Source: Myxococcota bacterium
GTDB taxonomy: Bacteria > Myxococcota_A > UBA9160 > JAFDDA01
DNA: 64,000 nt
Assembly: GCA_965228475.1 (NCBI GenBank)
Contig: OZ245817.1
Coordinates: 3,680,001 to 3,744,000 of the forward strand
Reading direction: 5' to 3'
The translations under genes were made by a program, and so were the position numbers. The stretch's first letter is position 1; each line of letters starts with the position of its first letter. Under the pieces are notes generated by a model that worked only from the letters and a program-made list of their open reading frames with translations, was not told the origin of the DNA and ran no database searches. This document shows positions 1-64,000 of this stretch, in pieces.

Positions 1-567
1 CGTCACGGTGAGCACGAGGGCACGGGGGCCGCGCACGAGGAGGAGGAGCCCGAGCACGAACAGGACGTGGTCGATGCCGAAGACGAGGTGCCCGACGCCG
101 AGACGCAGATAGTCGCCGAGCACGCCGAGGCGCGATGGCACCTCCGGGACGGCGACGATCGCGGACCCTGCCGTCAGGAGCTGCTGGAGGACTTCGCCGT
201 CGGCGAGCTCCACGCGCAGCACCGCACCGGCACCGCGGGGCTCGAGGCCCGAGACGCCGACCCCTCCGCCGCGGAGGCCGCCCGGACCGCACGCGACGGC
301 GAAACGCGTGACGAGGGCCGTGGCCTCGGCGCGGCGCTCGGGCGCTCCGAGCGCACGGCAGGCCTCGGGCAGCACGGGCTCGTGCAGCGTGCCCGCCGGG
401 CGCTGCAGCGGCGTCTTCCAGAGGACGTCGAAGTGCCCGGTGGCAGCATCCGTTTCGCGCAGCTCGAGGAGCGAGGGTGCGCGGGGGTGCGCCGCGGCGC
501 CCGCTGCGGCGAGCCCGGCCACGAGCATCGCCACGCCGAACCGCTTGGGGCCGAGCCTCGGACTCAA
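1..567 (-). CDS. HupE/UreJ-family membrane protein (3' end runs off the window)
   Basis: Not in the ORF track. Manual translation from TTG at 567 (TTGA overlap with the sulfatase stop) gives a signal-like N-terminus, AAAHPRAPSLLELRE..FDVLWKTP, then DYLRLGVGHLVFGIDHVLFVLGLLLLVRG, typical of HupE/UreJ_2 proteins. Confidence 0.85.
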   Translation of the reverse strand, partial: MSPRLGPKRFGVAMLVAGLAAAGAAAHPRAPSLLELRETDAATGHFDVLWKTPLQRPAGTLHEPVLPEACRALGAPERRAEATALVTRFAVACGPGGLRGGGVGVSGLEPRGAGAVLRVELADGEVLQQLLTAGSAIVAVPEVPSRLGVLGDYLRLGVGHLVFGIDHVLFVLGLLLLVRGPRALVLTVT

Positions 568-2141
568 GGCGCTCCCCGGGCAAAGCCCCGCGGGTCTTCG
601 AGGAAGGCGCGGCGCCAGGCGACGAGCCGTGCTTCCAGGTCGCGGACGATCTCCGGGTGGCGATCGGCGACGTTGTACGCCTCCTCGGCGTCGCGTTCGA
701 GGTCGTAGAGGAGCGGCCAGGTTCCGAGGGTCGGGACCGAGCGCTCCTCGCCCTCCGGCTTGTAGTCGCGCCCGGTCAAGAGGCGGCCGCCGGGCGTGTC
801 GGGCTTGTCGAGGGGTGCCGGCCAGACGTAGTGGCTGTTGCTGTGGATGTACTTCCAGCGTCCGATGCGGACGGCTTCGACGTCGTACTCGTGGAAGAAG
901 AAGATCGGCCGGTCGTCCGGGCCCGCCGCCGGATCGCGCAGCACGGACCCGAGATCCACGCCGTCGACGACCCGGTCGTTCGGGAGTGAAAGGCCCGCCA
1001 GGCCGAGGAAGGTCGGGAAGAGGTCGAGGTTCGTCCCCGGGACCTCACTCACGCTGCCCGCCGGCACCGCGCCCGGCTGCCAGGCGAGGAACGGAACGCG
1101 GAATCCCCCCTCGTAGCTCTGGCCCTTGCGCCCGCGCAGCCCGCCCGGACTGCCCTCGAACCACGGGCCGTTGTCGCTGGTCACGACGACGAGCGTTTCT
1201 TCGGCGATCCCGGCGCGGCGGAGCGCGGCGACCACCTCGCCGACGCTCCAATCGAACTCCGAGACCGCGTCGCCGTAGGGCCCGCCGGCGGAGCGCCCGG
1301 CGAAGTCCTCCGAGGGCAGGAACGGCTGATGGGGATCCTTGTGGGAGAGGTAGAGGAAGAAAGGGGTCTCGCCCGCAGCCTCGATGAAGGCGACGGCCTC
1401 CTCGGTGAAGAGCTGCGTGTAGTGCGCCTGATCGAGTCCGATGTCGCGCACCACCTCCTGGCCGTCCCGCCAGAACGCCACGGGCCAGTCGTCGTTCGAC
1501 ATGTTGAAGCCGACGAAGCGGTCAAAGCCGTGGTTCGAGGGGTGGTACTCGGGTAGACCCGTGAAGTCACCGAGGTGCCACTTCCCGATCGCCATGGTGC
1601 GGTAGCCCGCGACCTGCAGCGCCTCCGCGAGGGTGAGCTCCGAGGGCGGGAGGCCCTGCACGGCATTCCCGCCGCCGGCCAGATCCACGGCCCCGAGCTT
1701 CGCGAAGACGGCACCCGCCCGGTACGTGATGCGGCGCAGGAGGGAATCGTCCGCGGCCTGGAGCGCCGTCGTGATGCCACTGCGCAGGGGGTAGCGGCCG
1801 GTGAGCAGGCCCGCGCGGGAAGGCGAGCAGATGGAAGCGCTCGAGTAGAACTGGGTGAAGCGCATGCCCTCGGCCGCGAGGCGATCGAGGTGGGGCGTCG
1901 CGATCGCGGTGCTGCCCTGGACGCCGAGGTCCCCGTACCCGAGGTCGTCGGCGAGGATGATCACGAGGTTCGGGCGCGGGGCCTCCCCTTCGCGGCGCTC
2001 GAGGATCGAGCCGGGCGCGGGCCCCTCGCCGGCCCCGAAGCCGCTGGCCTCGAAACCGTGGTCGATCGGGGCGAGCGCGGCGCGTCCGAGCCAGGCCAAC
2101 CCGATCGCCGCGAGCACCGTCACGATGAGGAGATTTCGCAC
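564..2141 (-). CDS. Arylsulfatase-family sulfatase (Cys-type, formylglycine-dependent)
   Basis: PNLVIILADDLGYGD, CSPSRAGLLTGRYP, GKWHLG and TSDNGPW motifs; N-terminal hydrophobic segment. Start placed at GTG 2141 after a GAGG RBS. Confidence 0.93.
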   Translation of the reverse strand: MRNLLIVTVLAAIGLAWLGRAALAPIDHGFEASGFGAGEGPAPGSILERREGEAPRPNLVIILADDLGYGDLGVQGSTAIATPHLDRLAAEGMRFTQFYSSASICSPSRAGLLTGRYPLRSGITTALQAADDSLLRRITYRAGAVFAKLGAVDLAGGGNAVQGLPPSELTLAEALQVAGYRTMAIGKWHLGDFTGLPEYHPSNHGFDRFVGFNMSNDDWPVAFWRDGQEVVRDIGLDQAHYTQLFTEEAVAFIEAAGETPFFLYLSHKDPHQPFLPSEDFAGRSAGGPYGDAVSEFDWSVGEVVAALRRAGIAEETLVVVTSDNGPWFEGSPGGLRGRKGQSYEGGFRVPFLAWQPGAVPAGSVSEVPGTNLDLFPTFLGLAGLSLPNDRVVDGVDLGSVLRDPAAGPDDRPIFFFHEYDVEAVRIGRWKYIHSNSHYVWPAPLDKPDTPGGRLLTGRDYKPEGEERSVPTLGTWPLLYDLERDAEEAYNVADRHPEIVRDLEARLVAWRRAFLEDPRGFARGAP

Positions 2142-2271
2142 GCGTCCTCGCTTCCGCAGTCCCGATCCGCTCGCTGGAGACCGTCTCCCAGCGCGGGGCC
2201 CGGCCGAGAGAAGCACAGCCCATCCGCCAGTTCACCCCGACGCCACGCGGACGTGGTATCGGTTCGCGCAG

Positions 2272-4437
2272 ATGCTGCGCGCACACCGACGCCCCCGGCC
2301 GCTGGCCCTCCTGCTCGCCGCCTTCACTCTTGCAGGCTGCGCGGGGGACGAAGAGCCCACCCCGCTGAGCCTCGTCGGCGGGGCGGTCTGCGCGGGTTGC
2401 CACGCGAAGGAAGCCGAAGCGTGGCGAGGCTCCCACCACGATCTCGCCATGCAGCTCCCCGGCCCGGGATCCGTTCGCGGCGACTTCGGGGACGTCGCCG
2501 TCGAACACGACGGGACGACCTCCCGCTTCCGCCGCGCGGGTGACCGGTACGTCGTCACCACCGCCGGGCCGGACGGCACCGTCGGCGACTTCGAGGTCGC
2601 GTACACGTTCGGCGTCGAGCCGCTCCAGCAGATCCTCCTGCGGCTGCCGAGCGGCCGGCTCCAGGCCTTCACGGTGGCCTGGGATGCCCGGCCTGCTGGC
2701 GAAGGCGGCGAGCGCTGGTTCTCGCTCTACCCGAACGAGACCCTCGTGCCGGGCGATCCGCTGCACTGGACCGGGATCCAACACAACTGGAACCACATGT
2801 GCGCGGACTGCCACTCGACGGGTCTGCGCAAGAACTGGAACGCCGAAGAGGAGCGCTACGAAACCACGTGGACCGACCTCGACGTCGCCTGCGAGGCCTG
2901 CCACGGCGCGGGGGGCCGGCACGCGGCCGCTCCCGCGACGCCCATGCCCGTGCCGCTCTCCCGCGCGGGGCGGCGCTGGGAACTCGGCCCAGGGGCGGCC
3001 ATCGCGCACCTCGCAGCCGACAACGGGTCTGCCGCCGAGATCGAGACCTGCGGACGCTGCCACGCGCGGCGCGCGACCTTGCGCGAGAAACCCGCGAGCG
3101 GCGCTCCCCTGCTCGAGACCCACCGCGTGGCGCGCCTCGACGCCGGCCTCTACTTCGACGACGGACAGATCCGCGACGAGGTCTACGTCTACGGATCGTT
3201 CCGGCAGAGCGCCATGGCCGCGGCGGGCGTCCTCTGCAGCGACTGTCACGAACCCCACGGCCTCGAGCTGCGCGCCGAGGGCAACGCGCTCTGCGCCCAG
3301 TGCCACGCACCCGAGGTCTTCGACGAACGCTCCCATCACCACCACGCGGAGGGCACCGCCGGCAGCGCCTGCATCGACTGCCACATGCCCGAGCGAACCT
3401 ACATGCGCGTCGACGTCCGCCACGACCACTCCTTCCGGGTGCCGCGGCCCGATCTCTCCGTGCGCCTGGGGACGCCGAACGCCTGCGACACCTGCCACGA
3501 GGAGGGCGCTGCCTGGGCCGCCGCCGCCGTGGCCGGCTGGTACCCGGAGGGCCGCAGCGGAACGCCGCACTTCGGGGAGGCCTTCGCGGCAGGCCGGCGC
3601 GGCGAGCCCGGTGCGGCGGCATCCCTCGTCGCGATCGCGGGAGACCCGGCGCAACCGGCCCTCGTCCGCGCGACCGCCCTCGACCTTCTGCTCGGGGCGG
3701 GAGCCCCGGGTGCCGTGCAGGCGCTGCGGAGTTCGGCCCGGGACGGGGATCCGATCCTTCGCTCGGCGGCGGCGGAGGGGGCGGGACGCCTGCCGGGCCC
3801 GCGGGCGATCGAGGTCGCCCGCCCTCTGCTCTCGGATCCCGTCGCCGCCGTGCGGATGTCCGCGGCCGAGACTCTGGCCGGCGTGTCCGACTCGGCGCTC
3901 GCGCCCGCGGAGCAAGAGGCGCGCCGGCGCGGGGTCGAGGAACTCGAATCCGCGCTCGCGCGCGATGCGGACCGGCCCGAGGGCCGTTTCCATCGCGGGC
4001 TGCTCGACGCGCGCCGCGGCCGCCTCGACGAAGCCGCCGCCTGGTACGACGCCGCTCTCGAACTCGAACCCGCCTTCACCCCCGCCGTCGTCAACCGGGC
4101 CGACCTCGCCCGCGCCACGGGAGACGAGGCCCACGGTGAAGCCGTCCTCCGCCGCGCACTCGAGCGGGCGCCCGACGACCCCGACCTGCACCACGCGCTG
4201 GGGCTGTCGCTCGTTCGCACCGGCGGCAAGCGGCTCGCCCTCGAGCACCTCGGGCGCGCGGCCCGGCTCGCGCCCGAACGCGTCCACTTCGCCTACGTCC
4301 ACGCGGTCGCCCTGCGGGACGCCGGGCAGACCGAGCAGGCACGGCGGGTCGCAGCCATCGCTACCGAGCGCAACCCCGGCCATCGCGGCCTCGAGGCCCT
4401 GCTGCGCGAGCTCGAGCGAGACCGCGGCGCGCGCTAG
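2272..4437 (+). CDS. Octaheme c-type cytochrome lipoprotein with HEAT-like and TPR repeats
   Basis: Eight CxxCH motifs (CAGCH, CADCH, CEACH, CGRCH, CSDCH, CAQCH, CIDCH, CDTCH), lipobox LAGC, DPVAAVRMSAAETLA HEAT-like repeats, C-terminal TPR-like helices. Start placed at ATG 2272. Confidence 0.88.
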   Translation: MLRAHRRPRPLALLLAAFTLAGCAGDEEPTPLSLVGGAVCAGCHAKEAEAWRGSHHDLAMQLPGPGSVRGDFGDVAVEHDGTTSRFRRAGDRYVVTTAGPDGTVGDFEVAYTFGVEPLQQILLRLPSGRLQAFTVAWDARPAGEGGERWFSLYPNETLVPGDPLHWTGIQHNWNHMCADCHSTGLRKNWNAEEERYETTWTDLDVACEACHGAGGRHAAAPATPMPVPLSRAGRRWELGPGAAIAHLAADNGSAAEIETCGRCHARRATLREKPASGAPLLETHRVARLDAGLYFDDGQIRDEVYVYGSFRQSAMAAAGVLCSDCHEPHGLELRAEGNALCAQCHAPEVFDERSHHHHAEGTAGSACIDCHMPERTYMRVDVRHDHSFRVPRPDLSVRLGTPNACDTCHEEGAAWAAAAVAGWYPEGRSGTPHFGEAFAAGRRGEPGAAASLVAIAGDPAQPALVRATALDLLLGAGAPGAVQALRSSARDGDPILRSAAAEGAGRLPGPRAIEVARPLLSDPVAAVRMSAAETLAGVSDSALAPAEQEARRRGVEELESALARDADRPEGRFHRGLLDARRGRLDEAAAWYDAALELEPAFTPAVVNRADLARATGDEAHGEAVLRRALERAPDDPDLHHALGLSLVRTGGKRLALEHLGRAARLAPERVHFAYVHAVALRDAGQTEQARRVAAIATERNPGHRGLEALLRELERDRGAR

Positions 4438-6512
4438 CCCCGCTCGAGGAGGTAGTCGCCGCCTTGGTCGAGCCGGGCACGCCAGCCCGGGTAGACGACG
4501 ATCGTGGTGAAGGTCTCCTCGAGAATCACCGGTCCTTCGACGACCTCTCCCGGGGCGAGACTCGCTCCGTCCCGGATCGGCGTCTCGGCAAATCCGTTCC
4601 CGAGATGGGCGCGGCGCGTCCGCCCTTCGCTCACGGTCCGGGCGCCGTCGCCCCGCCCGGCCGCAGCGAAGTCCGGCGGCGGCGTATCGACGAAGGCCGT
4701 GAGCCGTACCCCCGTGATCTCCGGCACCTCCGCCGGCCGATCGTGACCGTACTCGGAACGGTGTCGGGCGTGGAACGCATCGGCGGCCCGCTCTCCGAGC
4801 CCGGGCGTCACGAAGCCGAGGTCGCACCCGCCGACGCTTTCCCCGACGCGCACCGCGAGGGACCAGTTCTGCCCCGGGTAGCGAAGGTTGAGCGCGTACT
4901 CGCGTCGGAGCTCGCCGGGCGGAAACCCCGCTTCTTCGAAGCGCCGCGCGGCGCGCACATCGAGGTCCGCGAAGAGCTCCGTCAGCCGGTCGGCCGGCGC
5001 GACCGCCGAGGAGACGAGCAACGATCGTTCTTCGTCGATGGTCGGCTTCGCTGCGAGCGCGCCGAGGGCGGAGAATGCGGGCGAGGCCTTGGGCACCAGG
5101 ACCCGCTCGATCCCGAGCTCCTCGGCCTGGATTCCCGCGAAGATCGGGCCGTTCCCGCCGTAGGCGAGCATGGCGAGGCCGCGCGGGTCCGTTCCCTTCT
5201 CGGCGGTCCAACGCCGCACGGCCTGGGTCATGTTGGCGTTCACGATGCGGAAGCAGTCGAAGGCCGCCTCCTCGACGCTGCACCCGAGCGGGCCGGCGAC
5301 GTGCTCCTCGAAGGCTTCCTCGACGCCCTTGCGCTGCAGGGCGAAACGGCCCCCGGCGAAGGCCGACGTCTCGGAGAGCAGGCCGAGCAGCAGGATCGCG
5401 TCGGTCACCGTCGGCTGCGTTCCTCCGCGGCCGTAGCAGACCGGCCCGGGGTCGGCGCCCGCGCTCCCGGGCCCGACGCGCAGCGTTCCCTCGTGGAGCT
5501 GGCAGAGCGACCCCCCGCCGGCGCCGAGGGTCTCGACGGCGACCATCGGCAGCCCGAGCACGTGCCGGTGATGCCAGTTCCAGCCGGGCTCGGCGGGCGC
5601 CGCGCCTCCGCGAACGACCGAGACGTCGTAGCTCGTGCCGCCCATGTCGACGCACAGGAGGTCCGGGGCGGACTTCGCCGAACCGAAGTGCGCCGCGCCG
5701 ATCACGCCTCCGGCCGGGCCCGAGGCCAGTACGCGCACCGGGCTCCCGCGGAGGTACGCGCGCGACATCACGCCACCGCTCGACTGCATGACGAGCAGGT
5801 CTCGCTCGTAGCCGGCCTCCCGGAGCCGCTCGATCAGACGATCGAGGTAGGCCGTGACGCGAGGGCCGACGTAGGCGTTCACCGCGGTCGTGCTGGTGCG
5901 CTCGTACTCCGGCGCCTTGGGCAGGACCTCGTGGGAGAGCGAGATCGGCACGCCGGGCAGCGCCTCCTCGACCCAGCGGGCGAGGAGCTGCTCGTGCTCG
6001 GGGTTCACGAAAGCGAAGAGCAGGCTGATCGCGACCGACTCGACGCCCTGACGCGCGAGCCGCTCGATCGCCGCACGCGCCGACCACTCGTCGAGGGGCA
6101 CGTGGACGCGGCCGTCGTGGAGAATGCGCTCCCGCACCGTGAGGCGGCGGCGCCGCGGAACGATCGGATCGGGCGGCGGCAGCCGGACGTCCCAGATGTC
6201 CTCCTTGTAGCCGCGGCGGAGTTCGAGCTCGTCCCGAAACCCCTCCGTCGTCAGGAGTCCGGTCTTCGCACCGTCCCGTTCGATCAAGGTGTTGTCGGCG
6301 ACGGTGGTGCCGTGGACGATCGCGTCGAGGCCGCCGAGGAACTCGGCCAGCCCGAGGCCCTGGCGCTGCGCGAGCCGTTCGAGGCCCGTCAGCACCGCCT
6401 CCGAGCGGTCGGCCGGCGTCGAGAGCACCTTCTCGAGCACGAAGCCCTCGGACGTCTCGAGCGCGAAGTCCGTGAACGTTCCCCCGATGTCGACCCCGAC
6501 GCGCCGGCTCAC
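4434..6512 (-). CDS. Hydantoinase A / oxoprolinase-family subunit
   Basis: VGVDIGGTFTD, HGTTVADN, EYERTSTTAVNAY, SGPAGG, DMGGTSYDV and GSAGADPGPVCYGRGG motifs. GTG start overlaps the upstream stop (GTGA). Confidence 0.93.
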   Translation of the reverse strand: MSRRVGVDIGGTFTDFALETSEGFVLEKVLSTPADRSEAVLTGLERLAQRQGLGLAEFLGGLDAIVHGTTVADNTLIERDGAKTGLLTTEGFRDELELRRGYKEDIWDVRLPPPDPIVPRRRRLTVRERILHDGRVHVPLDEWSARAAIERLARQGVESVAISLLFAFVNPEHEQLLARWVEEALPGVPISLSHEVLPKAPEYERTSTTAVNAYVGPRVTAYLDRLIERLREAGYERDLLVMQSSGGVMSRAYLRGSPVRVLASGPAGGVIGAAHFGSAKSAPDLLCVDMGGTSYDVSVVRGGAAPAEPGWNWHHRHVLGLPMVAVETLGAGGGSLCQLHEGTLRVGPGSAGADPGPVCYGRGGTQPTVTDAILLLGLLSETSAFAGGRFALQRKGVEEAFEEHVAGPLGCSVEEAAFDCFRIVNANMTQAVRRWTAEKGTDPRGLAMLAYGGNGPIFAGIQAEELGIERVLVPKASPAFSALGALAAKPTIDEERSLLVSSAVAPADRLTELFADLDVRAARRFEEAGFPPGELRREYALNLRYPGQNWSLAVRVGESVGGCDLGFVTPGLGERAADAFHARHRSEYGHDRPAEVPEITGVRLTAFVDTPPPDFAAAGRGDGARTVSEGRTRRAHLGNGFAETPIRDGASLAPGEVVEGPVILEETFTTIVVYPGWRARLDQGGDYLLERG

Positions 6513-8329
6513 GCGGCCGGCCCCCGGGCGCTCGCGAGTGCCTGGCGGCGGCGGGACGTCGCGGCAGCGTCGACGGCGAGGTCGCCGCCCTCGACGGAAC
6601 CGGTGAGCACGACGCCGTAGCGTTCGGCGGCGGCCGCGACGCTCACGTACTCGTCGAGCACGTCCTCGCGAACCGCATCCGGGTCGCGCTCGAGGGGATC
6701 CCCGAACCCCGCACCGCCCCCGTACTGGTAGGCGAGCACCGCGCCCGCAGGCAGCTGGGCCGCAGCCGAGTTCTCGATCGCGTACTCGTCCTCGGTGCCG
6801 ACGAGGAAGCGGTTCTCGTAGGGTGCGGCGTCTTCGCCCCCGCACAGACCGCGCAGCGGGTGGCGCATCGAGACCATCCAGGTCACGGCGGTGACCGGCT
6901 CGAGGACCTGCTTCACGTTGCGGCTGCCGGGCTGCCCGCGCCATTGGCCGGCGCCGCCGGTGTCCGGCGTCATCTCGCGGGAGAGGTTCAGGACCGGAAA
7001 GCGGCTCTCCGCCTCTTCCGCCGTCGCCAGGATCAGGTTGCCGAGGCCGCTGCACATCGCGCCCCAGCCATCGATGCCCTGCGTGGCCGAGGCGTCCGAC
7101 GCGCGCACGTCGACGCCCTGGTCCATCCACATCTGCCCGGCGGCATCGAACCCCACCACCGCGTTCGGCATGCCGAGCTTGTAGACCTGGGGCGAAGCGC
7201 GCTCGGGCAGCACCGGCGAGAGGGCGACGCAGATCGCCTCCCCGACCTCGACCGCCGGATGGAAGGCCCCGAGCGCCGCCGGCTTGCCGGGCGGCGGCTG
7301 CAGGATCGACCCTTCGGGCACGATCATCTCGACCGCGTCGAAGAGGCCCTCGTTCTTCGGCAGGGTCGGGTCGACCATGGAAGCGAGCTGGGCCATCGCG
7401 TAGCCGCGCGTGTTCGCGAAGGTGTTCCAGACGCAGACGAGCTCGGGCCGGTCGTCGCTGCCGGTCATGTCCACGGTGAGCTGGTCGCCCGCGACGCGGC
7501 AAGCGACCTCGACCCGCACGTCGCGGTGGCCGACGGTGTCGTGATCGATGAAGACCCGCGCCCGGTACTCGCCGTCGGGCCAGTCGGCGACCTGTGCGCG
7601 GAAGCGCCGCTCGGTCTCGGCGATGTTCCAGTTGATCGCGGCGCGCACGACGTCGGCGCCGTAGCGCCCGACGAGTTCCCCGAGCTTGCCCGCCCCGAGC
7701 TCCACCGCCGAGATCATCGCCGCGATGTCCCCGGCGAAGGAGGGCATGCGGTTGTTGCGGACGAGCATCTCGAGCACGTCCTCGCGCCGCTCGCCGCCCC
7801 GCACGAGCTGGAGGTACGGGATGATCATCCCCTCGGCGTGGAGCTCCATGGCATCGACCGAGAAACCGCCCGGGTCCTTGCCGCCGGTATCGCCCTGGTG
7901 GGCCTGGAGCGCCTGGATCGCGACGATCTCGCCCTCCCCGTCGAAGACCGGCGCGTAGACGTTGTAGTCCGGCAGGTGGCCGCCGCCGGCCTCCGGGTCG
8001 TTGCCGACGAAGACGTCGCCGGGGCCCCAGGCGTCGCGCTCGCGCCGTTCGAGCCCGTAGCGAACCGAGAGCGGCGAGATGAAGAGGAGCTGCGGGATGC
8101 CGACGGAGATGCCGGCCAGGCGGCCGTTGCCGTCGAGGATGCTCGCGTTGCGTTCGTTGCTCTGGTTGATGATGGCCGACGAGGCACAGCGGCCGAGGTG
8201 CGTCGCCACCTCGAAGCAGATGGTCTCGAAGGCGCCGCGGATGATCCCGGCCGTCACCGCGTCGAGCTCCGCGGAGGTCGGGAGCGGCGGGCGCGGCGCC
8301 ACCAGCCGGCGGTTGGTCTCGTAGGACAC
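6509..8329 (-). CDS. Hydantoinase B / oxoprolinase-family subunit
   Basis: GDVFVGNDPEAGGGHLPD, HQGDTGGKDPGG, DTGGAGQWRG and GGGAGFGDPLERDP motifs. Confidence 0.93.
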   Translation of the reverse strand: MSYETNRRLVAPRPPLPTSAELDAVTAGIIRGAFETICFEVATHLGRCASSAIINQSNERNASILDGNGRLAGISVGIPQLLFISPLSVRYGLERRERDAWGPGDVFVGNDPEAGGGHLPDYNVYAPVFDGEGEIVAIQALQAHQGDTGGKDPGGFSVDAMELHAEGMIIPYLQLVRGGERREDVLEMLVRNNRMPSFAGDIAAMISAVELGAGKLGELVGRYGADVVRAAINWNIAETERRFRAQVADWPDGEYRARVFIDHDTVGHRDVRVEVACRVAGDQLTVDMTGSDDRPELVCVWNTFANTRGYAMAQLASMVDPTLPKNEGLFDAVEMIVPEGSILQPPPGKPAALGAFHPAVEVGEAICVALSPVLPERASPQVYKLGMPNAVVGFDAAGQMWMDQGVDVRASDASATQGIDGWGAMCSGLGNLILATAEEAESRFPVLNLSREMTPDTGGAGQWRGQPGSRNVKQVLEPVTAVTWMVSMRHPLRGLCGGEDAAPYENRFLVGTEDEYAIENSAAAQLPAGAVLAYQYGGGAGFGDPLERDPDAVREDVLDEYVSVAAAAERYGVVLTGSVEGGDLAVDAAATSRRRQALASARGPAA

Positions 8330-8376
8330 GCGGCCCTCCCGCTTCCGGCCCCGGCTTCGAGCGTGGAGCCCGAAGC

Positions 8377-8405
8377 AGTATCTGACGGAGCGTCAGAAAC
8401 GTCAA
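8377..8405 (-). promoter_or_regulatory. Sigma-70-type promoter of the hydantoinase B/A operon, with a palindromic operator in its spacer
   Basis: Minus strand reads TTGACG (8405-8400), 17 bp, GATACT (8382-8377). Perfect palindrome TCTGACG-GAG-CGTCAGA at 8381-8397. Confidence 0.7.
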
Positions 8406-8436
8406 CCGAAGGCGGGGGATGGCGTATGCTGCCGCG

Positions 8437-8913
8437 ATGCCCGTCGAGCACGTCTCGCACCTCGGCCTGTGCGTCGCGGATCTCGATCGCGCGGCGCGCT
8501 TCTACCGCGAAGGGCTCGGCTTCCGCGAGCGCTCGCGGATCGAGGTCGCCGGGGAAACGTCGAGCCGGCTGCTCGGGCTGGAAGGGGCGGCGCTCCGTGG
8601 CCTCTATCTCGAACGGGACGGGCTTCGCCTCGAGCTCCTCCAGTTCGACGCCCCGGGGCCGCGCGCGCTCGAGACCCCCCGCCCCATGAACGGCCTCGGG
8701 CTCACGCACCTGTCCCTGCGCGTCTCGGACCTCGACACCCTGACCCCGGCCCTCGTCGCCGCGGGGGGCCGGGTGCTCGAGGAGAGCCGCATCGAAGCCG
8801 GCCCGGTCAAGGCCCTCTTCCTGCTCGATCCCGACGGCACGCGGCTCGAGCTGCTCGAGGCGCCCGGCGACCCGTCCCGGCTCCCGGGCGAACCGGTGCC
8901 GGCGTCCGAATAA
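8437..8913 (+). CDS. VOC/glyoxalase-family protein
   Basis: SHLGLCVADLDRAARFY, THLSLRVSDLD and DPDGTRLELLE motifs. TATGCT lies 6 nt before ATG 8437. Confidence 0.88.
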   Translation: MPVEHVSHLGLCVADLDRAARFYREGLGFRERSRIEVAGETSSRLLGLEGAALRGLYLERDGLRLELLQFDAPGPRALETPRPMNGLGLTHLSLRVSDLDTLTPALVAAGGRVLEESRIEAGPVKALFLLDPDGTRLELLEAPGDPSRLPGEPVPASE

Positions 8914-8955
8914 CCCGACCGTCGCGCCGTCCAACGGCGACCAAGGAGGATCATC

Positions 8956-9456
8956 ATGCGAACCCTCGTGAGCACCCTGTCCCTGACCGCCCTCGTCCTC
9001 GGCGCCGGCACGGCCGCGGCGGAAATGAAGCCCGGCGACGAAGGCCAGCAGTCGAATCGGATCGAGGCCCCGGGCTCGATCTATGAATTCAACCCGCAGC
9101 CCGAACCGCCGCGCGTGAAGAAGAAGATGGACCCGACGAACCCTGCCGCTCCGGTGAAGCAGAAGATGGACGCGACGAACCCGGCCGCTCGAGTGAAGCT
9201 CAACCCGCAGCCGGAACCGCCGAGCAAGACCGTCGAGGGTGCGGTCGCGCTTCCGGGCGCGGAGGACCGGTTCAACCCGCAGCCCGAGCCTCCGCCGCAC
9301 GAAGGCAAGGGAGAGATCCCGGCCGAGCAGTCGACGAGCCAGCAGGCCCCCGGTGCGATCTACGAGTTCAACCCGCAGCCCGAGCCGCCGAAGGTCGCTC
9401 CCCTCGAGCCGGACGGGAAAGTCGGGATGAAGACGAAGCGCAAGGTCGCGCAGTAG
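8956..9456 (+). CDS. Secreted low-complexity protein with four (F/L)NPQPEPP repeats
   Basis: Strong RBS AAGGAGGA at 8943-8950, Sec-type signal ending in TAAA-E, internal repeats with synonymous variation. Confidence 0.85.
   Translation: MRTLVSTLSLTALVLGAGTAAAEMKPGDEGQQSNRIEAPGSIYEFNPQPEPPRVKKKMDPTNPAAPVKQKMDATNPAARVKLNPQPEPPSKTVEGAVALPGAEDRFNPQPEPPPHEGKGEIPAEQSTSQQAPGAIYEFNPQPEPPKVAPLEPDGKVGMKTKRKVAQ
9091..9390 (+). repeat. Four dispersed 21-bp NPQPEPP-coding repeats plus a 2 x 39-bp tandem repeat
   Basis: Copies at 9091-9111, 9202-9222, 9274-9294 and 9370-9390. Tandem VKKKMDPTNPAAP / VKQKMDATNPAAR at 9115-9192. Confidence 0.9.
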
Positions 9457-9494
9457 ACCCGGCGCACCGCACCGCACCGCGCCGCGCCGCCCGG

Positions 9495-10238
9495 CTAGAG
9501 CTCGCCGAGCTCCTGGCCTGCGAGCGCGGCGCCGATGATCCCGGCCTGGTTGCGCAGCGCGGCCGGGACGATCTCGACTTCGGCCTCGAGCAGCGGCACG
9601 AACTTCTCGTGCTTCTTGCTGATCCCGCCGCCGAGGATCACGAGATCCGCGCCGGTGTGGAACACGAGACGGCCGACGACCTCGTCGAGGCGTTCGGCCC
9701 ACTTCTTCCAGGAGAGCTCCTTCTCCTGGCGGACGCGGTCCGCCGCTCGATCCTCGGCACTCTTCCCGCCGACCTCGATGTGGCCGAACTCGGTGTTCGG
9801 GACGAGCCGGCCGTCGACGAAGAGCGCGGAGCCGATGCCGGTCCCGAGGGTCAGGACGAGCACCACGCCGCGCCGCCCGCGCCCGGCGCCGAAACGGACC
9901 TCCGCGAGCCCGGCGGCGTCCGCATCGTTGAGGACAGTGACGGGGCACGCGGTCGCATCCGAGAGCGCCGTTCGCAGGTTCGTGCCGACGAAGGACGGGT
10001 CGAGGTTCGCCGCGGTCTGGACGACGCCGGCCCGGACCACCCCGGGGAAGCCGCACCCGAGCGTGCCGTCCCAGCCGAAGTGATCGACGACCTTGGCGAG
10101 GACTTCGACGACGGCGTCCGGTGTCGCCGGCTGCGGCGTCTCCATCCGGAACCGATCGGTCGTGAGCTCACCGGTGGACGTGTCCACCAGAGCCCCCTTG
10201 ATGCCCGATCCGCCGACGTCGATCCCGAGGATCTCCAC
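9495..10238 (-). CDS. ppgK: Polyphosphate glucokinase (ROK family)
   Basis: [46 protein letters not shown] and [11 protein letters not shown] motifs; GGAGG RBS. Confidence 0.88.
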
Positions 10239-10311
10239 GCCCTACCTCCGCGGTATCAGACCCCGCGCCAACCGACCTCGCACTGCCGGACTCCCGGCCC
10301 GCGGCTGAAAG

Positions 10312-12729
10312 CTAACGACCCTGCTTGGATGCGTCCGCAGGAATCACGAGGCGCTCCACGGGGTCCGGGACCTCCCCCGGCTTCCACAGCGCCGATCGGA
10401 AGTATTCGAAGCGGTGCCACGAAGCGGAGAGATTTCCGTACCAGGCGGAGCCCGGGTCGCCGCGCGGGCCCGCCGAGTGCGCGAAGAGCGCCTCCTCCGG
10501 CTGCGAGAGGTCGCAGACGAAACGGCTCGTCGCGCCGATCAGGTTGCGGAGCCGGTGCTTCTCGTCGATCGGGCGCGAGGGGCTCACGGTGTAGTCGTCG
10601 CCCGGGAACGGGGCGTCGAGCGCGACGAAGCGGTCCCCGAGGCCGGGGATCTCGGCCAGGAGCGTGCCGAGCCGGACCCGCTGGATCTCGCCCCACGCCC
10701 AGCCGGCCGGATCGGCACCGCAGTGGCGGGCGATGCGCGCGACCGCCGCCAGGAAGGCTTCGCGGACGAGCGCGGCGAGGGGCTCGCCCGCCGCCTCCTC
10801 GATGTCCTTGCGCAGCGGGTCGTCCGGGTCGAGCAGCAGCCGGTGGAAGCGCGGAAGCGCGCGCCGGCCGCCCGTGTAGCGGGGGCCGACCTCCGGGCCG
10901 AGCAGCGGATGGAGGCAGCGCGGCAGGGCCTCCCTCATGGTGAAGAAGTAGATCGCCGGCGCGGCGTCTTCGCAGCGGAAGACGCCATCCCAGCGCTCGA
11001 AGAGTTCGAGGGCGACGCCCGCGTGGGCCGCGACGCCGCGGAACTCGGCCAGCATCGGCAGCAGGGCATCGCGCAGGGGGAGCGCGTAGTCCGTCCCGAA
11101 GTCCGATTGCAGGTCCGTCGAGACCTTGACGTCCTGGGCTTCCCGGGCGAGGAGCGTCTTCTCGATGCGGTCGTGCCGGTAGCGCGGCTCGAAGTGAGCG
11201 CGGGAGGCGATGCGCTCGAAGTCGTCCGGGTTCACGATCGAGTTCGCCGAGGCGACGACGCCATTCTCCGGGTTGAGGATGCGCGGCATCTCCTCGAAGG
11301 AGAGGAAGCCGTCCCACTGCGCCAGGGGGTCGTCGGAGTCGCGGACGAAGAGCCCGTCCGCCGGTCGGCGCGGAAGGCGGCCGTAGAGTTCCCAGCCGAT
11401 GTGGCCGTCGCGATGGCCGTAGGTGTGGTTGAAGTCGAAGGGGCCTTCGTTCATCCGCGCGAGCGCGGCGCGGTGCTCCTCGACCGTCTTCGAGGCGGTG
11501 AGATCGAGGTTCCCTTCGATGTAGGCGGCCAGATCCGTCGAGACGTAGCGCACGGCGAGGTCCACCCCGTCGTGGTGCTGCCAGCCCTCGTAGAGGATGC
11601 CGTGCTCGCACTCCTCCCAGGAGCACGCGACGTCCTTTCCGGCCCGCACGCGGAGCGTCTCGCGGCGGCGTTCGAGGGGCGCCGTCCCGTCCGGCACGTG
11701 GTAGCGGTTCGGATCGCCTTCGACGCGGCGAATGCGCACCAGGTCCCACGCGTCCCGGAAACCGGTCGTGCATCCCCAGGCGAGGTGACCGTTGTGCCCG
11801 AACCCGAAGGCCGGGAAGCCGGGGAAGACGCCGCCCTGTACGCGGAACTCCGGACACTCGAGGTGTGCGTGATACCAGTACGTGGGGAGCGGGAAGAGCG
11901 GCACGTGCGGGTCGTCCGCGACGATGGGCGCACCGCCCGCCGCCCGCTCCGACGAGATCGCCCAGTTGTTGCTTCCGCCGGCCGGCACGTGGATCGGCGC
12001 GCTCGGCGGGATGTCGCCCCGGGCCTCGTAGCTCGTCGGCGCGTTCTGCCAGGGAGCCTCGGGGTACAGGCGCTGGGCACCGGCATCTCCCAGGCGGGCG
12101 CGCACGGCATCGAAGGTGAGCTCGTTCTCGAGGTTGATCAGCGTCACGACGAAGGCGCTGGTTCGCGCGAGAAGCAGGCTGTCGCGCGGTTGCCAGGGCC
12201 GGACCTTGCCGAGGAAGAGGTACTCGGCCGGGTAGACGCCGTCCATGGCACGCAGCGCCGCGTTCACCCCCGCGCTGAACGCCTCGAGACAGGCCTTCGT
12301 CCGCGGCGAGAGTTTCTCGGCGTCGCGGTCGGCCTCGCGCTCGAAGCCGAGCGGGCGCAGAAAGAGGTCGAGATCCGCCAGGCGCTTGCCTTGGAGCATC
12401 TCGACGTCGGGGAGCGGCGGGTTCCCGATCCACTCGGTCATCCGTCCCGATCCGAGATGACGAAGGACGTCGAGGAAGAGGAACCGGTCGGCGCCCTGGA
12501 GCCAGCCGAGCAGGGCGTAGGCATCGGCCTCGTGCTCGGCGTAGACGTGGGGGACGCCGCGCGCGTCGCGAACGACCTCGGCGCCGCCTTCGAGGGCCGG
12601 GAGGTTCGTCGCGGTGAGGGCGGGCCGGGTGCCTTCCACCTTGGCGCCGAAGGCGTCGGCGAGAAGGCGGCGAATCAGCGCCCCGTACTTCTTGCGCGGC
12701 AGCGCCTCGGCCGACGGCTCCGTCATCAC
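10312..12729 (-). CDS. Penicillin acylase family protein (Ntn hydrolase)
   Basis: VVRDARGVPHVYA in the alpha part; GGSNNWAIS (Ser nucleophile), DDPH, FGHNGHLAWG and ASAN motifs. No obvious signal peptide. Confidence 0.9.
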   Translation of the reverse strand: MMTEPSAEALPRKKYGALIRRLLADAFGAKVEGTRPALTATNLPALEGGAEVVRDARGVPHVYAEHEADAYALLGWLQGADRFLFLDVLRHLGSGRMTEWIGNPPLPDVEMLQGKRLADLDLFLRPLGFEREADRDAEKLSPRTKACLEAFSAGVNAALRAMDGVYPAEYLFLGKVRPWQPRDSLLLARTSAFVVTLINLENELTFDAVRARLGDAGAQRLYPEAPWQNAPTSYEARGDIPPSAPIHVPAGGSNNWAISSERAAGGAPIVADDPHVPLFPLPTYWYHAHLECPEFRVQGGVFPGFPAFGFGHNGHLAWGCTTGFRDAWDLVRIRRVEGDPNRYHVPDGTAPLERRRETLRVRAGKDVACSWEECEHGILYEGWQHHDGVDLAVRYVSTDLAAYIEGNLDLTASKTVEEHRAALARMNEGPFDFNHTYGHRDGHIGWELYGRLPRRPADGLFVRDSDDPLAQWDGFLSFEEMPRILNPENGVVASANSIVNPDDFERIASRAHFEPRYRHDRIEKTLLAREAQDVKVSTDLQSDFGTDYALPLRDALLPMLAEFRGVAAHAGVALELFERWDGVFRCEDAAPAIYFFTMREALPRCLHPLLGPEVGPRYTGGRRALPRFHRLLLDPDDPLRKDIEEAAGEPLAALVREAFLAAVARIARHCGADPAGWAWGEIQRVRLGTLLAEIPGLGDRFVALDAPFPGDDYTVSPSRPIDEKHRLRNLIGATSRFVCDLSQPEEALFAHSAGPRGDPGSAWYGNLSASWHRFEYFRSALWKPGEVPDPVERLVIPADASKQGR

Positions 12730-13571
12730 CGGCCGTTCCCCGCAGGCTCACCATCGACGGTGACCGTGACGAGCAGCAGACGATCGGCGGAACCCGAGCG
12801 TTGCACGCCGCCCGAGACGGCCGAGCCGGAGCGCATCGTCTCGACGCCGCCGATCCCGCCGACCACGGCCGTCTCGCCCGGCGCGACGACGAGCGTGGTG
12901 TCCGCGCTCGAGCGGTGCACGACGGCCCCGCGTCCGAGCCGCGCCTGGAAGGGCCGCAGGTCGAGGCGCACGCGGCCGTCCCCGAGAATGCGTGGCCGCA
13001 CTTCGAGGCCCGACTCCGCGGCGACGCGTACCGCGTCCGGGTAGCGGAAGGAGCCCGTCGGAAGCACGACCTCCGAGCCCCGAGCGATGCGGCCCCACTC
13101 CCCTTCGAGCACCCGCACCACGCCGACCTGGGACCCGCTCCCCCTCCGGTGCCGGTCGCCGAGCGTGACGCTCGCGCCCGACCCGCCTCCGGGCCGGACC
13201 ACGTTGCCCACCCGGAAGGAGTTTCCGCCGGCGCTCCAGGTGATCCGTGCTCCGGTCGCATCGAGATCGCTCGCGGTCCGCGTCTCGTGCTCGATCAACA
13301 CGGTTCGGAGCTTGCGGTCCTGGATCGCCAGGAGCTCGAGGGCCTGGGCGATGGCCTCGGCCGGACCGACGAGGACCATCGCTCCCGAGTGGCCGTCCAC
13401 GGCGATCCGTCCCTCGGGGCCAATCACCGCCTCGACCATGGGGACGAGGTCCTCGGCCACCCGGTACTTCGGGTGGTAGACCTCCATCTCGGCTCGCGCG
13501 GAGCCCGCCGCGAACGAGGAAACGGAAACGAGGATCAGCACGAGCCAACGGAGCGAAGCAGCCGAACGCAT
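12726..13571 (-). CDS. Short secretin-like protein (N-domain plus compact secretin domain)
   Basis: Signal peptide (ARA-E); EVYHPKYRVAEDLVPMVEAVIG..IAVDGHSGAMVLVG N3/NolW-like domain; GLEVRPRILGDGRVRLDL and TTLVVAPGETAVVGG secretin-like strands. Confidence 0.7.
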   Translation of the reverse strand: MRSAASLRWLVLILVSVSSFAAGSARAEMEVYHPKYRVAEDLVPMVEAVIGPEGRIAVDGHSGAMVLVGPAEAIAQALELLAIQDRKLRTVLIEHETRTASDLDATGARITWSAGGNSFRVGNVVRPGGGSGASVTLGDRHRRGSGSQVGVVRVLEGEWGRIARGSEVVLPTGSFRYPDAVRVAAESGLEVRPRILGDGRVRLDLRPFQARLGRGAVVHRSSADTTLVVAPGETAVVGGIGGVETMRSGSAVSGGVQRSGSADRLLLVTVTVDGEPAGNGR

Positions 13572-13594
13572 GGCCGAAGTGTACTTCTTCGGTG

Positions 13595-14716
13595 CTACTG
13601 GCGGCCGCCCAAACCGAGGCCCTGCCGCGCGACGACGGAGCGCATGATCTCGGTCGTCCCGCCGCCGAGGGTCTCCCAGAGACTCTGCAGCCAGAGGAGC
13701 TGCGCGCGCGAGTCGGCGCACAGTGACTCCGGGCCGCCCCAGTCGAACGCCGCCCGGGCGATCTGCTGCGCCGCCAGGGTGTGGACGATCTTGTTGGCCG
13801 CAGCCTCGACCGAGCCCGTCCGCCCTTTCTGCATCGCATCGAGCACGCGCAGCGCGTGGACCTCGACCTCGAGGCTCGTGACGGCGAGCTCGGCCATCCG
13901 CTCGCGCACCACGGGCTCGCTCGCACGCCCGCTGCGCCGGAGCCAGGCGGCGACCTCCTCGAGGTCCCGGGCGACCCGTGCGGGCGGGAACTGGATGTGG
14001 CGCTCGTCCGCCAGGGCCTCCCCCATGATCTTCCACGCGCCGTTCTCCGGGCCGACGCGCCGCTCGGCGGGAATGCGCACGCCGTCGAGCCGGACCTCGT
14101 TCAGCTGGTCGCCGTCGAGGGTGGGCAGCGGGGCGACGGTCACCCCCGGCGCATCGAGTTCGACGATGAAGAGCGAGAGCCCGCGGCCGCGGCTCTCCGG
14201 GCTCCCCGTGCGCGCGAGCAGCCAGAGGAAGTCCATGTCCTGGGCGTAGGACTGCCAGCACTTCTCGCCCGTCACGACGTAGGCGTCGCCGTCGCGCTCG
14301 GCGCGGCAGCGCAGGCTCGCCAGATCGCTGCCCGCCTCGGGCTCGGAGTAGCCGAGGGAGAAGTGCGCGGCGCCGCGGCGGATCTCCGGCAGGAAGGCCT
14401 TCTTCTGCGCGTCGCTCCCGTAGCGAAGGAGCGTCTTGGCGACGATGCCGGGGCCGAGCGGGTTGCGCGCGGCGCGAGCGCGCGCAACCTCGTTCCACAG
14501 CAGGTACTCGCAGGCGAGGGACCGGTCGAGCCCGCCCCATTCTTCGGGCCAGCCGAGGGAGAGCCAGCCGCGCTCGCCCATCGCCCGGAAGAGCGCCCGG
14601 ACGCGCGGCCATTGGTGACCCTGCACGAAGTACGCGCCGAGATCCGACCAGTCGCGGAGGAACTCGCGCACCTCGTCGCGGAAGCGAAGCTCGTCCCGGG
14701 AGAAGGACGCCTTCAT
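13595..14716 (-). CDS. Acyl-CoA dehydrogenase (full-length subunit)
   Basis: SLGYSEPEAGSDLASL, GEKCW, ALADER and GGGTTEIMR motifs. Start MKASFS. Confidence 0.9.
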   Translation of the reverse strand: MKASFSRDELRFRDEVREFLRDWSDLGAYFVQGHQWPRVRALFRAMGERGWLSLGWPEEWGGLDRSLACEYLLWNEVARARAARNPLGPGIVAKTLLRYGSDAQKKAFLPEIRRGAAHFSLGYSEPEAGSDLASLRCRAERDGDAYVVTGEKCWQSYAQDMDFLWLLARTGSPESRGRGLSLFIVELDAPGVTVAPLPTLDGDQLNEVRLDGVRIPAERRVGPENGAWKIMGEALADERHIQFPPARVARDLEEVAAWLRRSGRASEPVVRERMAELAVTSLEVEVHALRVLDAMQKGRTGSVEAAANKIVHTLAAQQIARAAFDWGGPESLCADSRAQLLWLQSLWETLGGGTTEIMRSVVARQGLGLGGRQ

Positions 14717-14744
14717 CGGAGCGCGACGCCTCCGGCCGACACGC

Positions 14745-15596
14745 TCACTCGTCCCCGTCCTCGGCCTCGTCGATGCGGGCGTTCGGATCGGGATTCCAGC
14801 GCGGCGCGCGCTTCTCTGCGAAGGCGCGCGAGCCTTCGAGGAAGTCCGGGTGGGACCAGTGCGCCCGCAGGGAGTCCCAGGCGCGCTCGAGGGCCTCCTG
14901 ATAGCCGAACTCGACCGCACCCCAGACGGCCTCCTTCGAGCGAGCCATCGCCTGGGGCGAGTTGCCCTTCATCTGCTCGGCCATCTCTTCGGCCAGGGGC
15001 AGGAGATCGGCGGGAGCGTCGACCAGCTCGTCGACCAGTCCGAGCTGCCAGGCGCGGTCGGCCTCGAGCCGGTAGTGCCGTCCGAGCAGGGTCATGCGCA
15101 GGGCGGTCCCGAGCGGGAGCCGCTTGGCGAGGCCGACGTTCTCGAGCGCGCCCACCATACCGACGTTCACGTGCGCATCGACGAACGCCGCGTTCGCCGA
15201 GGCGAGCACGATGTCGGCGTCCACCACGAAGTGGAGTCCGCCTCCGACGCACAGCCCGTTCACCAGGCAGATCACGGGTTTCCAGACCCGGTTCTGCTGC
15301 GGCGACCAGAAGACCGCTTCGGCCAGGGGCCGGTCGGCGAAGACCTCGTCGGCCTCGTCGCCCTCCGCCTCGGCGACGTCGAAGCCGGTGCAGAAGTGCC
15401 GCTCCCCGGTGGACCCCAGGATCGCGACCCGAACCTCGGGGTCGTCGCGCACGTCGGCCCAGATCGCGCGGAACACCGGCTGCATCGGCGGCGTGAGCGA
15501 GTTCCCGCGCTCGGGGCGGCAGAGGCGGATGAAGGCCTTGCCGTCGCGCTTCTCGTATTCGACACCCGGCAGCGGTCCGTCGAGATCGATGCTCAT
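14745..15596 (-). CDS. Enoyl-CoA hydratase/isomerase
   Basis: HFCTGFDV, WKPVICLVNGLCVGGG and DFLEGSRAFAEKRAPRW motifs. ATGA overlap with the upstream gene. Confidence 0.9.
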   Translation of the reverse strand: MSIDLDGPLPGVEYEKRDGKAFIRLCRPERGNSLTPPMQPVFRAIWADVRDDPEVRVAILGSTGERHFCTGFDVAEAEGDEADEVFADRPLAEAVFWSPQQNRVWKPVICLVNGLCVGGGLHFVVDADIVLASANAAFVDAHVNVGMVGALENVGLAKRLPLGTALRMTLLGRHYRLEADRAWQLGLVDELVDAPADLLPLAEEMAEQMKGNSPQAMARSKEAVWGAVEFGYQEALERAWDSLRAHWSHPDFLEGSRAFAEKRAPRWNPDPNARIDEAEDGDE

Positions 15597-16576
15597 CCGG
15601 AGACTCCCTCGCCGTCGAGGAACGGCACGAATGCTTCGAGCAGGCGCGGTGTCGCACCGAGCTCGGCAGGCGGCAGCGAGGCCACCTCGCGGATGCGGCG
15701 CGAGATCGGGAAGGCCGGCCCCTCGCGCGTGATGCCGACCGCCCCGAAGACCTGGTGGCCGACGTGGACCGCGTCGAGCGCGGCGCGCGTAGCCGAGCGC
15801 CGCGCGGCCGTGGCCCAGGCCGGTGCCTCGGGATCGTCTTCGTCGCAGCGCCACGCCGCCGCGCGCGCGAGGGCCGCGGCGCCCTCGAGGGCCACCGCGG
15901 AATCCGCGAGCGGATGAGAGACCGCCTGGAACTCGCCGATGGCGCGGCCGAACTGACTCCGCAGGCGGGCGTGTTCGCACGCGGCGTCGAGGAGCCGTCG
16001 GCCGACCGCGGCGAGATACGCAGCGCGCGAGAGATCGGAGCGAAGGAGCGCGTGCGCCGCCGGACCGAGGCACGTCGTCCGCTCGAGCGCACCGCGGGCC
16101 GCCGGCTCACCGGCGAGGGTCCTCACCGCTTCGAGCTCGCCGGCCGGCTTCGCGAGCCAGACCTCACCGCTCTGGGCATCGACCTCGAGAAAGCGCTCCG
16201 CATCGAGGCCCCAGGGCAGCACGGGCGGTTCCCCCAGACAGACGACCACCCCGCCCGCGGCCACGTCGGCGCGGTCCGGCTCGGGGAGAACGTCGCAGGC
16301 GAAGAACGTCGCGAGCAACGGGCCGGGGAACGCTGCGAACCCGAGCGCTTCGAAGAGCGCGACGCGTTCGAGCGCCCCGCCCTGCCCCTCGGCACCCGCC
16401 ACCGCGAAGCCGCCGAGCTCGGCAAAGGCCCGCCATGCGTCGGCCGGGAAGGCGCCTTCGCGGCGAAGCAGCGCGTCGTCGCAGTGATCGCGGCAGAGCG
16501 CGGCGACGGCGTCGTGGAGCGCCTGCTGGCCCTCGTCGAAGCCGAGGTCGAGGCTTCGTTCGGTGGCAGCGCTCAC
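15593..16576 (-). CDS. Acyl-CoA dehydrogenase-family short (partner) subunit
   Basis: RSQFGRAIGEFQAVSHPLAD and HQVFGAVGITRE motifs. Lacks SEPxAGSD. GTGA overlap. Confidence 0.85.
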   Translation of the reverse strand: MSAATERSLDLGFDEGQQALHDAVAALCRDHCDDALLRREGAFPADAWRAFAELGGFAVAGAEGQGGALERVALFEALGFAAFPGPLLATFFACDVLPEPDRADVAAGGVVVCLGEPPVLPWGLDAERFLEVDAQSGEVWLAKPAGELEAVRTLAGEPAARGALERTTCLGPAAHALLRSDLSRAAYLAAVGRRLLDAACEHARLRSQFGRAIGEFQAVSHPLADSAVALEGAAALARAAAWRCDEDDPEAPAWATAARRSATRAALDAVHVGHQVFGAVGITREGPAFPISRRIREVASLPPAELGATPRLLEAFVPFLDGEGVSG

Positions 16577-17532
16577 GCGGAGACGGGCCATCGGGCCCGG
16601 GCTGCGCTGCGCCGGTGGCCGGCCGCGCCGCCGAGCTCGAGCCGAAGCGCCTGGAGGCGCATGCTGAAGACGTGGAGGTCGTGCTCGCGCGTGAAACCCA
16701 TCGCACCGCAGAACTGGTGCGTCTCGTCGAAGACGGCCTTCGCCGTTTCGCTCGCGTAGGCGGCGGCGACCGCGGCGGCCTCCGCGGCCCGAGCGCCCGT
16801 CGCATCCGCGGCTTCGAGGGCCAGCCAGCGGGTCCCTTCGACGCGGACCGCCAGATGGGCGAGGCGATGCTGCAGGCCCTGGAAGGAACCGAGCGCACGC
16901 CCGAACTGCCGGCGCTGCTTCACGTGCTCGAGCGTCGCATCGAGTGCGCCCCGGGCGCTCCCCGCGACTTCGCACGCCAATGCGACCCGCCACCAGCGCA
17001 GCAGCGCCCCGCTCTCGCCCGCGAGCCCTTCGGACTCTGCGTGGATCTCCGATGAGACCATGCCGAAGGGATACCCGAAGCTCGAACGCACCGGCTCGAC
17101 GCTGCCCGGCCGGATCGTCGCGATCCGCATCGCCTCCTCGGAAGCGAACAGCACCTGCCGGGCATGGGCGGCGAAGCGGACCGGCCTGCCGGACCCGGCT
17201 TCGGGCCGCCATGCCAGGGCGACGGGCCCGGAGGCTTCGCGGCCGCCGAGCCCGCCTGCCTCCCGGACTCCGGGGATCACGAGTGTCGCGGCTCCGATCG
17301 CCGCGACCCCTGCCGCACGCGCCACCGCCTCCGTGAGCAGCGCGGCCTCGAGCGCACCGGACTCGGCGAAGAGTCCGAGAAAGCCGGCTTCCTCGAGCGC
17401 GGCCTCGAGCTCCGCGTCGTACCCGCCCTTGGCCGCGAGCTCGATGGCGCGCGCCGGCCCCGCATGGCGCTCGAGGAGCTGCCCGACGGCGTCGAGGACC
17501 GATCGCTGGTCTTCGTCGAGTTCGAAGTCCAC
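16573..17532 (-). CDS. Acyl-CoA dehydrogenase-family short (partner) subunit
   Basis: MDFELDEDQ start; RRQFGRALGSFQGLQHRLA and HQFCGAMGFTREHDLH motifs. Lacks SEPxAGSD. Confidence 0.87.
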   Translation of the reverse strand: MDFELDEDQRSVLDAVGQLLERHAGPARAIELAAKGGYDAELEAALEEAGFLGLFAESGALEAALLTEAVARAAGVAAIGAATLVIPGVREAGGLGGREASGPVALAWRPEAGSGRPVRFAAHARQVLFASEEAMRIATIRPGSVEPVRSSFGYPFGMVSSEIHAESEGLAGESGALLRWWRVALACEVAGSARGALDATLEHVKQRRQFGRALGSFQGLQHRLAHLAVRVEGTRWLALEAADATGARAAEAAAVAAAYASETAKAVFDETHQFCGAMGFTREHDLHVFSMRLQALRLELGGAAGHRRSAARARWPVSA

Positions 17533-17535
17533 GCC

Positions 17536-18681
17536 CTACTCCCGCGGCAGCTCGAGAAGATGACGCGCGATCAGGTTCAGCTGGACCTCGGTCGCCCCCA
17601 CCGCCACCCCGGCCGTCATCGCCCAGCGAAAGCGCGTGTCCGCGTAGCTCCCGTGGGCGAGCGCCTCCTCCCCGAAGACCTCGATGGCCAGCTCCGCCAC
17701 CGCCTGCTCGGCCGCCGTTCCGGCCACGCGGGCGACGTTGCTGTCGGCACTCGGGGGTGCACCGTGCGCGCGCTGATCGATCACGCGATAGGTCAGCACG
17801 CGCGCAGCCTCGCAGGCGGCGCGCGCCTGGCCGAGCTTCTCCTGGATCCGCGGGTCTTCGAGCTGGCCGCGAGCCCGCGCGCGCTCGGCGAGGTCGTCGA
17901 GGATCAGGGCGGCCCGGTGATAGCGCGCGGCACCGACGCGCTCGAACTGCAGGGCATAGGAGACCACGTTCCAGCCTTCGTCCTCGGGCCCGAGCCGGCA
18001 GGAGACCGGGACCCGGACCGCATCGAAGAACACTTCGTGGAAGTAGCGGTCCCCCACGACCGAGGGGATCTCGCGCACCTCGATTCCCGGCAGGTCCATC
18101 GGGCAGAGCAGGACCGAGATACCCTTGTGGCGGCGCGAATCCGGATCCGTGCGGACCAGCAGGAAGCAGAAGCGCGCGTGGTTGGCGTAGGAGGTCCAGA
18201 TCTTCGAACCGTCGACCACGTAGTCGTCGCCGTCCCGGCGGGCGGCGGTCCGGAGCGCCGCGAGGTCGCTACCCGCTTCGGGCTCGGAGAAGCCCTGACA
18301 CCAGAGGACGTCGCCCGACGAGATCAGCGGCAGGTGTTCGGCCTTCTGCGCCTCGCTGCCGAACTTCATGATCGCGGGGCCGATCCAGTTGACGTTCATG
18401 TACTGGGGACCGCGCGGCTCCCCGTTGCCCCACATCTCCTCGCCCAGGATCGCGTGGCGCCACGGCGAAGCGTCGCTCCCGCCGAACTCCACGGGCCAGC
18501 TCTGGGTCAGCCAACCGCGGTTCGCGAGCTGCGCGCAGAAGCCCCGGGAGAACTCGGCCTGGTCGTCGCTGCCGGGGCCGCCCTTCGACAGCCGCTCCCA
18601 GTCCCCGGGCAGGGCCTCCGCGAGGAAGGCCTGGACCTCCCGGCGGTAGGATTCCTCTTCCGGCGACCAACCGAAGTGCAC
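17536..18681 (-). CDS. Acyl-CoA dehydrogenase (full-length subunit)
   Basis: WCQGFSEPEAGSDLAAL, GSKIWTSYA, ALQFER and GATEVQLNLIA motifs; GGAGG RBS. Confidence 0.92.
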   Translation of the reverse strand: MHFGWSPEEESYRREVQAFLAEALPGDWERLSKGGPGSDDQAEFSRGFCAQLANRGWLTQSWPVEFGGSDASPWRHAILGEEMWGNGEPRGPQYMNVNWIGPAIMKFGSEAQKAEHLPLISSGDVLWCQGFSEPEAGSDLAALRTAARRDGDDYVVDGSKIWTSYANHARFCFLLVRTDPDSRRHKGISVLLCPMDLPGIEVREIPSVVGDRYFHEVFFDAVRVPVSCRLGPEDEGWNVVSYALQFERVGAARYHRAALILDDLAERARARGQLEDPRIQEKLGQARAACEAARVLTYRVIDQRAHGAPPSADSNVARVAGTAAEQAVAELAIEVFGEEALAHGSYADTRFRWAMTAGVAVGATEVQLNLIARHLLELPRE

Positions 18682-18762
18682 CGCCCTCCCTCCCTCGTTC
18701 CTCCGGATTTCGGATCGCGCGCGTGCCTGACCCGAAACAGGCTCCGGATGCCGCGGAAGACC

Positions 18763-18792
18763 ATCCTACCATGAACTGACGCACCGTCAGAT
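18763..18792 (-). promoter_or_regulatory. Promoter/operator of the acyl-CoA dehydrogenase operon
   Basis: Minus-strand extended -10 TGG-TAGGAT (18771-18763). Palindrome CTGACG-CAC-CGTCAG at 18776-18790 covers the -35 position. Same motif as at 8381-8397. Confidence 0.65.
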
Positions 18793-18825
18793 TTCCGACC
18801 AGATCTCTCGACGCGGGCGCCCCTG

Positions 18826-18856
18826 CTCAAGGGCTGCCGCTCCCCTTCCGATTTTC
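18826..18856 (+). promoter_or_regulatory. Sigma-28 (FliA)-like promoter
   Basis: CTCAAG-N15-TCCGATTTTC. A near-identical element lies at 33950-33980. Confidence 0.55.
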
Positions 18857-19040
18857 TCCGCGCCGGCCGGTGCGCACGGCCCGGCAGGCGCCCGACGGCA
18901 CGCCAAGGATGGCCTCGTCGGGCGCCGACCTTCGGGTCTCGGCGGCTCGGGCCTTTCCAACGCAACCGTCCCGCCCGTCCCGCCGACTGCGGCCGCTTTC
19001 TCCGGCAGGCCACACGCAGGACTCAACCCCAAGCCCCTTC

Positions 19041-19082
19041 CGGACGAAGCGTTCTTCATGGCGGACGAAGCGTTCCCCATGG
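19041..19082 (+). repeat. 2 x 21-bp tandem repeat spanning the start region of the protease gene
   Basis: CGGACGAAGCGTTCTTCATGG then CGGACGAAGCGTTCCCCATGG. Each copy supplies an in-frame ATG (19058, 19079). Confidence 0.8.
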
Positions 19083-19939
19083 CGAAGCGCGAAGCGCTCC
19101 GGAAATCGAAGCCCGGGCTCGCGCGGCGAGCGCGCGCGGGCGCGACCCTGTTCTTCGCGGGTGCGCCGCTGCTCGGGCTGCTCGGCTGCGTCCGGGTGCC
19201 CCCGCCGATCACGCTGCTGACCACGCCGGAGCCCCTCACGATCCGCACGCCGTACCCTGCCCTCCGGCTGCACGAAGCCCCGAGCCCGCGTGCCACCTTC
19301 ACCTGGGCGAACGGGGGCGACTACGACTTCTTCGGAACGCCGCCCGTCGGCGACCCGTGGAGCTACCGCATCGGCGGCTGGCAGGTTCGCCAGCAGGCCG
19401 CCCAGGGCTTCCTGCCGCTGCCCGCCCACCCGCGCCTTCCCCCCGTCGCGGCCGAACCGCTGATGCTGCGCGAGACGCCTCGGGCTTCCGGGGCGCTCGG
19501 CCGCCGCTACCGCAACTTCCTCCGCTTCGATGCCCCCTTCGCAGGGACGCAGCGCCAGCGCGCCGAGGCCGTGCTCGACTTCGTCCAGGGCGAGGCGCGC
19601 ACGCGCTTCGTCGAGGACGGGCCGATCGACCACTGGCCGACGCTCACCGAGATGCTCGCCGCGGAGGGCGACGACTGCGACGGCTTCGAATTGCTCGCGA
19701 ACCATGCGCTGCGCGAACTCGGCTTCGGCGACGCCTACGTCTACCGCGCGATCCTCCGGCGGCCGCGCTCCGGCGAGCATCACATGGTGACGCTGTGGTT
19801 CGAGGATCCGGACGACCCCTGGGTCCTCGACCCGACGGCGACCATCACGACCCGGCTCCAGCGGCTGTCGGAGCTGCGCGGATGGGAGCCCCTCAAGATG
19901 TTCACCGAGACGCGCAACTTCACGGTCGTCCCGCGCTAG
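19058..19939 (+). CDS. Transglutaminase-like cysteine protease (BTLCP/LapG-like), probable lipoprotein
   Basis: HWPTLTEML..EGDDCDGF, HHMVTLW and PWVLDPT give a Cys-His-Asp triad; LLGC lipobox. Start could be 19079. Confidence 0.72.
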   Translation: MADEAFPMAKREALRKSKPGLARRARAGATLFFAGAPLLGLLGCVRVPPPITLLTTPEPLTIRTPYPALRLHEAPSPRATFTWANGGDYDFFGTPPVGDPWSYRIGGWQVRQQAAQGFLPLPAHPRLPPVAAEPLMLRETPRASGALGRRYRNFLRFDAPFAGTQRQRAEAVLDFVQGEARTRFVEDGPIDHWPTLTEMLAAEGDDCDGFELLANHALRELGFGDAYVYRAILRRPRSGEHHMVTLWFEDPDDPWVLDPTATITTRLQRLSELRGWEPLKMFTETRNFTVVPR

Positions 19940-20006
19940 ATCGCGGCCCGCGAGTCCGCCGACGCTCCCAACCCCCGCCCGTGTAGAATCCGGGCGAGGT
20001 CGCGTC

Positions 20007-21632
20007 ATGCCCTTCCCCGACTACGAGCCGGCCCTCCCGGCCTTCCTCGAACGTCTCGCCGCTCGCGGCGACCGGGAGCTGATCGTCCAGGACGATCGCC
20101 GCCTGACCTACGCCGAAGCCGAGCAGCGCTCCGCCCGGCTCGCGCGCGGCCTGCTCGGGCTCGGTGTGGGCAAGGGAAGCCACGTCGGGATCCTCTTCCC
20201 GAACGGGCCCGAGTGGGTGCTCGCCTTCCTGGCGACGTGCCGCATCGGTGCCGTCGCGGTCCCGATCAACACCTTCTACAAGGCGCGCGAGCTCGGCTGG
20301 ACCCTGCGCCACGCCGACGTGCACACGCTGCTCACGGCCGACGCGTTCCTCGGCAACGACTACCTCGCGCGGCTCGAGGAGGCGGCCCCCTCCCTCACAG
20401 GGGCTGCGAGCGCGAGCGAACCGCTGCGTGCGCCGGAGCTGCCCTTCCTGCGCAACGTGGCCGTGGCGGGCGACGGCGGGCGTCCCTTCGCGCACCGCTT
20501 CGAGGATCTCGAGGACCGACCCGGCGAGAGCGAAGCCCTGCTCAGCGAGGTGGAACGGGAGGTCTGCCCCGCGGACACGATGCTCCTGCTCTACAGCTCG
20601 GGCAGCACGGCCGCACCCAAGGGGGCGCTTCACACCCACGAGACCGTGCTTCGCCACTCCTTCAACCTGACGGCCCACCGCGACCTCAAGGAGAGCGACC
20701 GCGTCTGGTCGCCGATGCCGTTCTTCTGGGTCGGAGGTCTCGTCTTCGCCTTCCTCGGGAACCTCCAGGCCGGCGCGACGACGCTGTGCGAAGAGCGATT
20801 CGAGCCCGGCCAGACCCTGGCGTTCCTGGAACGGGAACGCGCGACCGTGGCCGTCGGCTGGCCACACTTCGGGCAGGCCCTCGCGAGCCACCCCGATGCC
20901 GCGACCCGCGACCTCTCGGCCCTCCGGGCCGGCAACGTGCCGGAGATCCTGCCTCCGGAACTCGTCCCCCTCGACCCGCGGCGGCGCAGCAACGCCCTCG
21001 GCATGACCGAGACGTGCGGGCCCCACACCTGGAGCGAGGGGCCGCTCCCCGAGGCGCTCGCGGGCTCCTTCGGACGCGCCGTTCCGGGCGTCGAGCACAA
21101 GGTGATCGACCCGGAGACCGGCGCGACCCTCCCGCCCGGCGAGTTCGGCGAGATCTGCATCCGCGGCTACAGCCTCATGCAGGGGCTCTACAAGATCCCA
21201 CGAAGCGAGACCTTCGAAGAGGACGGCTTCTACCGGACGGGCGACGGAGGCTCCTTCGACGAGAACGGCATCCTCTGGTTCCAGGCGCGCCTCGGCGACA
21301 TGATCAAGACCGGCGGCGCGAACGTCACACCGGCGGAGGTCGAGGGGGTGCTCGCGAGCGACCCGGAGGTTCGTGCGGCCTTCGTGGTCGGGCTTCCGGA
21401 TCCCGAGCGCGGCCAGAACGTCGCGGCGGCGGTCGTGCTGGAAACCGGTTTCGAGACGCCTGCCGCGGAGCTGAAGGCGCGCGTGAAGCGGGAGCTCTCC
21501 GCCTACAAGGTCCCTCGCCATCTCTGGGTCTTCGCGGACGGCACCCTGCCCTTCACCGACAGCGGGAAGATCGACAAGAAGCGGCTGACCGCCCTGCTCG
21601 AGGAGCGCGTCGCCGCGGGGGATATGGGCTAG
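20007..21632 (+). CDS. Acyl-CoA synthetase / AMP-binding enzyme
   Basis: YSSGSTAAPKG, GMTET, GFYRTGD, RLGDMIKTGGANV and SGKIDK motifs. Confidence 0.92.
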   Translation: MPFPDYEPALPAFLERLAARGDRELIVQDDRRLTYAEAEQRSARLARGLLGLGVGKGSHVGILFPNGPEWVLAFLATCRIGAVAVPINTFYKARELGWTLRHADVHTLLTADAFLGNDYLARLEEAAPSLTGAASASEPLRAPELPFLRNVAVAGDGGRPFAHRFEDLEDRPGESEALLSEVEREVCPADTMLLLYSSGSTAAPKGALHTHETVLRHSFNLTAHRDLKESDRVWSPMPFFWVGGLVFAFLGNLQAGATTLCEERFEPGQTLAFLERERATVAVGWPHFGQALASHPDAATRDLSALRAGNVPEILPPELVPLDPRRRSNALGMTETCGPHTWSEGPLPEALAGSFGRAVPGVEHKVIDPETGATLPPGEFGEICIRGYSLMQGLYKIPRSETFEEDGFYRTGDGGSFDENGILWFQARLGDMIKTGGANVTPAEVEGVLASDPEVRAAFVVGLPDPERGQNVAAAVVLETGFETPAAELKARVKRELSAYKVPRHLWVFADGTLPFTDSGKIDKKRLTALLEERVAAGDMG

Positions 21633-21853
21633 TCCGGGTCGACTTCCTGGCCGGCCTCGTCGAAGAGGCGGATCGCCAGCGCCGGGCAGGCGCGCGCGAC
21701 CGCGCGCTTTCGTTCGTCGGAGAGGGCCGCCGCGCCGTCGATGGCTTCGACGAGGTGGTCCGCATCGAGCCGGAACGCCTCGGGCGCCTCCTTGGCACAG
21801 TGCCCCGAGCTCTGACAGCTCTCGCGGTCCGCCTCGACGCGCAGCCCGGCCAC
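21629..21853 (-). CDS. Single-cluster ([3Fe-4S]-type) ferredoxin
   Basis: VEADRESCQSSGHCAKEAPEAF..ARACPALAI fits CxxxxxC..CP. It is the C-terminal part of track ORF 21629..23047. Confidence 0.85.
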   Translation of the reverse strand: MAGLRVEADRESCQSSGHCAKEAPEAFRLDADHLVEAIDGAAALSDERKRAVARACPALAIRLFDEAGQEVDPD

Positions 21854-21858
21854 GGCCG

Positions 21859-22719
21859 CTACCCCTCGCCCAGCGCGAAGCGCGCGAGGACTTCGCGGAA
21901 ACCTTCGGGGTTGTCGACCATGACCGAGTGCCCGGCCCGCGCGACGATGGCGAGCTCGCCCTTCGGGAGCTTCTCCTCCATCCGGTCGGCCACCTCCGGC
22001 GAGAGCACGTCGCTCGCGGCGCCGCGCACCACCAGGGCCGGGCACGGCACCCGCCCGAGCGCGTCCCAGAGCGCCTCGGTCTCTTCGCGCGCGTAGCGCT
22101 CGGCGTCCTCGGGGCTTCGACTCTCGCGCAGGGCCTTCATGTCGAGCCGGAGCTTCATCTCGAAGCGGCCGTCCGGGCGCTCCCGAAGCTCGTGGCGCGC
22201 CATGCGCGCGACCGCTTCGGCCTTCGCCGCGGGATAGTTGCGTGCGAGCAGGCGCTCGTACTCGTCGACCGATTCGAAGACCGGCTCCTGGCGCACGGCC
22301 TCGGTCGTGATGCGGGAGACGCCGCGCTCGTCGAGTTCGGGCCCGGCATCGACCACGATGAGCCCCGCCAGGCGATCGGGGTTGCGCCCGGCGAAGCGCA
22401 TCGAGACGCGGCCGCCCATCGAGTGCCCGCACAGCACGAGACGTTCGATGCCGAGGCTCTCGCAGACCGCTTCGACATCCCGGGCCATCGTCTCGTGGTC
22501 GTAGCCGCCGTCGGGATCGGCCTCCGACTCCCCGTGCCCGCGTTGGTCGAGGGCCAGCACGCGGTAGTGCTCGGCGAGCATCGGCGCGACGTCGTCCCAG
22601 ATGTGCGCCTCGTTCGAGAAACCGTGCAGGAAGAGAAAGGGCACGCCCTCCTCGCTCCACTCGAGGAGGCGCAACGAAAGACCGTCGGCGCCGGGCACGT
22701 TTCGGGAGGTGGGTTGCAT
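21859..22719 (-). CDS. Alpha/beta-fold hydrolase
   Basis: FLHGF, DQRGHGES, GHSMGG nucleophile elbow, SD and AGH catalytic positions. Confidence 0.9.
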   Translation of the reverse strand: MQPTSRNVPGADGLSLRLLEWSEEGVPFLFLHGFSNEAHIWDDVAPMLAEHYRVLALDQRGHGESEADPDGGYDHETMARDVEAVCESLGIERLVLCGHSMGGRVSMRFAGRNPDRLAGLIVVDAGPELDERGVSRITTEAVRQEPVFESVDEYERLLARNYPAAKAEAVARMARHELRERPDGRFEMKLRLDMKALRESRSPEDAERYAREETEALWDALGRVPCPALVVRGAASDVLSPEVADRMEEKLPKGELAIVARAGHSVMVDNPEGFREVLARFALGEG

Positions 22720-22808
22720 GTCGGTTTCCGATCGCACCAAGGGTTCGGCCGGATTCAAGCACGAAGCGTCCCTTCTGGAAAGCGAGAGGTTCGCTTAGAC
22801 TGGCCGCG

Positions 22809-23075
22809 ATGTCCGACTCCGAACGAGACCTCCCGGTCGCGAAGCCGACCGCCGAAGCCCGTGCGGCCGCATGGCTGCGCGAGGTCGATGGCCGGCTGAT
22901 GCGCAAGCGCGAAGATCCGGACGGTCCCGAGGGCTGGGTCGCCATCGTGAAGACGCCCGCCGCCACGGCGAAGCGCTCCCAGGTGATTCTCGGCTTCGGC
23001 GATTCCCCCGTGGCTGCCGTGTCGACGGCGCGCGAAGCCTGGATCACGGCCTCACAGACGCGGACGGTCCACTAG
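22809..23075 (+). CDS. Hypothetical protein (88 aa)
   Basis: Protein-like composition, fills the gap between genes, TAGACT 7 nt before ATG, shares a CTAG stop with the convergent gene. Confidence 0.65.
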   Translation: MSDSERDLPVAKPTAEARAAAWLREVDGRLMRKREDPDGPEGWVAIVKTPAATAKRSQVILGFGDSPVAAVSTAREAWITASQTRTVH

Positions 23076-23677
23076 CCAGCGACGCCGCGCGAGGCGTTTC
23101 CCGAGAGCCGGACCCGATGGAGCGACGGGTCGGCGCAGGCCTGCATCGCCTCGAGATCGAGCCCGCCGCCGAGGAACGCCGCGATGCGCTCGCACGCCGC
23201 GCGAGGCGCGTGGACGAGCTCCCGGTGCTCGAGGTCGAGACACGCGACGTCGAGGCGCCCCTCTAGCTGCGCCCGCGTCTCCACGGCCTGGTGCGAGAGG
23301 ATCGCCGCGACGCGCTCGTCCGAGAGGCCGTCCTCGGCGGGCGTGCCGAGCCTCGCGAGCAGTTCGGCCTGGGAGCGGACCGTCTCGAGCGGGTCTCGCC
23401 GCAGCCACAGGACCCGGTATAGAGGGCCCTCGGGCAGGTGCCGCACGGGCGGATGGACGACCTTCACGCAGCGTCCCGGCGCATCGGCGAGCCAGGCCGC
23501 GTCGCTCGGCAGACGCTTCACCGCTTCGAGTTCGAAATACCCGCGAGGGTTTCCGTCGTCGGCGGGCCGCTCCCCATCGGTGAGCGGCTCGATGCCCCCG
23601 GCGGCGAGCATCTGCATGAGCAACGAAGTGCCCGAGCGCGGAAGTCCCGAGACGACGGTGACGAAGGGGTGCGACAC
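23072..23677 (-). CDS. Sulfotransferase-family protein
   Basis: 5'-PSB loop VSGLPRSGTSLLMQML, GNPRGYFE and LRRDPLETVRS motifs. Confidence 0.8.
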   Translation of the reverse strand: MSHPFVTVVSGLPRSGTSLLMQMLAAGGIEPLTDGERPADDGNPRGYFELEAVKRLPSDAAWLADAPGRCVKVVHPPVRHLPEGPLYRVLWLRRDPLETVRSQAELLARLGTPAEDGLSDERVAAILSHQAVETRAQLEGRLDVACLDLEHRELVHAPRAACERIAAFLGGGLDLEAMQACADPSLHRVRLSGNASRGVAG

Positions 23678-23724
23678 GCGGCGAGCCTAGCCCGCGCGGC
23701 CGCGGCGGTCGGCCCCGCGCTTGC

Positions 23725-24468
23725 CTAGCGGACGAGGCGGAGGACGATGCCCGGGCGGACCGCCTGGGTGCGCGCGGCCGAGCCGGCGTCGTCGACGACC
23801 TGCTCGCGCAGTGCCGAGGCGTTGGCGAGGGCGCCGGATACCTCCCCGGGCGAGGCGTGGGCGGCCGCCACGTTCTCCCGGGCAACGCTCGTCTGGGCGA
23901 TCTCGGCCTCGAGCGCCCTTCCCCGATCGGCCAGCTCCTCGCGGAGCCGGTCGACGGCTTCGAGGGCGGTGTCGATGCGTTCGACGGCGTCCGGCGCCTC
24001 CGGGTCGAGCGCGTCCACGCCGAGCGCCTCGGCCGACGCGTCGGCCAGCGCGCCACGGCCCGCGAGAAGGGGCTGACCCACGTAGTCGGCGTTCTCGGCG
24101 ACCCGCGTCACTTCGAGGGCGAGCGCCGAGAGCTTGCCGTGGCGGTCCCGCGCTGCCGCGGAACGTGCGCCCTCGGAAGCCAGCGCGCGCATTTCCCGCA
24201 GGGCCGAGAGCGTTTCCGAGAGCGCACTCCGGGCCACGCGCAGCCCGCTGGCGTCGCGTTCGAGCGCGTCCGCCTGCCGCAGCGCCATTTCATCGACGAC
24301 GGCCAGCCAGCGTTCGAGCGCGACGCGATCGCCCTCGGGTGAGCGGGCGCCTCTCGCGACGGCACCCCCCGCGACGAGCCTCGCCAGGGCGCTCCCGAAG
24401 GACGGGTTCCGACGATGCTGGCGCAGCGGGATCACGTTCCCGATCCTGCGTTTCGTGTCCTGTCCCAC
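23725..24468 (-). CDS. Highly divergent flagellin-like protein
   Basis: Collinear resemblance to flagellin N- and C-terminal helices: SALARLVAG, ALSETLSALREMRALASE, EVTRVAENADYVGQPLLAG, RIDTALEAVDRLREELA, RENVAAA, QVVDDAGSAARTQAVRPGIVLRLVR. GTG 24468 follows GGGAG; 24435 is an alternative start. Confidence 0.72.
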   Translation of the reverse strand: MGQDTKRRIGNVIPLRQHRRNPSFGSALARLVAGGAVARGARSPEGDRVALERWLAVVDEMALRQADALERDASGLRVARSALSETLSALREMRALASEGARSAAARDRHGKLSALALEVTRVAENADYVGQPLLAGRGALADASAEALGVDALDPEAPDAVERIDTALEAVDRLREELADRGRALEAEIAQTSVARENVAAAHASPGEVSGALANASALREQVVDDAGSAARTQAVRPGIVLRLVR

Positions 24469-24657
24469 GGCGACTCCCGCGCCCGAGAGCACCCTCCGCC
24501 GCTCTCCTGGAAGACATCGCCCGCTGCGCGCAGCGAGCGAGGGGGGAAGAACCCAGAACCGGCGGCCCGCGCGTGACGCGAGAGCAGGCCGCGCGCAGCG
24601 GATCGGCGCCCGGCGTGATGGCGGCCGAAACCGGCTCCGCGCCGTCGGAGGCGGACG

Positions 24658-25176
24658 TTGAGCGCCGACACGCGGCCGCTCGCGCGTCGCGCCCTCGACG
24701 CCGCGACGCGCGCCGTCCTGCGCATCGGCTTCTCCCTGCTGAAGCGCTGGTGGTGGCTGACCCATCCGACGATCGAAGGCGTCTACGTCGCCGTGCGGCG
24801 CGGCGACGACGTGCTCGTGATCCGCAACTCCTACCGGGCGGCGTACTCGTTCCCCTCGGGAAGGCGCGGCCGCAAGGAAGATCCGGCCCGGGCAGCGGCA
24901 CGCGAGCTCCGAGAGGAGGTCGGGATCGACGTTCCGCCGGAAGCGCTGCACGAGGTGGCCGAGGTGAAGCTCGAGACGAAGCTCGTCGACGATCACGTCC
25001 ACTTCTTCGAACTGCGGCTCACCGAGCCGCCGGCGATCCGGATCGACCGCCGCGAGGTCGTCTGGGCCGAGTTCGAGCCGCTCGCGAAGGCCCGCTCGCG
25101 CGAACTCCTCCCCCTGGTGCGGCGTTACGTCGAGGGCACCCTCGACGAGATCCGCGTCACGCCGGCGGGACGGTGA
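24658..25176 (+). CDS. NUDIX hydrolase
   Basis: Nudix box GRRGRKEDPARAAARELREEVGI. Confidence 0.85.
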   Translation: MSADTRPLARRALDAATRAVLRIGFSLLKRWWWLTHPTIEGVYVAVRRGDDVLVIRNSYRAAYSFPSGRRGRKEDPARAAARELREEVGIDVPPEALHEVAEVKLETKLVDDHVHFFELRLTEPPAIRIDRREVVWAEFEPLAKARSRELLPLVRRYVEGTLDEIRVTPAGR

Positions 25177-28100
25177 CGGCCTCTCCGCGCGAGAGGAACC
25201 AGAGCTCGAAGCGCGGGGCTTCTTCGAGGGCCAGCGCCTCGCGGACGGCGCGAACGTAGACCTCGCCCTGGGCGGCGTAGCGAGCGACGCGCTCGTCGAG
25301 CGCGGCGTCGGATTCGAGGACGTCGCTCTTGTAGTCCGCGACCACGAGAGCGCCATCTTCGTCGCGGTAGACCAGATCCACGGCGCCGACGACGTACCCG
25401 AGCGCCGGGTCCTCCTCCCCGGGAGGAAGCAGGACGGGGAGTTCGCGCGCCACCACGCGGGACTCGAGCGCTCGAAAACGCTCGAAGAGCGGCGTCTCGG
25501 CGAAGGCCGCGAGGGCGGCGTTCGCTTCGGCTTCGGCGTCTCCGAACCGCGCCGGAGGTAGGAGTCCAGCGAGCGTCGCAGCCATGACGCCGCGGGCCGC
25601 GACAAGCCCTTCTTCCCGGCCGGCCCCCTCGGGCCAGCGCTCGAGCGCCGCGTGCAGCGCCGTCCCGATCGCGGCGGCGGTCTCGGCCTCGCGCCCACTT
25701 TGCCTTCGACGGACGCCGCCGTCCTCGGTCGGGAAGTTCTCCTCGCGAGCCGCGTCGCGCTCCGCTTCGTGGGAGGACGCGGCGCGGGACCGCGCGCGCT
25801 GCTCGCGCGCGCGGGACTCTTCCCGCCGGGTCGCGAGAGCGGCTGCCTCGGACCGGATCGTGGCGAGATCCGGGAGCGGGTCGCCGGCAGCGGCCGCCAC
25901 GGCGAGCGCCGCCCGGGCCGGAGCGAGGGAAGGGAAACGCCAAAGCACACCGTTCTCGGAGCGCTCGGCGGCTTCGCCGCGCCCGGCGAGTTCGGCCATC
26001 CTCGTCTCCGCGCCCGCGCGCCGCTCGGCGAGGAGCGCGGCGTGGCTCCCCGAGAGCGAATCTCCCTTGATCGCATGCTTTCCGATCAGTACGAGCCGAT
26101 TCCGCGCGCGCGTCATCGCCACGTAGAGCGTGCGGACGCGCTCCGCCTCTTCGATCTGCTGGCGCTGCTCCTCGGCCTCACCGAAGCCGAGGGTCGGCAC
26201 GCCGAAGAGCTGGTACTCGCCCCGCTGGGGACCACGGCCCACCCGGGTCTGCGGCGAGCGCCCGCCCGCCCCGCGATGGAGCTGCGGGAGATAGACGTGG
26301 TCGAAGTCGAGCCCCTTGGCCTTGTGGATGCTCATGATGCGCACGGCGTCGTCGGCGGCTTCGCGGGGGCGCGCCTCCTCCACCTCGGCCTGGTTCTCCA
26401 CGGCGAGGCGGATGCGGCGAAGAACCTCCGATACGTCACCCCCCGTCTCCTCGAGGTCGCTCTGGACGTCGCGGAAGAACTGGTCGAGGTTCGCCACGCG
26501 ATAGGGGCCGAGGTAGCGGCCGGCTTCCGTCACCTCGATCAGCGTCCGCGTCCGCAGGGCTTCGATGAAGTCGTCCGAAGCCTCGGTGTGGAGCCGACGG
26601 CGAAGCTCGGCGAGCGCTTCGACTCCCTCCCACAACAACCCCTCCCAGCCCTCGATGCGACCGAGCCCCGGCGTCTCCGGTGCGACGGCAGCCGCTGCCT
26701 CGGCGATGCACGCGCGGAGTTCCTCGAGGCGGGCGGGGATCTGCTCCGACTCTTGCCCCTGGAGCGCCGACATCTTCTCCGGGAAACCCCTCGCCCAGAG
26801 CGGCACCCAGGCCGCGTCGGGGACGCCAACGGAGGCCGAGCGAAGCCAGGCGACCAGCGCCACGTGGTCGTGCGGGTCGAGCACCGTCCGTAGCAGCGCC
26901 GACGCCTCGATCACCTCGCGCCGCTGGAAGTAGCGGCGGTCCCGCTCGACGGTGTAGGGGACGCCCGCGTCTCGCAGGGCATCGAGGTAGGCGTCGACGT
27001 TCGTCATCGCCTTGAAGAGCACGGCGACGTCCCGCCAGGCAACGCCCTCGCCGTGCAGGCGCGTCACGTCCTCGGCCAGCGCCTGGGCCTCGATCTCCGT
27101 GGCCTCCGGGGCGCGGGTCTTGCCTGGCGCAGCGCCTTCCGCATCCCAACGCCAGGAGAGCCAATGCTCGATCTCCCCCGCGCCCTCGCGCTCGGCCAGG
27201 AGTTCCTGGAAGGGCGGCTGCACGCCGGGGCGCTCGACCATGACGCCTTCCATGCAACGCCCTACCTCCGCGAGCACGGCGGGCAGCGACCGGAAGTTCC
27301 GCGTCAGGTAGAGCCGCTCGCCTCCAGCCGCCTCGACCTTCGCCACGAACGCCTCGTAGGAACGCAGGTCGGCGCTCCGCCAGCCGTAGATCGATTGCCG
27401 CGGGTCGCCAACGAGGAAGAGGCCCGGCCTCGCCTCGGGCTCTCCCTGCAGGCCGAGCGCCTCGACGATGGCGCACTGCACGTCGTCCGTGTCCTGGAAC
27501 TCGTCGACGAGGAGCTGATCGATCCCTTCGCGGACCTTGCGCGCCACGTGCGGCTTTCCCTCGACGAGCTCGCGCGCGTCCGCGAGCAGTGCCGCGAAGG
27601 TCTCGATACCCGAGGTGCGGAGCCTCGCTTCGACCTCCGCGAGCAACGGGGTGAGGGCGTGGCGCCAGGTCTCGAGGGTCGACGGGTCGACCTTCAGCAC
27701 GTTGTCGAGTAGCGGGTGAAGCGAGCGACAGGCTGCGGAGGTGGGCTCGGCTCGGTCTCCGATCGCATCCGTCTTGCCAAAGTCACCCGAGGCCCACTCG
27801 TCGATCTTGTCGACGAAGTTCTCCTTCCAGATGTCCTGCAACCCGGAGACGAACTCGGAGTCGTCGAGTCGGTCCTCGAGGAGGCTCTGGGTATCTCCGA
27901 TCGAACCGAGTGCCCCCTGGTTCTTCGCGCCGCGGAGGCCGACCAGGCGGCCCTCCTCCGCCGCGACGAAGGCGGCGCATGCCGCGCGCAGCTTCTCCCG
28001 GAACCGACCGACCCGCTCCGGACTGAACGGATCCTCCTTCAGGCAAGACGAAGGGACGCCGGCCTGGACGAAGACGAGCAGCGCCTCCTCGACGTCTTGC

Positions 28101-28714
28101 GGGTCGAAGCCGGCGGCGGCGAGGCGGGAGAGCGCCGCTTCGGGATCCGCGTAGGCCCGAGGGAGAGCGTGCTCCATGACCTCCCGAACGGCGCGGGTCA
28201 TGCCCTCTTCATCGGCATCGACCTCGAAGGCCGGATGCAGGCCCGCCTCCATCGGGGACTCCGCGAGCAACCGGCGGCAGAAGGCGTGGATCGTGCGGAC
28301 GACGAGCCGGTCTAGGGAGGAGCGCAGCACCTCGGCCCGCGCACGTCGGACCTCCTCGGACGGCAGGGCCTCGACGAAGACGGCCTGGGGATCGGCCCCC
28401 GAGGCGATCTCGCCGAGCCACTCGCCGACGCGCTGGGCCATCTCAGCCGCAGCGGCGTCGGTAAAGGTGATGGCGACGACGCGGGAGAGCGCCCGCTGGG
28501 CCACGCGGTCCGGAACCGCCTCCTCCCCACGCTCGCGCAGCCAGGCCTCGGCCTTGTCCCACCCGGGCCCGAGCGTCCACGCCACGATCCGCGCAACGAG
28601 GATGCTCGTCTTCCCGCTTCCCGCGCCGGCCTCGACGAGCAGGGGCGCAGCGAAGTCCGTCTGGGCGCGTTCCCGCACCGCGCTATCCCGGGCGCGCACC
28701 TCGGCCTCACTCAT
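25157..28714 (-). CDS. addA: UvrD-type helicase-nuclease, AddA-like
   Basis: Walker A AGAGSGKT, LVDEFQDTD, VGDPRQSIYGWRSAD, SIHKAKGLDF, LYVAMTRAR, and C-terminal nuclease GAVDLVY..DYKSD. Confidence 0.88.
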   Translation of the reverse strand: MSEAEVRARDSAVRERAQTDFAAPLLVEAGAGSGKTSILVARIVAWTLGPGWDKAEAWLRERGEEAVPDRVAQRALSRVVAITFTDAAAAEMAQRVGEWLGEIASGADPQAVFVEALPSEEVRRARAEVLRSSLDRLVVRTIHAFCRRLLAESPMEAGLHPAFEVDADEEGMTRAVREVMEHALPRAYADPEAALSRLAAAGFDPQDVEEALLVFVQAGVPSSCLKEDPFSPERVGRFREKLRAACAAFVAAEEGRLVGLRGAKNQGALGSIGDTQSLLEDRLDDSEFVSGLQDIWKENFVDKIDEWASGDFGKTDAIGDRAEPTSAACRSLHPLLDNVLKVDPSTLETWRHALTPLLAEVEARLRTSGIETFAALLADARELVEGKPHVARKVREGIDQLLVDEFQDTDDVQCAIVEALGLQGEPEARPGLFLVGDPRQSIYGWRSADLRSYEAFVAKVEAAGGERLYLTRNFRSLPAVLAEVGRCMEGVMVERPGVQPPFQELLAEREGAGEIEHWLSWRWDAEGAAPGKTRAPEATEIEAQALAEDVTRLHGEGVAWRDVAVLFKAMTNVDAYLDALRDAGVPYTVERDRRYFQRREVIEASALLRTVLDPHDHVALVAWLRSASVGVPDAAWVPLWARGFPEKMSALQGQESEQIPARLEELRACIAEAAAAVAPETPGLGRIEGWEGLLWEGVEALAELRRRLHTEASDDFIEALRTRTLIEVTEAGRYLGPYRVANLDQFFRDVQSDLEETGGDVSEVLRRIRLAVENQAEVEEARPREAADDAVRIMSIHKAKGLDFDHVYLPQLHRGAGGRSPQTRVGRGPQRGEYQLFGVPTLGFGEAEEQRQQIEEAERVRTLYVAMTRARNRLVLIGKHAIKGDSLSGSHAALLAERRAGAETRMAELAGRGEAAERSENGVLWRFPSLAPARAALAVAAAAGDPLPDLATIRSEAAALATRREESRAREQRARSRAASSHEAERDAAREENFPTEDGGVRRRQSGREAETAAAIGTALHAALERWPEGAGREEGLVAARGVMAATLAGLLPPARFGDAEAEANAALAAFAETPLFERFRALESRVVARELPVLLPPGEEDPALGYVVGAVDLVYRDEDGALVVADYKSDVLESDAALDERVARYAAQGEVYVRAVREALALEEAPRFELWFLSRGEAVTVPPA

Positions 28715-31700
28715 CGTCGAACCCCATTCGCCAGACCCCGAGGAGCGCGTCGGCCTGGGCTCCGGCGCCGCTCGCGCCTGTCTCGGACCACTCGGACAGA
28801 CGCCGGCGGGCGCCCGAGTCGCCGCGCGCGCAGGCGATCTTCACTTCGCACCACTCACAGGTGGCCGGCTCGTCGCCGTTCTTGAGGTCGAGCAGGCGCG
28901 GTACGAAGGTGCCGGCATCGCTCGCCGCGACGACCCGACCGACCGCGCGCCGGAATGCCTCCTTCAGTGCGTCGTCCCCGGGCCCCACTTCGTAGACCCG
29001 GCTGCGATCCTCGACTTCGGGCTTCAGGAAGAGGAAGCGCCCTCGGGCACCCGGCGAAGCCTCGGAGTAGGCCGCGGCTTGGAGCGCGCTGCCCATGCGC
29101 ACCCCCTTCAGGAGGTTTTCGGCGCGCTTCTCCGGCTTGGCGCCCTTCAGCTCGACGCCCCCCGCCTTTGCGTTTCCCGTCTTGTAGTCCGTGAAGATCC
29201 TCCCGCCCGGCTCTCCGTCCACCCGGTCCGCCCGGAACCAGAGGGTCTTCGCACCGGAGGGCGTCGGGACCTCGGCGCTGCCCACGGCTTCCACGCAGGC
29301 GACGCCGACCGGTCCGTCCTCCCAATCGGTGCAGCGCGCGACGTCGAGGAACCCGAGGATGCGCTCCGCCAGGAGAGCGGCGTAGCCGGGAACGGCGATG
29401 CCTTCCTCGAAGAGCAGCTTGCGCGCCGCGTCGACGGACCAACCGCGGAGCCGCTCCTCGCTCGGCCAGGGGACCGGCTGCGCCGTGGCCGCCTCGAGCT
29501 CGCGCGGATCCTCGCCGAGCGCCTCGACGGCGATGCGTTCGAGCACGTCGTGGACCAGGCGCCCCTGCAACAGGGCACTCGCGGCGGGGAGCGCTTCGAG
29601 CGCGTCCGGCGGGCGCTCCAGGCGGAGCATGCGCGTCAGAAACGCCTGCCACGGACAGCGCGCGATGGCCTCGACCGTGGTGACCCAGAGCGCGCCGTGG
29701 CGGAGATCCTTCGCCTCCCGAGCGGGGCCGACGTGGCCGAAGTACGGGCCGAGCAAGGACTCCGGATCCGTGCGCGCCTCGAACTCCTTGCGGACACGAT
29801 CGCGCGCCGCCGCGTTCTCGCGCGAACCGCCCGCCTCGTCCACCGCCTCCGCGAGCAGCTCTCGCTGTCGCTTCGGGCTGGCGTGGAGGCCGGCGAGGAG
29901 GGCCCACTCGTGGGCCGGGCGCATCGAGTGGCCGCCTTCCGGGGACTCCGGCTCGGGCACGAAGGCGGTGGGGACGAGCTCCGTCTCCTGCTTGGGCGCA
30001 AGCAAACGATCGACCAGGGGCGAAGGCGCCTTGGCCTTGCCGTCGTCACCGAGGATCTGCCAGGAAAGCGTGACGTCGGCGCTCGCGGAGAGGAGCTGCG
30101 CAAAGAGGAAGCGTTCTTCGTCGTGACCGCGCTTCATCACCGGAAGCTCCGGGAGGATCTCCTGGAGCGGCTCGCGGACCTCGTCCGGCAGCAGCGGATC
30201 ATCGGAAACGACGCGCGGGAACTGATCGCGGTTCAGGCCCAGCACGAAGAGGTGCCCGAAGGTCCGGCCGCGTGCCTCGGCGACGTCGAGCACCTGGACA
30301 CCCCCGCCGGCGCCACCGAGCGGTTCGTGGTTGCGCTGGAAGGCCCGCTCGATCACGAGCGCAAGCTCCGCGCGAGCGAGCGCGCCCTCGGGCGGGAGCG
30401 TGCGCCCCAGGTCTTCGAGCCGGGCGACGACCTCGCGGCTCGCTTCGTCCTTCCCCCAGCCGAGCCCCTTCCGCGCGAGCGCGATGGCCCGCTCGAGCTG
30501 CTCTCCGAAGGCGGCGCTCTCCGCGGCATCCTCGAGCCCGGTGACGACTTCCCGGGCTCGACGGATCCCTTCCTCGAGCGTTCTCACGCCCAGGGACCGG
30601 CGCTCCGCAAACCGATCCGAGCCCTCCTTGCGGGGGTCGGGCTCCGGGGAAGCCTCTTCGACCCCTTCCGCCTCCGCGGAACCACCGCCGAGGCCCCGCC
30701 GCACGGGCAGGGGCAGGCGGCCCGCCCCTCGCAGGGCCTCCTCCGCATCGAGGGCGGCGAGATCCCCGAGCCGTGCCACGCCGAGGGCATGCAGCCCGAG
30801 CCGAAGATCGTCGCGTCGAACGGCATCGATGCCGCCGAGCGCGTTCACGAACCGATCGACGGGGAAGCGCTCGGCCAGGCGGAGCAGATCCACGAGCAGG
30901 GAAGCGCGGCGTCCGGCCGGCGTGAGCGGGCCGCTGAGCCCCACACCGGAGAACGGGATGCCGAAGCGTCGGAACTGGACGCGAAGTGGCGAGGCGTAGA
31001 GGTGGGGCGTCCGGGTCACGACCGCCATGTCCTCCCAGGCGGCCCCCTGCTCTCGGAGGGCGAGCAGGCGGCGCCCGACCGCGCGGACCTCGGCGTCGGT
31101 CCCGGGGGCGCGGAAGAAGCTCCGCTGGCAGGTCTGCGCGGCCCCATCGCCGTCGGCCCCGGGAAGCGTCGCGGCAAGGGGCGCGACGCGCGCTTCGAAG
31201 CGGCGGGCGAACTCCACCCCAAGGTCCGGCCGCGCCGGGTCCAGCGGGTCGGGCGGGCGATCGAGCAGGACCAGCGACGGCCGCTGGCGCACGAGCTCGC
31301 GGAGCAGGTCCGTCACCAGACCCGTCGCGTCCGCATAGCCGTGGAGCAGAACCCGCGCGGCCGGGAAACTCTCGGGGCTCTTCTCGAGCGCTTCGCGGGC
31401 CTGCCGCAGGACGTCGCCCATCCGGCCCAGACCTCGGCCGGCCAGCTCGCGGCGCACCCCCAGCGCCGTCTGTGCGACGGCGGCCGCGCGCAGCCAGGGC
31501 CCGTCCCGGCGGCCCGACGATTCGAAGAAGTCCTCCACCGCCGGCGCCGTGGCTTCGTCGAGCCCGGCGTCGAGCAGGTCCGAGACGGCCGCGGTGACGG
31601 CGCCGTAGCCGTCGACGAGTTCAGCGAGAGCCGCGAGCCCGGGCACGGCCCGCGCCGCCTGCTGCGCGAGGACCGGGAACCACTCGGCTCCACGCAGCGG

Positions 31701-31997
31701 CTTCTCCCCCGCGCGCTCGAGGATCTGCAGAGCCACCGTGTGGTGCGTCTGGACCGAGACGCCCGCGACCGCGCCGAACTCCCGAACCAGTCGGGTCGCC
31801 ACGTGGTCTCGCAGGCTGCGGGAAGGAACGACGATCACCATCGGCCGGACGAGCCGCGCCGGTTCCTTCCGGACGGCGGCGTGCCAGGCAGCGACCTCCT
31901 CGAGGAGCTTCGCCTCGACGACGCGCGCACCGCGCCCGACGAAGACGGCATCCTCGCGCGCAGGTTCCCCCATCGCCATTTCCATCTGTTCGGCCAC
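28707..31997 (-). CDS. addB: AddB-like partner with PD-(D/E)XK nuclease and Fe-S cysteines
   Basis: Degenerate helicase body, ARGRTFGHLFVLGLNRDQFP, CPWQ..RADRVD..DYKTG..CEWCEVKIAC (four-Cys staple). Overlaps the addA start. Confidence 0.8.
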   Translation of the reverse strand: MAEQMEMAMGEPAREDAVFVGRGARVVEAKLLEEVAAWHAAVRKEPARLVRPMVIVVPSRSLRDHVATRLVREFGAVAGVSVQTHHTVALQILERAGEKPLRGAEWFPVLAQQAARAVPGLAALAELVDGYGAVTAAVSDLLDAGLDEATAPAVEDFFESSGRRDGPWLRAAAVAQTALGVRRELAGRGLGRMGDVLRQAREALEKSPESFPAARVLLHGYADATGLVTDLLRELVRQRPSLVLLDRPPDPLDPARPDLGVEFARRFEARVAPLAATLPGADGDGAAQTCQRSFFRAPGTDAEVRAVGRRLLALREQGAAWEDMAVVTRTPHLYASPLRVQFRRFGIPFSGVGLSGPLTPAGRRASLLVDLLRLAERFPVDRFVNALGGIDAVRRDDLRLGLHALGVARLGDLAALDAEEALRGAGRLPLPVRRGLGGGSAEAEGVEEASPEPDPRKEGSDRFAERRSLGVRTLEEGIRRAREVVTGLEDAAESAAFGEQLERAIALARKGLGWGKDEASREVVARLEDLGRTLPPEGALARAELALVIERAFQRNHEPLGGAGGGVQVLDVAEARGRTFGHLFVLGLNRDQFPRVVSDDPLLPDEVREPLQEILPELPVMKRGHDEERFLFAQLLSASADVTLSWQILGDDGKAKAPSPLVDRLLAPKQETELVPTAFVPEPESPEGGHSMRPAHEWALLAGLHASPKRQRELLAEAVDEAGGSRENAAARDRVRKEFEARTDPESLLGPYFGHVGPAREAKDLRHGALWVTTVEAIARCPWQAFLTRMLRLERPPDALEALPAASALLQGRLVHDVLERIAVEALGEDPRELEAATAQPVPWPSEERLRGWSVDAARKLLFEEGIAVPGYAALLAERILGFLDVARCTDWEDGPVGVACVEAVGSAEVPTPSGAKTLWFRADRVDGEPGGRIFTDYKTGNAKAGGVELKGAKPEKRAENLLKGVRMGSALQAAAYSEASPGARGRFLFLKPEVEDRSRVYEVGPGDDALKEAFRRAVGRVVAASDAGTFVPRLLDLKNGDEPATCEWCEVKIACARGDSGARRRLSEWSETGASGAGAQADALLGVWRMGFDDE

Positions 31998-32022
31998 GAA
32001 GCGAGGTTACCGCGGCGGCGGG

Positions 32023-32073
32023 TCGAATCCGGTCACACCCCGGATTCGAAACCAGGATCGAAACAGGGTTCGA
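32023..32073. promoter_or_regulatory. Inverted repeat and SOS-box-like palindromes upstream of addB
   Basis: 10-bp perfect stem TCGAATCCGG/CCGGATTCGA (32023-32049); TCGAAA-CAGG-GTTCGA (32058-32073). Confidence 0.35.
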
Positions 32074-32085
32074 GCGGGCGGCGGG

Positions 32086-32952
32086 TCACGCTCCCGCGGC
32101 CGCGCGCTCCATCTCGGCGATCATGGCTTCGTAACCCTCGCGGAACGTCGGGTAGGAGAACGCGAAGCCCGTCGCCCGCAGCCGCGCATTGCGGCAGCGC
32201 TTCCCCGACGTGCGCGGGGCCTCGCTCGTGGCCGTGGGCGGCGACGGCGCGCCGAGCCGCGACGCCAGCCAGGTGAGCACCTCGCCCCGTTCGGCGGGCT
32301 CGTCGTCGACGCCGAGGTAGAGCCCCTCGAGCGCATCGAGCACGAGCAGGTGGGCGAGCGCCCGGGCTGCGTCGTCCCGATGGATCCGGTTCGTGTAGTG
32401 CGGCGCCGCCGGGCGTTCCGCCTCCCCGCGACGCACGCTCTCGAGCAGTCGCGTTCGGCCGGGGCCGTAGATCCCCCCGAGGCGCAGAGCGGAACCCGCT
32501 CCGCCGTGGCTCGCCACGAGCGCTTCCGCCTCGAGCATGATCGCCCCGCGGAAGCTCGCCGGCTCGGCCGGGCTCGTCTCCTCGACCCACTCGCCGGAAT
32601 CCTGGCCATGGACGGAGGTGCTCGACGTGAACAGGAGGCGAGGCGCCATGCCCGCGGCCGCAGCAGCATCGATCACGTTCGCCAGACCCGTCACGTAGGC
32701 ACGCCGGTAGGCCGGCTCATCGCGGCCGTCGGCCGCGGCGGTGTAGGCGATCGCATCGAGGCCGCCGGCGAACACGGGCGAGAGCGCCTCGCGCAGCGCC
32801 GCCGACACCGAGAGGTCCGCCGCGACGCCGGTGACACCCTCCGGTACGGCGGACGCGTTCCGCCGAAGGCCGAAGACCTCGTGCCCGGCTTCCGCAAGCA
32901 ACCCTGCCAGGGCGCCCCCCACATACCCACACCCGGCCACCAGAACCCGCAC
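32086..32952 (-). CDS. NAD-dependent epimerase / atypical SDR (YeeZ-like)
   Basis: VLVAGCGYVG, FTSSTSVHG, LRLGGIYGPGR and TNRIHRDDAA motifs; GGAGG RBS. Confidence 0.88.
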   Translation of the reverse strand: MRVLVAGCGYVGGALAGLLAEAGHEVFGLRRNASAVPEGVTGVAADLSVSAALREALSPVFAGGLDAIAYTAAADGRDEPAYRRAYVTGLANVIDAAAAAGMAPRLLFTSSTSVHGQDSGEWVEETSPAEPASFRGAIMLEAEALVASHGGAGSALRLGGIYGPGRTRLLESVRRGEAERPAAPHYTNRIHRDDAARALAHLLVLDALEGLYLGVDDEPAERGEVLTWLASRLGAPSPPTATSEAPRTSGKRCRNARLRATGFAFSYPTFREGYEAMIAEMERAAAGA

Positions 32953-33006
32953 GAGACCTCCCGTCCTTCGGGATGATAGGATCCGCAGCGTCCTTTCGGA
33001 GGCCCC

Positions 33007-33945
33007 ATGACGCGACCGGTCCACTTCGGTGTCACGCTCCCGCAGATCAAGCGCTCCTGGCAGGAGACGCGCGAGGCGGCCACCACCTTCGACGAGCTCG
33101 GCTTCGATTCGGTCTGGGTGTGTGACCACCTCTACGGCGTGCCGCTGCCGACCCTCCCGATCCTCGAGGCCTACACCCTGCTCTCGGCGGTGGCCGCGGT
33201 GACGGAGCGCGTCGAGCTCGGCGCCCTCGTGACGCCTCCGTTCTTCCGGAACCCGGCCGTCCTCGCCAAGCAGATCGCCACGATCGACCAGATCTCGAAC
33301 GGGCGCGCCATCGCGGGGCTCGGGGCCGGCTGGTTCGAAGCGGAGTTCCAGGGCTACGGCTGCGAGTTTCCGGGCCTCGGGGCGCGCATGAAGGCCCTCG
33401 AAGAAGAAGTGACGATCCTGAAGGCGCTCTGGACCGAGGAGCGCGCGAGCTTCGAGGGCGAACACTTCCGTGTCGCCGACGTCGTGTGCGAACCCAAGCC
33501 GGTGCGGCGCCCGCCCATCCTGATCGGCGGGAGCGGCGAGCGCGTCCTGATGGGGATCGTCGCGCGCCACGCGGACGTCTGGAACAACCTCGCCGTCTTC
33601 CAGCCGCAGCTCGAAGCCAAGATCGCGGCGCTCCACCGGCGCTGCGAGGAAGAAGGCCGCGACCCGGCCACGCTGACGGTCTCCCAGCAGTGCGTCGTGG
33701 TCCTCGCCGAGGACGAGGCCGGCGCCACGGAGGCCCTCGCCAAGGCCCAGAAGATCTACGGAGGCCACATGGGGGGAAACCTCGAAGCCCATGGCATCTG
33801 GGGGCACCCCGAAGCCGTCGTCGAACGGATCGCGCGCCACGTGGAGCTCGGCTGCACGAGCTTCGTGATGGAGTTCTTCGGCCGCGATACCCGCGTCCCG
33901 GCGCGCCTGTTCGCCGAGAAGGTCCTCCCCGCCTTCCGCTCCTAA
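33007..33945 (+). CDS. LLM-class flavin (possibly F420)-dependent oxidoreductase
   Basis: GFDSVWVCDH, RNPAVLAKQIATIDQISNGR, GLGAGWFEAE and PPILIGGSGE motifs. Confidence 0.9.
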   Translation: MTRPVHFGVTLPQIKRSWQETREAATTFDELGFDSVWVCDHLYGVPLPTLPILEAYTLLSAVAAVTERVELGALVTPPFFRNPAVLAKQIATIDQISNGRAIAGLGAGWFEAEFQGYGCEFPGLGARMKALEEEVTILKALWTEERASFEGEHFRVADVVCEPKPVRRPPILIGGSGERVLMGIVARHADVWNNLAVFQPQLEAKIAALHRRCEEEGRDPATLTVSQQCVVVLAEDEAGATEALAKAQKIYGGHMGGNLEAHGIWGHPEAVVERIARHVELGCTSFVMEFFGRDTRVPARLFAEKVLPAFRS

Positions 33946-33949
33946 GCGC

Positions 33950-33980
33950 CTCAAGTCGAGGCTCGAGGCACCCGATTTTC
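33950..33980 (+). promoter_or_regulatory. Sigma-28 (FliA)-like promoter of the PilZ gene
   Basis: CTCAAG-N15-CCCGATTTTC ends 63 nt before the PilZ ATG. Same spacing as the element at 18826. Confidence 0.6.
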
Positions 33981-34043
33981 TGTGACGGACGCGTGCGTTC
34001 GCGCTCGGGGTTTCCCCCTGCGCGAGGGAGAGAAGTCCGCCGC

Positions 34044-34745
34044 ATGGCCTCGAAGAAGAAGAACCACAAGCGCGCCCTCCAGGAGGGTGCCACCGTGCAG
34101 CTCCAGCGCGAGGACGGCGAGACCCTGCGCGGCGTGGTGATGCGCATCGAGGACGATCTGCTCGACGTGGTCGTCCGCGCCCGGGTCGAGCAGGGGGAGC
34201 TGCTCCGCCTCTCGCGGACCGTCCAGAACGACGCCCGCTACACGGCGGTCATCGAGGTGGTCGAATCCGGGACGGGCCGCTCCCGCGTCCGCCTCGTCGG
34301 CGACTGGCAGCGCATCCAGATGCGGGAGTACGTCCGCGTCTCGGTCTTCGGGATCCCCCTCGACGTCCGGCGCGACGAAGAGCTCGAAACGATGAGCCAG
34401 CGCGAAGCGCGGCTCCGGCGGCTGCGCGCGGTCGAGGAGGAGGACGAGCGGCCCTCCCGCCTGCTCGACCTCTCCGGAGGCGGCCTGCGGTTCGAGAGCC
34501 GCGAGCGCTTCTCCGAGGGCGAGAACGTCGAGTTCGACTTCACCCTGCCCGAGACGGGTCCGCTCCACCTCCGAGGCGAGATCGTCCGGGTGCTGGCGGT
34601 CGCGGAAGCGAACGAAGACAGCGGCGAGCCCGAGGGGTTCAACCAGTACGGCGTCCGCTTCCTCAGCGTGGCCGAGTCCGACCGCGTGAAGATCATGACC
34701 TGGGTCTTCGGCGAACAGGCCGCTCGCTTCCGCGAGTCCAAGTAG
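34044..34745 (+). CDS. PilZ-domain c-di-GMP receptor (YcgR-like flagellar brake architecture)
   Basis: N-terminal beta-rich domain, then RxxxR (REYVR) and DxSxxG (DLSGGG), YGVRF, C-terminal helix. Confidence 0.82.
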   Translation: MASKKKNHKRALQEGATVQLQREDGETLRGVVMRIEDDLLDVVVRARVEQGELLRLSRTVQNDARYTAVIEVVESGTGRSRVRLVGDWQRIQMREYVRVSVFGIPLDVRRDEELETMSQREARLRRLRAVEEEDERPSRLLDLSGGGLRFESRERFSEGENVEFDFTLPETGPLHLRGEIVRVLAVAEANEDSGEPEGFNQYGVRFLSVAESDRVKIMTWVFGEQAARFRESK

Positions 34746-34758
34746 GCGGGACTGCCCC

Positions 34759-35631
34759 CTACCCTTCGCCCGCGCCCTCCCGGCGCCGCACGAGCCCTTC
34801 CTGGATCACCGACACCACCAGCTCGCCTTCGCGCGTGTACAGGTGCCCCATGGTGAAGCCGCGCGCGCCGAAGGCGTTCGGGCTGTGCTGGTCGTAGAGC
34901 AGCCACTCGTCCGCACGGAAGGGCCGGTGGAACCACATGGCGTGGTCGAGGCTCGCCATCTGGTGGCCGTCGTCGCTCCAGGCGATGCCGTGGGGCAGGA
35001 GCGCCGTGTCGATCAACGTCATGTCCGAGACGTAGGCCACCGTGCACTGGTGATAGAGGGCATGGTCCGGCAGCGGCCCGCGCGAGCGGATCCAGAGCTG
35101 TTGCCGGGGCGAACGCTTGCGCGGCTCGAAGGGATTGCTCGGGTCGACCCAGCGCATCTCGAAGGGCCGCTCGCGCGTGTGCATCTCGCGCTCTTCCGGA
35201 GGCATGTGGCGCGTGTGCTCCGCCATCCACTCCTCGCGCGAAACGAGGCTCTCGGGCTCCGGCACGTCCGGCATCGAAGCCTGGTGCTCCGGGCCGGGCT
35301 GATCGGGCTGGAAGGAGGCCGTCAGGTGGAAGATCGGCCGGCCGTGCTGGATGGCCTGGGAGCGCCGCGTGGTGAAGCTCCGGCCATCCCGAATCCGGTC
35401 CACCAGGTAGAGGATGGGCGTCTTGGGGTCCCCGGGCCGGAGGAAGTAGGAGTGGAGCGAGTGGCAGAAGCCCTTGTCGACGGTTCGGTAGGCGGCAACG
35501 AGAGCCTGGCCTGCGACCTGGCCACCGAAGACGCGCTGGCGGTCTTCGTCCGGGCTGCGGCCTCGGAACACGTTGACCTCGAGCTCCTCCAGATCGAGGA
35601 GGTCGAGCAGGCCATCAAGCGTCTTGGACAT
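34759..35631 (-). CDS. tesB: Acyl-CoA thioesterase II
   Basis: RVFGGQVAGQAL, HSLHSYFLRPGD, RDGRSFTTR, ASLDHAMWFH and QEGLVR motifs. Confidence 0.93.
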   Translation of the reverse strand: MSKTLDGLLDLLDLEELEVNVFRGRSPDEDRQRVFGGQVAGQALVAAYRTVDKGFCHSLHSYFLRPGDPKTPILYLVDRIRDGRSFTTRRSQAIQHGRPIFHLTASFQPDQPGPEHQASMPDVPEPESLVSREEWMAEHTRHMPPEEREMHTRERPFEMRWVDPSNPFEPRKRSPRQQLWIRSRGPLPDHALYHQCTVAYVSDMTLIDTALLPHGIAWSDDGHQMASLDHAMWFHRPFRADEWLLYDQHSPNAFGARGFTMGHLYTREGELVVSVIQEGLVRRREGAGEG

Positions 35632-36991
35632 CCGGGGGCTCCGTGGGCGCGGAGACGAACTCGGGCGACTGTAGCGCGCGCGGCTGGATCTCGATCGTCT
35701 TGGGCGAAGGGAGCTCGGCGTCGGTCACCGCGCCGAGCTCCTTCATCCGGCGGCCGCTCGGCACGACCCGGGTCTCGAGCGTCCCGACCGCGCTGTTGTA
35801 CTTGTCGACGGAGCTCTTGAGGCTCTTCCCGAGCGCCTCGAAGTGCTCGGCGAGCTTGGCGACCCGCCGGTACAGCTCGCGCCCCTCGTCGCTGATCTCG
35901 CGGGCGTTCTCGGCGAGCTGTTCCTGGTTCCAACCGAGGTGGATCGCGCGCAGGATCGCGATCAGGGTGGTCGGGCTCGCCAGCAGCACCCCCTTGTTGA
36001 ACCCGTCCTCGATCAGCTTCGGGTCCTGCGCCAGGGCCGCGCTGTAGAAGACCTCGCCCGGAAGGAACATCACGACGAAGTCCGGAGCCTCGGTGAACTG
36101 CTTCTGGTAGGCCTTGCTCCCGAGCTGGTTCATGTGCTCCCGAACGTGCTTGGCGTGCGCGGCCAGCCCGCGCTCCCGCACCTCAGGATCGGTCGCCTCC
36201 ATCGCGCTCATGTAGGAATCGAGGGGCGCCTTCGAGTCGACCACGATGGCGGCACCGCCGGGGAGGTCGACCACGAGGTCGGGCCGGAGCTTCCCCTCTT
36301 CGCCGTCGATCGACGCCTGCTCCCGGAAGTCGCAGTGGGCCTGCATCCCGGCGAGCTCGACCGCCCGGCGAAGATGGATCTCGCCCCAGCGCCCCCGGGC
36401 CGTCGGCTGCCGCAGGGCCTGGACGAGCTTGGACGTCTCGCCGCGCAGCTCGCGGTGGGCCTTGTCCACGTGAGAGAGGGTCTCGCGCAGCGAAGCGTGC
36501 TGGACGGCACGCTCCTTTTCGACCGCGCCGAGCTTCTCGTCGACCTTGCCGAGGGACTCGCGGATCGGCGCCACCAGGTCGTCGAAGGCCTTCTGCTTGC
36601 CCTCGAGGTTCTGCTCCGCCGCCTTGTGCAGCCCATCGAACTGGGTCCGGGCGAGCTGGAGGAAATCCTCCTTGCTCGTGCGCAGCACGTCGCCGGCGAG
36701 CTTCTCGAACTGGTCGGCCATCTTCTTCTCGGCATCGAGCATGAGCTGGAGCTTCTCGGCCGTGGCCTCCCGCTCCTGCCGGAGCTGCTCCTCGAGCCGC
36801 ACGTTGCGCCCGCGCAGCACCGCCCAGACGACCAGCGAACCGACGAGGAGGCCGCCGAGCGCCAGGGCCACCAGGGGCAGCCAGGCCTCGCCCGCAGGCA
36901 GCGCCGCCAGGACGGCCTCCCAGACCTCGGGACCCTCCGGCACCGGCGCGGCCTCCGGCCGGCCCCCCTGAACGCTTTCGGAACTGTCCAT
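35615..36991 (-). CDS. rmuC: DNA recombination protein RmuC
   Basis: N-terminal TM segment and coiled coil; RGRWGE, LRPDLVVDLPG, VDSKAP, PDFVVMFLPGE and SPTTLIAIL motifs. Confidence 0.92.
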   Translation of the reverse strand: MDSSESVQGGRPEAAPVPEGPEVWEAVLAALPAGEAWLPLVALALGGLLVGSLVVWAVLRGRNVRLEEQLRQEREATAEKLQLMLDAEKKMADQFEKLAGDVLRTSKEDFLQLARTQFDGLHKAAEQNLEGKQKAFDDLVAPIRESLGKVDEKLGAVEKERAVQHASLRETLSHVDKAHRELRGETSKLVQALRQPTARGRWGEIHLRRAVELAGMQAHCDFREQASIDGEEGKLRPDLVVDLPGGAAIVVDSKAPLDSYMSAMEATDPEVRERGLAAHAKHVREHMNQLGSKAYQKQFTEAPDFVVMFLPGEVFYSAALAQDPKLIEDGFNKGVLLASPTTLIAILRAIHLGWNQEQLAENAREISDEGRELYRRVAKLAEHFEALGKSLKSSVDKYNSAVGTLETRVVPSGRRMKELGAVTDAELPSPKTIEIQPRALQSPEFVSAPTEPPDVQDA

Positions 36992-37064
36992 GACCCCCCC
37001 GATCGCAAGATAACGAAGCGATTCCGGGAGTATCGAAACGCCGTGTGACGGATCCGGTCACGGC

Positions 37065-37086
37065 AAAGAAGGCCCCGAACGGGCCT
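37065..37086 (-). terminator. Probable intrinsic terminator after typA
   Basis: Minus strand AGGCCC-GTTCG-GGGCCT followed by TCTTT, about 20 nt after the typA stop. Confidence 0.55.
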
Positions 37087-37105
37087 CTAGAGGGGCGCGG
37101 GCGGC

Positions 37106-38920
37106 TCAGCCCGCCCGCGAGTGGCTCTTGCGGTGGCTGCCCGAGAGGACCCGCTTGCGCAGCCGGAGGTTCTCCGGCGTCACCTCGAGCAGCTCGTCGT
37201 CCGCGATCCACTCGAGGGCGCTCTCGATGGTGAGCTTGCGCGGCGGGGAGACGGCGGTGGACTCGTCCTTCCCGGCCGCCCGGATGTTGGTGAGCTTCTT
37301 GGCCCGCACGACGTTCACGTTCATGTCGCCGGCACGGCGGTTCTCGCCGACCACCTGGCCTTCGTAGACCGGGACGCCCACGGGCACGAAGAGCGTCGCG
37401 CGCTCCTGGATCGAGTGGAGGCTGTAGGCCGTCGTCTGACCGGGCTCGGTCGCCACGATGGCGCCGACACCGCGCGACGACAGATCGCCCGCGTGGGGCT
37501 CGTAGTCGCGCACGGTGCGGTAGAGCACGCCTTCGCCGCGCGTGTCCGTCAGGAACTCGCTGCGATAGCCGAACAGGCCGCGGCTCGGCGCCGAGAAGCG
37601 CAGGAGCGCCCGGCCCTCGCGCTGCTCCATGGCCTCGAGGCGGCCCTTGCGCCCGGCGAGCTTCTCCATGACGACGCCCTGGAACTCCTCGGGCACCTCG
37701 ACCACGACCTCTTCCCAGGGCTCGCAGCGCACGCCGTCGATCTCGCGCACGATGATCTCGGGGCGCGAGACGGCGAACTCGTAGCCCTCGCGGCGGAGCG
37801 TCTCGATCAGGATGGCGAGCTGGAGCTCGCCGCGGCCCGAGACCTCGGTGCCGTCGCCGCCCGCCGCCGGAGCGATGCGGATCGAGACGTTGCCGAGGGC
37901 CTCGCGCTCCAGGCGATCCCGGATCTGGCGCCCGGTCAGGAAACGGCCGTCCTGGCCCGCGAAGGGCGAGGTATTCACGAGGAAGGAGACGCGGATGGTC
38001 GGCGGCTCGACCTCGATGCGCGGCAGCGGGTCGGGCTGGCCCGGCGGGCAGACCGTGTCGCCGATCTCGATCGCATCGACCCCCGCGAGCGTCACGATCT
38101 CGCCGGCGCCGGCTTCTTCGCGCTCGACGCGCTCGAGCCCGCGCACGCCGAACAGCTTCGTCACGCGGAAGGTCTCGGCCGCGCCGTCGGCGCCGACGCG
38201 CTGCACGTTCTCGCCGCGGCGGAGCACGCCGCGCGCCACGCGGCCGATCACGAGCCGGCCGACGAAGCTGTCGTAGCCGAGGGTCACCGCCTGGAAGCGC
38301 AGCGGGGCGTCGAGGTCGACGTCCGGCGCGGGGATGTGTTCGATGATGGCGTCGAGGAGCGGGCGGAGATCCTTTCGCTCGGCTTCCGGTTCGAGCGAGG
38401 CCGTGCCCTCCTTCGCGCAGGCGTAGACGACGGGAAAATCGAGCTGCTCGTCGTTCGCGCCGAGGGCCACGAGCAGGTCGAAGACCTCGTCGACCACCTC
38501 GTGGGCCCTCTGCTCCGGCCGGTCGATCTTGTTCACCACCACGATGGGATGGAGCCCGTGCTCGACGGCCTTGCGCACCACGAAGCGGGTCTGGGGCATC
38601 ACGCCTTCGACGGCGTCCACGAGCAGGAGCACACCGTCCACCATCCCGAGGATGCGCTCCACCTCGCCGCCGAAGTCGGCGTGGCCCGGCGTATCGACCA
38701 GGTGGATCTGCACGCCTTCGTAATCGACGGAGGTGTTCTTCGCGAGGATCGTGATGCCGCGCTCGCGCTCGAGGTCGCCGGAATCCATGGCGCGCTCGGC
38801 CACGGCCTGGTTCTCACGGAAAGTACCCGTCTGGCGGAACAATCCGTCCACCAGGGTGGTCTTCCCATGGTCCACGTGGGCGATGATCGCCAGATTGCGG
38901 AGATCCTTGCGAGGCGGCAC
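37106..38920 (-). CDS. typA: Translational GTPase TypA/BipA
   Basis: [52 protein letters not shown] and KKLTNIRA motifs. Confidence 0.95.
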
Positions 38921-39112
38921 GTTGCTTTCCGGAGGGTGGGGCCCGAGAAGGGCCGAATGCGCGCGGAATCTAGCAGACGCCCCGCGCCACGCCCCGGGGT
39001 TTCGCTCCGGCCCCTCGAACCCCCTCGTGGCCGGCTGCCGGGCCGTTTCCGGCCGCTTGCCGGGCCCCGGGGGCCCGGGCAATGGGGAGACCCGGCTGAT
39101 ATGATCCTCGCG

Positions 39113-41161
39113 ATGCGCTCGAAACTCTCCCGGACCCGTGCAATCCCTTTCGCCATCGCCCTTTTTTCCGTCCTCGCGGCAGGCCCGGCCCACGCCCGGC
39201 TGCGCTGCGACACGGTGCCGAAGCTCCTCGACTCCTACGTCCAGGCCCACGTCGTCCACAAGCGGATGACCTCGGAGCTCCGCGAGCGGACGATGGAGTC
39301 CTATCTGAATGCCCTCGACCCCTCGAAGACGATCTTCCTCGCCTCCGAGGCCGACGCGATCCGCAAGGACGCGAACCGGATCTTCCGGGAGGTCCGCGGC
39401 GGGAAGTGCGCCTATCTGACGGAGCTTCAGAAGCGGGTCCACGGCCGGTACCAGAGTCTCGAGACCCTCGTGCGGGGCATGGTCCAGCGCGAGGACTTCG
39501 CCCTCGACCCGACCATCGAACTGGTCATCGACCCGGAGGAGCGCGGCAACCCGGCGGACGACGTCGCGCGCAGCGAGCTCGTCCGCAAGCTCGTCCACTT
39601 CCAGATGTCGAACCTGCTGGCGAGCGAGGCCGAAGAGGCCGAGGCGCGCGAGCGGCTGATCCACCGCTACGAGCTGATGACCAAGCGCTCCTCGGAGATC
39701 ACGGACGAGGACGTCCTCTCGAACTTCATCGACGCCTTCGCGCGCTCCCTCGACCCGCACAGCAACTACTTCTCCGCGGATGCCATGGAGGACTTCCAGA
39801 TCGGGATGTCGCTCTCGCTGGAAGGCATCGGCGTCGCCCTCTCCTCGCGCGACGGCTACCCGGTGGTCGAGCAGATCATCCCGGGCGGCGCGACGGACCG
39901 CACCAAGGCCCTCGAGCCCGGCGACAAGATCGTCGCCGTGGCGCAGGACGGCGAGTCCGCGGTGTCCGTCGTCGACATGGCCCTGCGCGACGTCGTGCGC
40001 CTGATCCGCGGCAAGAAGAAGAGCAAGGTCACGCTGACGGTGCTGCGCAAGCAGGAGAAGGCCGAGCGCTTCAAGGTGACGATCGTGCGCGACACGATCG
40101 ATCTCAAGGAGCAGGCCGCAAAGCTCTCCTGGGTGGAGCGCGAGGTCGACGGCAAGAAGCTGAAGCTCGCGCTGCTCGAGCTGCGCTCCTTCTACGGCGA
40201 CCGCAGCCCGAACAAGCGCCGCTCGAGCGACGACGTGCGCAAGCTCCTGCGCGAAGCGCGCGACGGCGGGGCCGACGGCCTCCTGCTCGACCTCTCGCGC
40301 AACGGCGGCGGGAACCTCGAGTACGCCGTGCAGATCTCGGGCTTCTTCATCGAGGAGGGCGGCATCGTCGCCATCCGCGAATCGACCAAGCGCGAGCGCG
40401 TCCTGCGCGACCCGATCGACGACATGCCCTGGAGCGGCCCGCTCGTCGTGCTGACCTCGCGCATCAGCGCCTCGGCCTCGGAGATCCTCGTCGGCGCCCT
40501 GAAGGACTACGACCGCGCGGTCGTCGTCGGCGACTCCCAGACCTTCGGCAAGGGCTCGGTGCAGACGGTGATCCCGCTGACGCCGGGGCTCGGCGCGCTC
40601 AAGGTGACGACGGCGATGTTCTTCCGGCCGGGCGGCGCCTCCACCCAGATGGACGGCGTGCGGCCCCACATCAAGATCCCCTCCGCCTGGGACCGCGACG
40701 ACTTCGGCGAGAGCGAGCAGCCCTACGCCCTGCCGACCCAGAACATCACGCCCTTCACGCCGGTTCCGGGAACGCGCGCCGCGCGCGGCCTCGGGAGCTG
40801 GAAGCGCGTGACGCCCGAGCTGGTCCAGCGGCTCACCGCGCGCTCGCAGGAGCGCGTCGCCGCGAGCGAGGACTTCGGCGAGGTGCTCGAGAAACTCGCC
40901 GAGGCCGAGGAGAACGACGGCACGATCCGCCTCGCCGAGATCCTCGAGAAGCAGGACGCCGCCAAGGCCGAGGGCGAAGACGCCGAGAAGAGCGCCGCGG
41001 CCCCGGCCGAAGGCGCCGACGCGAAGATCGCAGCCGGCGACGCCGCCATCGCCCCGCCCGAAGGCCACTCGCCGGCAGCCGACGACGAGGACGAAGAGCC
41101 GACGCTCCAGGTCGAGGAGAGCCTCGACATCCTCGCCGACCTGGTGGCGATCTCGGGTTAG
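39113..41161 (+). CDS. Carboxy-terminal processing protease (S41, Prc/Tsp-like)
   Basis: Signal peptide; LDPHSNY, PDZ LEGIGVAL, DLSRNGGG, SASASEI and TFGKGSVQ motifs. Confidence 0.92.
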   Translation: MRSKLSRTRAIPFAIALFSVLAAGPAHARLRCDTVPKLLDSYVQAHVVHKRMTSELRERTMESYLNALDPSKTIFLASEADAIRKDANRIFREVRGGKCAYLTELQKRVHGRYQSLETLVRGMVQREDFALDPTIELVIDPEERGNPADDVARSELVRKLVHFQMSNLLASEAEEAEARERLIHRYELMTKRSSEITDEDVLSNFIDAFARSLDPHSNYFSADAMEDFQIGMSLSLEGIGVALSSRDGYPVVEQIIPGGATDRTKALEPGDKIVAVAQDGESAVSVVDMALRDVVRLIRGKKKSKVTLTVLRKQEKAERFKVTIVRDTIDLKEQAAKLSWVEREVDGKKLKLALLELRSFYGDRSPNKRRSSDDVRKLLREARDGGADGLLLDLSRNGGGNLEYAVQISGFFIEEGGIVAIRESTKRERVLRDPIDDMPWSGPLVVLTSRISASASEILVGALKDYDRAVVVGDSQTFGKGSVQTVIPLTPGLGALKVTTAMFFRPGGASTQMDGVRPHIKIPSAWDRDDFGESEQPYALPTQNITPFTPVPGTRAARGLGSWKRVTPELVQRLTARSQERVAASEDFGEVLEKLAEAEENDGTIRLAEILEKQDAAKAEGEDAEKSAAAPAEGADAKIAAGDAAIAPPEGHSPAADDEDEEPTLQVEESLDILADLVAISG

Positions 41162-41171
41162 GTAAGACCCT

Positions 41172-41552
41172 TCACCCCGCCGGGTCGATGATCTCGATCT
41201 CGATTCCGTCCGGGTCCCGAACGTAGAACCGCCGCCCCGGCTCGTACTCGGGCTCGAAGTGAGGCTCGACGCCGAGGCCGACGGCGCGCTCCCGCACGGC
41301 CGCCAGATCCTCCACCGCGATGCCGAGATGGTTGAAGCCGGCGTGGCCGTAGTCCTCTTCGACCGCCCCGGGCTGCTCCGCCTGGAAGAGCGCCAGGTAG
41401 CAGCGGTCGTCCCCGACGTGCGCCGCGGGCACGAGGCCCTCGCCGCCCGTCGCCTTCCCTTGCCAACGCACGCGATAGCCGAAGAGCTTCCGGTAGAAGG
41501 CCACCGAGCGGTCGAGGTCCTGGACGGTCAGATTCACGTGTTCGAGAAACAT
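41172..41552 (-). CDS. VOC/glyoxalase-family protein
   Basis: LEHVNLTVQDLDRSVAFY, FNHLGIAVEDL and FYVRDPDGIEIE motifs; GGAGG RBS. Confidence 0.88.
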   Translation of the reverse strand: MFLEHVNLTVQDLDRSVAFYRKLFGYRVRWQGKATGGEGLVPAAHVGDDRCYLALFQAEQPGAVEEDYGHAGFNHLGIAVEDLAAVRERAVGLGVEPHFEPEYEPGRRFYVRDPDGIEIEIIDPAG

Positions 41553-41644
41553 GAGCACCTCCGATCGCACACAGGATCGGAGGCCCGGGGCGGACCCGCC
41601 CGCGCGCGGACGCTTCGTCGACAGGCGGATGCTCGGGCGACCCC

Positions 41645-42121
41645 CTAGCGCGGCGGCGGCGGCGGCGGCGCCCGGAACGGCACGCCGAGGTCGGGCTGGA
41701 GCCCCCGCAACTCTTTGTGGAAGGTGTCCTCGAAGGGGAAGTGGCCGTTCGGGTCGGGCCACAGGCACTGGAGCGCGGGGAAGGGTTTGCCCTCGTAGTA
41801 CCAGCCCGCGTACCCGAGGAAGTCTCCGTAGTTCGCGAGGTGCACCTCGCGGAAGTGGCACTTCATCCCCTGGACGATGCCTTCGTAGGCCTGCTCGGCC
41901 TCGAAGCGGCGGCCCTCGCCGACGTCGGCACCGACGGCGTTCACGAGCTGGTGCAGGACGTCGAGGTCCGGGCCGACGGCCACGATCTCCGGGTGGTCGT
42001 GGCTCTTGTTGAGGCCCACGGTGAAGGCGTGGGCGGGGCCCACGTCGTCCTCCATGACCTTCACGACGTGGAAGCCGTATTGCTCGATGTCGCGGGTGAC
42101 GCGCGGGTCGATTTCGGGCAT
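41645..42121 (-). CDS. DUF4262-like protein
   Basis: IEQYGFHVVKV..AFTVGL..HPEIVAVG and ALQCLWPDPNGHFP pattern. Confidence 0.75.
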   Translation of the reverse strand: MPEIDPRVTRDIEQYGFHVVKVMEDDVGPAHAFTVGLNKSHDHPEIVAVGPDLDVLHQLVNAVGADVGEGRRFEAEQAYEGIVQGMKCHFREVHLANYGDFLGYAGWYYEGKPFPALQCLWPDPNGHFPFEDTFHKELRGLQPDLGVPFRAPPPPPPR

Positions 42122-42162
42122 CGGGGCAAGGCTAGCGCGTCGACCCGTGCTACATCCGAGAC

Positions 42163-42489
42163 ATGGTGCGGCAGATCAGCGTGAGCGAGCTGGCCGATCG
42201 GCTGGCCGCGGACGATGCCCGGGGAGACGTCCAGTTCATCGACGTGCGGACCCCCGAGGAATGGCAGATGGCGCGGATCGCGGGCTTCCGCCTGCTCGAT
42301 GCGGGCCTCGCCGAATCCCTGCAGGGCCTCGCGCCGGAGACCGAGTTCGTCTTCCTGTGCCACCATGGCATGCGCAGCCAGGCCGCCGCCGAGCACTTCG
42401 CCGCCCGCGGCTTTTCCAACGTCTGGAACGTCACCGGCGGCATCGACGCCTGGTCGAGCCAGATCGACCCGGACGTCCCCCGCTACTGA
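42163..42489 (+). CDS. Rhodanese-like protein
   Basis: IDVRTPEEW, CHHGMRS active loop, GGIDAWS..DPDVPRY. Confidence 0.9.
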   Translation: MVRQISVSELADRLAADDARGDVQFIDVRTPEEWQMARIAGFRLLDAGLAESLQGLAPETEFVFLCHHGMRSQAAAEHFAARGFSNVWNVTGGIDAWSSQIDPDVPRY

Positions 42490-42512
42490 GCGGCGCGCCC
42501 GAAGGAGCCCCC

Positions 42513-42773
42513 ATGGCCCTCCAGATCCTGAACCAGCCCGACGACCTGCTCGCCAAGATCAAGTCCGCCGTGGAGAACGCCATCGAAGGGGCCGAGGTCG
42601 AGGTCTCCTCGATGAGTCCGGGGCACTTCGAGCTGCGCGTGGTCTCGAGCGCCTTCGAGGGCCTGAACCGCGTGAAGCAGCAGCAGCTCGTCTACGCCGC
42701 CATCACGCCGATGATGACCGGCGACGCGGCGCCCATCCACGCCATCGACCGGCTCGAGACGATCACGCCCTAG
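42513..42773 (+). CDS. BolA/IbaG-family protein
   Basis: GHFELRVVSSAFEGLNRVKQQQLVY..IHAI motif; AAGGAG RBS. Confidence 0.9.
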   Translation: MALQILNQPDDLLAKIKSAVENAIEGAEVEVSSMSPGHFELRVVSSAFEGLNRVKQQQLVYAAITPMMTGDAAPIHAIDRLETITP

Positions 42774-42787
42774 CGGGCGCGCGCGCC

Positions 42788-43507
42788 TCAGGGCTTGCGG
42801 GCCCGCAGGTAGACGTGGTGACTGCCCAGCAGCACGGCGTCCGCGTTGCCGAGGTCCGTGGCGAAGGCCTTGCGGTTCCGCTTCGACGAGAACCCCGCGA
42901 GCAGCCGGACGAGGGCCGCGGCGATCCGCCACGGAAAGCCCGTGCGCTTGGCCTTCGCCGCCTCGAGGCCTTCGAACTCGAGGCCCGCGGCCTCGAGCCC
43001 GTCGAGCACCTGGGAGACGAGCAGCGGCTGGCGGAAGTTCGCGGCGGGCTCGCCGGCGTCGTGCTCCGTCGCGAGCCGGCTGATGTTGCGCGCGATGCCG
43101 CCGCCGAGCAGGAAGCGCACCCGCCGCGAGATGTGGGCGTAGTTCGGGAAGGAGACGAGCAGCGCGCCGCCCGGCCGCAGCACGCGCGCGTACTCGGCGA
43201 TGGCGTTCGCGGGGTTCCACAGGCGATGCAGGCCGTTCACCGAGACCACGAGATCGAAGCCGGCGTCTTCGAAGGGCAGCTTGCCCTGGTTGAGCTCGGT
43301 GGCCTGCACGGTGAGCCCGGGTGCGCGGAACATCGCCGGGTCGACGTCGGCGCAGGCGACGTCGAAGCCCGCGGCGGCGAGGCGCTCCGAGAGAGCACCC
43401 TGGCCGCACGGCGCGTCGAGCACGCGGCCGCGCGGCAGGCGCTCCGCCATCGCCAGGATCTGATCGTGGTTTTCGAGGCGGGTGATGGGCTTCGGGGCGT
43501 CGGACAA
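42788..43507 (-). CDS. Class I SAM-dependent methyltransferase
   Basis: RVLDAPCGQG, LPFEDAGFDLVV and RVLRPGG motifs. TTG start inferred. Confidence 0.82.
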   Translation of the reverse strand: MSDAPKPITRLENHDQILAMAERLPRGRVLDAPCGQGALSERLAAAGFDVACADVDPAMFRAPGLTVQATELNQGKLPFEDAGFDLVVSVNGLHRLWNPANAIAEYARVLRPGGALLVSFPNYAHISRRVRFLLGGGIARNISRLATEHDAGEPAANFRQPLLVSQVLDGLEAAGLEFEGLEAAKAKRTGFPWRIAAALVRLLAGFSSKRNRKAFATDLGNADAVLLGSHHVYLRARKP

Positions 43508-43544
43508 CGGAGACCTCGGTTCGCGGCGCGGGCTGAGGATCGCC

Positions 43545-44516
43545 TCAGGCGCCGGTGATCTTTCGGAAGCGTTCGAGCTCGCGGGCGAGTTCGGCTTCGG
43601 CGCCGCCCTCCCCCTTCGCCGCCTTGCGCGCCCAGCGCAGGGCGTTCGCCAGGTACAGATCCGCGCGGAAGACGTCGGCCAGCGCATCGTAGTCCGGGCG
43701 CCGCCCGGGCGCCGCGTCGAAGTAGGCCGCGTGGAAGACGGCGATGCTCTCGGGCTCCCCGCGGCAGATGCGCTCCTCGATCCGGACGAGGTCCGTCAGG
43801 AAGGAGCCGAAGCCGCAGCGGTGGGGCTCGAGCACCCAGGCCTCCCCGGTCGAATCGACCATGACGTCGCTCTCGGTGCAGCGGCGGTGGTGGAGCTGGA
43901 AGGGGCCGACGCGCCGGAGCGCGGGGAAGCCCCGAAGCCACTCCCGATGCCGGGGGCCGAGGTCCGCCTCGATCGCGCCGAGCTTCGCCAGCGCCCGCGT
44001 CCACTCGCCGTGGCGTTTGATCAGGCGATAGCCGAAGGGGCCGACCCGCGGCTGGTGGAAGGAGCCGTGGTGGAAGCGGCGTTCGACCCCGTGCACGCGC
44101 GCGAAGGCGCGGCCCACCGCCGCGAAGCCCTCGTCGCCCGGCGCCCCGTCGACGGCGTTCCCGCCCTCGACGCGCGCCTCGCAGAGGAAGTAGAAGCCGG
44201 TCTCCTCCAGCGTGCGGCGGGTGAGGTCGGCGTGGAGGACCCGGGGCGTCGGCAGGCCGTGGCGGGTCCAGAACTCGGCGGTCTTGCGGCGGCGGCGGAG
44301 GTCCTTGCGGCCGCGGCCGTCGCGGCCCACGCGGACGACGAAGCCCTCGCCCCCTTCGAGCCGGCCCAGGAAGACGAGCGAGCTCCGGCCGAGGGCCGGC
44401 ACCTCGAGCTCGAAGGCCCGACCGGCCTGCCCGAGCGCCGGCAGGACGACCCGCTCGACCCCTGTGCGGACTGGCTCGAGGAGCGCCTGCCGCGTCTCGA
44501 GCACCGGGCTCGCCAT
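43545..44516 (-). CDS. Aminoglycoside phosphotransferase/kinase-like protein with degenerate catalytic motifs
   Basis: [24 protein letters not shown] and DLVR give an APH-like layout. The HxDxxxxN and DFx positions read HRRCTESD and LEP. Confidence 0.55.
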
Positions 44517-44578
44517 CGGCGCCCTCCCCTCGTTCGCCACGGAGCATAACGGCCCCCGGGATGCCCCGCGGGGAAGGC

Positions 44579-44634
44579 TTGACCTGGACCGCCGGATGGC
44601 CGATCCTATGCATCACCTTATCCGGATATATGAT
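44579..44634 (+). promoter_or_regulatory. Putative promoter and AT-rich operator of ahcY-metH
   Basis: TTGACC (44579-44584), 17 bp, GATCCT; then ATC-N10-GAT (44612-44627) overlapping the palindrome TATCCGGATA (44619-44628). Confidence 0.45.
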
Positions 44635-44694
44635 CCGACCCGGGCGGATGGCGCCCCGAGGCCTCCGCCCCATCCACACCACCAGGAGAATCCG

Positions 44695-46152
<1,458 letters not shown>

Positions 46153-46162
46153 GAGAACCCCC

Positions 46163-49857
<3,695 letters not shown>

Positions 49858-49861
<4 letters not shown>

Positions 49862-50787
49862 CGGCCGCCGAGCTCGAGCCGGACCCCGTCGAAGCGGACG
49901 AGGCGGTCTTCGTCCGCCACGCGGGACCACTCGAACCCGTCGAGCAGCTCGGCGGGCGTCGTCGGCTCTTCGCGGTCGCGCAGACCGCACGCCGTGGCCA
50001 GGAAACCGATCAACGCCCTCGCCCCGTACCCGGCGTCGCGCAGGGCCGGTAGTCCCACGGCACCGTGGAACTTTGCGAGCTTCTCCCCGCGCTCCTCGAG
50101 CAGGAGGAGGTGGTGCCGGTACGAGGGGGCGGGCCACCCGAGCATGCTGCGCAGCCGGAGCTGCACGGCGGTGGTCCCGGCGAGGTCCCGGCCGCGAACG
50201 ATGCGGGTGACGCCCGATGCCGCGTCGTCGACGACCGAGGCCAGGTGATAGGCGACGGCGCCGTCGCGGCGGCGGAGCACCGGGTCGCCGTAGGCCGCGG
50301 CGGGGTCTTCGCCGAGGTCCGCTCCCGCTTCGTCGCGGCAGGCGATCATGCCCTCCGGGAGCACGACACGCAGCGGCTCCCCGCTCTCCCGCCAGCCGCC
50401 GGACGGAAGCGGCCGGCCGCGACACGTGCCCGGATAGCGGTAGCTACCGTCGGGCGCGCGCAGACCGTGGGATTTGTGCGTGGCGCGCGAACACGCGCAG
50501 GGATAGAGCCGCCCTTCGGCGGCGAAGCGGTCGAGCGCCTGCTCGTGGGCGGCAGCGTTGGCCGACTGGCGGACGGTCTCGTCCCAATCGAGGCCGAGCC
50601 AGGCGAGCCCCTCGGTCATGCCCGTCACGAACTCGGGCTTGCAGCGGACGGGATCGAGGTCCTCGAGGCGCAGGAGGACACGGTCGCCGCGGGAGCGGGC
50701 ATCGAGCCAGCACAGGAGTGCGGCCAGCAGCGTCCCGGGGTGCGGGTCACCCGTGGTCGAAGGAGCGAAACGTCCGGTTCCGGGCAT
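49858..50787 (-). CDS. gluQ: Glutamyl-Q tRNA(Asp) synthetase-like protein
   Basis: [51 protein letters not shown] and KLAK motifs. About 309 aa, no anticodon-binding domain. Confidence 0.82.
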
Positions 50788-50813
50788 CGCGGGGAGCCTA
50801 CGGCGCCGCCCGG

Positions 50814-51404
50814 TCAAGCGCCCGTGAGCTGATCGTGTGCGAGGTCCCGGCAGGCCTCGAGCATGGCGGCCGCGAGGCCTTCGTCCTCCAGGGCGCGGGC
50901 GATGGTGAGCCCGCCGATGCAGAGGCCGATCGTCGCGAGCGCACGCGGGTCCGGCGAACCCTGGCCGCGTCGCCTCGCGAGCCCTCGCTCGAACTCCGCC
51001 ACGAGTTCCCGGACGTTCGCCGTGTGGTTGCGCCGCGCGCGCTTGCTCGCGCGGGCGACGTCGACCGAAAGCGAGGCCATCTCGCAGCCAGGCCCGACCC
51101 GCTCCCGGTTGGCCGGATCCAGATACCCGTCGACGAGGGCCAGGGCTTCCTCGACCAGCTCGCTGCGCGTCTCTCCCCCGCGGCCCTTCATGCGCGTCAC
51201 GAAGTCGGGCTCCCGGGCCATCGCCTCGGCGAACAGCTCGGCCTTCGAGCGGAAGTGCTTGTAGAAGCCCCCCCGCGTGAGCCCGGCTGCCGCCATCAGC
51301 GCGTCGAGGCTCGTGCCGTCGTACCCCTTCCGGCGGAACAGGCGTCTCGCCTCGTCGACGATCCGCTCGCGAGTCCGCCGTTTGTGCTCCGCCGAGTAGC
51401 GCAC
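50814..51404 (-). CDS. TetR/AcrR-family transcriptional regulator
   Basis: [47 protein letters not shown] helix-turn-helix. Confidence 0.93.
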
Positions 51405-51461
51405 TTGACCTCCGGCCCGGTTCTTCCGTAAGCTCCGATGGGATTACATATAACATCCCAT
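51405..51461 (+). promoter_or_regulatory. GST promoter and putative TetR operator
   Basis: TTGACC (51405-51410), 18 bp, TAAGCT (51429-51434). Inverted repeat ATGGGAT-N10-ATCCCAT at 51438-51461 between the divergent tetR and GST genes. Confidence 0.65.
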
Positions 51462-51513
51462 GGACGAACCGACATCCCATCCATCGAATCATCGATCGCG
51501 CGAAGGATCCACC

Positions 51514-52272
51514 ATGGCCGAATACGAACTCGTGATGTTCAACCGCAGCCACTACAACGAGAAGGTCCGCTGGGGGCTCGACTGGAAGCGGATCCCCCAC
51601 CGCCGCACGCCGCTCCTCCCCGGCCCCCACGCCGGAACCGTCACCAAGCTGACGGGTCAGACGGCCGTGCCGGTCCTGAAGATCGACGGCACGGCCCTCC
51701 ACGACTCCGCGCGCATCCTCGACGAGCTCGAGCGCCGACATCCGGAGCCCGCCCTCTACCCGGCCGACGCTGCCGACCGCGAGCGGGCCCTCGGGATCCA
51801 GAAGCACTTCGACGAAGAGGTCGGCCCGAAGATCCGCCGCGCGCTGTTCTCGATCCTGATCGAAGAGCCCGCATACCTCGCGGCGACCTTCGCCGGCCAC
51901 AAGAGTGGGTTCGTCCGGGCGCTCTACGGCGGAATCTTCCCGCTCGTGAAGAACAAGATGAAGCGCGAGATGAAGGTCGAGGAGCCTCACGTCGGCGAGG
52001 CGTTCGAGGCGACCCGCCAGGCCTTCGACTGGGTGGAGAAGCACGCCGGCCCGTCCGGCTACCTCGTCGGCGACCGCTTCAGCATCGCCGACCTCACCGC
52101 CGCCGCGCTGCTCGCGCCGGGCGTCGCCGTCGATCATCCCGACATGAAGAAGGCCGAACCGATGCCGGCGAGCGTCGAGGAGTGGGTCTCGCGCTGGAGC
52201 GACCACCCGGGAGCGAAGTGGGTGCAGGGGATCTACGCGAAGCACCGCCCCGGGCGCGCGCCCGAGGCCTAG
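51514..52272 (+). CDS. Glutathione S-transferase family protein
   Basis: [21 protein letters not shown] and [18 protein letters not shown] motifs. Confidence 0.9.
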
Positions 52273-52287
52273 ACAGCGCCGGGCCGG

Positions 52288-53941
<1,654 letters not shown>

Positions 53942-53945
<4 letters not shown>

Positions 53946-54205
53946 GTGAAGAGCGGCCCCTCGGCGTAATCGAGGCGTTCAACGTCGTGCGCGACCAGTG
54001 CCCGAACGGCGCGGTCCAGCGCGTCGCGCGGCAGGGGCTCGAAGCCATCGCAAAGGACGGCGCGTCCGCGCTCCCGGTCCAGGCCTTCTACCTGCTCACG
54101 GCGGCCCGAGGCTGGCAGGGCCCCCAGGCCAACCGCGTGAAGGCCGCCCTCGAGGCGTTCCTCGCGGACCACGAGAAGAGCGCCGGCTCGGGGAGCTCCT
54201 CCTGA
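53942..54205 (+). CDS. Hypothetical protein (87 aa)
   Basis: ATGA coupling to the HAD gene, GC3-rich codons, helical composition. Confidence 0.7.
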
Positions 54206-54927
54206 GCGAGCTCGAGTGGGCCGGCCTCACGGCCGCCCTCTTCTTCGGCGCCGCCCTCCAGAGCTTCCTCGGCTTCGGCTACGGGATCGTCGCGATGAGC
54301 GTCCTCGCCGTGAAGCTCGGCGTCGTCCAGGCCTCGGGCATCGTCAACGTGACGGCCTTCATCCAGGTCGCCTGGGTGGCCTGGGCGCTGCGCAAGCAGA
54401 TCCGCCTCGACTACGTGGTGCGCCTCCTTCCCGGCATGGCCGTCGGGCTCGGCGTCGGCCTCCTCGCCTTGAAGAACGTGGACCCGACCTGGCTGATCCG
54501 CGGTCTCGGCGCGACCATCTTCGGCATCGCCGTCTGGAACGTGACGGCCACGCGCGGCCACGGCGAAGGCTCCCGCTTCTGGGAATTCGTCGTCGGCTTC
54601 TCCTCGGGAACGATCGGCGGGGCCTTCAACACGGGCGGACCGCCGATCGTCGCCTATCTCTATCGGCGGGCCGACTCGCCGGAGGTCCTGAAGGCGACGG
54701 TCCAGATGACCTTCCTCTCCTTCACCGTCGTTCGCTTTGCCACGGCCTCGAGCGTCGGACTCATCGACCGGGAGATCCTGCGGCTCGCGGCCTGGTTCAC
54801 CCCCGTGGTGATCGGCGGCGCGGTGACGGGCCTCGTGCTCGCGCGCCGGGTTTCCGCCGAGCGCTTCCGGACGATCAGCTGGATCGCGCTCGGCATGCTC
54901 GGCCTCCTGCTCATCGTGCGGGCCTGA
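54202..54927 (+). CDS. TauE/SafE-family (sulfite exporter-like) membrane protein
   Basis: LQSFLGFGYG and GGAFNTGGPPIVAY motifs, several hydrophobic segments. Start uncertain; CTG at 54202 proposed. Confidence 0.8.
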   Translation: MSELEWAGLTAALFFGAALQSFLGFGYGIVAMSVLAVKLGVVQASGIVNVTAFIQVAWVAWALRKQIRLDYVVRLLPGMAVGLGVGLLALKNVDPTWLIRGLGATIFGIAVWNVTATRGHGEGSRFWEFVVGFSSGTIGGAFNTGGPPIVAYLYRRADSPEVLKATVQMTFLSFTVVRFATASSVGLIDREILRLAAWFTPVVIGGAVTGLVLARRVSAERFRTISWIALGMLGLLLIVRA

Positions 54928-54980
54928 CGCCCGTTTTCGGCTGGCCGCCGGCCCCCGCATCCGCGAAGCTCCGCGCACCC

Positions 54981-55805
54981 ATGGCGCCGCGAAAGAACAA
55001 GACCCGGCAGCGGACGGAAGCCTCGCGCGCGGACAAGTACGTGCTCTACGAGCGCGCCGTCCAGGTCCCCGAGGCCGACGTGCGTTTCCTGCGGCGCATC
55101 TACCGCCAGCACTTCGGCCGGGAAGCGCGCACCCTGCGCGAGGACTTCTGCGGCACCGCGGCGCTGTGCTGCGCCTGGGTGAAATCGAACGCAGCGAACC
55201 GTGCCTTCGGCGTCGATCTCGACCCCGAGCCCCTCGCGTTCGGCCGGGAGCACCATCTCGGTGCGCTCGCGCCTTCGGCCGAGGCCCGCGTCCGGCTCTT
55301 CGAAGGCGACGTCCGCTCGGTCACCCACGAGAAGGTGGACGTGACCGTCGGCTTCAACTTCTCGTACTTCCTGTTCAAGAGCCGGCCCGCCCTGCTCGAA
55401 TACTTCCGCCATGCGCGCACCACGCTGAAGTCCGAGGGCCTCTTCGTGCTCGACATCTTCGGCGGCTGCGACGCCCACCGGCAGATGGAGGAAGACACCG
55501 ACCACGGCGACTTCGTCTACACCTGGGAACAGGCGCGCTACGACCCGATCGCCATGGAAGTGCTCTGCCACATCCACTTCGAGTTCCCGGACGGGAGCCG
55601 CAAGGCGCGCGCCTTCACCTACGACTGGCGCCTGTGGTCGATCCGCGAGATCCGGGAACTCCTCGCCGAGGCGGGGTTCTCGGGGTCCCAGGTCTACTGG
55701 GAAGGCACGGACCGCAGCACCAACTCCGGCAACGGCATCTACACCCTGCGCGAGCAGGCGCCGGACGACCCGGCCTTCGTCGCCTACGTCGCCGCCCGCC
55801 CCTGA
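54981..55805 (+). CDS. Class I SAM-dependent methyltransferase-like protein
   Basis: LYERAVQ, LREDFCGTA, GVDLD, GLFVLDIFGG and FTYDWRLWS..ELLAEAGF motifs. Confidence 0.8.
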   Translation: MAPRKNKTRQRTEASRADKYVLYERAVQVPEADVRFLRRIYRQHFGREARTLREDFCGTAALCCAWVKSNAANRAFGVDLDPEPLAFGREHHLGALAPSAEARVRLFEGDVRSVTHEKVDVTVGFNFSYFLFKSRPALLEYFRHARTTLKSEGLFVLDIFGGCDAHRQMEEDTDHGDFVYTWEQARYDPIAMEVLCHIHFEFPDGSRKARAFTYDWRLWSIREIRELLAEAGFSGSQVYWEGTDRSTNSGNGIYTLREQAPDDPAFVAYVAARP

Positions 55806-55815
55806 CCGGACAGGC

Positions 55816-58047
55816 TCAGGGTGTGACGTAGATCGGTGAGGACCAGGCGCGCTCCTGGTTTTCCGAGAGGCACTCGTCGGACTTGTCGGTCTGGTAGTCG
55901 CCGTAGCAGGGGTCGACCTCGATGCAGTTGCCTTCCGCGTCGTACTTGCATCGGAGGTTTCCCGCGTTGATCGCCGGGGTCGGCTCCTGGATGGCGCGAA
56001 CGTAGTAGACGGCCTCGCGGCCGCCGGCCATGAACTCCGGGTCCTCGAACTCGATGGCGCATCCGTTCGGATCCGGCGCACAGGCGAACTGACGCCAGGG
56101 GTCTTCGATCAGGTCCTCGACCGGCTCGTCCGGCCGGACCTGCGGCCGGATGCGGACCACGTCGATGCGCTCGATCCGCCGCCGTTCGTCGCTCGGGTTG
56201 TGACACTCGCCCCGGCAGAGTTTCTCGAGACGCTCGGCGCCGAGGCCCCGCACGGCGTACTCCGGGCAGCCCTCCTGCTGGATCGGCGCACCGACGGCGC
56301 GGACGCTGAACCGCGGCGCGCCGGAGACGGCCGACTCGCCACCCATCGCCACGCGTCCCTCGGCCCCGTTCACGAGGTCGAACCAGAGGAGCATCTGCTC
56401 GCCGGAGGTCGCGTAGACCTCCTTGCGATCGAGCGCGTTCCAGATGGCGTCGCGGCCCCGGCCCTCGGCGTGGACGGCGACGAGCCCACCCGTCATGAAG
56501 AAGGATGTCTGCCGCTCGTTGTAGGCGTTGCGCAGGAACTCGCCGAGGTGCGCGAACTCGCGCGCCGGCAGGGACTCGGGCGTGGGCTCGAGGGGCTTGC
56601 CGTTGATGCGGTCTCGCCAGGTCTCGTCCATCGGCCCGGAGGCCTCGGTCGTGTCGTGCCGGTCGCGCTCCTTGTAGCCCGTGCCCGGCCGGGCCGCGTG
56701 GTTGTCGCTCGACCCGATGAAACCGAACCGGAAGCGTCGCGGCTCCCCGGACTCGTCGAAGTTGGAGATGGCGAGCGCGTACTGGCTCGAGCCGGCGGGC
56801 CGGTAGCCGTAGGCGGGGTTGTAGCAGTCGTGGCACTGGCCGCAGCCGAGCCAATCCTCGACGGTCGCACCGGGCACGGTCTGGTAGCCGGTGATGCCGC
56901 CTTCGATGTAGTTGGCGCGGGCCGTCTCGACGCGCGCCTCGCAGGCTTCGTCCGACACGTCCTCTGCGCAGCGCGCCCGGATGATCTCGCCGGCGCGCCA
57001 GCAGCATGGCTCGTAGCCGTCGCTCGGTTCCGGGCAGACCTTCTCGCCCGAAGCGTCGTAGGCCACCTCCCGCCAGCCGCGGTACTCCTCGGAATTCCCG
57101 TGACCGGAATAGATCTCGACGAGCTTCTGGTACTCCGGGTCGTGCATCTCCCCGGCGAGCTGCTTGTCCCAGCTCGTGCCGAGGGGCGAGTAGAACCCCC
57201 AGGTGTTCCCGTGCGGAATCACCAGAGCCTCCCATCCGCCCTGGGAGAGCTTCTCGTAGAGAACGTCGGGCGTGGGCGCCGCTTCGTGGCAGTCGTCGGG
57301 CAGCTCGCGGGTGTCCACGCCGACCTCGCAGGCGGGAACGGCGCGGAACTCGCGCTGGTACTTCCCGATGTCGAGCACGCGCTGGGTGTCCGGCGCAAGG
57401 ATCGGGAGGGCGAGCTGCGCAATCCACGAGACTTCGATGTCCGGGCGGGGTGCATCGGGGTCGACCGAGCTGATCGGACGCGGCGGGATCTCCGCGTCGT
57501 CGAGATCGCGAAGGATCACGTTCTTGTGCCCGTAGTGCGCCTCGGCGGTCGGGCGGATGTGCGACCACTCCCAACCCAGGAAGGAGACGAGGTCGGGGTT
57601 CGTCGGATCCCCGGCGCGGGCGTTGCACTCGCGGATCGCGTCCTGGGTTTCCTCCCAGTGGAGCGGGGTCAGCGCTTCGGCGTGGTCGTTGATGCTCCAG
57701 AAATCGAGCGCCGAGCAGTAGCGCGCGTAGTCGCAGGCATCCGACGGCGGGTGGGCGCCGTCGCCCTGCAGGATCGCCAGGCTCGTGAGGAAGGCGTCGG
57801 CGGAGAAGGTCGTGTGGACGTGGAGGTCGCCGAACAGGATCTGCTTTCGCGGCCGCTGGTCGTAGCCGACGCCGCGGAAGATGCCGTCGGTGGCGATCGC
57901 CTGGCGGGCGACGCGCTCCTTCACGGCATCGCGGCCGAGGCCTTCGCCCTGGATCTCCCCCGGGCCTTCGTGTTCCCCGCATGCGAGCAAGGCCAGCGCC
58001 AGCGTCGCGGCGAGCGCGACCCGTCCCCCCGAGAACCCCTCGAACAT
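55816..58047 (-). CDS. DUF3604-family PHP-like metallohydrolase lipoprotein
   Basis: Lipobox LLAC; FGDLHVHTTFSADA, NDHAE, GWEWS, IPH, GSSDNH, YATSG, YYVRA and QERAWSSPI motifs. Confidence 0.85.
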   Translation of the reverse strand: MFEGFSGGRVALAATLALALLACGEHEGPGEIQGEGLGRDAVKERVARQAIATDGIFRGVGYDQRPRKQILFGDLHVHTTFSADAFLTSLAILQGDGAHPPSDACDYARYCSALDFWSINDHAEALTPLHWEETQDAIRECNARAGDPTNPDLVSFLGWEWSHIRPTAEAHYGHKNVILRDLDDAEIPPRPISSVDPDAPRPDIEVSWIAQLALPILAPDTQRVLDIGKYQREFRAVPACEVGVDTRELPDDCHEAAPTPDVLYEKLSQGGWEALVIPHGNTWGFYSPLGTSWDKQLAGEMHDPEYQKLVEIYSGHGNSEEYRGWREVAYDASGEKVCPEPSDGYEPCCWRAGEIIRARCAEDVSDEACEARVETARANYIEGGITGYQTVPGATVEDWLGCGQCHDCYNPAYGYRPAGSSQYALAISNFDESGEPRRFRFGFIGSSDNHAARPGTGYKERDRHDTTEASGPMDETWRDRINGKPLEPTPESLPAREFAHLGEFLRNAYNERQTSFFMTGGLVAVHAEGRGRDAIWNALDRKEVYATSGEQMLLWFDLVNGAEGRVAMGGESAVSGAPRFSVRAVGAPIQQEGCPEYAVRGLGAERLEKLCRGECHNPSDERRRIERIDVVRIRPQVRPDEPVEDLIEDPWRQFACAPDPNGCAIEFEDPEFMAGGREAVYYVRAIQEPTPAINAGNLRCKYDAEGNCIEVDPCYGDYQTDKSDECLSENQERAWSSPIYVTP

Positions 58048-58103
58048 TCCTCTCCCCTTCCCTTCCAGGATCCGCAGCGGCGTGGCGCTGGGTGAGTCCA
58101 ACC

Positions 58104-58841
58104 CTAGAGCTTCTCCGGCGCGTCGAAGCGACCGTGCATGTGCTGCATCCACACGCTCATGATCGGGCTGCGCGGCAGGCCGAGGCCGCGAAGCTGGTCC
58201 GCGATGGCGTGGTCGCCGAGCTCGAGTTCGACGCCCCGGCGCGAGAGCCCCACCCCGCGCGCCCCCGACGTGAAGGGCGTCCGGTGCGGGACGCCTTCGA
58301 TCCACGTGTAGGTCGTCATCTCCCGGTCCGGCAGGTCGCGCTCCCCCTCGGGCGTCACGCGCAGCGTGAGCACGTGGCGTCCGTCCGAATCCCAGCGGCA
58401 GGCCAGCCGCTCGCCTTCGCGTTCGAACTCGATGGTCTCGACGGTCTTCGGGAAGCCCCAGATCCCGCAGCCCGCCTCGCAGGTGAAGGATTGGTTCACG
58501 GGCAGGCGCCAGATGTACGTCCCGAGCTTGCCGCGGGTCATGTCGATCCACGTCCCGAGATAGGGAATGCCGGCGGGGGCCGTTCGCTCGCGCACGAAGA
58601 AGGCGATGGAGATCTCGTTGTAGTCGCCGAGGTCGTTGTCCTGGTAGTCGATGCAGGCGATGCTGCAGAGCGCACGGCCCGGGAGCGGCTCGGCGAGTAC
58701 GACCTCGTCGCCCGGCAGCAGACGGCGCGCGGCGGCGGCGTTCACGAGGAAGGTGGCGTTCCCCGAAGATGCCGCTCGCACGTCGCACGGCAGGGTCACG
58801 GTCCGGCCCTGGAATTGGTAGTTCGGCTGGCTGGGAGTCAT
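58104..58841 (-). CDS. Acetoacetate decarboxylase-family protein
   Basis: DYQDNDLGDYNE, LPVNQ and GCGIWGFPK (Schiff-base Lys position) motifs. Confidence 0.82.
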   Translation of the reverse strand: MTPSQPNYQFQGRTVTLPCDVRAASSGNATFLVNAAAARRLLPGDEVVLAEPLPGRALCSIACIDYQDNDLGDYNEISIAFFVRERTAPAGIPYLGTWIDMTRGKLGTYIWRLPVNQSFTCEAGCGIWGFPKTVETIEFEREGERLACRWDSDGRHVLTLRVTPEGERDLPDREMTTYTWIEGVPHRTPFTSGARGVGLSRRGVELELGDHAIADQLRGLGLPRSPIMSVWMQHMHGRFDAPEKL

Positions 58842-58973
58842 GGCTTTCCTCGCGGGAACCCGAGCCCATGGTGGGCGTGCGGGGTGGCGCCGTCAACCGC
58901 GTTCCGGCTCTGGAGGGCCGGCGGATGGCCTTCCGTCGTGACTCCCCACACACCGGGCGACTATCCTCCGCAG

Positions 58974-59537
58974 ATGGGCGACCGGAGCAGGCTCGAGCGG
59001 GGCAAGACCGTCTACCTCCACGCACCCGGCGCGCGGGACCGCGAGGAGTTCCTCGCACTCGGCCGCGCGAGCCGGAAGCTCCACCGGGGCTGGGTCACTC
59101 CACCGGCCGACGCGGAGGCCTTCGCGGCCTACTGCAAGAGGGTGCGCGGAGACCGCTACGCGGGCTTCCTGCTTCGCCGGAACGAAGACGATGCGCTGCT
59201 CGGCATGGTGAACGTCAACGAGATCGTTCGCGGCGCCTTCCAGAGCGGATTCCTCGGCTATTGGATCGGCGCGCCCTTCGCGGGCCAGGGCTACATGACC
59301 GAAGGGCTCGGCCTCGTGCTGCGCCACGCCTTCGGCCCGCTCCGGCTCCACCGGGTGGAGGCCAACGTCCAACCGGAGAACGCGGCCTCCCGCGCGCTCG
59401 TCCTGCGCCTGGGCTTCCGCCTCGAAGGGCGCTCGCCGCGCTACCTCAAGATCGGCGGCCGCTGGCGCGACCACGACCGCTTCGCCCTGACGAAGGAAGA
59501 CTGGCGCCGCACACCGAGGACGCGCCGCGCTCGCTAG
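58974..59537 (+). CDS. GNAT N-acetyltransferase (RimJ/RimL-like)
   Basis: IVRGAFQSGFLGYW, GQGYMTEGL, LHRVEANVQPEN and YLKIGGRWRDH motifs. Confidence 0.9.
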   Translation: MGDRSRLERGKTVYLHAPGARDREEFLALGRASRKLHRGWVTPPADAEAFAAYCKRVRGDRYAGFLLRRNEDDALLGMVNVNEIVRGAFQSGFLGYWIGAPFAGQGYMTEGLGLVLRHAFGPLRLHRVEANVQPENAASRALVLRLGFRLEGRSPRYLKIGGRWRDHDRFALTKEDWRRTPRTRRAR

Positions 59538-61753
59538 AGACGCACGGCGCGAAGCCGCAGGGCGTTCCCGATCACCGAGACCGAGGAGAGACTCATCGCC
59601 GCGGCGGCGAGCATCGGGGAGAGCAGGATCCCGAAGAAGGGATAGAGCGCACCGGCCGCGATCGGGACGCCGAGCGTGTTGTAGGCGAAGGCGAAGGCCA
59701 GGTTCTCGCGGATGTTGCGCACCGTCGCCCGGCCCAGGCGGAAGGCCCGAGCCAGGGCCGCGAGATCGCCGCGCACGAGCGTCACGTCCGCGGCTTCGAG
59801 CGCGACGTCCGAACCATCGCCCATGGCGATCCCGACGTGGGCCGCGGCCAGGGCCGGCGCGTCGTTGATCCCGTCGCCGGCCATCGCGACCGTGGCACCC
59901 TCCGAGCGGAGGCGTTCGAGATGGGCCGCCTTCTCCTCGGGCAGAACCCCGCCGTGCCGGTCGTCGATGCCGAGCGAGCTCGCCACCGCCCCCACCGTGG
60001 TCACGGCGTCCCCCGAGAGCAGGACGATGCGGAGGTTCGCAGCCCGGAGCGCCGCGAGGGACTCGGCCGCATTCGGCTTCACGGGGTCCTCGACGGCCAG
60101 GAGCGCGGCCACGCGGCCGCCGCGGACGAGGAAGCTCACCGTGGCGCCGGCCTCCCGCAGCCTTTCCGCGCGCTCGGCGAGCGGGCCGGCGTCGAGGCCC
60201 GCGCCCGCGAGCATGGACGCGTTCCCGAAGCGCACGTCCTGCCCCGCGACGGTCCCGGACACGCCCTGACCCGGATGCGAGAGGAAGCCTTCCAGCACCG
60301 GAACGTCGAGCCCGCGTTCCGCGGCGGCGCGCAGCACCGCTCCCGCCAGCGGGTGCTCGCTCGGCCGTTCGAGCGCCGCCGCGAGCGTCAATGCCTCGTC
60401 GGCCCCGAGGCCCGCACCCGCGGCCGGTTCGATCTGCGTGACGACCGGGCGCCCCAGCGTGAGCGTCCCGGTCTTGTCGAGCACGAGCACGTCGACCTCG
60501 GAGAGCCGCTCGATGGCCTCCGCGTTGCGGAAGAGAACGCCGGCCGCGGCGCCGCGGCCCATGGCCACGGTGACGGACATCGGTGTCGCCAGGCCGAGCG
60601 CGCACGGGCAGGCGATCACGAGCACCGCGACGCTCGCGAGCAGGGCGTGGGCCAGCCGCGGCTCCGGCCCGAACGCCGCCCAGCCGAGGAACGCCAGTAC
60701 GGCCACGGCGCAGACGGCGGGCACGAAGACCTCCGCCACGCGGTCCGCGCCCGCCTGCAGCGGCGCGCGGCTGCGCTGGGCCTCGGCGACCCGCGCGACG
60801 ATCCGGGAGAGGAGCGTCTCCTCCCCGGTGTGTACGACTTCGAGGAGGAAGCTTCCGCGGCCGTTCAGCGTGCCGCCGATGACCTCGGCCCCCGGCCCCC
60901 GCTCGACGGGGATCGGCTCGCCCGAAACCATCGACTCGTCGATGGCGCTGTGCCCCTCGACGACGATGCCGTCGGCGGGAACCCGGCCTCCGGGACGGAC
61001 GCGCAGACGGTCCCCGGCCACGAGCGCGCCGACCGGCACGATCTCCTCGCTCCCGTCCGGCCCCACGCGGCAGGCCGTCTCGGGAGCCAGTTCGAGCAGG
61101 GCGCGCAGGGCCCTGCCCGTGGCCGCGCGCGCGCGAAGCTCGAGCACCTGGCCGAGCAGGACGAGGGCGATGATCACGACCGCGGACTCGAAGTAGACGG
61201 GCACCCGCCCATCGGCCTCTCGGAACGCGTCCGGGAAGATCCCCGGCGCGAAACTCGCCGTCAGGCTGTAGAGCCAGGCCACGCCGGTCCCGAGCGCGAT
61301 GAGCGTGAACATGTTCGGATGCCCGTTGCGAACCGAAGCCCAGCCGCGCCGGAAGAAGGGCGCGCCGCAGCCGAGCACGACGACGGTCGAGAGCAGCGCT
61401 TCGAGCGGCCGGAGCAGCGCCGGCAGGGAGAGCGCGGGAACCATCTGGGCCATCGTCAGGACGAGCACGGGCAGCCCGAAGACCACACTCACGGCGAAGC
61501 GCCGCGTCATCTCCCGGAGTTCGCCGTCGTCCTCGCTGGCGGGAACCCCCATGGGCTCGAGGGCCATCCCGCAGATCGGGCAATCGCCGGGCCCCTCCTT
61601 CACGACTTCGGGATGCATCGGGCAGGTCGTCCGCTCACCCGCGGCGACGGCCGGACGCGGGGCGCCGGGGTCGTGGCATGCACCGCCCCCCGCCTCCGCC
61701 GCGTGGCAGGAACCGGGCTCGTTCTGGCCGTTCTGGATGGGATGCGACGCCAT
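59534..61753 (-). CDS. copA: Copper-translocating P1B-type ATPase
   Basis: CPMHPE..CPICGM metal-binding domain, SGE, CPC, DKTGT, HP, GDGINDAP, YN and MSLSS motifs. Start moved to 61753 because ATG 61768 lies inside the operator. Confidence 0.92.
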   Translation of the reverse strand: MASHPIQNGQNEPGSCHAAEAGGGACHDPGAPRPAVAAGERTTCPMHPEVVKEGPGDCPICGMALEPMGVPASEDDGELREMTRRFAVSVVFGLPVLVLTMAQMVPALSLPALLRPLEALLSTVVVLGCGAPFFRRGWASVRNGHPNMFTLIALGTGVAWLYSLTASFAPGIFPDAFREADGRVPVYFESAVVIIALVLLGQVLELRARAATGRALRALLELAPETACRVGPDGSEEIVPVGALVAGDRLRVRPGGRVPADGIVVEGHSAIDESMVSGEPIPVERGPGAEVIGGTLNGRGSFLLEVVHTGEETLLSRIVARVAEAQRSRAPLQAGADRVAEVFVPAVCAVAVLAFLGWAAFGPEPRLAHALLASVAVLVIACPCALGLATPMSVTVAMGRGAAAGVLFRNAEAIERLSEVDVLVLDKTGTLTLGRPVVTQIEPAAGAGLGADEALTLAAALERPSEHPLAGAVLRAAAERGLDVPVLEGFLSHPGQGVSGTVAGQDVRFGNASMLAGAGLDAGPLAERAERLREAGATVSFLVRGGRVAALLAVEDPVKPNAAESLAALRAANLRIVLLSGDAVTTVGAVASSLGIDDRHGGVLPEEKAAHLERLRSEGATVAMAGDGINDAPALAAAHVGIAMGDGSDVALEAADVTLVRGDLAALARAFRLGRATVRNIRENLAFAFAYNTLGVPIAAGALYPFFGILLSPMLAAAAMSLSSVSVIGNALRLRAVRL

Positions 61754-61780
61754 GACTGATACCCCCATAGGGTATCAGTC
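61754..61780. promoter_or_regulatory. CsoR/RicR-type copper operator
   Basis: Perfect 11-bp inverted repeat GACTGATACCC-CCATA-GGGTATCAGTC, containing TACCC-N5-GGGTA, directly adjacent to the copA start codon. Confidence 0.8.
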
Positions 61781-61782
61781 GG

Positions 61783-62430
61783 TCACCCCTTCGGCATCTT
61801 CGCCTGGTAGCCCATCATCTCTGCCGCCTCGGCGGCGATGGAAGGCCGGGCCCCGGCCCGCTCGAGCCACGCCGAGAGCCGCTCGTGCCCGGCATCGACC
61901 GGGAGGCCCAGCGTCGCCGAGAACAGGCAGACCAGGTAGACCGTCACGTCCACCACCGAGAACTCACCGCAGAACCAGTCGCGCCCCTCGAGCCGGGCGT
62001 CGAGCGCCGCGTGGTGCTCCGCGATCTGCTTGCGGGCCTCGGCGATCGCCGCCGCGTCGCCCGAGCCATCGGGCTTGTAGAAGACCTCGAGGATCAGGGT
62101 GTAGACCGGGGGGAAGAACACTTCGTCCGCGAAGAGTTCGAGCTGCCGGCACTCGGCCTTGGCCGCCGGCTCGGCCGGGTAGAGGGGCGGCTCGGGCGTC
62201 CGGTCCTCCAGGTACTCGAGGATCACGGTCGAATCCGTCAGCACGAGGTCGCCGTCGACCAGCACCGGGACCTGGGACTTCGGGTTCAGCCGAACCACCT
62301 CGGGGTGCTTGGGCTCGTAGCCCTGGGGCCCGAACGGCACCTCGATGCGCTCGACCGGAATCCCCTTCTCTCGCAGGGCGATCCGGACCTTGGCGGTGAA
62401 CAGGGAAAGCGGGCCGCTGTAGAGCTTCAT
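61783..62430 (-). CDS. Glutathione S-transferase family protein
   Basis: MKLYSGPLSLFTAKVRIAL, LNPKSQVPVL, DSTVILEYL and FSVVD motifs; GGAGG RBS. Confidence 0.9.
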   Translation of the reverse strand: MKLYSGPLSLFTAKVRIALREKGIPVERIEVPFGPQGYEPKHPEVVRLNPKSQVPVLVDGDLVLTDSTVILEYLEDRTPEPPLYPAEPAAKAECRQLELFADEVFFPPVYTLILEVFYKPDGSGDAAAIAEARKQIAEHHAALDARLEGRDWFCGEFSVVDVTVYLVCLFSATLGLPVDAGHERLSAWLERAGARPSIAAEAAEMMGYQAKMPKG

Positions 62431-62557
62431 GATGCCTCCGGGCGCAGTCCGAAAGGTGCGCCCGCAGGCCGCGCCGGGAAAGGGCCAAATCGCACGGAGC
62501 ACCCGGGGCCACTTGCCGCAGTGGAAGGGGTGCAGCTTCCGGCCCTACCTTTGGGCC

Positions 62558-63196
62558 ATGCGACACGCACACCCCCTTTCCTGGGCCCTCCTTCTGACCG
62601 CAACCCTCGGCCTCCTGGGCGCGGACTGCTCGACGCGCTGGAAGCAGCGCATGTACGAAGGCGGCGGACGCGACGAATGGCAGCAGCCGGACCGCGTGGT
62701 CGAGACCCTCGGCCTCGCCCCGGACGCCCGCGTCGCGGACGTCGGTTCGGGCAGCGGCTACTTCACGGTCCGTCTGGCCCGGGCGCTCGGGCCGGAGGGC
62801 CGCGTGTTCGCGATCGACGTCGACCCGGACATCAACGGCCTCCTCGAGGACCGACTCGCCGAGGAGGGCATCGAAAACGTCGAAGTCCGCCTGGCCAGCG
62901 AAACGGATCCGGGCCTGCCCGAGAACGTCAACCTCGTCTTCACGAGCAACACCTACCACCACCTGCCCGATCGGACGGCCTACTTCGAGCGGGTGAAGGA
63001 TTCGCTCGCGCCCGGCGGGCGCGTCGCCATCGTCGAGTACTCGCCCGAGACCGGCGGCTGGTTCGTCCGCACCTTCGACCACGCGACGGCGGAGGCCGAG
63101 ATCGTCTCGGAGATGGAGGCGGCGGGATACCGGCTCGAAGCGTCCTACGACTTCCTCGAGCGCCAGAGCTTCCTCGTCTTCTCGCCAGCGGACTGA
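62558..63196 (+). CDS. Class I SAM-dependent methyltransferase with signal-like N-terminus
   Basis: RDEWQQPDRVV, VADVGSGSGYF, VFAIDV, YHH and LAPGGRVAIVEY motifs. TACCTT 6 nt before ATG. Confidence 0.85.
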   Translation: MRHAHPLSWALLLTATLGLLGADCSTRWKQRMYEGGGRDEWQQPDRVVETLGLAPDARVADVGSGSGYFTVRLARALGPEGRVFAIDVDPDINGLLEDRLAEEGIENVEVRLASETDPGLPENVNLVFTSNTYHHLPDRTAYFERVKDSLAPGGRVAIVEYSPETGGWFVRTFDHATAEAEIVSEMEAAGYRLEASYDFLERQSFLVFSPAD

Positions 63197-63217
63197 GCGC
63201 ACCGCGGAGCTCGACGC

Positions 63218-64000
63218 CTAGACGTCCCAGACCATCCGGACCTCGGCATCCTCGTCGAGCAGCCCCACCGGGCTCTGCTTGTCGATGTGGCCGATCAGGT
63301 GGTTGTAGACGCCGTAGCCGACGAGCTCGCGCAGCCGCGGGGAGAACCCACGCGCGATCTCGCGGGGAATGCCGAGCTGCTGGTTCTCCTGCTGGCGCAC
63401 CCAGCCCGCGCAGTAGTTCATGGCAATGCCGACGCGCCGGGCGCCTGTGCGATTCGCCCCGCCCCCGTGCCAGAGCGAGCCGTGGTAGACGACGACGCTC
63501 CCGGCGGGCATCTCCGCGGGGATCGTCTCGTGGGGCTCGCGCGGGTCCGGCCAGCGGTCCGCCTTGTGGGAGCCCGGGACGAGGCGGGTCGCGCCGTTCT
63601 CCTCCGTGAAGTCCGTGATCGCCCAGATCGTGTTGCACACGAGCGGGACGTGGGGCTTCGGCAGCGGGATCAGCTGATCGTCCGCGTGCAGCGGCTGCGG
63701 CACCTCGTCGGCGCCGATCGCGATGCTCGAGAGCGAGGAGATCAGGCACCCGCGGTCGAGCACGCCCTCCACCACCGGCAGAACGTTCTCGTGGACGGGG
63801 ATCTCCTCGAACACCTTCCCGTGCACGAGCAGGTTGTAGATGCGGTGGGTCTTGAAGCCTTCGAAGGGGTTCTTGCCCGGGTCGATCGCGAGGTCCTTCT
63901 CGAGCCGCTCGAGGGCCTCGGCGATGGCCGCCACCCGTTCGGGCTCGATGGCGTTCTCGAGGATCGTGTAGCCCCGGTCTTCGATCTCGGCGAGGTGCCG
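63218..64000 (-). CDS. Phytanoyl-CoA dioxygenase-family Fe(II)/2OG enzyme (5' end beyond the window)
   Basis: Frame stays open to 64000 (RHLAEIEDRGYTILENAI); QPLHADD, DFTEENGATRLVPGSH and LWHGGGANRT motifs. Confidence 0.9.
   Translation of the reverse strand, partial: RHLAEIEDRGYTILENAIEPERVAAIAEALERLEKDLAIDPGKNPFEGFKTHRIYNLLVHGKVFEEIPVHENVLPVVEGVLDRGCLISSLSSIAIGADEVPQPLHADDQLIPLPKPHVPLVCNTIWAITDFTEENGATRLVPGSHKADRWPDPREPHETIPAEMPAGSVVVYHGSLWHGGGANRTGARRVGIAMNYCAGWVRQQENQQLGIPREIARGFSPRLRELVGYGVYNHLIGHIDKQSPVGLLDEDAEVRMVWDV

Follow-up and report, generated by a model that had tools for sequence, protein, structure and literature searches.

How far can a flagellin drift and still be kept by its cell, and for what? 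This question is raised by a solitary gene of a Myxococcota bacterium (assembly GCA_965228475.1, contig OZ245817.1), located in a stretch of 64,000 nucleotides (positions 3,680,001 to 3,744,000) that we call the window. A preliminary description, made from the letters alone, saw in it an orphan, intact but highly degenerate flagellin and offered two broad explanations, a repurposed paralogue or an early-stage pseudogene. Here, we ask whether the protein is a flagellin at all, where it comes from, which parts of it have been kept or lost, and which role would best account for them.

The gene and its surroundings

The features on which the argument relies, in window positions, are these:

24658–25176, plus strand: NUDIX hydrolase gene (Pfam), divergent from the flagellin-like gene
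24474–24478, minus strand: Shine-Dalgarno-like GGGAG, 5 nt ahead of the GTG at 24468, read from the sequence
23725–24468, minus strand: coding sequence of a derived flagellin paralogue of 247 aa, from GTG at 24468 to TAG at 23725–23727
24370–24447, minus strand: clade-specific N-terminal motif, residues 8–33, RIGNVIPLRQHRRNPSFGSALARLVA, in place of the canonical ND0
23857–24339, minus strand: D1-like helical core, residues 44–204, an AF2 block of pLDDT 75–98 (helices 44–99, 106–126 and 161–204)
23731–23844, minus strand: C-terminal D0-type helix, residues 209–246, predicted FliS contact
23072–23677, minus strand: sulfotransferase gene PF13469 (Sulfotransfer_3), 47 nt downstream on the same strand, in the same order on metagenome contig L034
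22809–23075, plus strand: small88, a convergent gene of 88 aa with no Pfam family, a neighbour both in the window and on L034

The public gene call (P0002) is 255 aa long and starts 8 codons further upstream. We consider GTG 24468 the better start because of the GGGAG before it and because it agrees with the N-termini of the homologues P0003 and P0004. Open frames mean little in this DNA: the window has 68–74% G+C, and the frame of the gene, in a region of 72% GC, is open over 783 codons among several overlapping ORFs on both strands, so the absence of stops is weak evidence. That the frame from 24468 to 23725 is the correct one follows instead from its codon-position GC (0.82/0.54/0.88), which resembles that of neighbouring genes, and from the finding of homologues for no other frame. 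A candidate antisense gene, the plus-strand ORF 23857–24342, is codon-aligned and would share the GC pattern; it appears to lack homology support and was set aside.

The altered hallmarks listed in the preliminary description are all there to be read, namely ARLVAGG, LREMRALASE, LEVTRVAENADYVGQPLL and ELADRGRALE. HASPGEVSG stands in the place of the lost SRIxDxD motif, and the C-terminal P..VL.L is kept (as RPGIVLRLVR). The ORF is uninterrupted over its 247 codons, as had been claimed, and the frame is also open in 5/5 family sequences (see below).

Pfam confirms the flanking NUDIX and Sulfotransfer_3 genes. The sulfotransferase is possibly co-transcribed with the flagellin-like gene, and no terminator-like site was seen between the two. 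Beyond small88 lie an alpha/beta hydrolase and an acyl-CoA ligase, and on the opposite side a UvrD/PD-(D/E)XK helicase. The statement that no flagellar genes surround the locus also stands: flagellar Pfam families number 0 in the 6 neighbours and in the 41 further window genes scanned out of 46 called, a scan that covered the window outside about 2141–4434, 15596–17536, 28714–33007 and 49861–50814. The sole motility-related domain among these genes belongs to a PilZ-domain protein ~10 kb off (34044–34745, plus strand). About 140 nt after the last position of the window, at a distance of roughly 40 kb from the derived paralogue, is the start of a canonical flagellin gene. Across many phyla, a flagellin was found within 3 kb of the sulfotransferase in 1/80 loci, so this enzyme is not a general flagellin partner.

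Like the preliminary description, we find no sigma-28-like promoter: the upstream region has no match to a pattern taken from two canonical flagellin promoters of the same genome, which is weak evidence since the pattern is loose and has 167 matches genome-wide. A sigma-70 scan of the upstream region returned 0 sites, which says little since 0 were expected. The -10-like GCGCCGATCC at 24600–24609 occurs 5 times in the window (1.7 expected), and folds of the leader RNA were no better than those of shuffles (z -0.07 to -0.57). Among the canonical flagellin leaders of this genome that were compared (L001:1918–2007, minus strand; L003:1402–1491, plus strand; L002:1921–2010, minus strand), two contain a CCACCAAGGAUCGGUGG hairpin whose loop shows GGA, together with an AAGGAGGA Shine-Dalgarno site, and both have a TCA(A/T)-N16-GCCGA(A/T) element upstream. 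These GGA-loop hairpins resemble CsrA sites. A sigma-54-type TGGCAC-N5-TTGCT is found instead at the canonical flagellin that follows the window. The region upstream of the derived paralogue contains neither the leader hairpin, nor AAGGAGGA, nor TCA(A/T)-N16-GCCGA(A/T), nor TGGCAC-N5-TTGCT.

Flagellin identity, family and descent

Is the protein a flagellin? Curated profiles and the predicted fold give different answers. Flagellin_N (PF00669) scores 21.8 bits against a gathering score of 26.6 and covers model positions 69–137 of 139, while Flagellin_C (PF00700, gathering score 23 bits) has no match at E<=10 in the 247-aa protein. Orthologues sit around the same border: P0003 passes Flagellin_N with 34.4 bits and reaches 19.6 bits for Flagellin_C, and P0064 fails Flagellin_N with 23.5 bits. 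Among the NCBIfam families listed, 12/13 are flagellin models, all scoring far under their cut-offs. On the fold side, the AF2 model (mean pLDDT 82, alignment of 27 rows, flagellins included) has only flagellins as its top Foldseek matches, the first being the B. subtilis flagellin of a flagellin–FliS complex (5maw_D). This fold match is partly circular because canonical flagellins are inside the AF2 alignment.

Sequence comparison settles the matter. Searched against PDB sequences at E<=10, the protein matches flagellins in 40/40 cases (best 1.6e-8), in separate collinear N- and C-terminal stretches. A profile built from 5 family sequences matches the order's canonical flagellins with values of 1e-19 to 1e-31, along almost the whole of the profile. 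Together, these two results rule out a chance or compositional similarity. Local identity to the flagellins of its own genome is 28–34%. We also rejected an identity as FlgL: no FlgL model is among the 13 NCBIfam families listed, and the gene is not in a flagellar cluster. The protein is a true, very divergent flagellin homologue by descent and fold, one that falls below curated thresholds. The D0/D1 helical hairpin is present in the predicted model, in which D1 reaches a pLDDT of 85–98 while confidence is low over the first 40 residues (pLDDT < 50 at residues 1–25 and 34–40).

The label 'orphan' fits the location of the gene and is wrong as to its relatives, since orthologues exist: four metagenome proteins of 41–52% identity. 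They are easily missed. When the single protein was used in a word-index search, its own cluster alone was recovered. An exhaustive HMMER scan recovered the full-length P0003 (246 aa, 52% identity) and two partial relatives, and a profile search added P0064 (274 aa, 41–43% identity). The family thus known consists of 5 clusters among 5.8 billion, all but the window's own from metagenome sources. Its full-length members have gaps in frame only and are collinear down to 41% identity. One relative, P0004, which is 136 aa long and was seen on 6 contigs, has its C-terminal 93 residues fused straight onto the N-terminal motif, so that ND1 is wholly absent. As a side observation, six long proteins (P0006, P0008, P0023, P0024, P0044 and P0050; 868–1516 aa) each contain 5–10 separate stretches matching query residues ~170–219; these could represent a repeated flagellin CD1-like helix or generic coiled coil.

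Within the order, the family profile has a strong match solely in the window's genome (383 bits; the next best among 193 genomes is 111 bits). An alignment-based scan of genome contigs gave 141 pattern stretches, of which 0 were confirmed, and the same kind of scan on metagenomes gave 1 locus from at least 599 pattern matches. None of 10 hydrolase-related loci contained a family match. Synteny is preserved on one metagenome contig: on L034, the part coding for the last 179 aa of P0003 precedes the sulfotransferase, small88 and hydrolase genes, as in the window.

A genome of the same genus (G001) has the helicase, sulfotransferase, small88 and hydrolase genes adjacent to each other, with the flagellin-like and NUDIX genes absent between them. 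Its helicase–sulfotransferase gap measures only ~150 nt (L024, L026), and its NUDIX homologue is placed elsewhere, between RidA-like and MOSC-like genes; hence, within the genus, the segment with the NUDIX and flagellin-like genes is present at this site in one genome and absent in the other. Neither FlhA nor a flagellin was found in G001 (89% complete), so loss of the gene there fits a dependence on the flagellum. In a further genome (G002), three short DNA matches inside the gene have no protein-level counterpart and are spurious GC-rich similarities; the sulfotransferase there is at a contig end, so G002 counts neither for nor against presence of the gene.

The best non-self matches point to where the gene came from. 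They are short flagellins (263–270 aa) of family f10 and of genome G006, located outside flagellar clusters (L036, L038, L039 and L040; L035 and L015). In 4/5 of the best-scoring f10 loci, the short flagellin has a convergent small88 homologue as its neighbour, and one f10 locus (G111 = L039/L075) has the sulfotransferase beside it as well. Over the six loci, small88 is a shared neighbour in 4/6. A tree of 32 rows separates the degenerate clade and the short flagellins from 23 canonical ones with support 98/96, which makes the two sister groups. In a tree of 37 rows the degenerate clade has support 100/100, and its stem measures 2.32+0.75 substitutions per site where the median tip length is 0.23. 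The fragments L047, L048 and L050 and the duplicate L037 were left out of the trees. Because long branches and skewed composition were flagged, we base the placement on synteny and on the tree alike. Similar in length and in their solitary location, the short flagellins differ from the window's clade in how much they have kept: 66–75 of 76 reference columns against 28–35, and matches to both Pfam models (100–123 and 59–70 bits) that the window's clade mostly fails. The gene would thus descend from a subfamily of short flagellins of this order that sits outside flagellar clusters and beside an 88-aa gene, and in the window's lineage the copy would have evolved about tenfold faster.

Residues kept and lost, selection and predicted FliS docking

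The genome (5.0 Mb, one contig) is that of a flagellated bacterium, with FlhA and five canonical flagellins scoring 123.8–153.7 bits. It has one FliS, and FliS, FliW, CsrA and FliD are clustered near 1.73 Mb, where csrA and fliW have as a neighbour a FlgL-like gene with a weaker Flagellin_N match (61.5 bits). Over the order, flagellar genes are unevenly distributed: the flagellin profile matched 61/193 genomes, and FliS 41/112 genomes passing a 90%-completeness filter, which suggests repeated flagellar loss or gain.

As a yardstick of degeneracy we took as reference the 76 alignment columns with an identity of 90% or more across 29 flagellins of the order. Of these, 28/76 are kept in the window protein, 35 in P0003 and 29 in P0064. 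By comparison, three unrelated flagellins of other taxa keep 49, 49 and 59. Pfam scores for the N and C models tell the same story: 21.8 bits and none for the window protein, 100–123 and 59–70 for the short subfamily, and 122–151 and 75–86 for the canonical flagellins of the same genome. The lost blocks are SG.RI.RA..DAAGLAIS.E, Q..RN..D, NGTL, most of FNG, G...NR..S..RS and SRIRD.D.A.E; the kept ones are the ND1 core (E.AL.E....L.R.R.L), EN...A, QA and the C-terminal L.L. Among the losses are both D0–D1 junction motifs (SG.RI..A.DDAAG and SRI.D.D.A.E), which have been replaced in the window protein and which we take to be the segments that join D0 to D1.

Conservation within the family is uneven. 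Over 6 pairs, the N-terminal motif (residues 8–33) has a mean pairwise identity of 75%, the highest of all regions, the others ranging over 27–57%; residues 34–70 lie at 27% and the C-terminal helix at 52%. The N-terminal segment of the window protein contains two prolines. At the other end, the motif P..V.L.L is conserved across the family.

The preliminary description proposed to compare substitution rates with an orthologue, where dN/dS near 1 and disrupted orthologues would speak against a function. For the one pair available (the window gene and L034, C-terminal 178 codons), the NG86 estimates are dN 0.44, dS 0.73 and dN/dS 0.60, with a bootstrap range of 0.42–0.87 and 2/300 replicates at or above 1. 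The ratio is below 1, and the orthologues are undisrupted. In the same comparison, dN/dS is 0.33 for the sulfotransferase, 0.32 for small88 and 0.19 for the hydrolase, and the flagellin-like gene has a dN higher than those of the sulfotransferase and the neighbouring hydrolase by factors of 1.4 and 3, respectively. Synonymous sites are near saturation (ML dS 30), with NG86 and LWL85 remaining usable, and 0.60 is an upper estimate because NG86 undercounts dS at a GC3 of 88%. These values, drawn from few sequences, speak for selection that is relaxed but purifying rather than neutral.

Structure prediction with FliS had also been proposed. When the genome's FliS (alignment of 20 rows) was modelled with residues 140–247, the C-terminal helix docked into FliS with a score of 0.72, the best of 3 controls reaching 0.00. 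This mark is attained by 116/157 solved complexes and 2/215 mismatched pairs, a calibration that is roughly valid here because the alignments are self-made. Runs share at least 87% of contacts, the partner has a pLDDT of at least 67, and the interface comprises residues 209–246. Given that flagellin–FliS complexes have already been solved, and given the self-made alignments, we read this result as showing a FliS-like C-terminus rather than binding itself. In B. subtilis, FliS is described as gripping the D0-C part of flagellin, and the N-terminal 72 residues as sufficient for FliW binding (PMC6070490). The counterpart of this FliW-binding region is the most remodelled portion of the window protein.

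Possible functions and a recurrent neighbour

What, then, could such a protein do? Our preferred reading, which we find somewhat probable, is that the gene is real and maintained and that its product is exported by the flagellum with the help of FliS and has ceased to polymerise, in the manner of FlaC of Campylobacter. The D1 helical core and the C-terminal D0 helix have been kept and both D0–D1 junction motifs lost, with the canonical N-terminal helix swapped for a clade-specific basic motif; according to this reading, the export chaperone FliS would grip the D0 helix. The protein would bind FliS and then be exported through the flagellar type III apparatus; once outside, it would not be polymerised into the filament as a normal subunit, and it would probably escape the FliW–CsrA loop that senses flagellin. 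The outcome would be a non-structural secreted or secretion-coupled flagellin. What suggests an export substrate free of normal polymerisation and of FliW sensing is the combination of the FliS-like C-terminus, the remodelled N-terminus and the FlaC precedent. In this respect, 'repurposed paralogue' is the half of the earlier proposal that gains support, from the frame intact in 5/5 sequences, the clade-specific N-terminal motif, a dN/dS below 1 and the predicted FliS docking.

FlaC occurs in C. jejuni and other Campylobacterales, which are host-associated bacteria, and acts on host immunity. It is described as a non-structural secreted flagellin that binds FliS and not FliW (PMC5466977, PMC4863622), a pattern mirrored here by the predicted FliS docking and the remodelled FliW-binding region. 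The likeness is one of description, and there are differences: the window protein fails the Pfam cut-offs, and its lineage appears environmental. A TLR5-silent secreted variant, one of the roles floated earlier, has no basis here, since the nearest relatives by neighbouring gene are probably environmental Myxococcota/Deltaproteobacteria MAGs.

Two further systems offer points of comparison. FljJ of Caulobacter crescentus, likewise a flagellin paralogue, is reported to be assembled beside the hook and to be unable to form a filament alone; it governs the translation of other flagellins until secretion removes it, and works with the co-repressor FlbT and the chaperone FlaF (PMC7591256). It differs from the window protein in its 49% identity to its structural paralogues (PMC7591256), against 28–34% local identity here, and in its partners, as our genome has FliW, CsrA and FliS instead. 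No match to FlbT or FlaF (PF07378, PF07309) was found in the window's genome, in a search that detected them in a Caulobacter control genome; a strict FljJ-type mechanism is thereby excluded. The flagellin-homologous proteins (FHPs) of pathogenic Vibrio, also surplus flagellin-like proteins and comparable by description only, are reported as ORFs that are expressed and excreted, are not needed for the filament and have a role in biofilm formation (PMC6692518).

The clade is a very divergent case of the known non-canonical flagellin paralogues. It shows how far a flagellin may drift and yet stay kept, with sub-threshold profile scores, lost junction motifs, a retained end predicted to bind the chaperone and a newly gained conserved N-terminus. 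To our knowledge, bacteria with several flagellins are common, and paralogues with a known non-structural role are few (FlaC, FljJ and the Vibrio FHPs). With a traceable ancestor in the short flagellins beside small88, it amounts to a 'natural experiment' on which parts of a flagellin serve export and which serve polymerisation.

Could the protein still be part of the filament? As a minor or specialised structural subunit, it would co-assemble with the five canonical flagellins in a short proximal or distal segment or in a junction-like layer. The flagellin fold with its confidently predicted D1 core and the predicted FliS-type C-terminus would suit such a subunit, as would the presence of several flagellins in the genome and the example of FljJ, reportedly assembled next to the hook though it makes no filament alone (PMC7591256). 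We nevertheless judge this unlikely. The 48/76 changed order-invariant residues include both D0–D1 junction motifs, the N-terminal segment has two prolines and a pLDDT < 50, P0004 has dispensed with ND1 yet keeps the N-terminal motif and the C-terminus, and the gene lies outside any flagellar cluster.

Less credible again is a decaying relic, that is, a duplicate freed from selection that is drifting towards loss and has no present function. This is the early-stage pseudogene of the preliminary description, and it draws on real signs of relaxation: the gene is the fastest-evolving of its neighbourhood, scores under the Pfam cut-offs, has no recognised promoter, belongs to a tiny family (5 clusters among 5.8 billion) and is missing from the same-genus G001, which would fit a dispensable relic too. 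Decay, however, is hard to square with a gene whose frame has stayed open and collinear in 5/5 sequences, even at 41% identity, and whose gaps are all in frame. Moreover, conservation is uneven, peaking at 75% in the N-terminal motif, dN/dS is 0.60 with an upper bootstrap of 0.87 and is overestimated by NG86 at GC3 88%, and a Shine-Dalgarno-like site is in place. The absence from G001, where no FlhA or flagellin was found, also fits flagellum dependence. The pseudogene is thus disfavoured, albeit for a gene that evolves faster than its neighbours and is absent from a genome of the same genus.

Last in our ranking comes a cytoplasmic regulator whose N-terminal motif titrates FliS, FliW or another partner and which export merely removes, a secretion-relieved checkpoint of the FljJ kind. 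A new partner is suggested by the fact that the most conserved part of the protein is a new, basic N-terminal motif; P0004 consists of only this motif and the C-terminus predicted to bind FliS, the genome has FliW, CsrA and FliS, and a regulatory flagellin has been described (PMC7591256). Against this, the FljJ partners FlbT and FlaF were not found in the genome, and the counterpart of the FliW-binding stretch known from B. subtilis (PMC6070490) is the least canonical part of the protein.

A bolder version, to which we give more credence than to the relic and less than to a structural subunit, takes the whole clade to be a regulatory flagellin that evolved independently, is coupled to secretion and operates in a FliW–CsrA organism. 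The basic N-terminal motif would bind RNA, FliW, CsrA or small88 (modelled as a dsRBD-like alpha-beta3-alpha fold). FliS-dependent export via the completed flagellum would then remove the protein and so report assembly status, and the 136-aa P0004 would be a stripped-down sensor.

Whichever role applies, the analysis flags small88 as a candidate partner of solitary flagellins. The 88-aa protein has 15 homologue clusters with a mean column identity of 64%, and its invariant positions include W22, G28-R29-L30, G42-W43-V44-A45, G62-F63-G64 and a C-terminal His. No Pfam family covers it and its Atlas clusters are all unnamed. The AF2 model (pLDDT 77) has an alpha-beta3-alpha topology, for which Foldseek returns weak dsRBD and HPF-like matches alone (E 5e-3 and worse, TM 0.4–0.5). 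The longest contigs of P0004 and of the small88 homologue P0071 are equal in size (10407 bp); such equal longest contigs, of 10407 and 3062, are the sole basis of a suggested link of P0004 and P0064, respectively, to small88.
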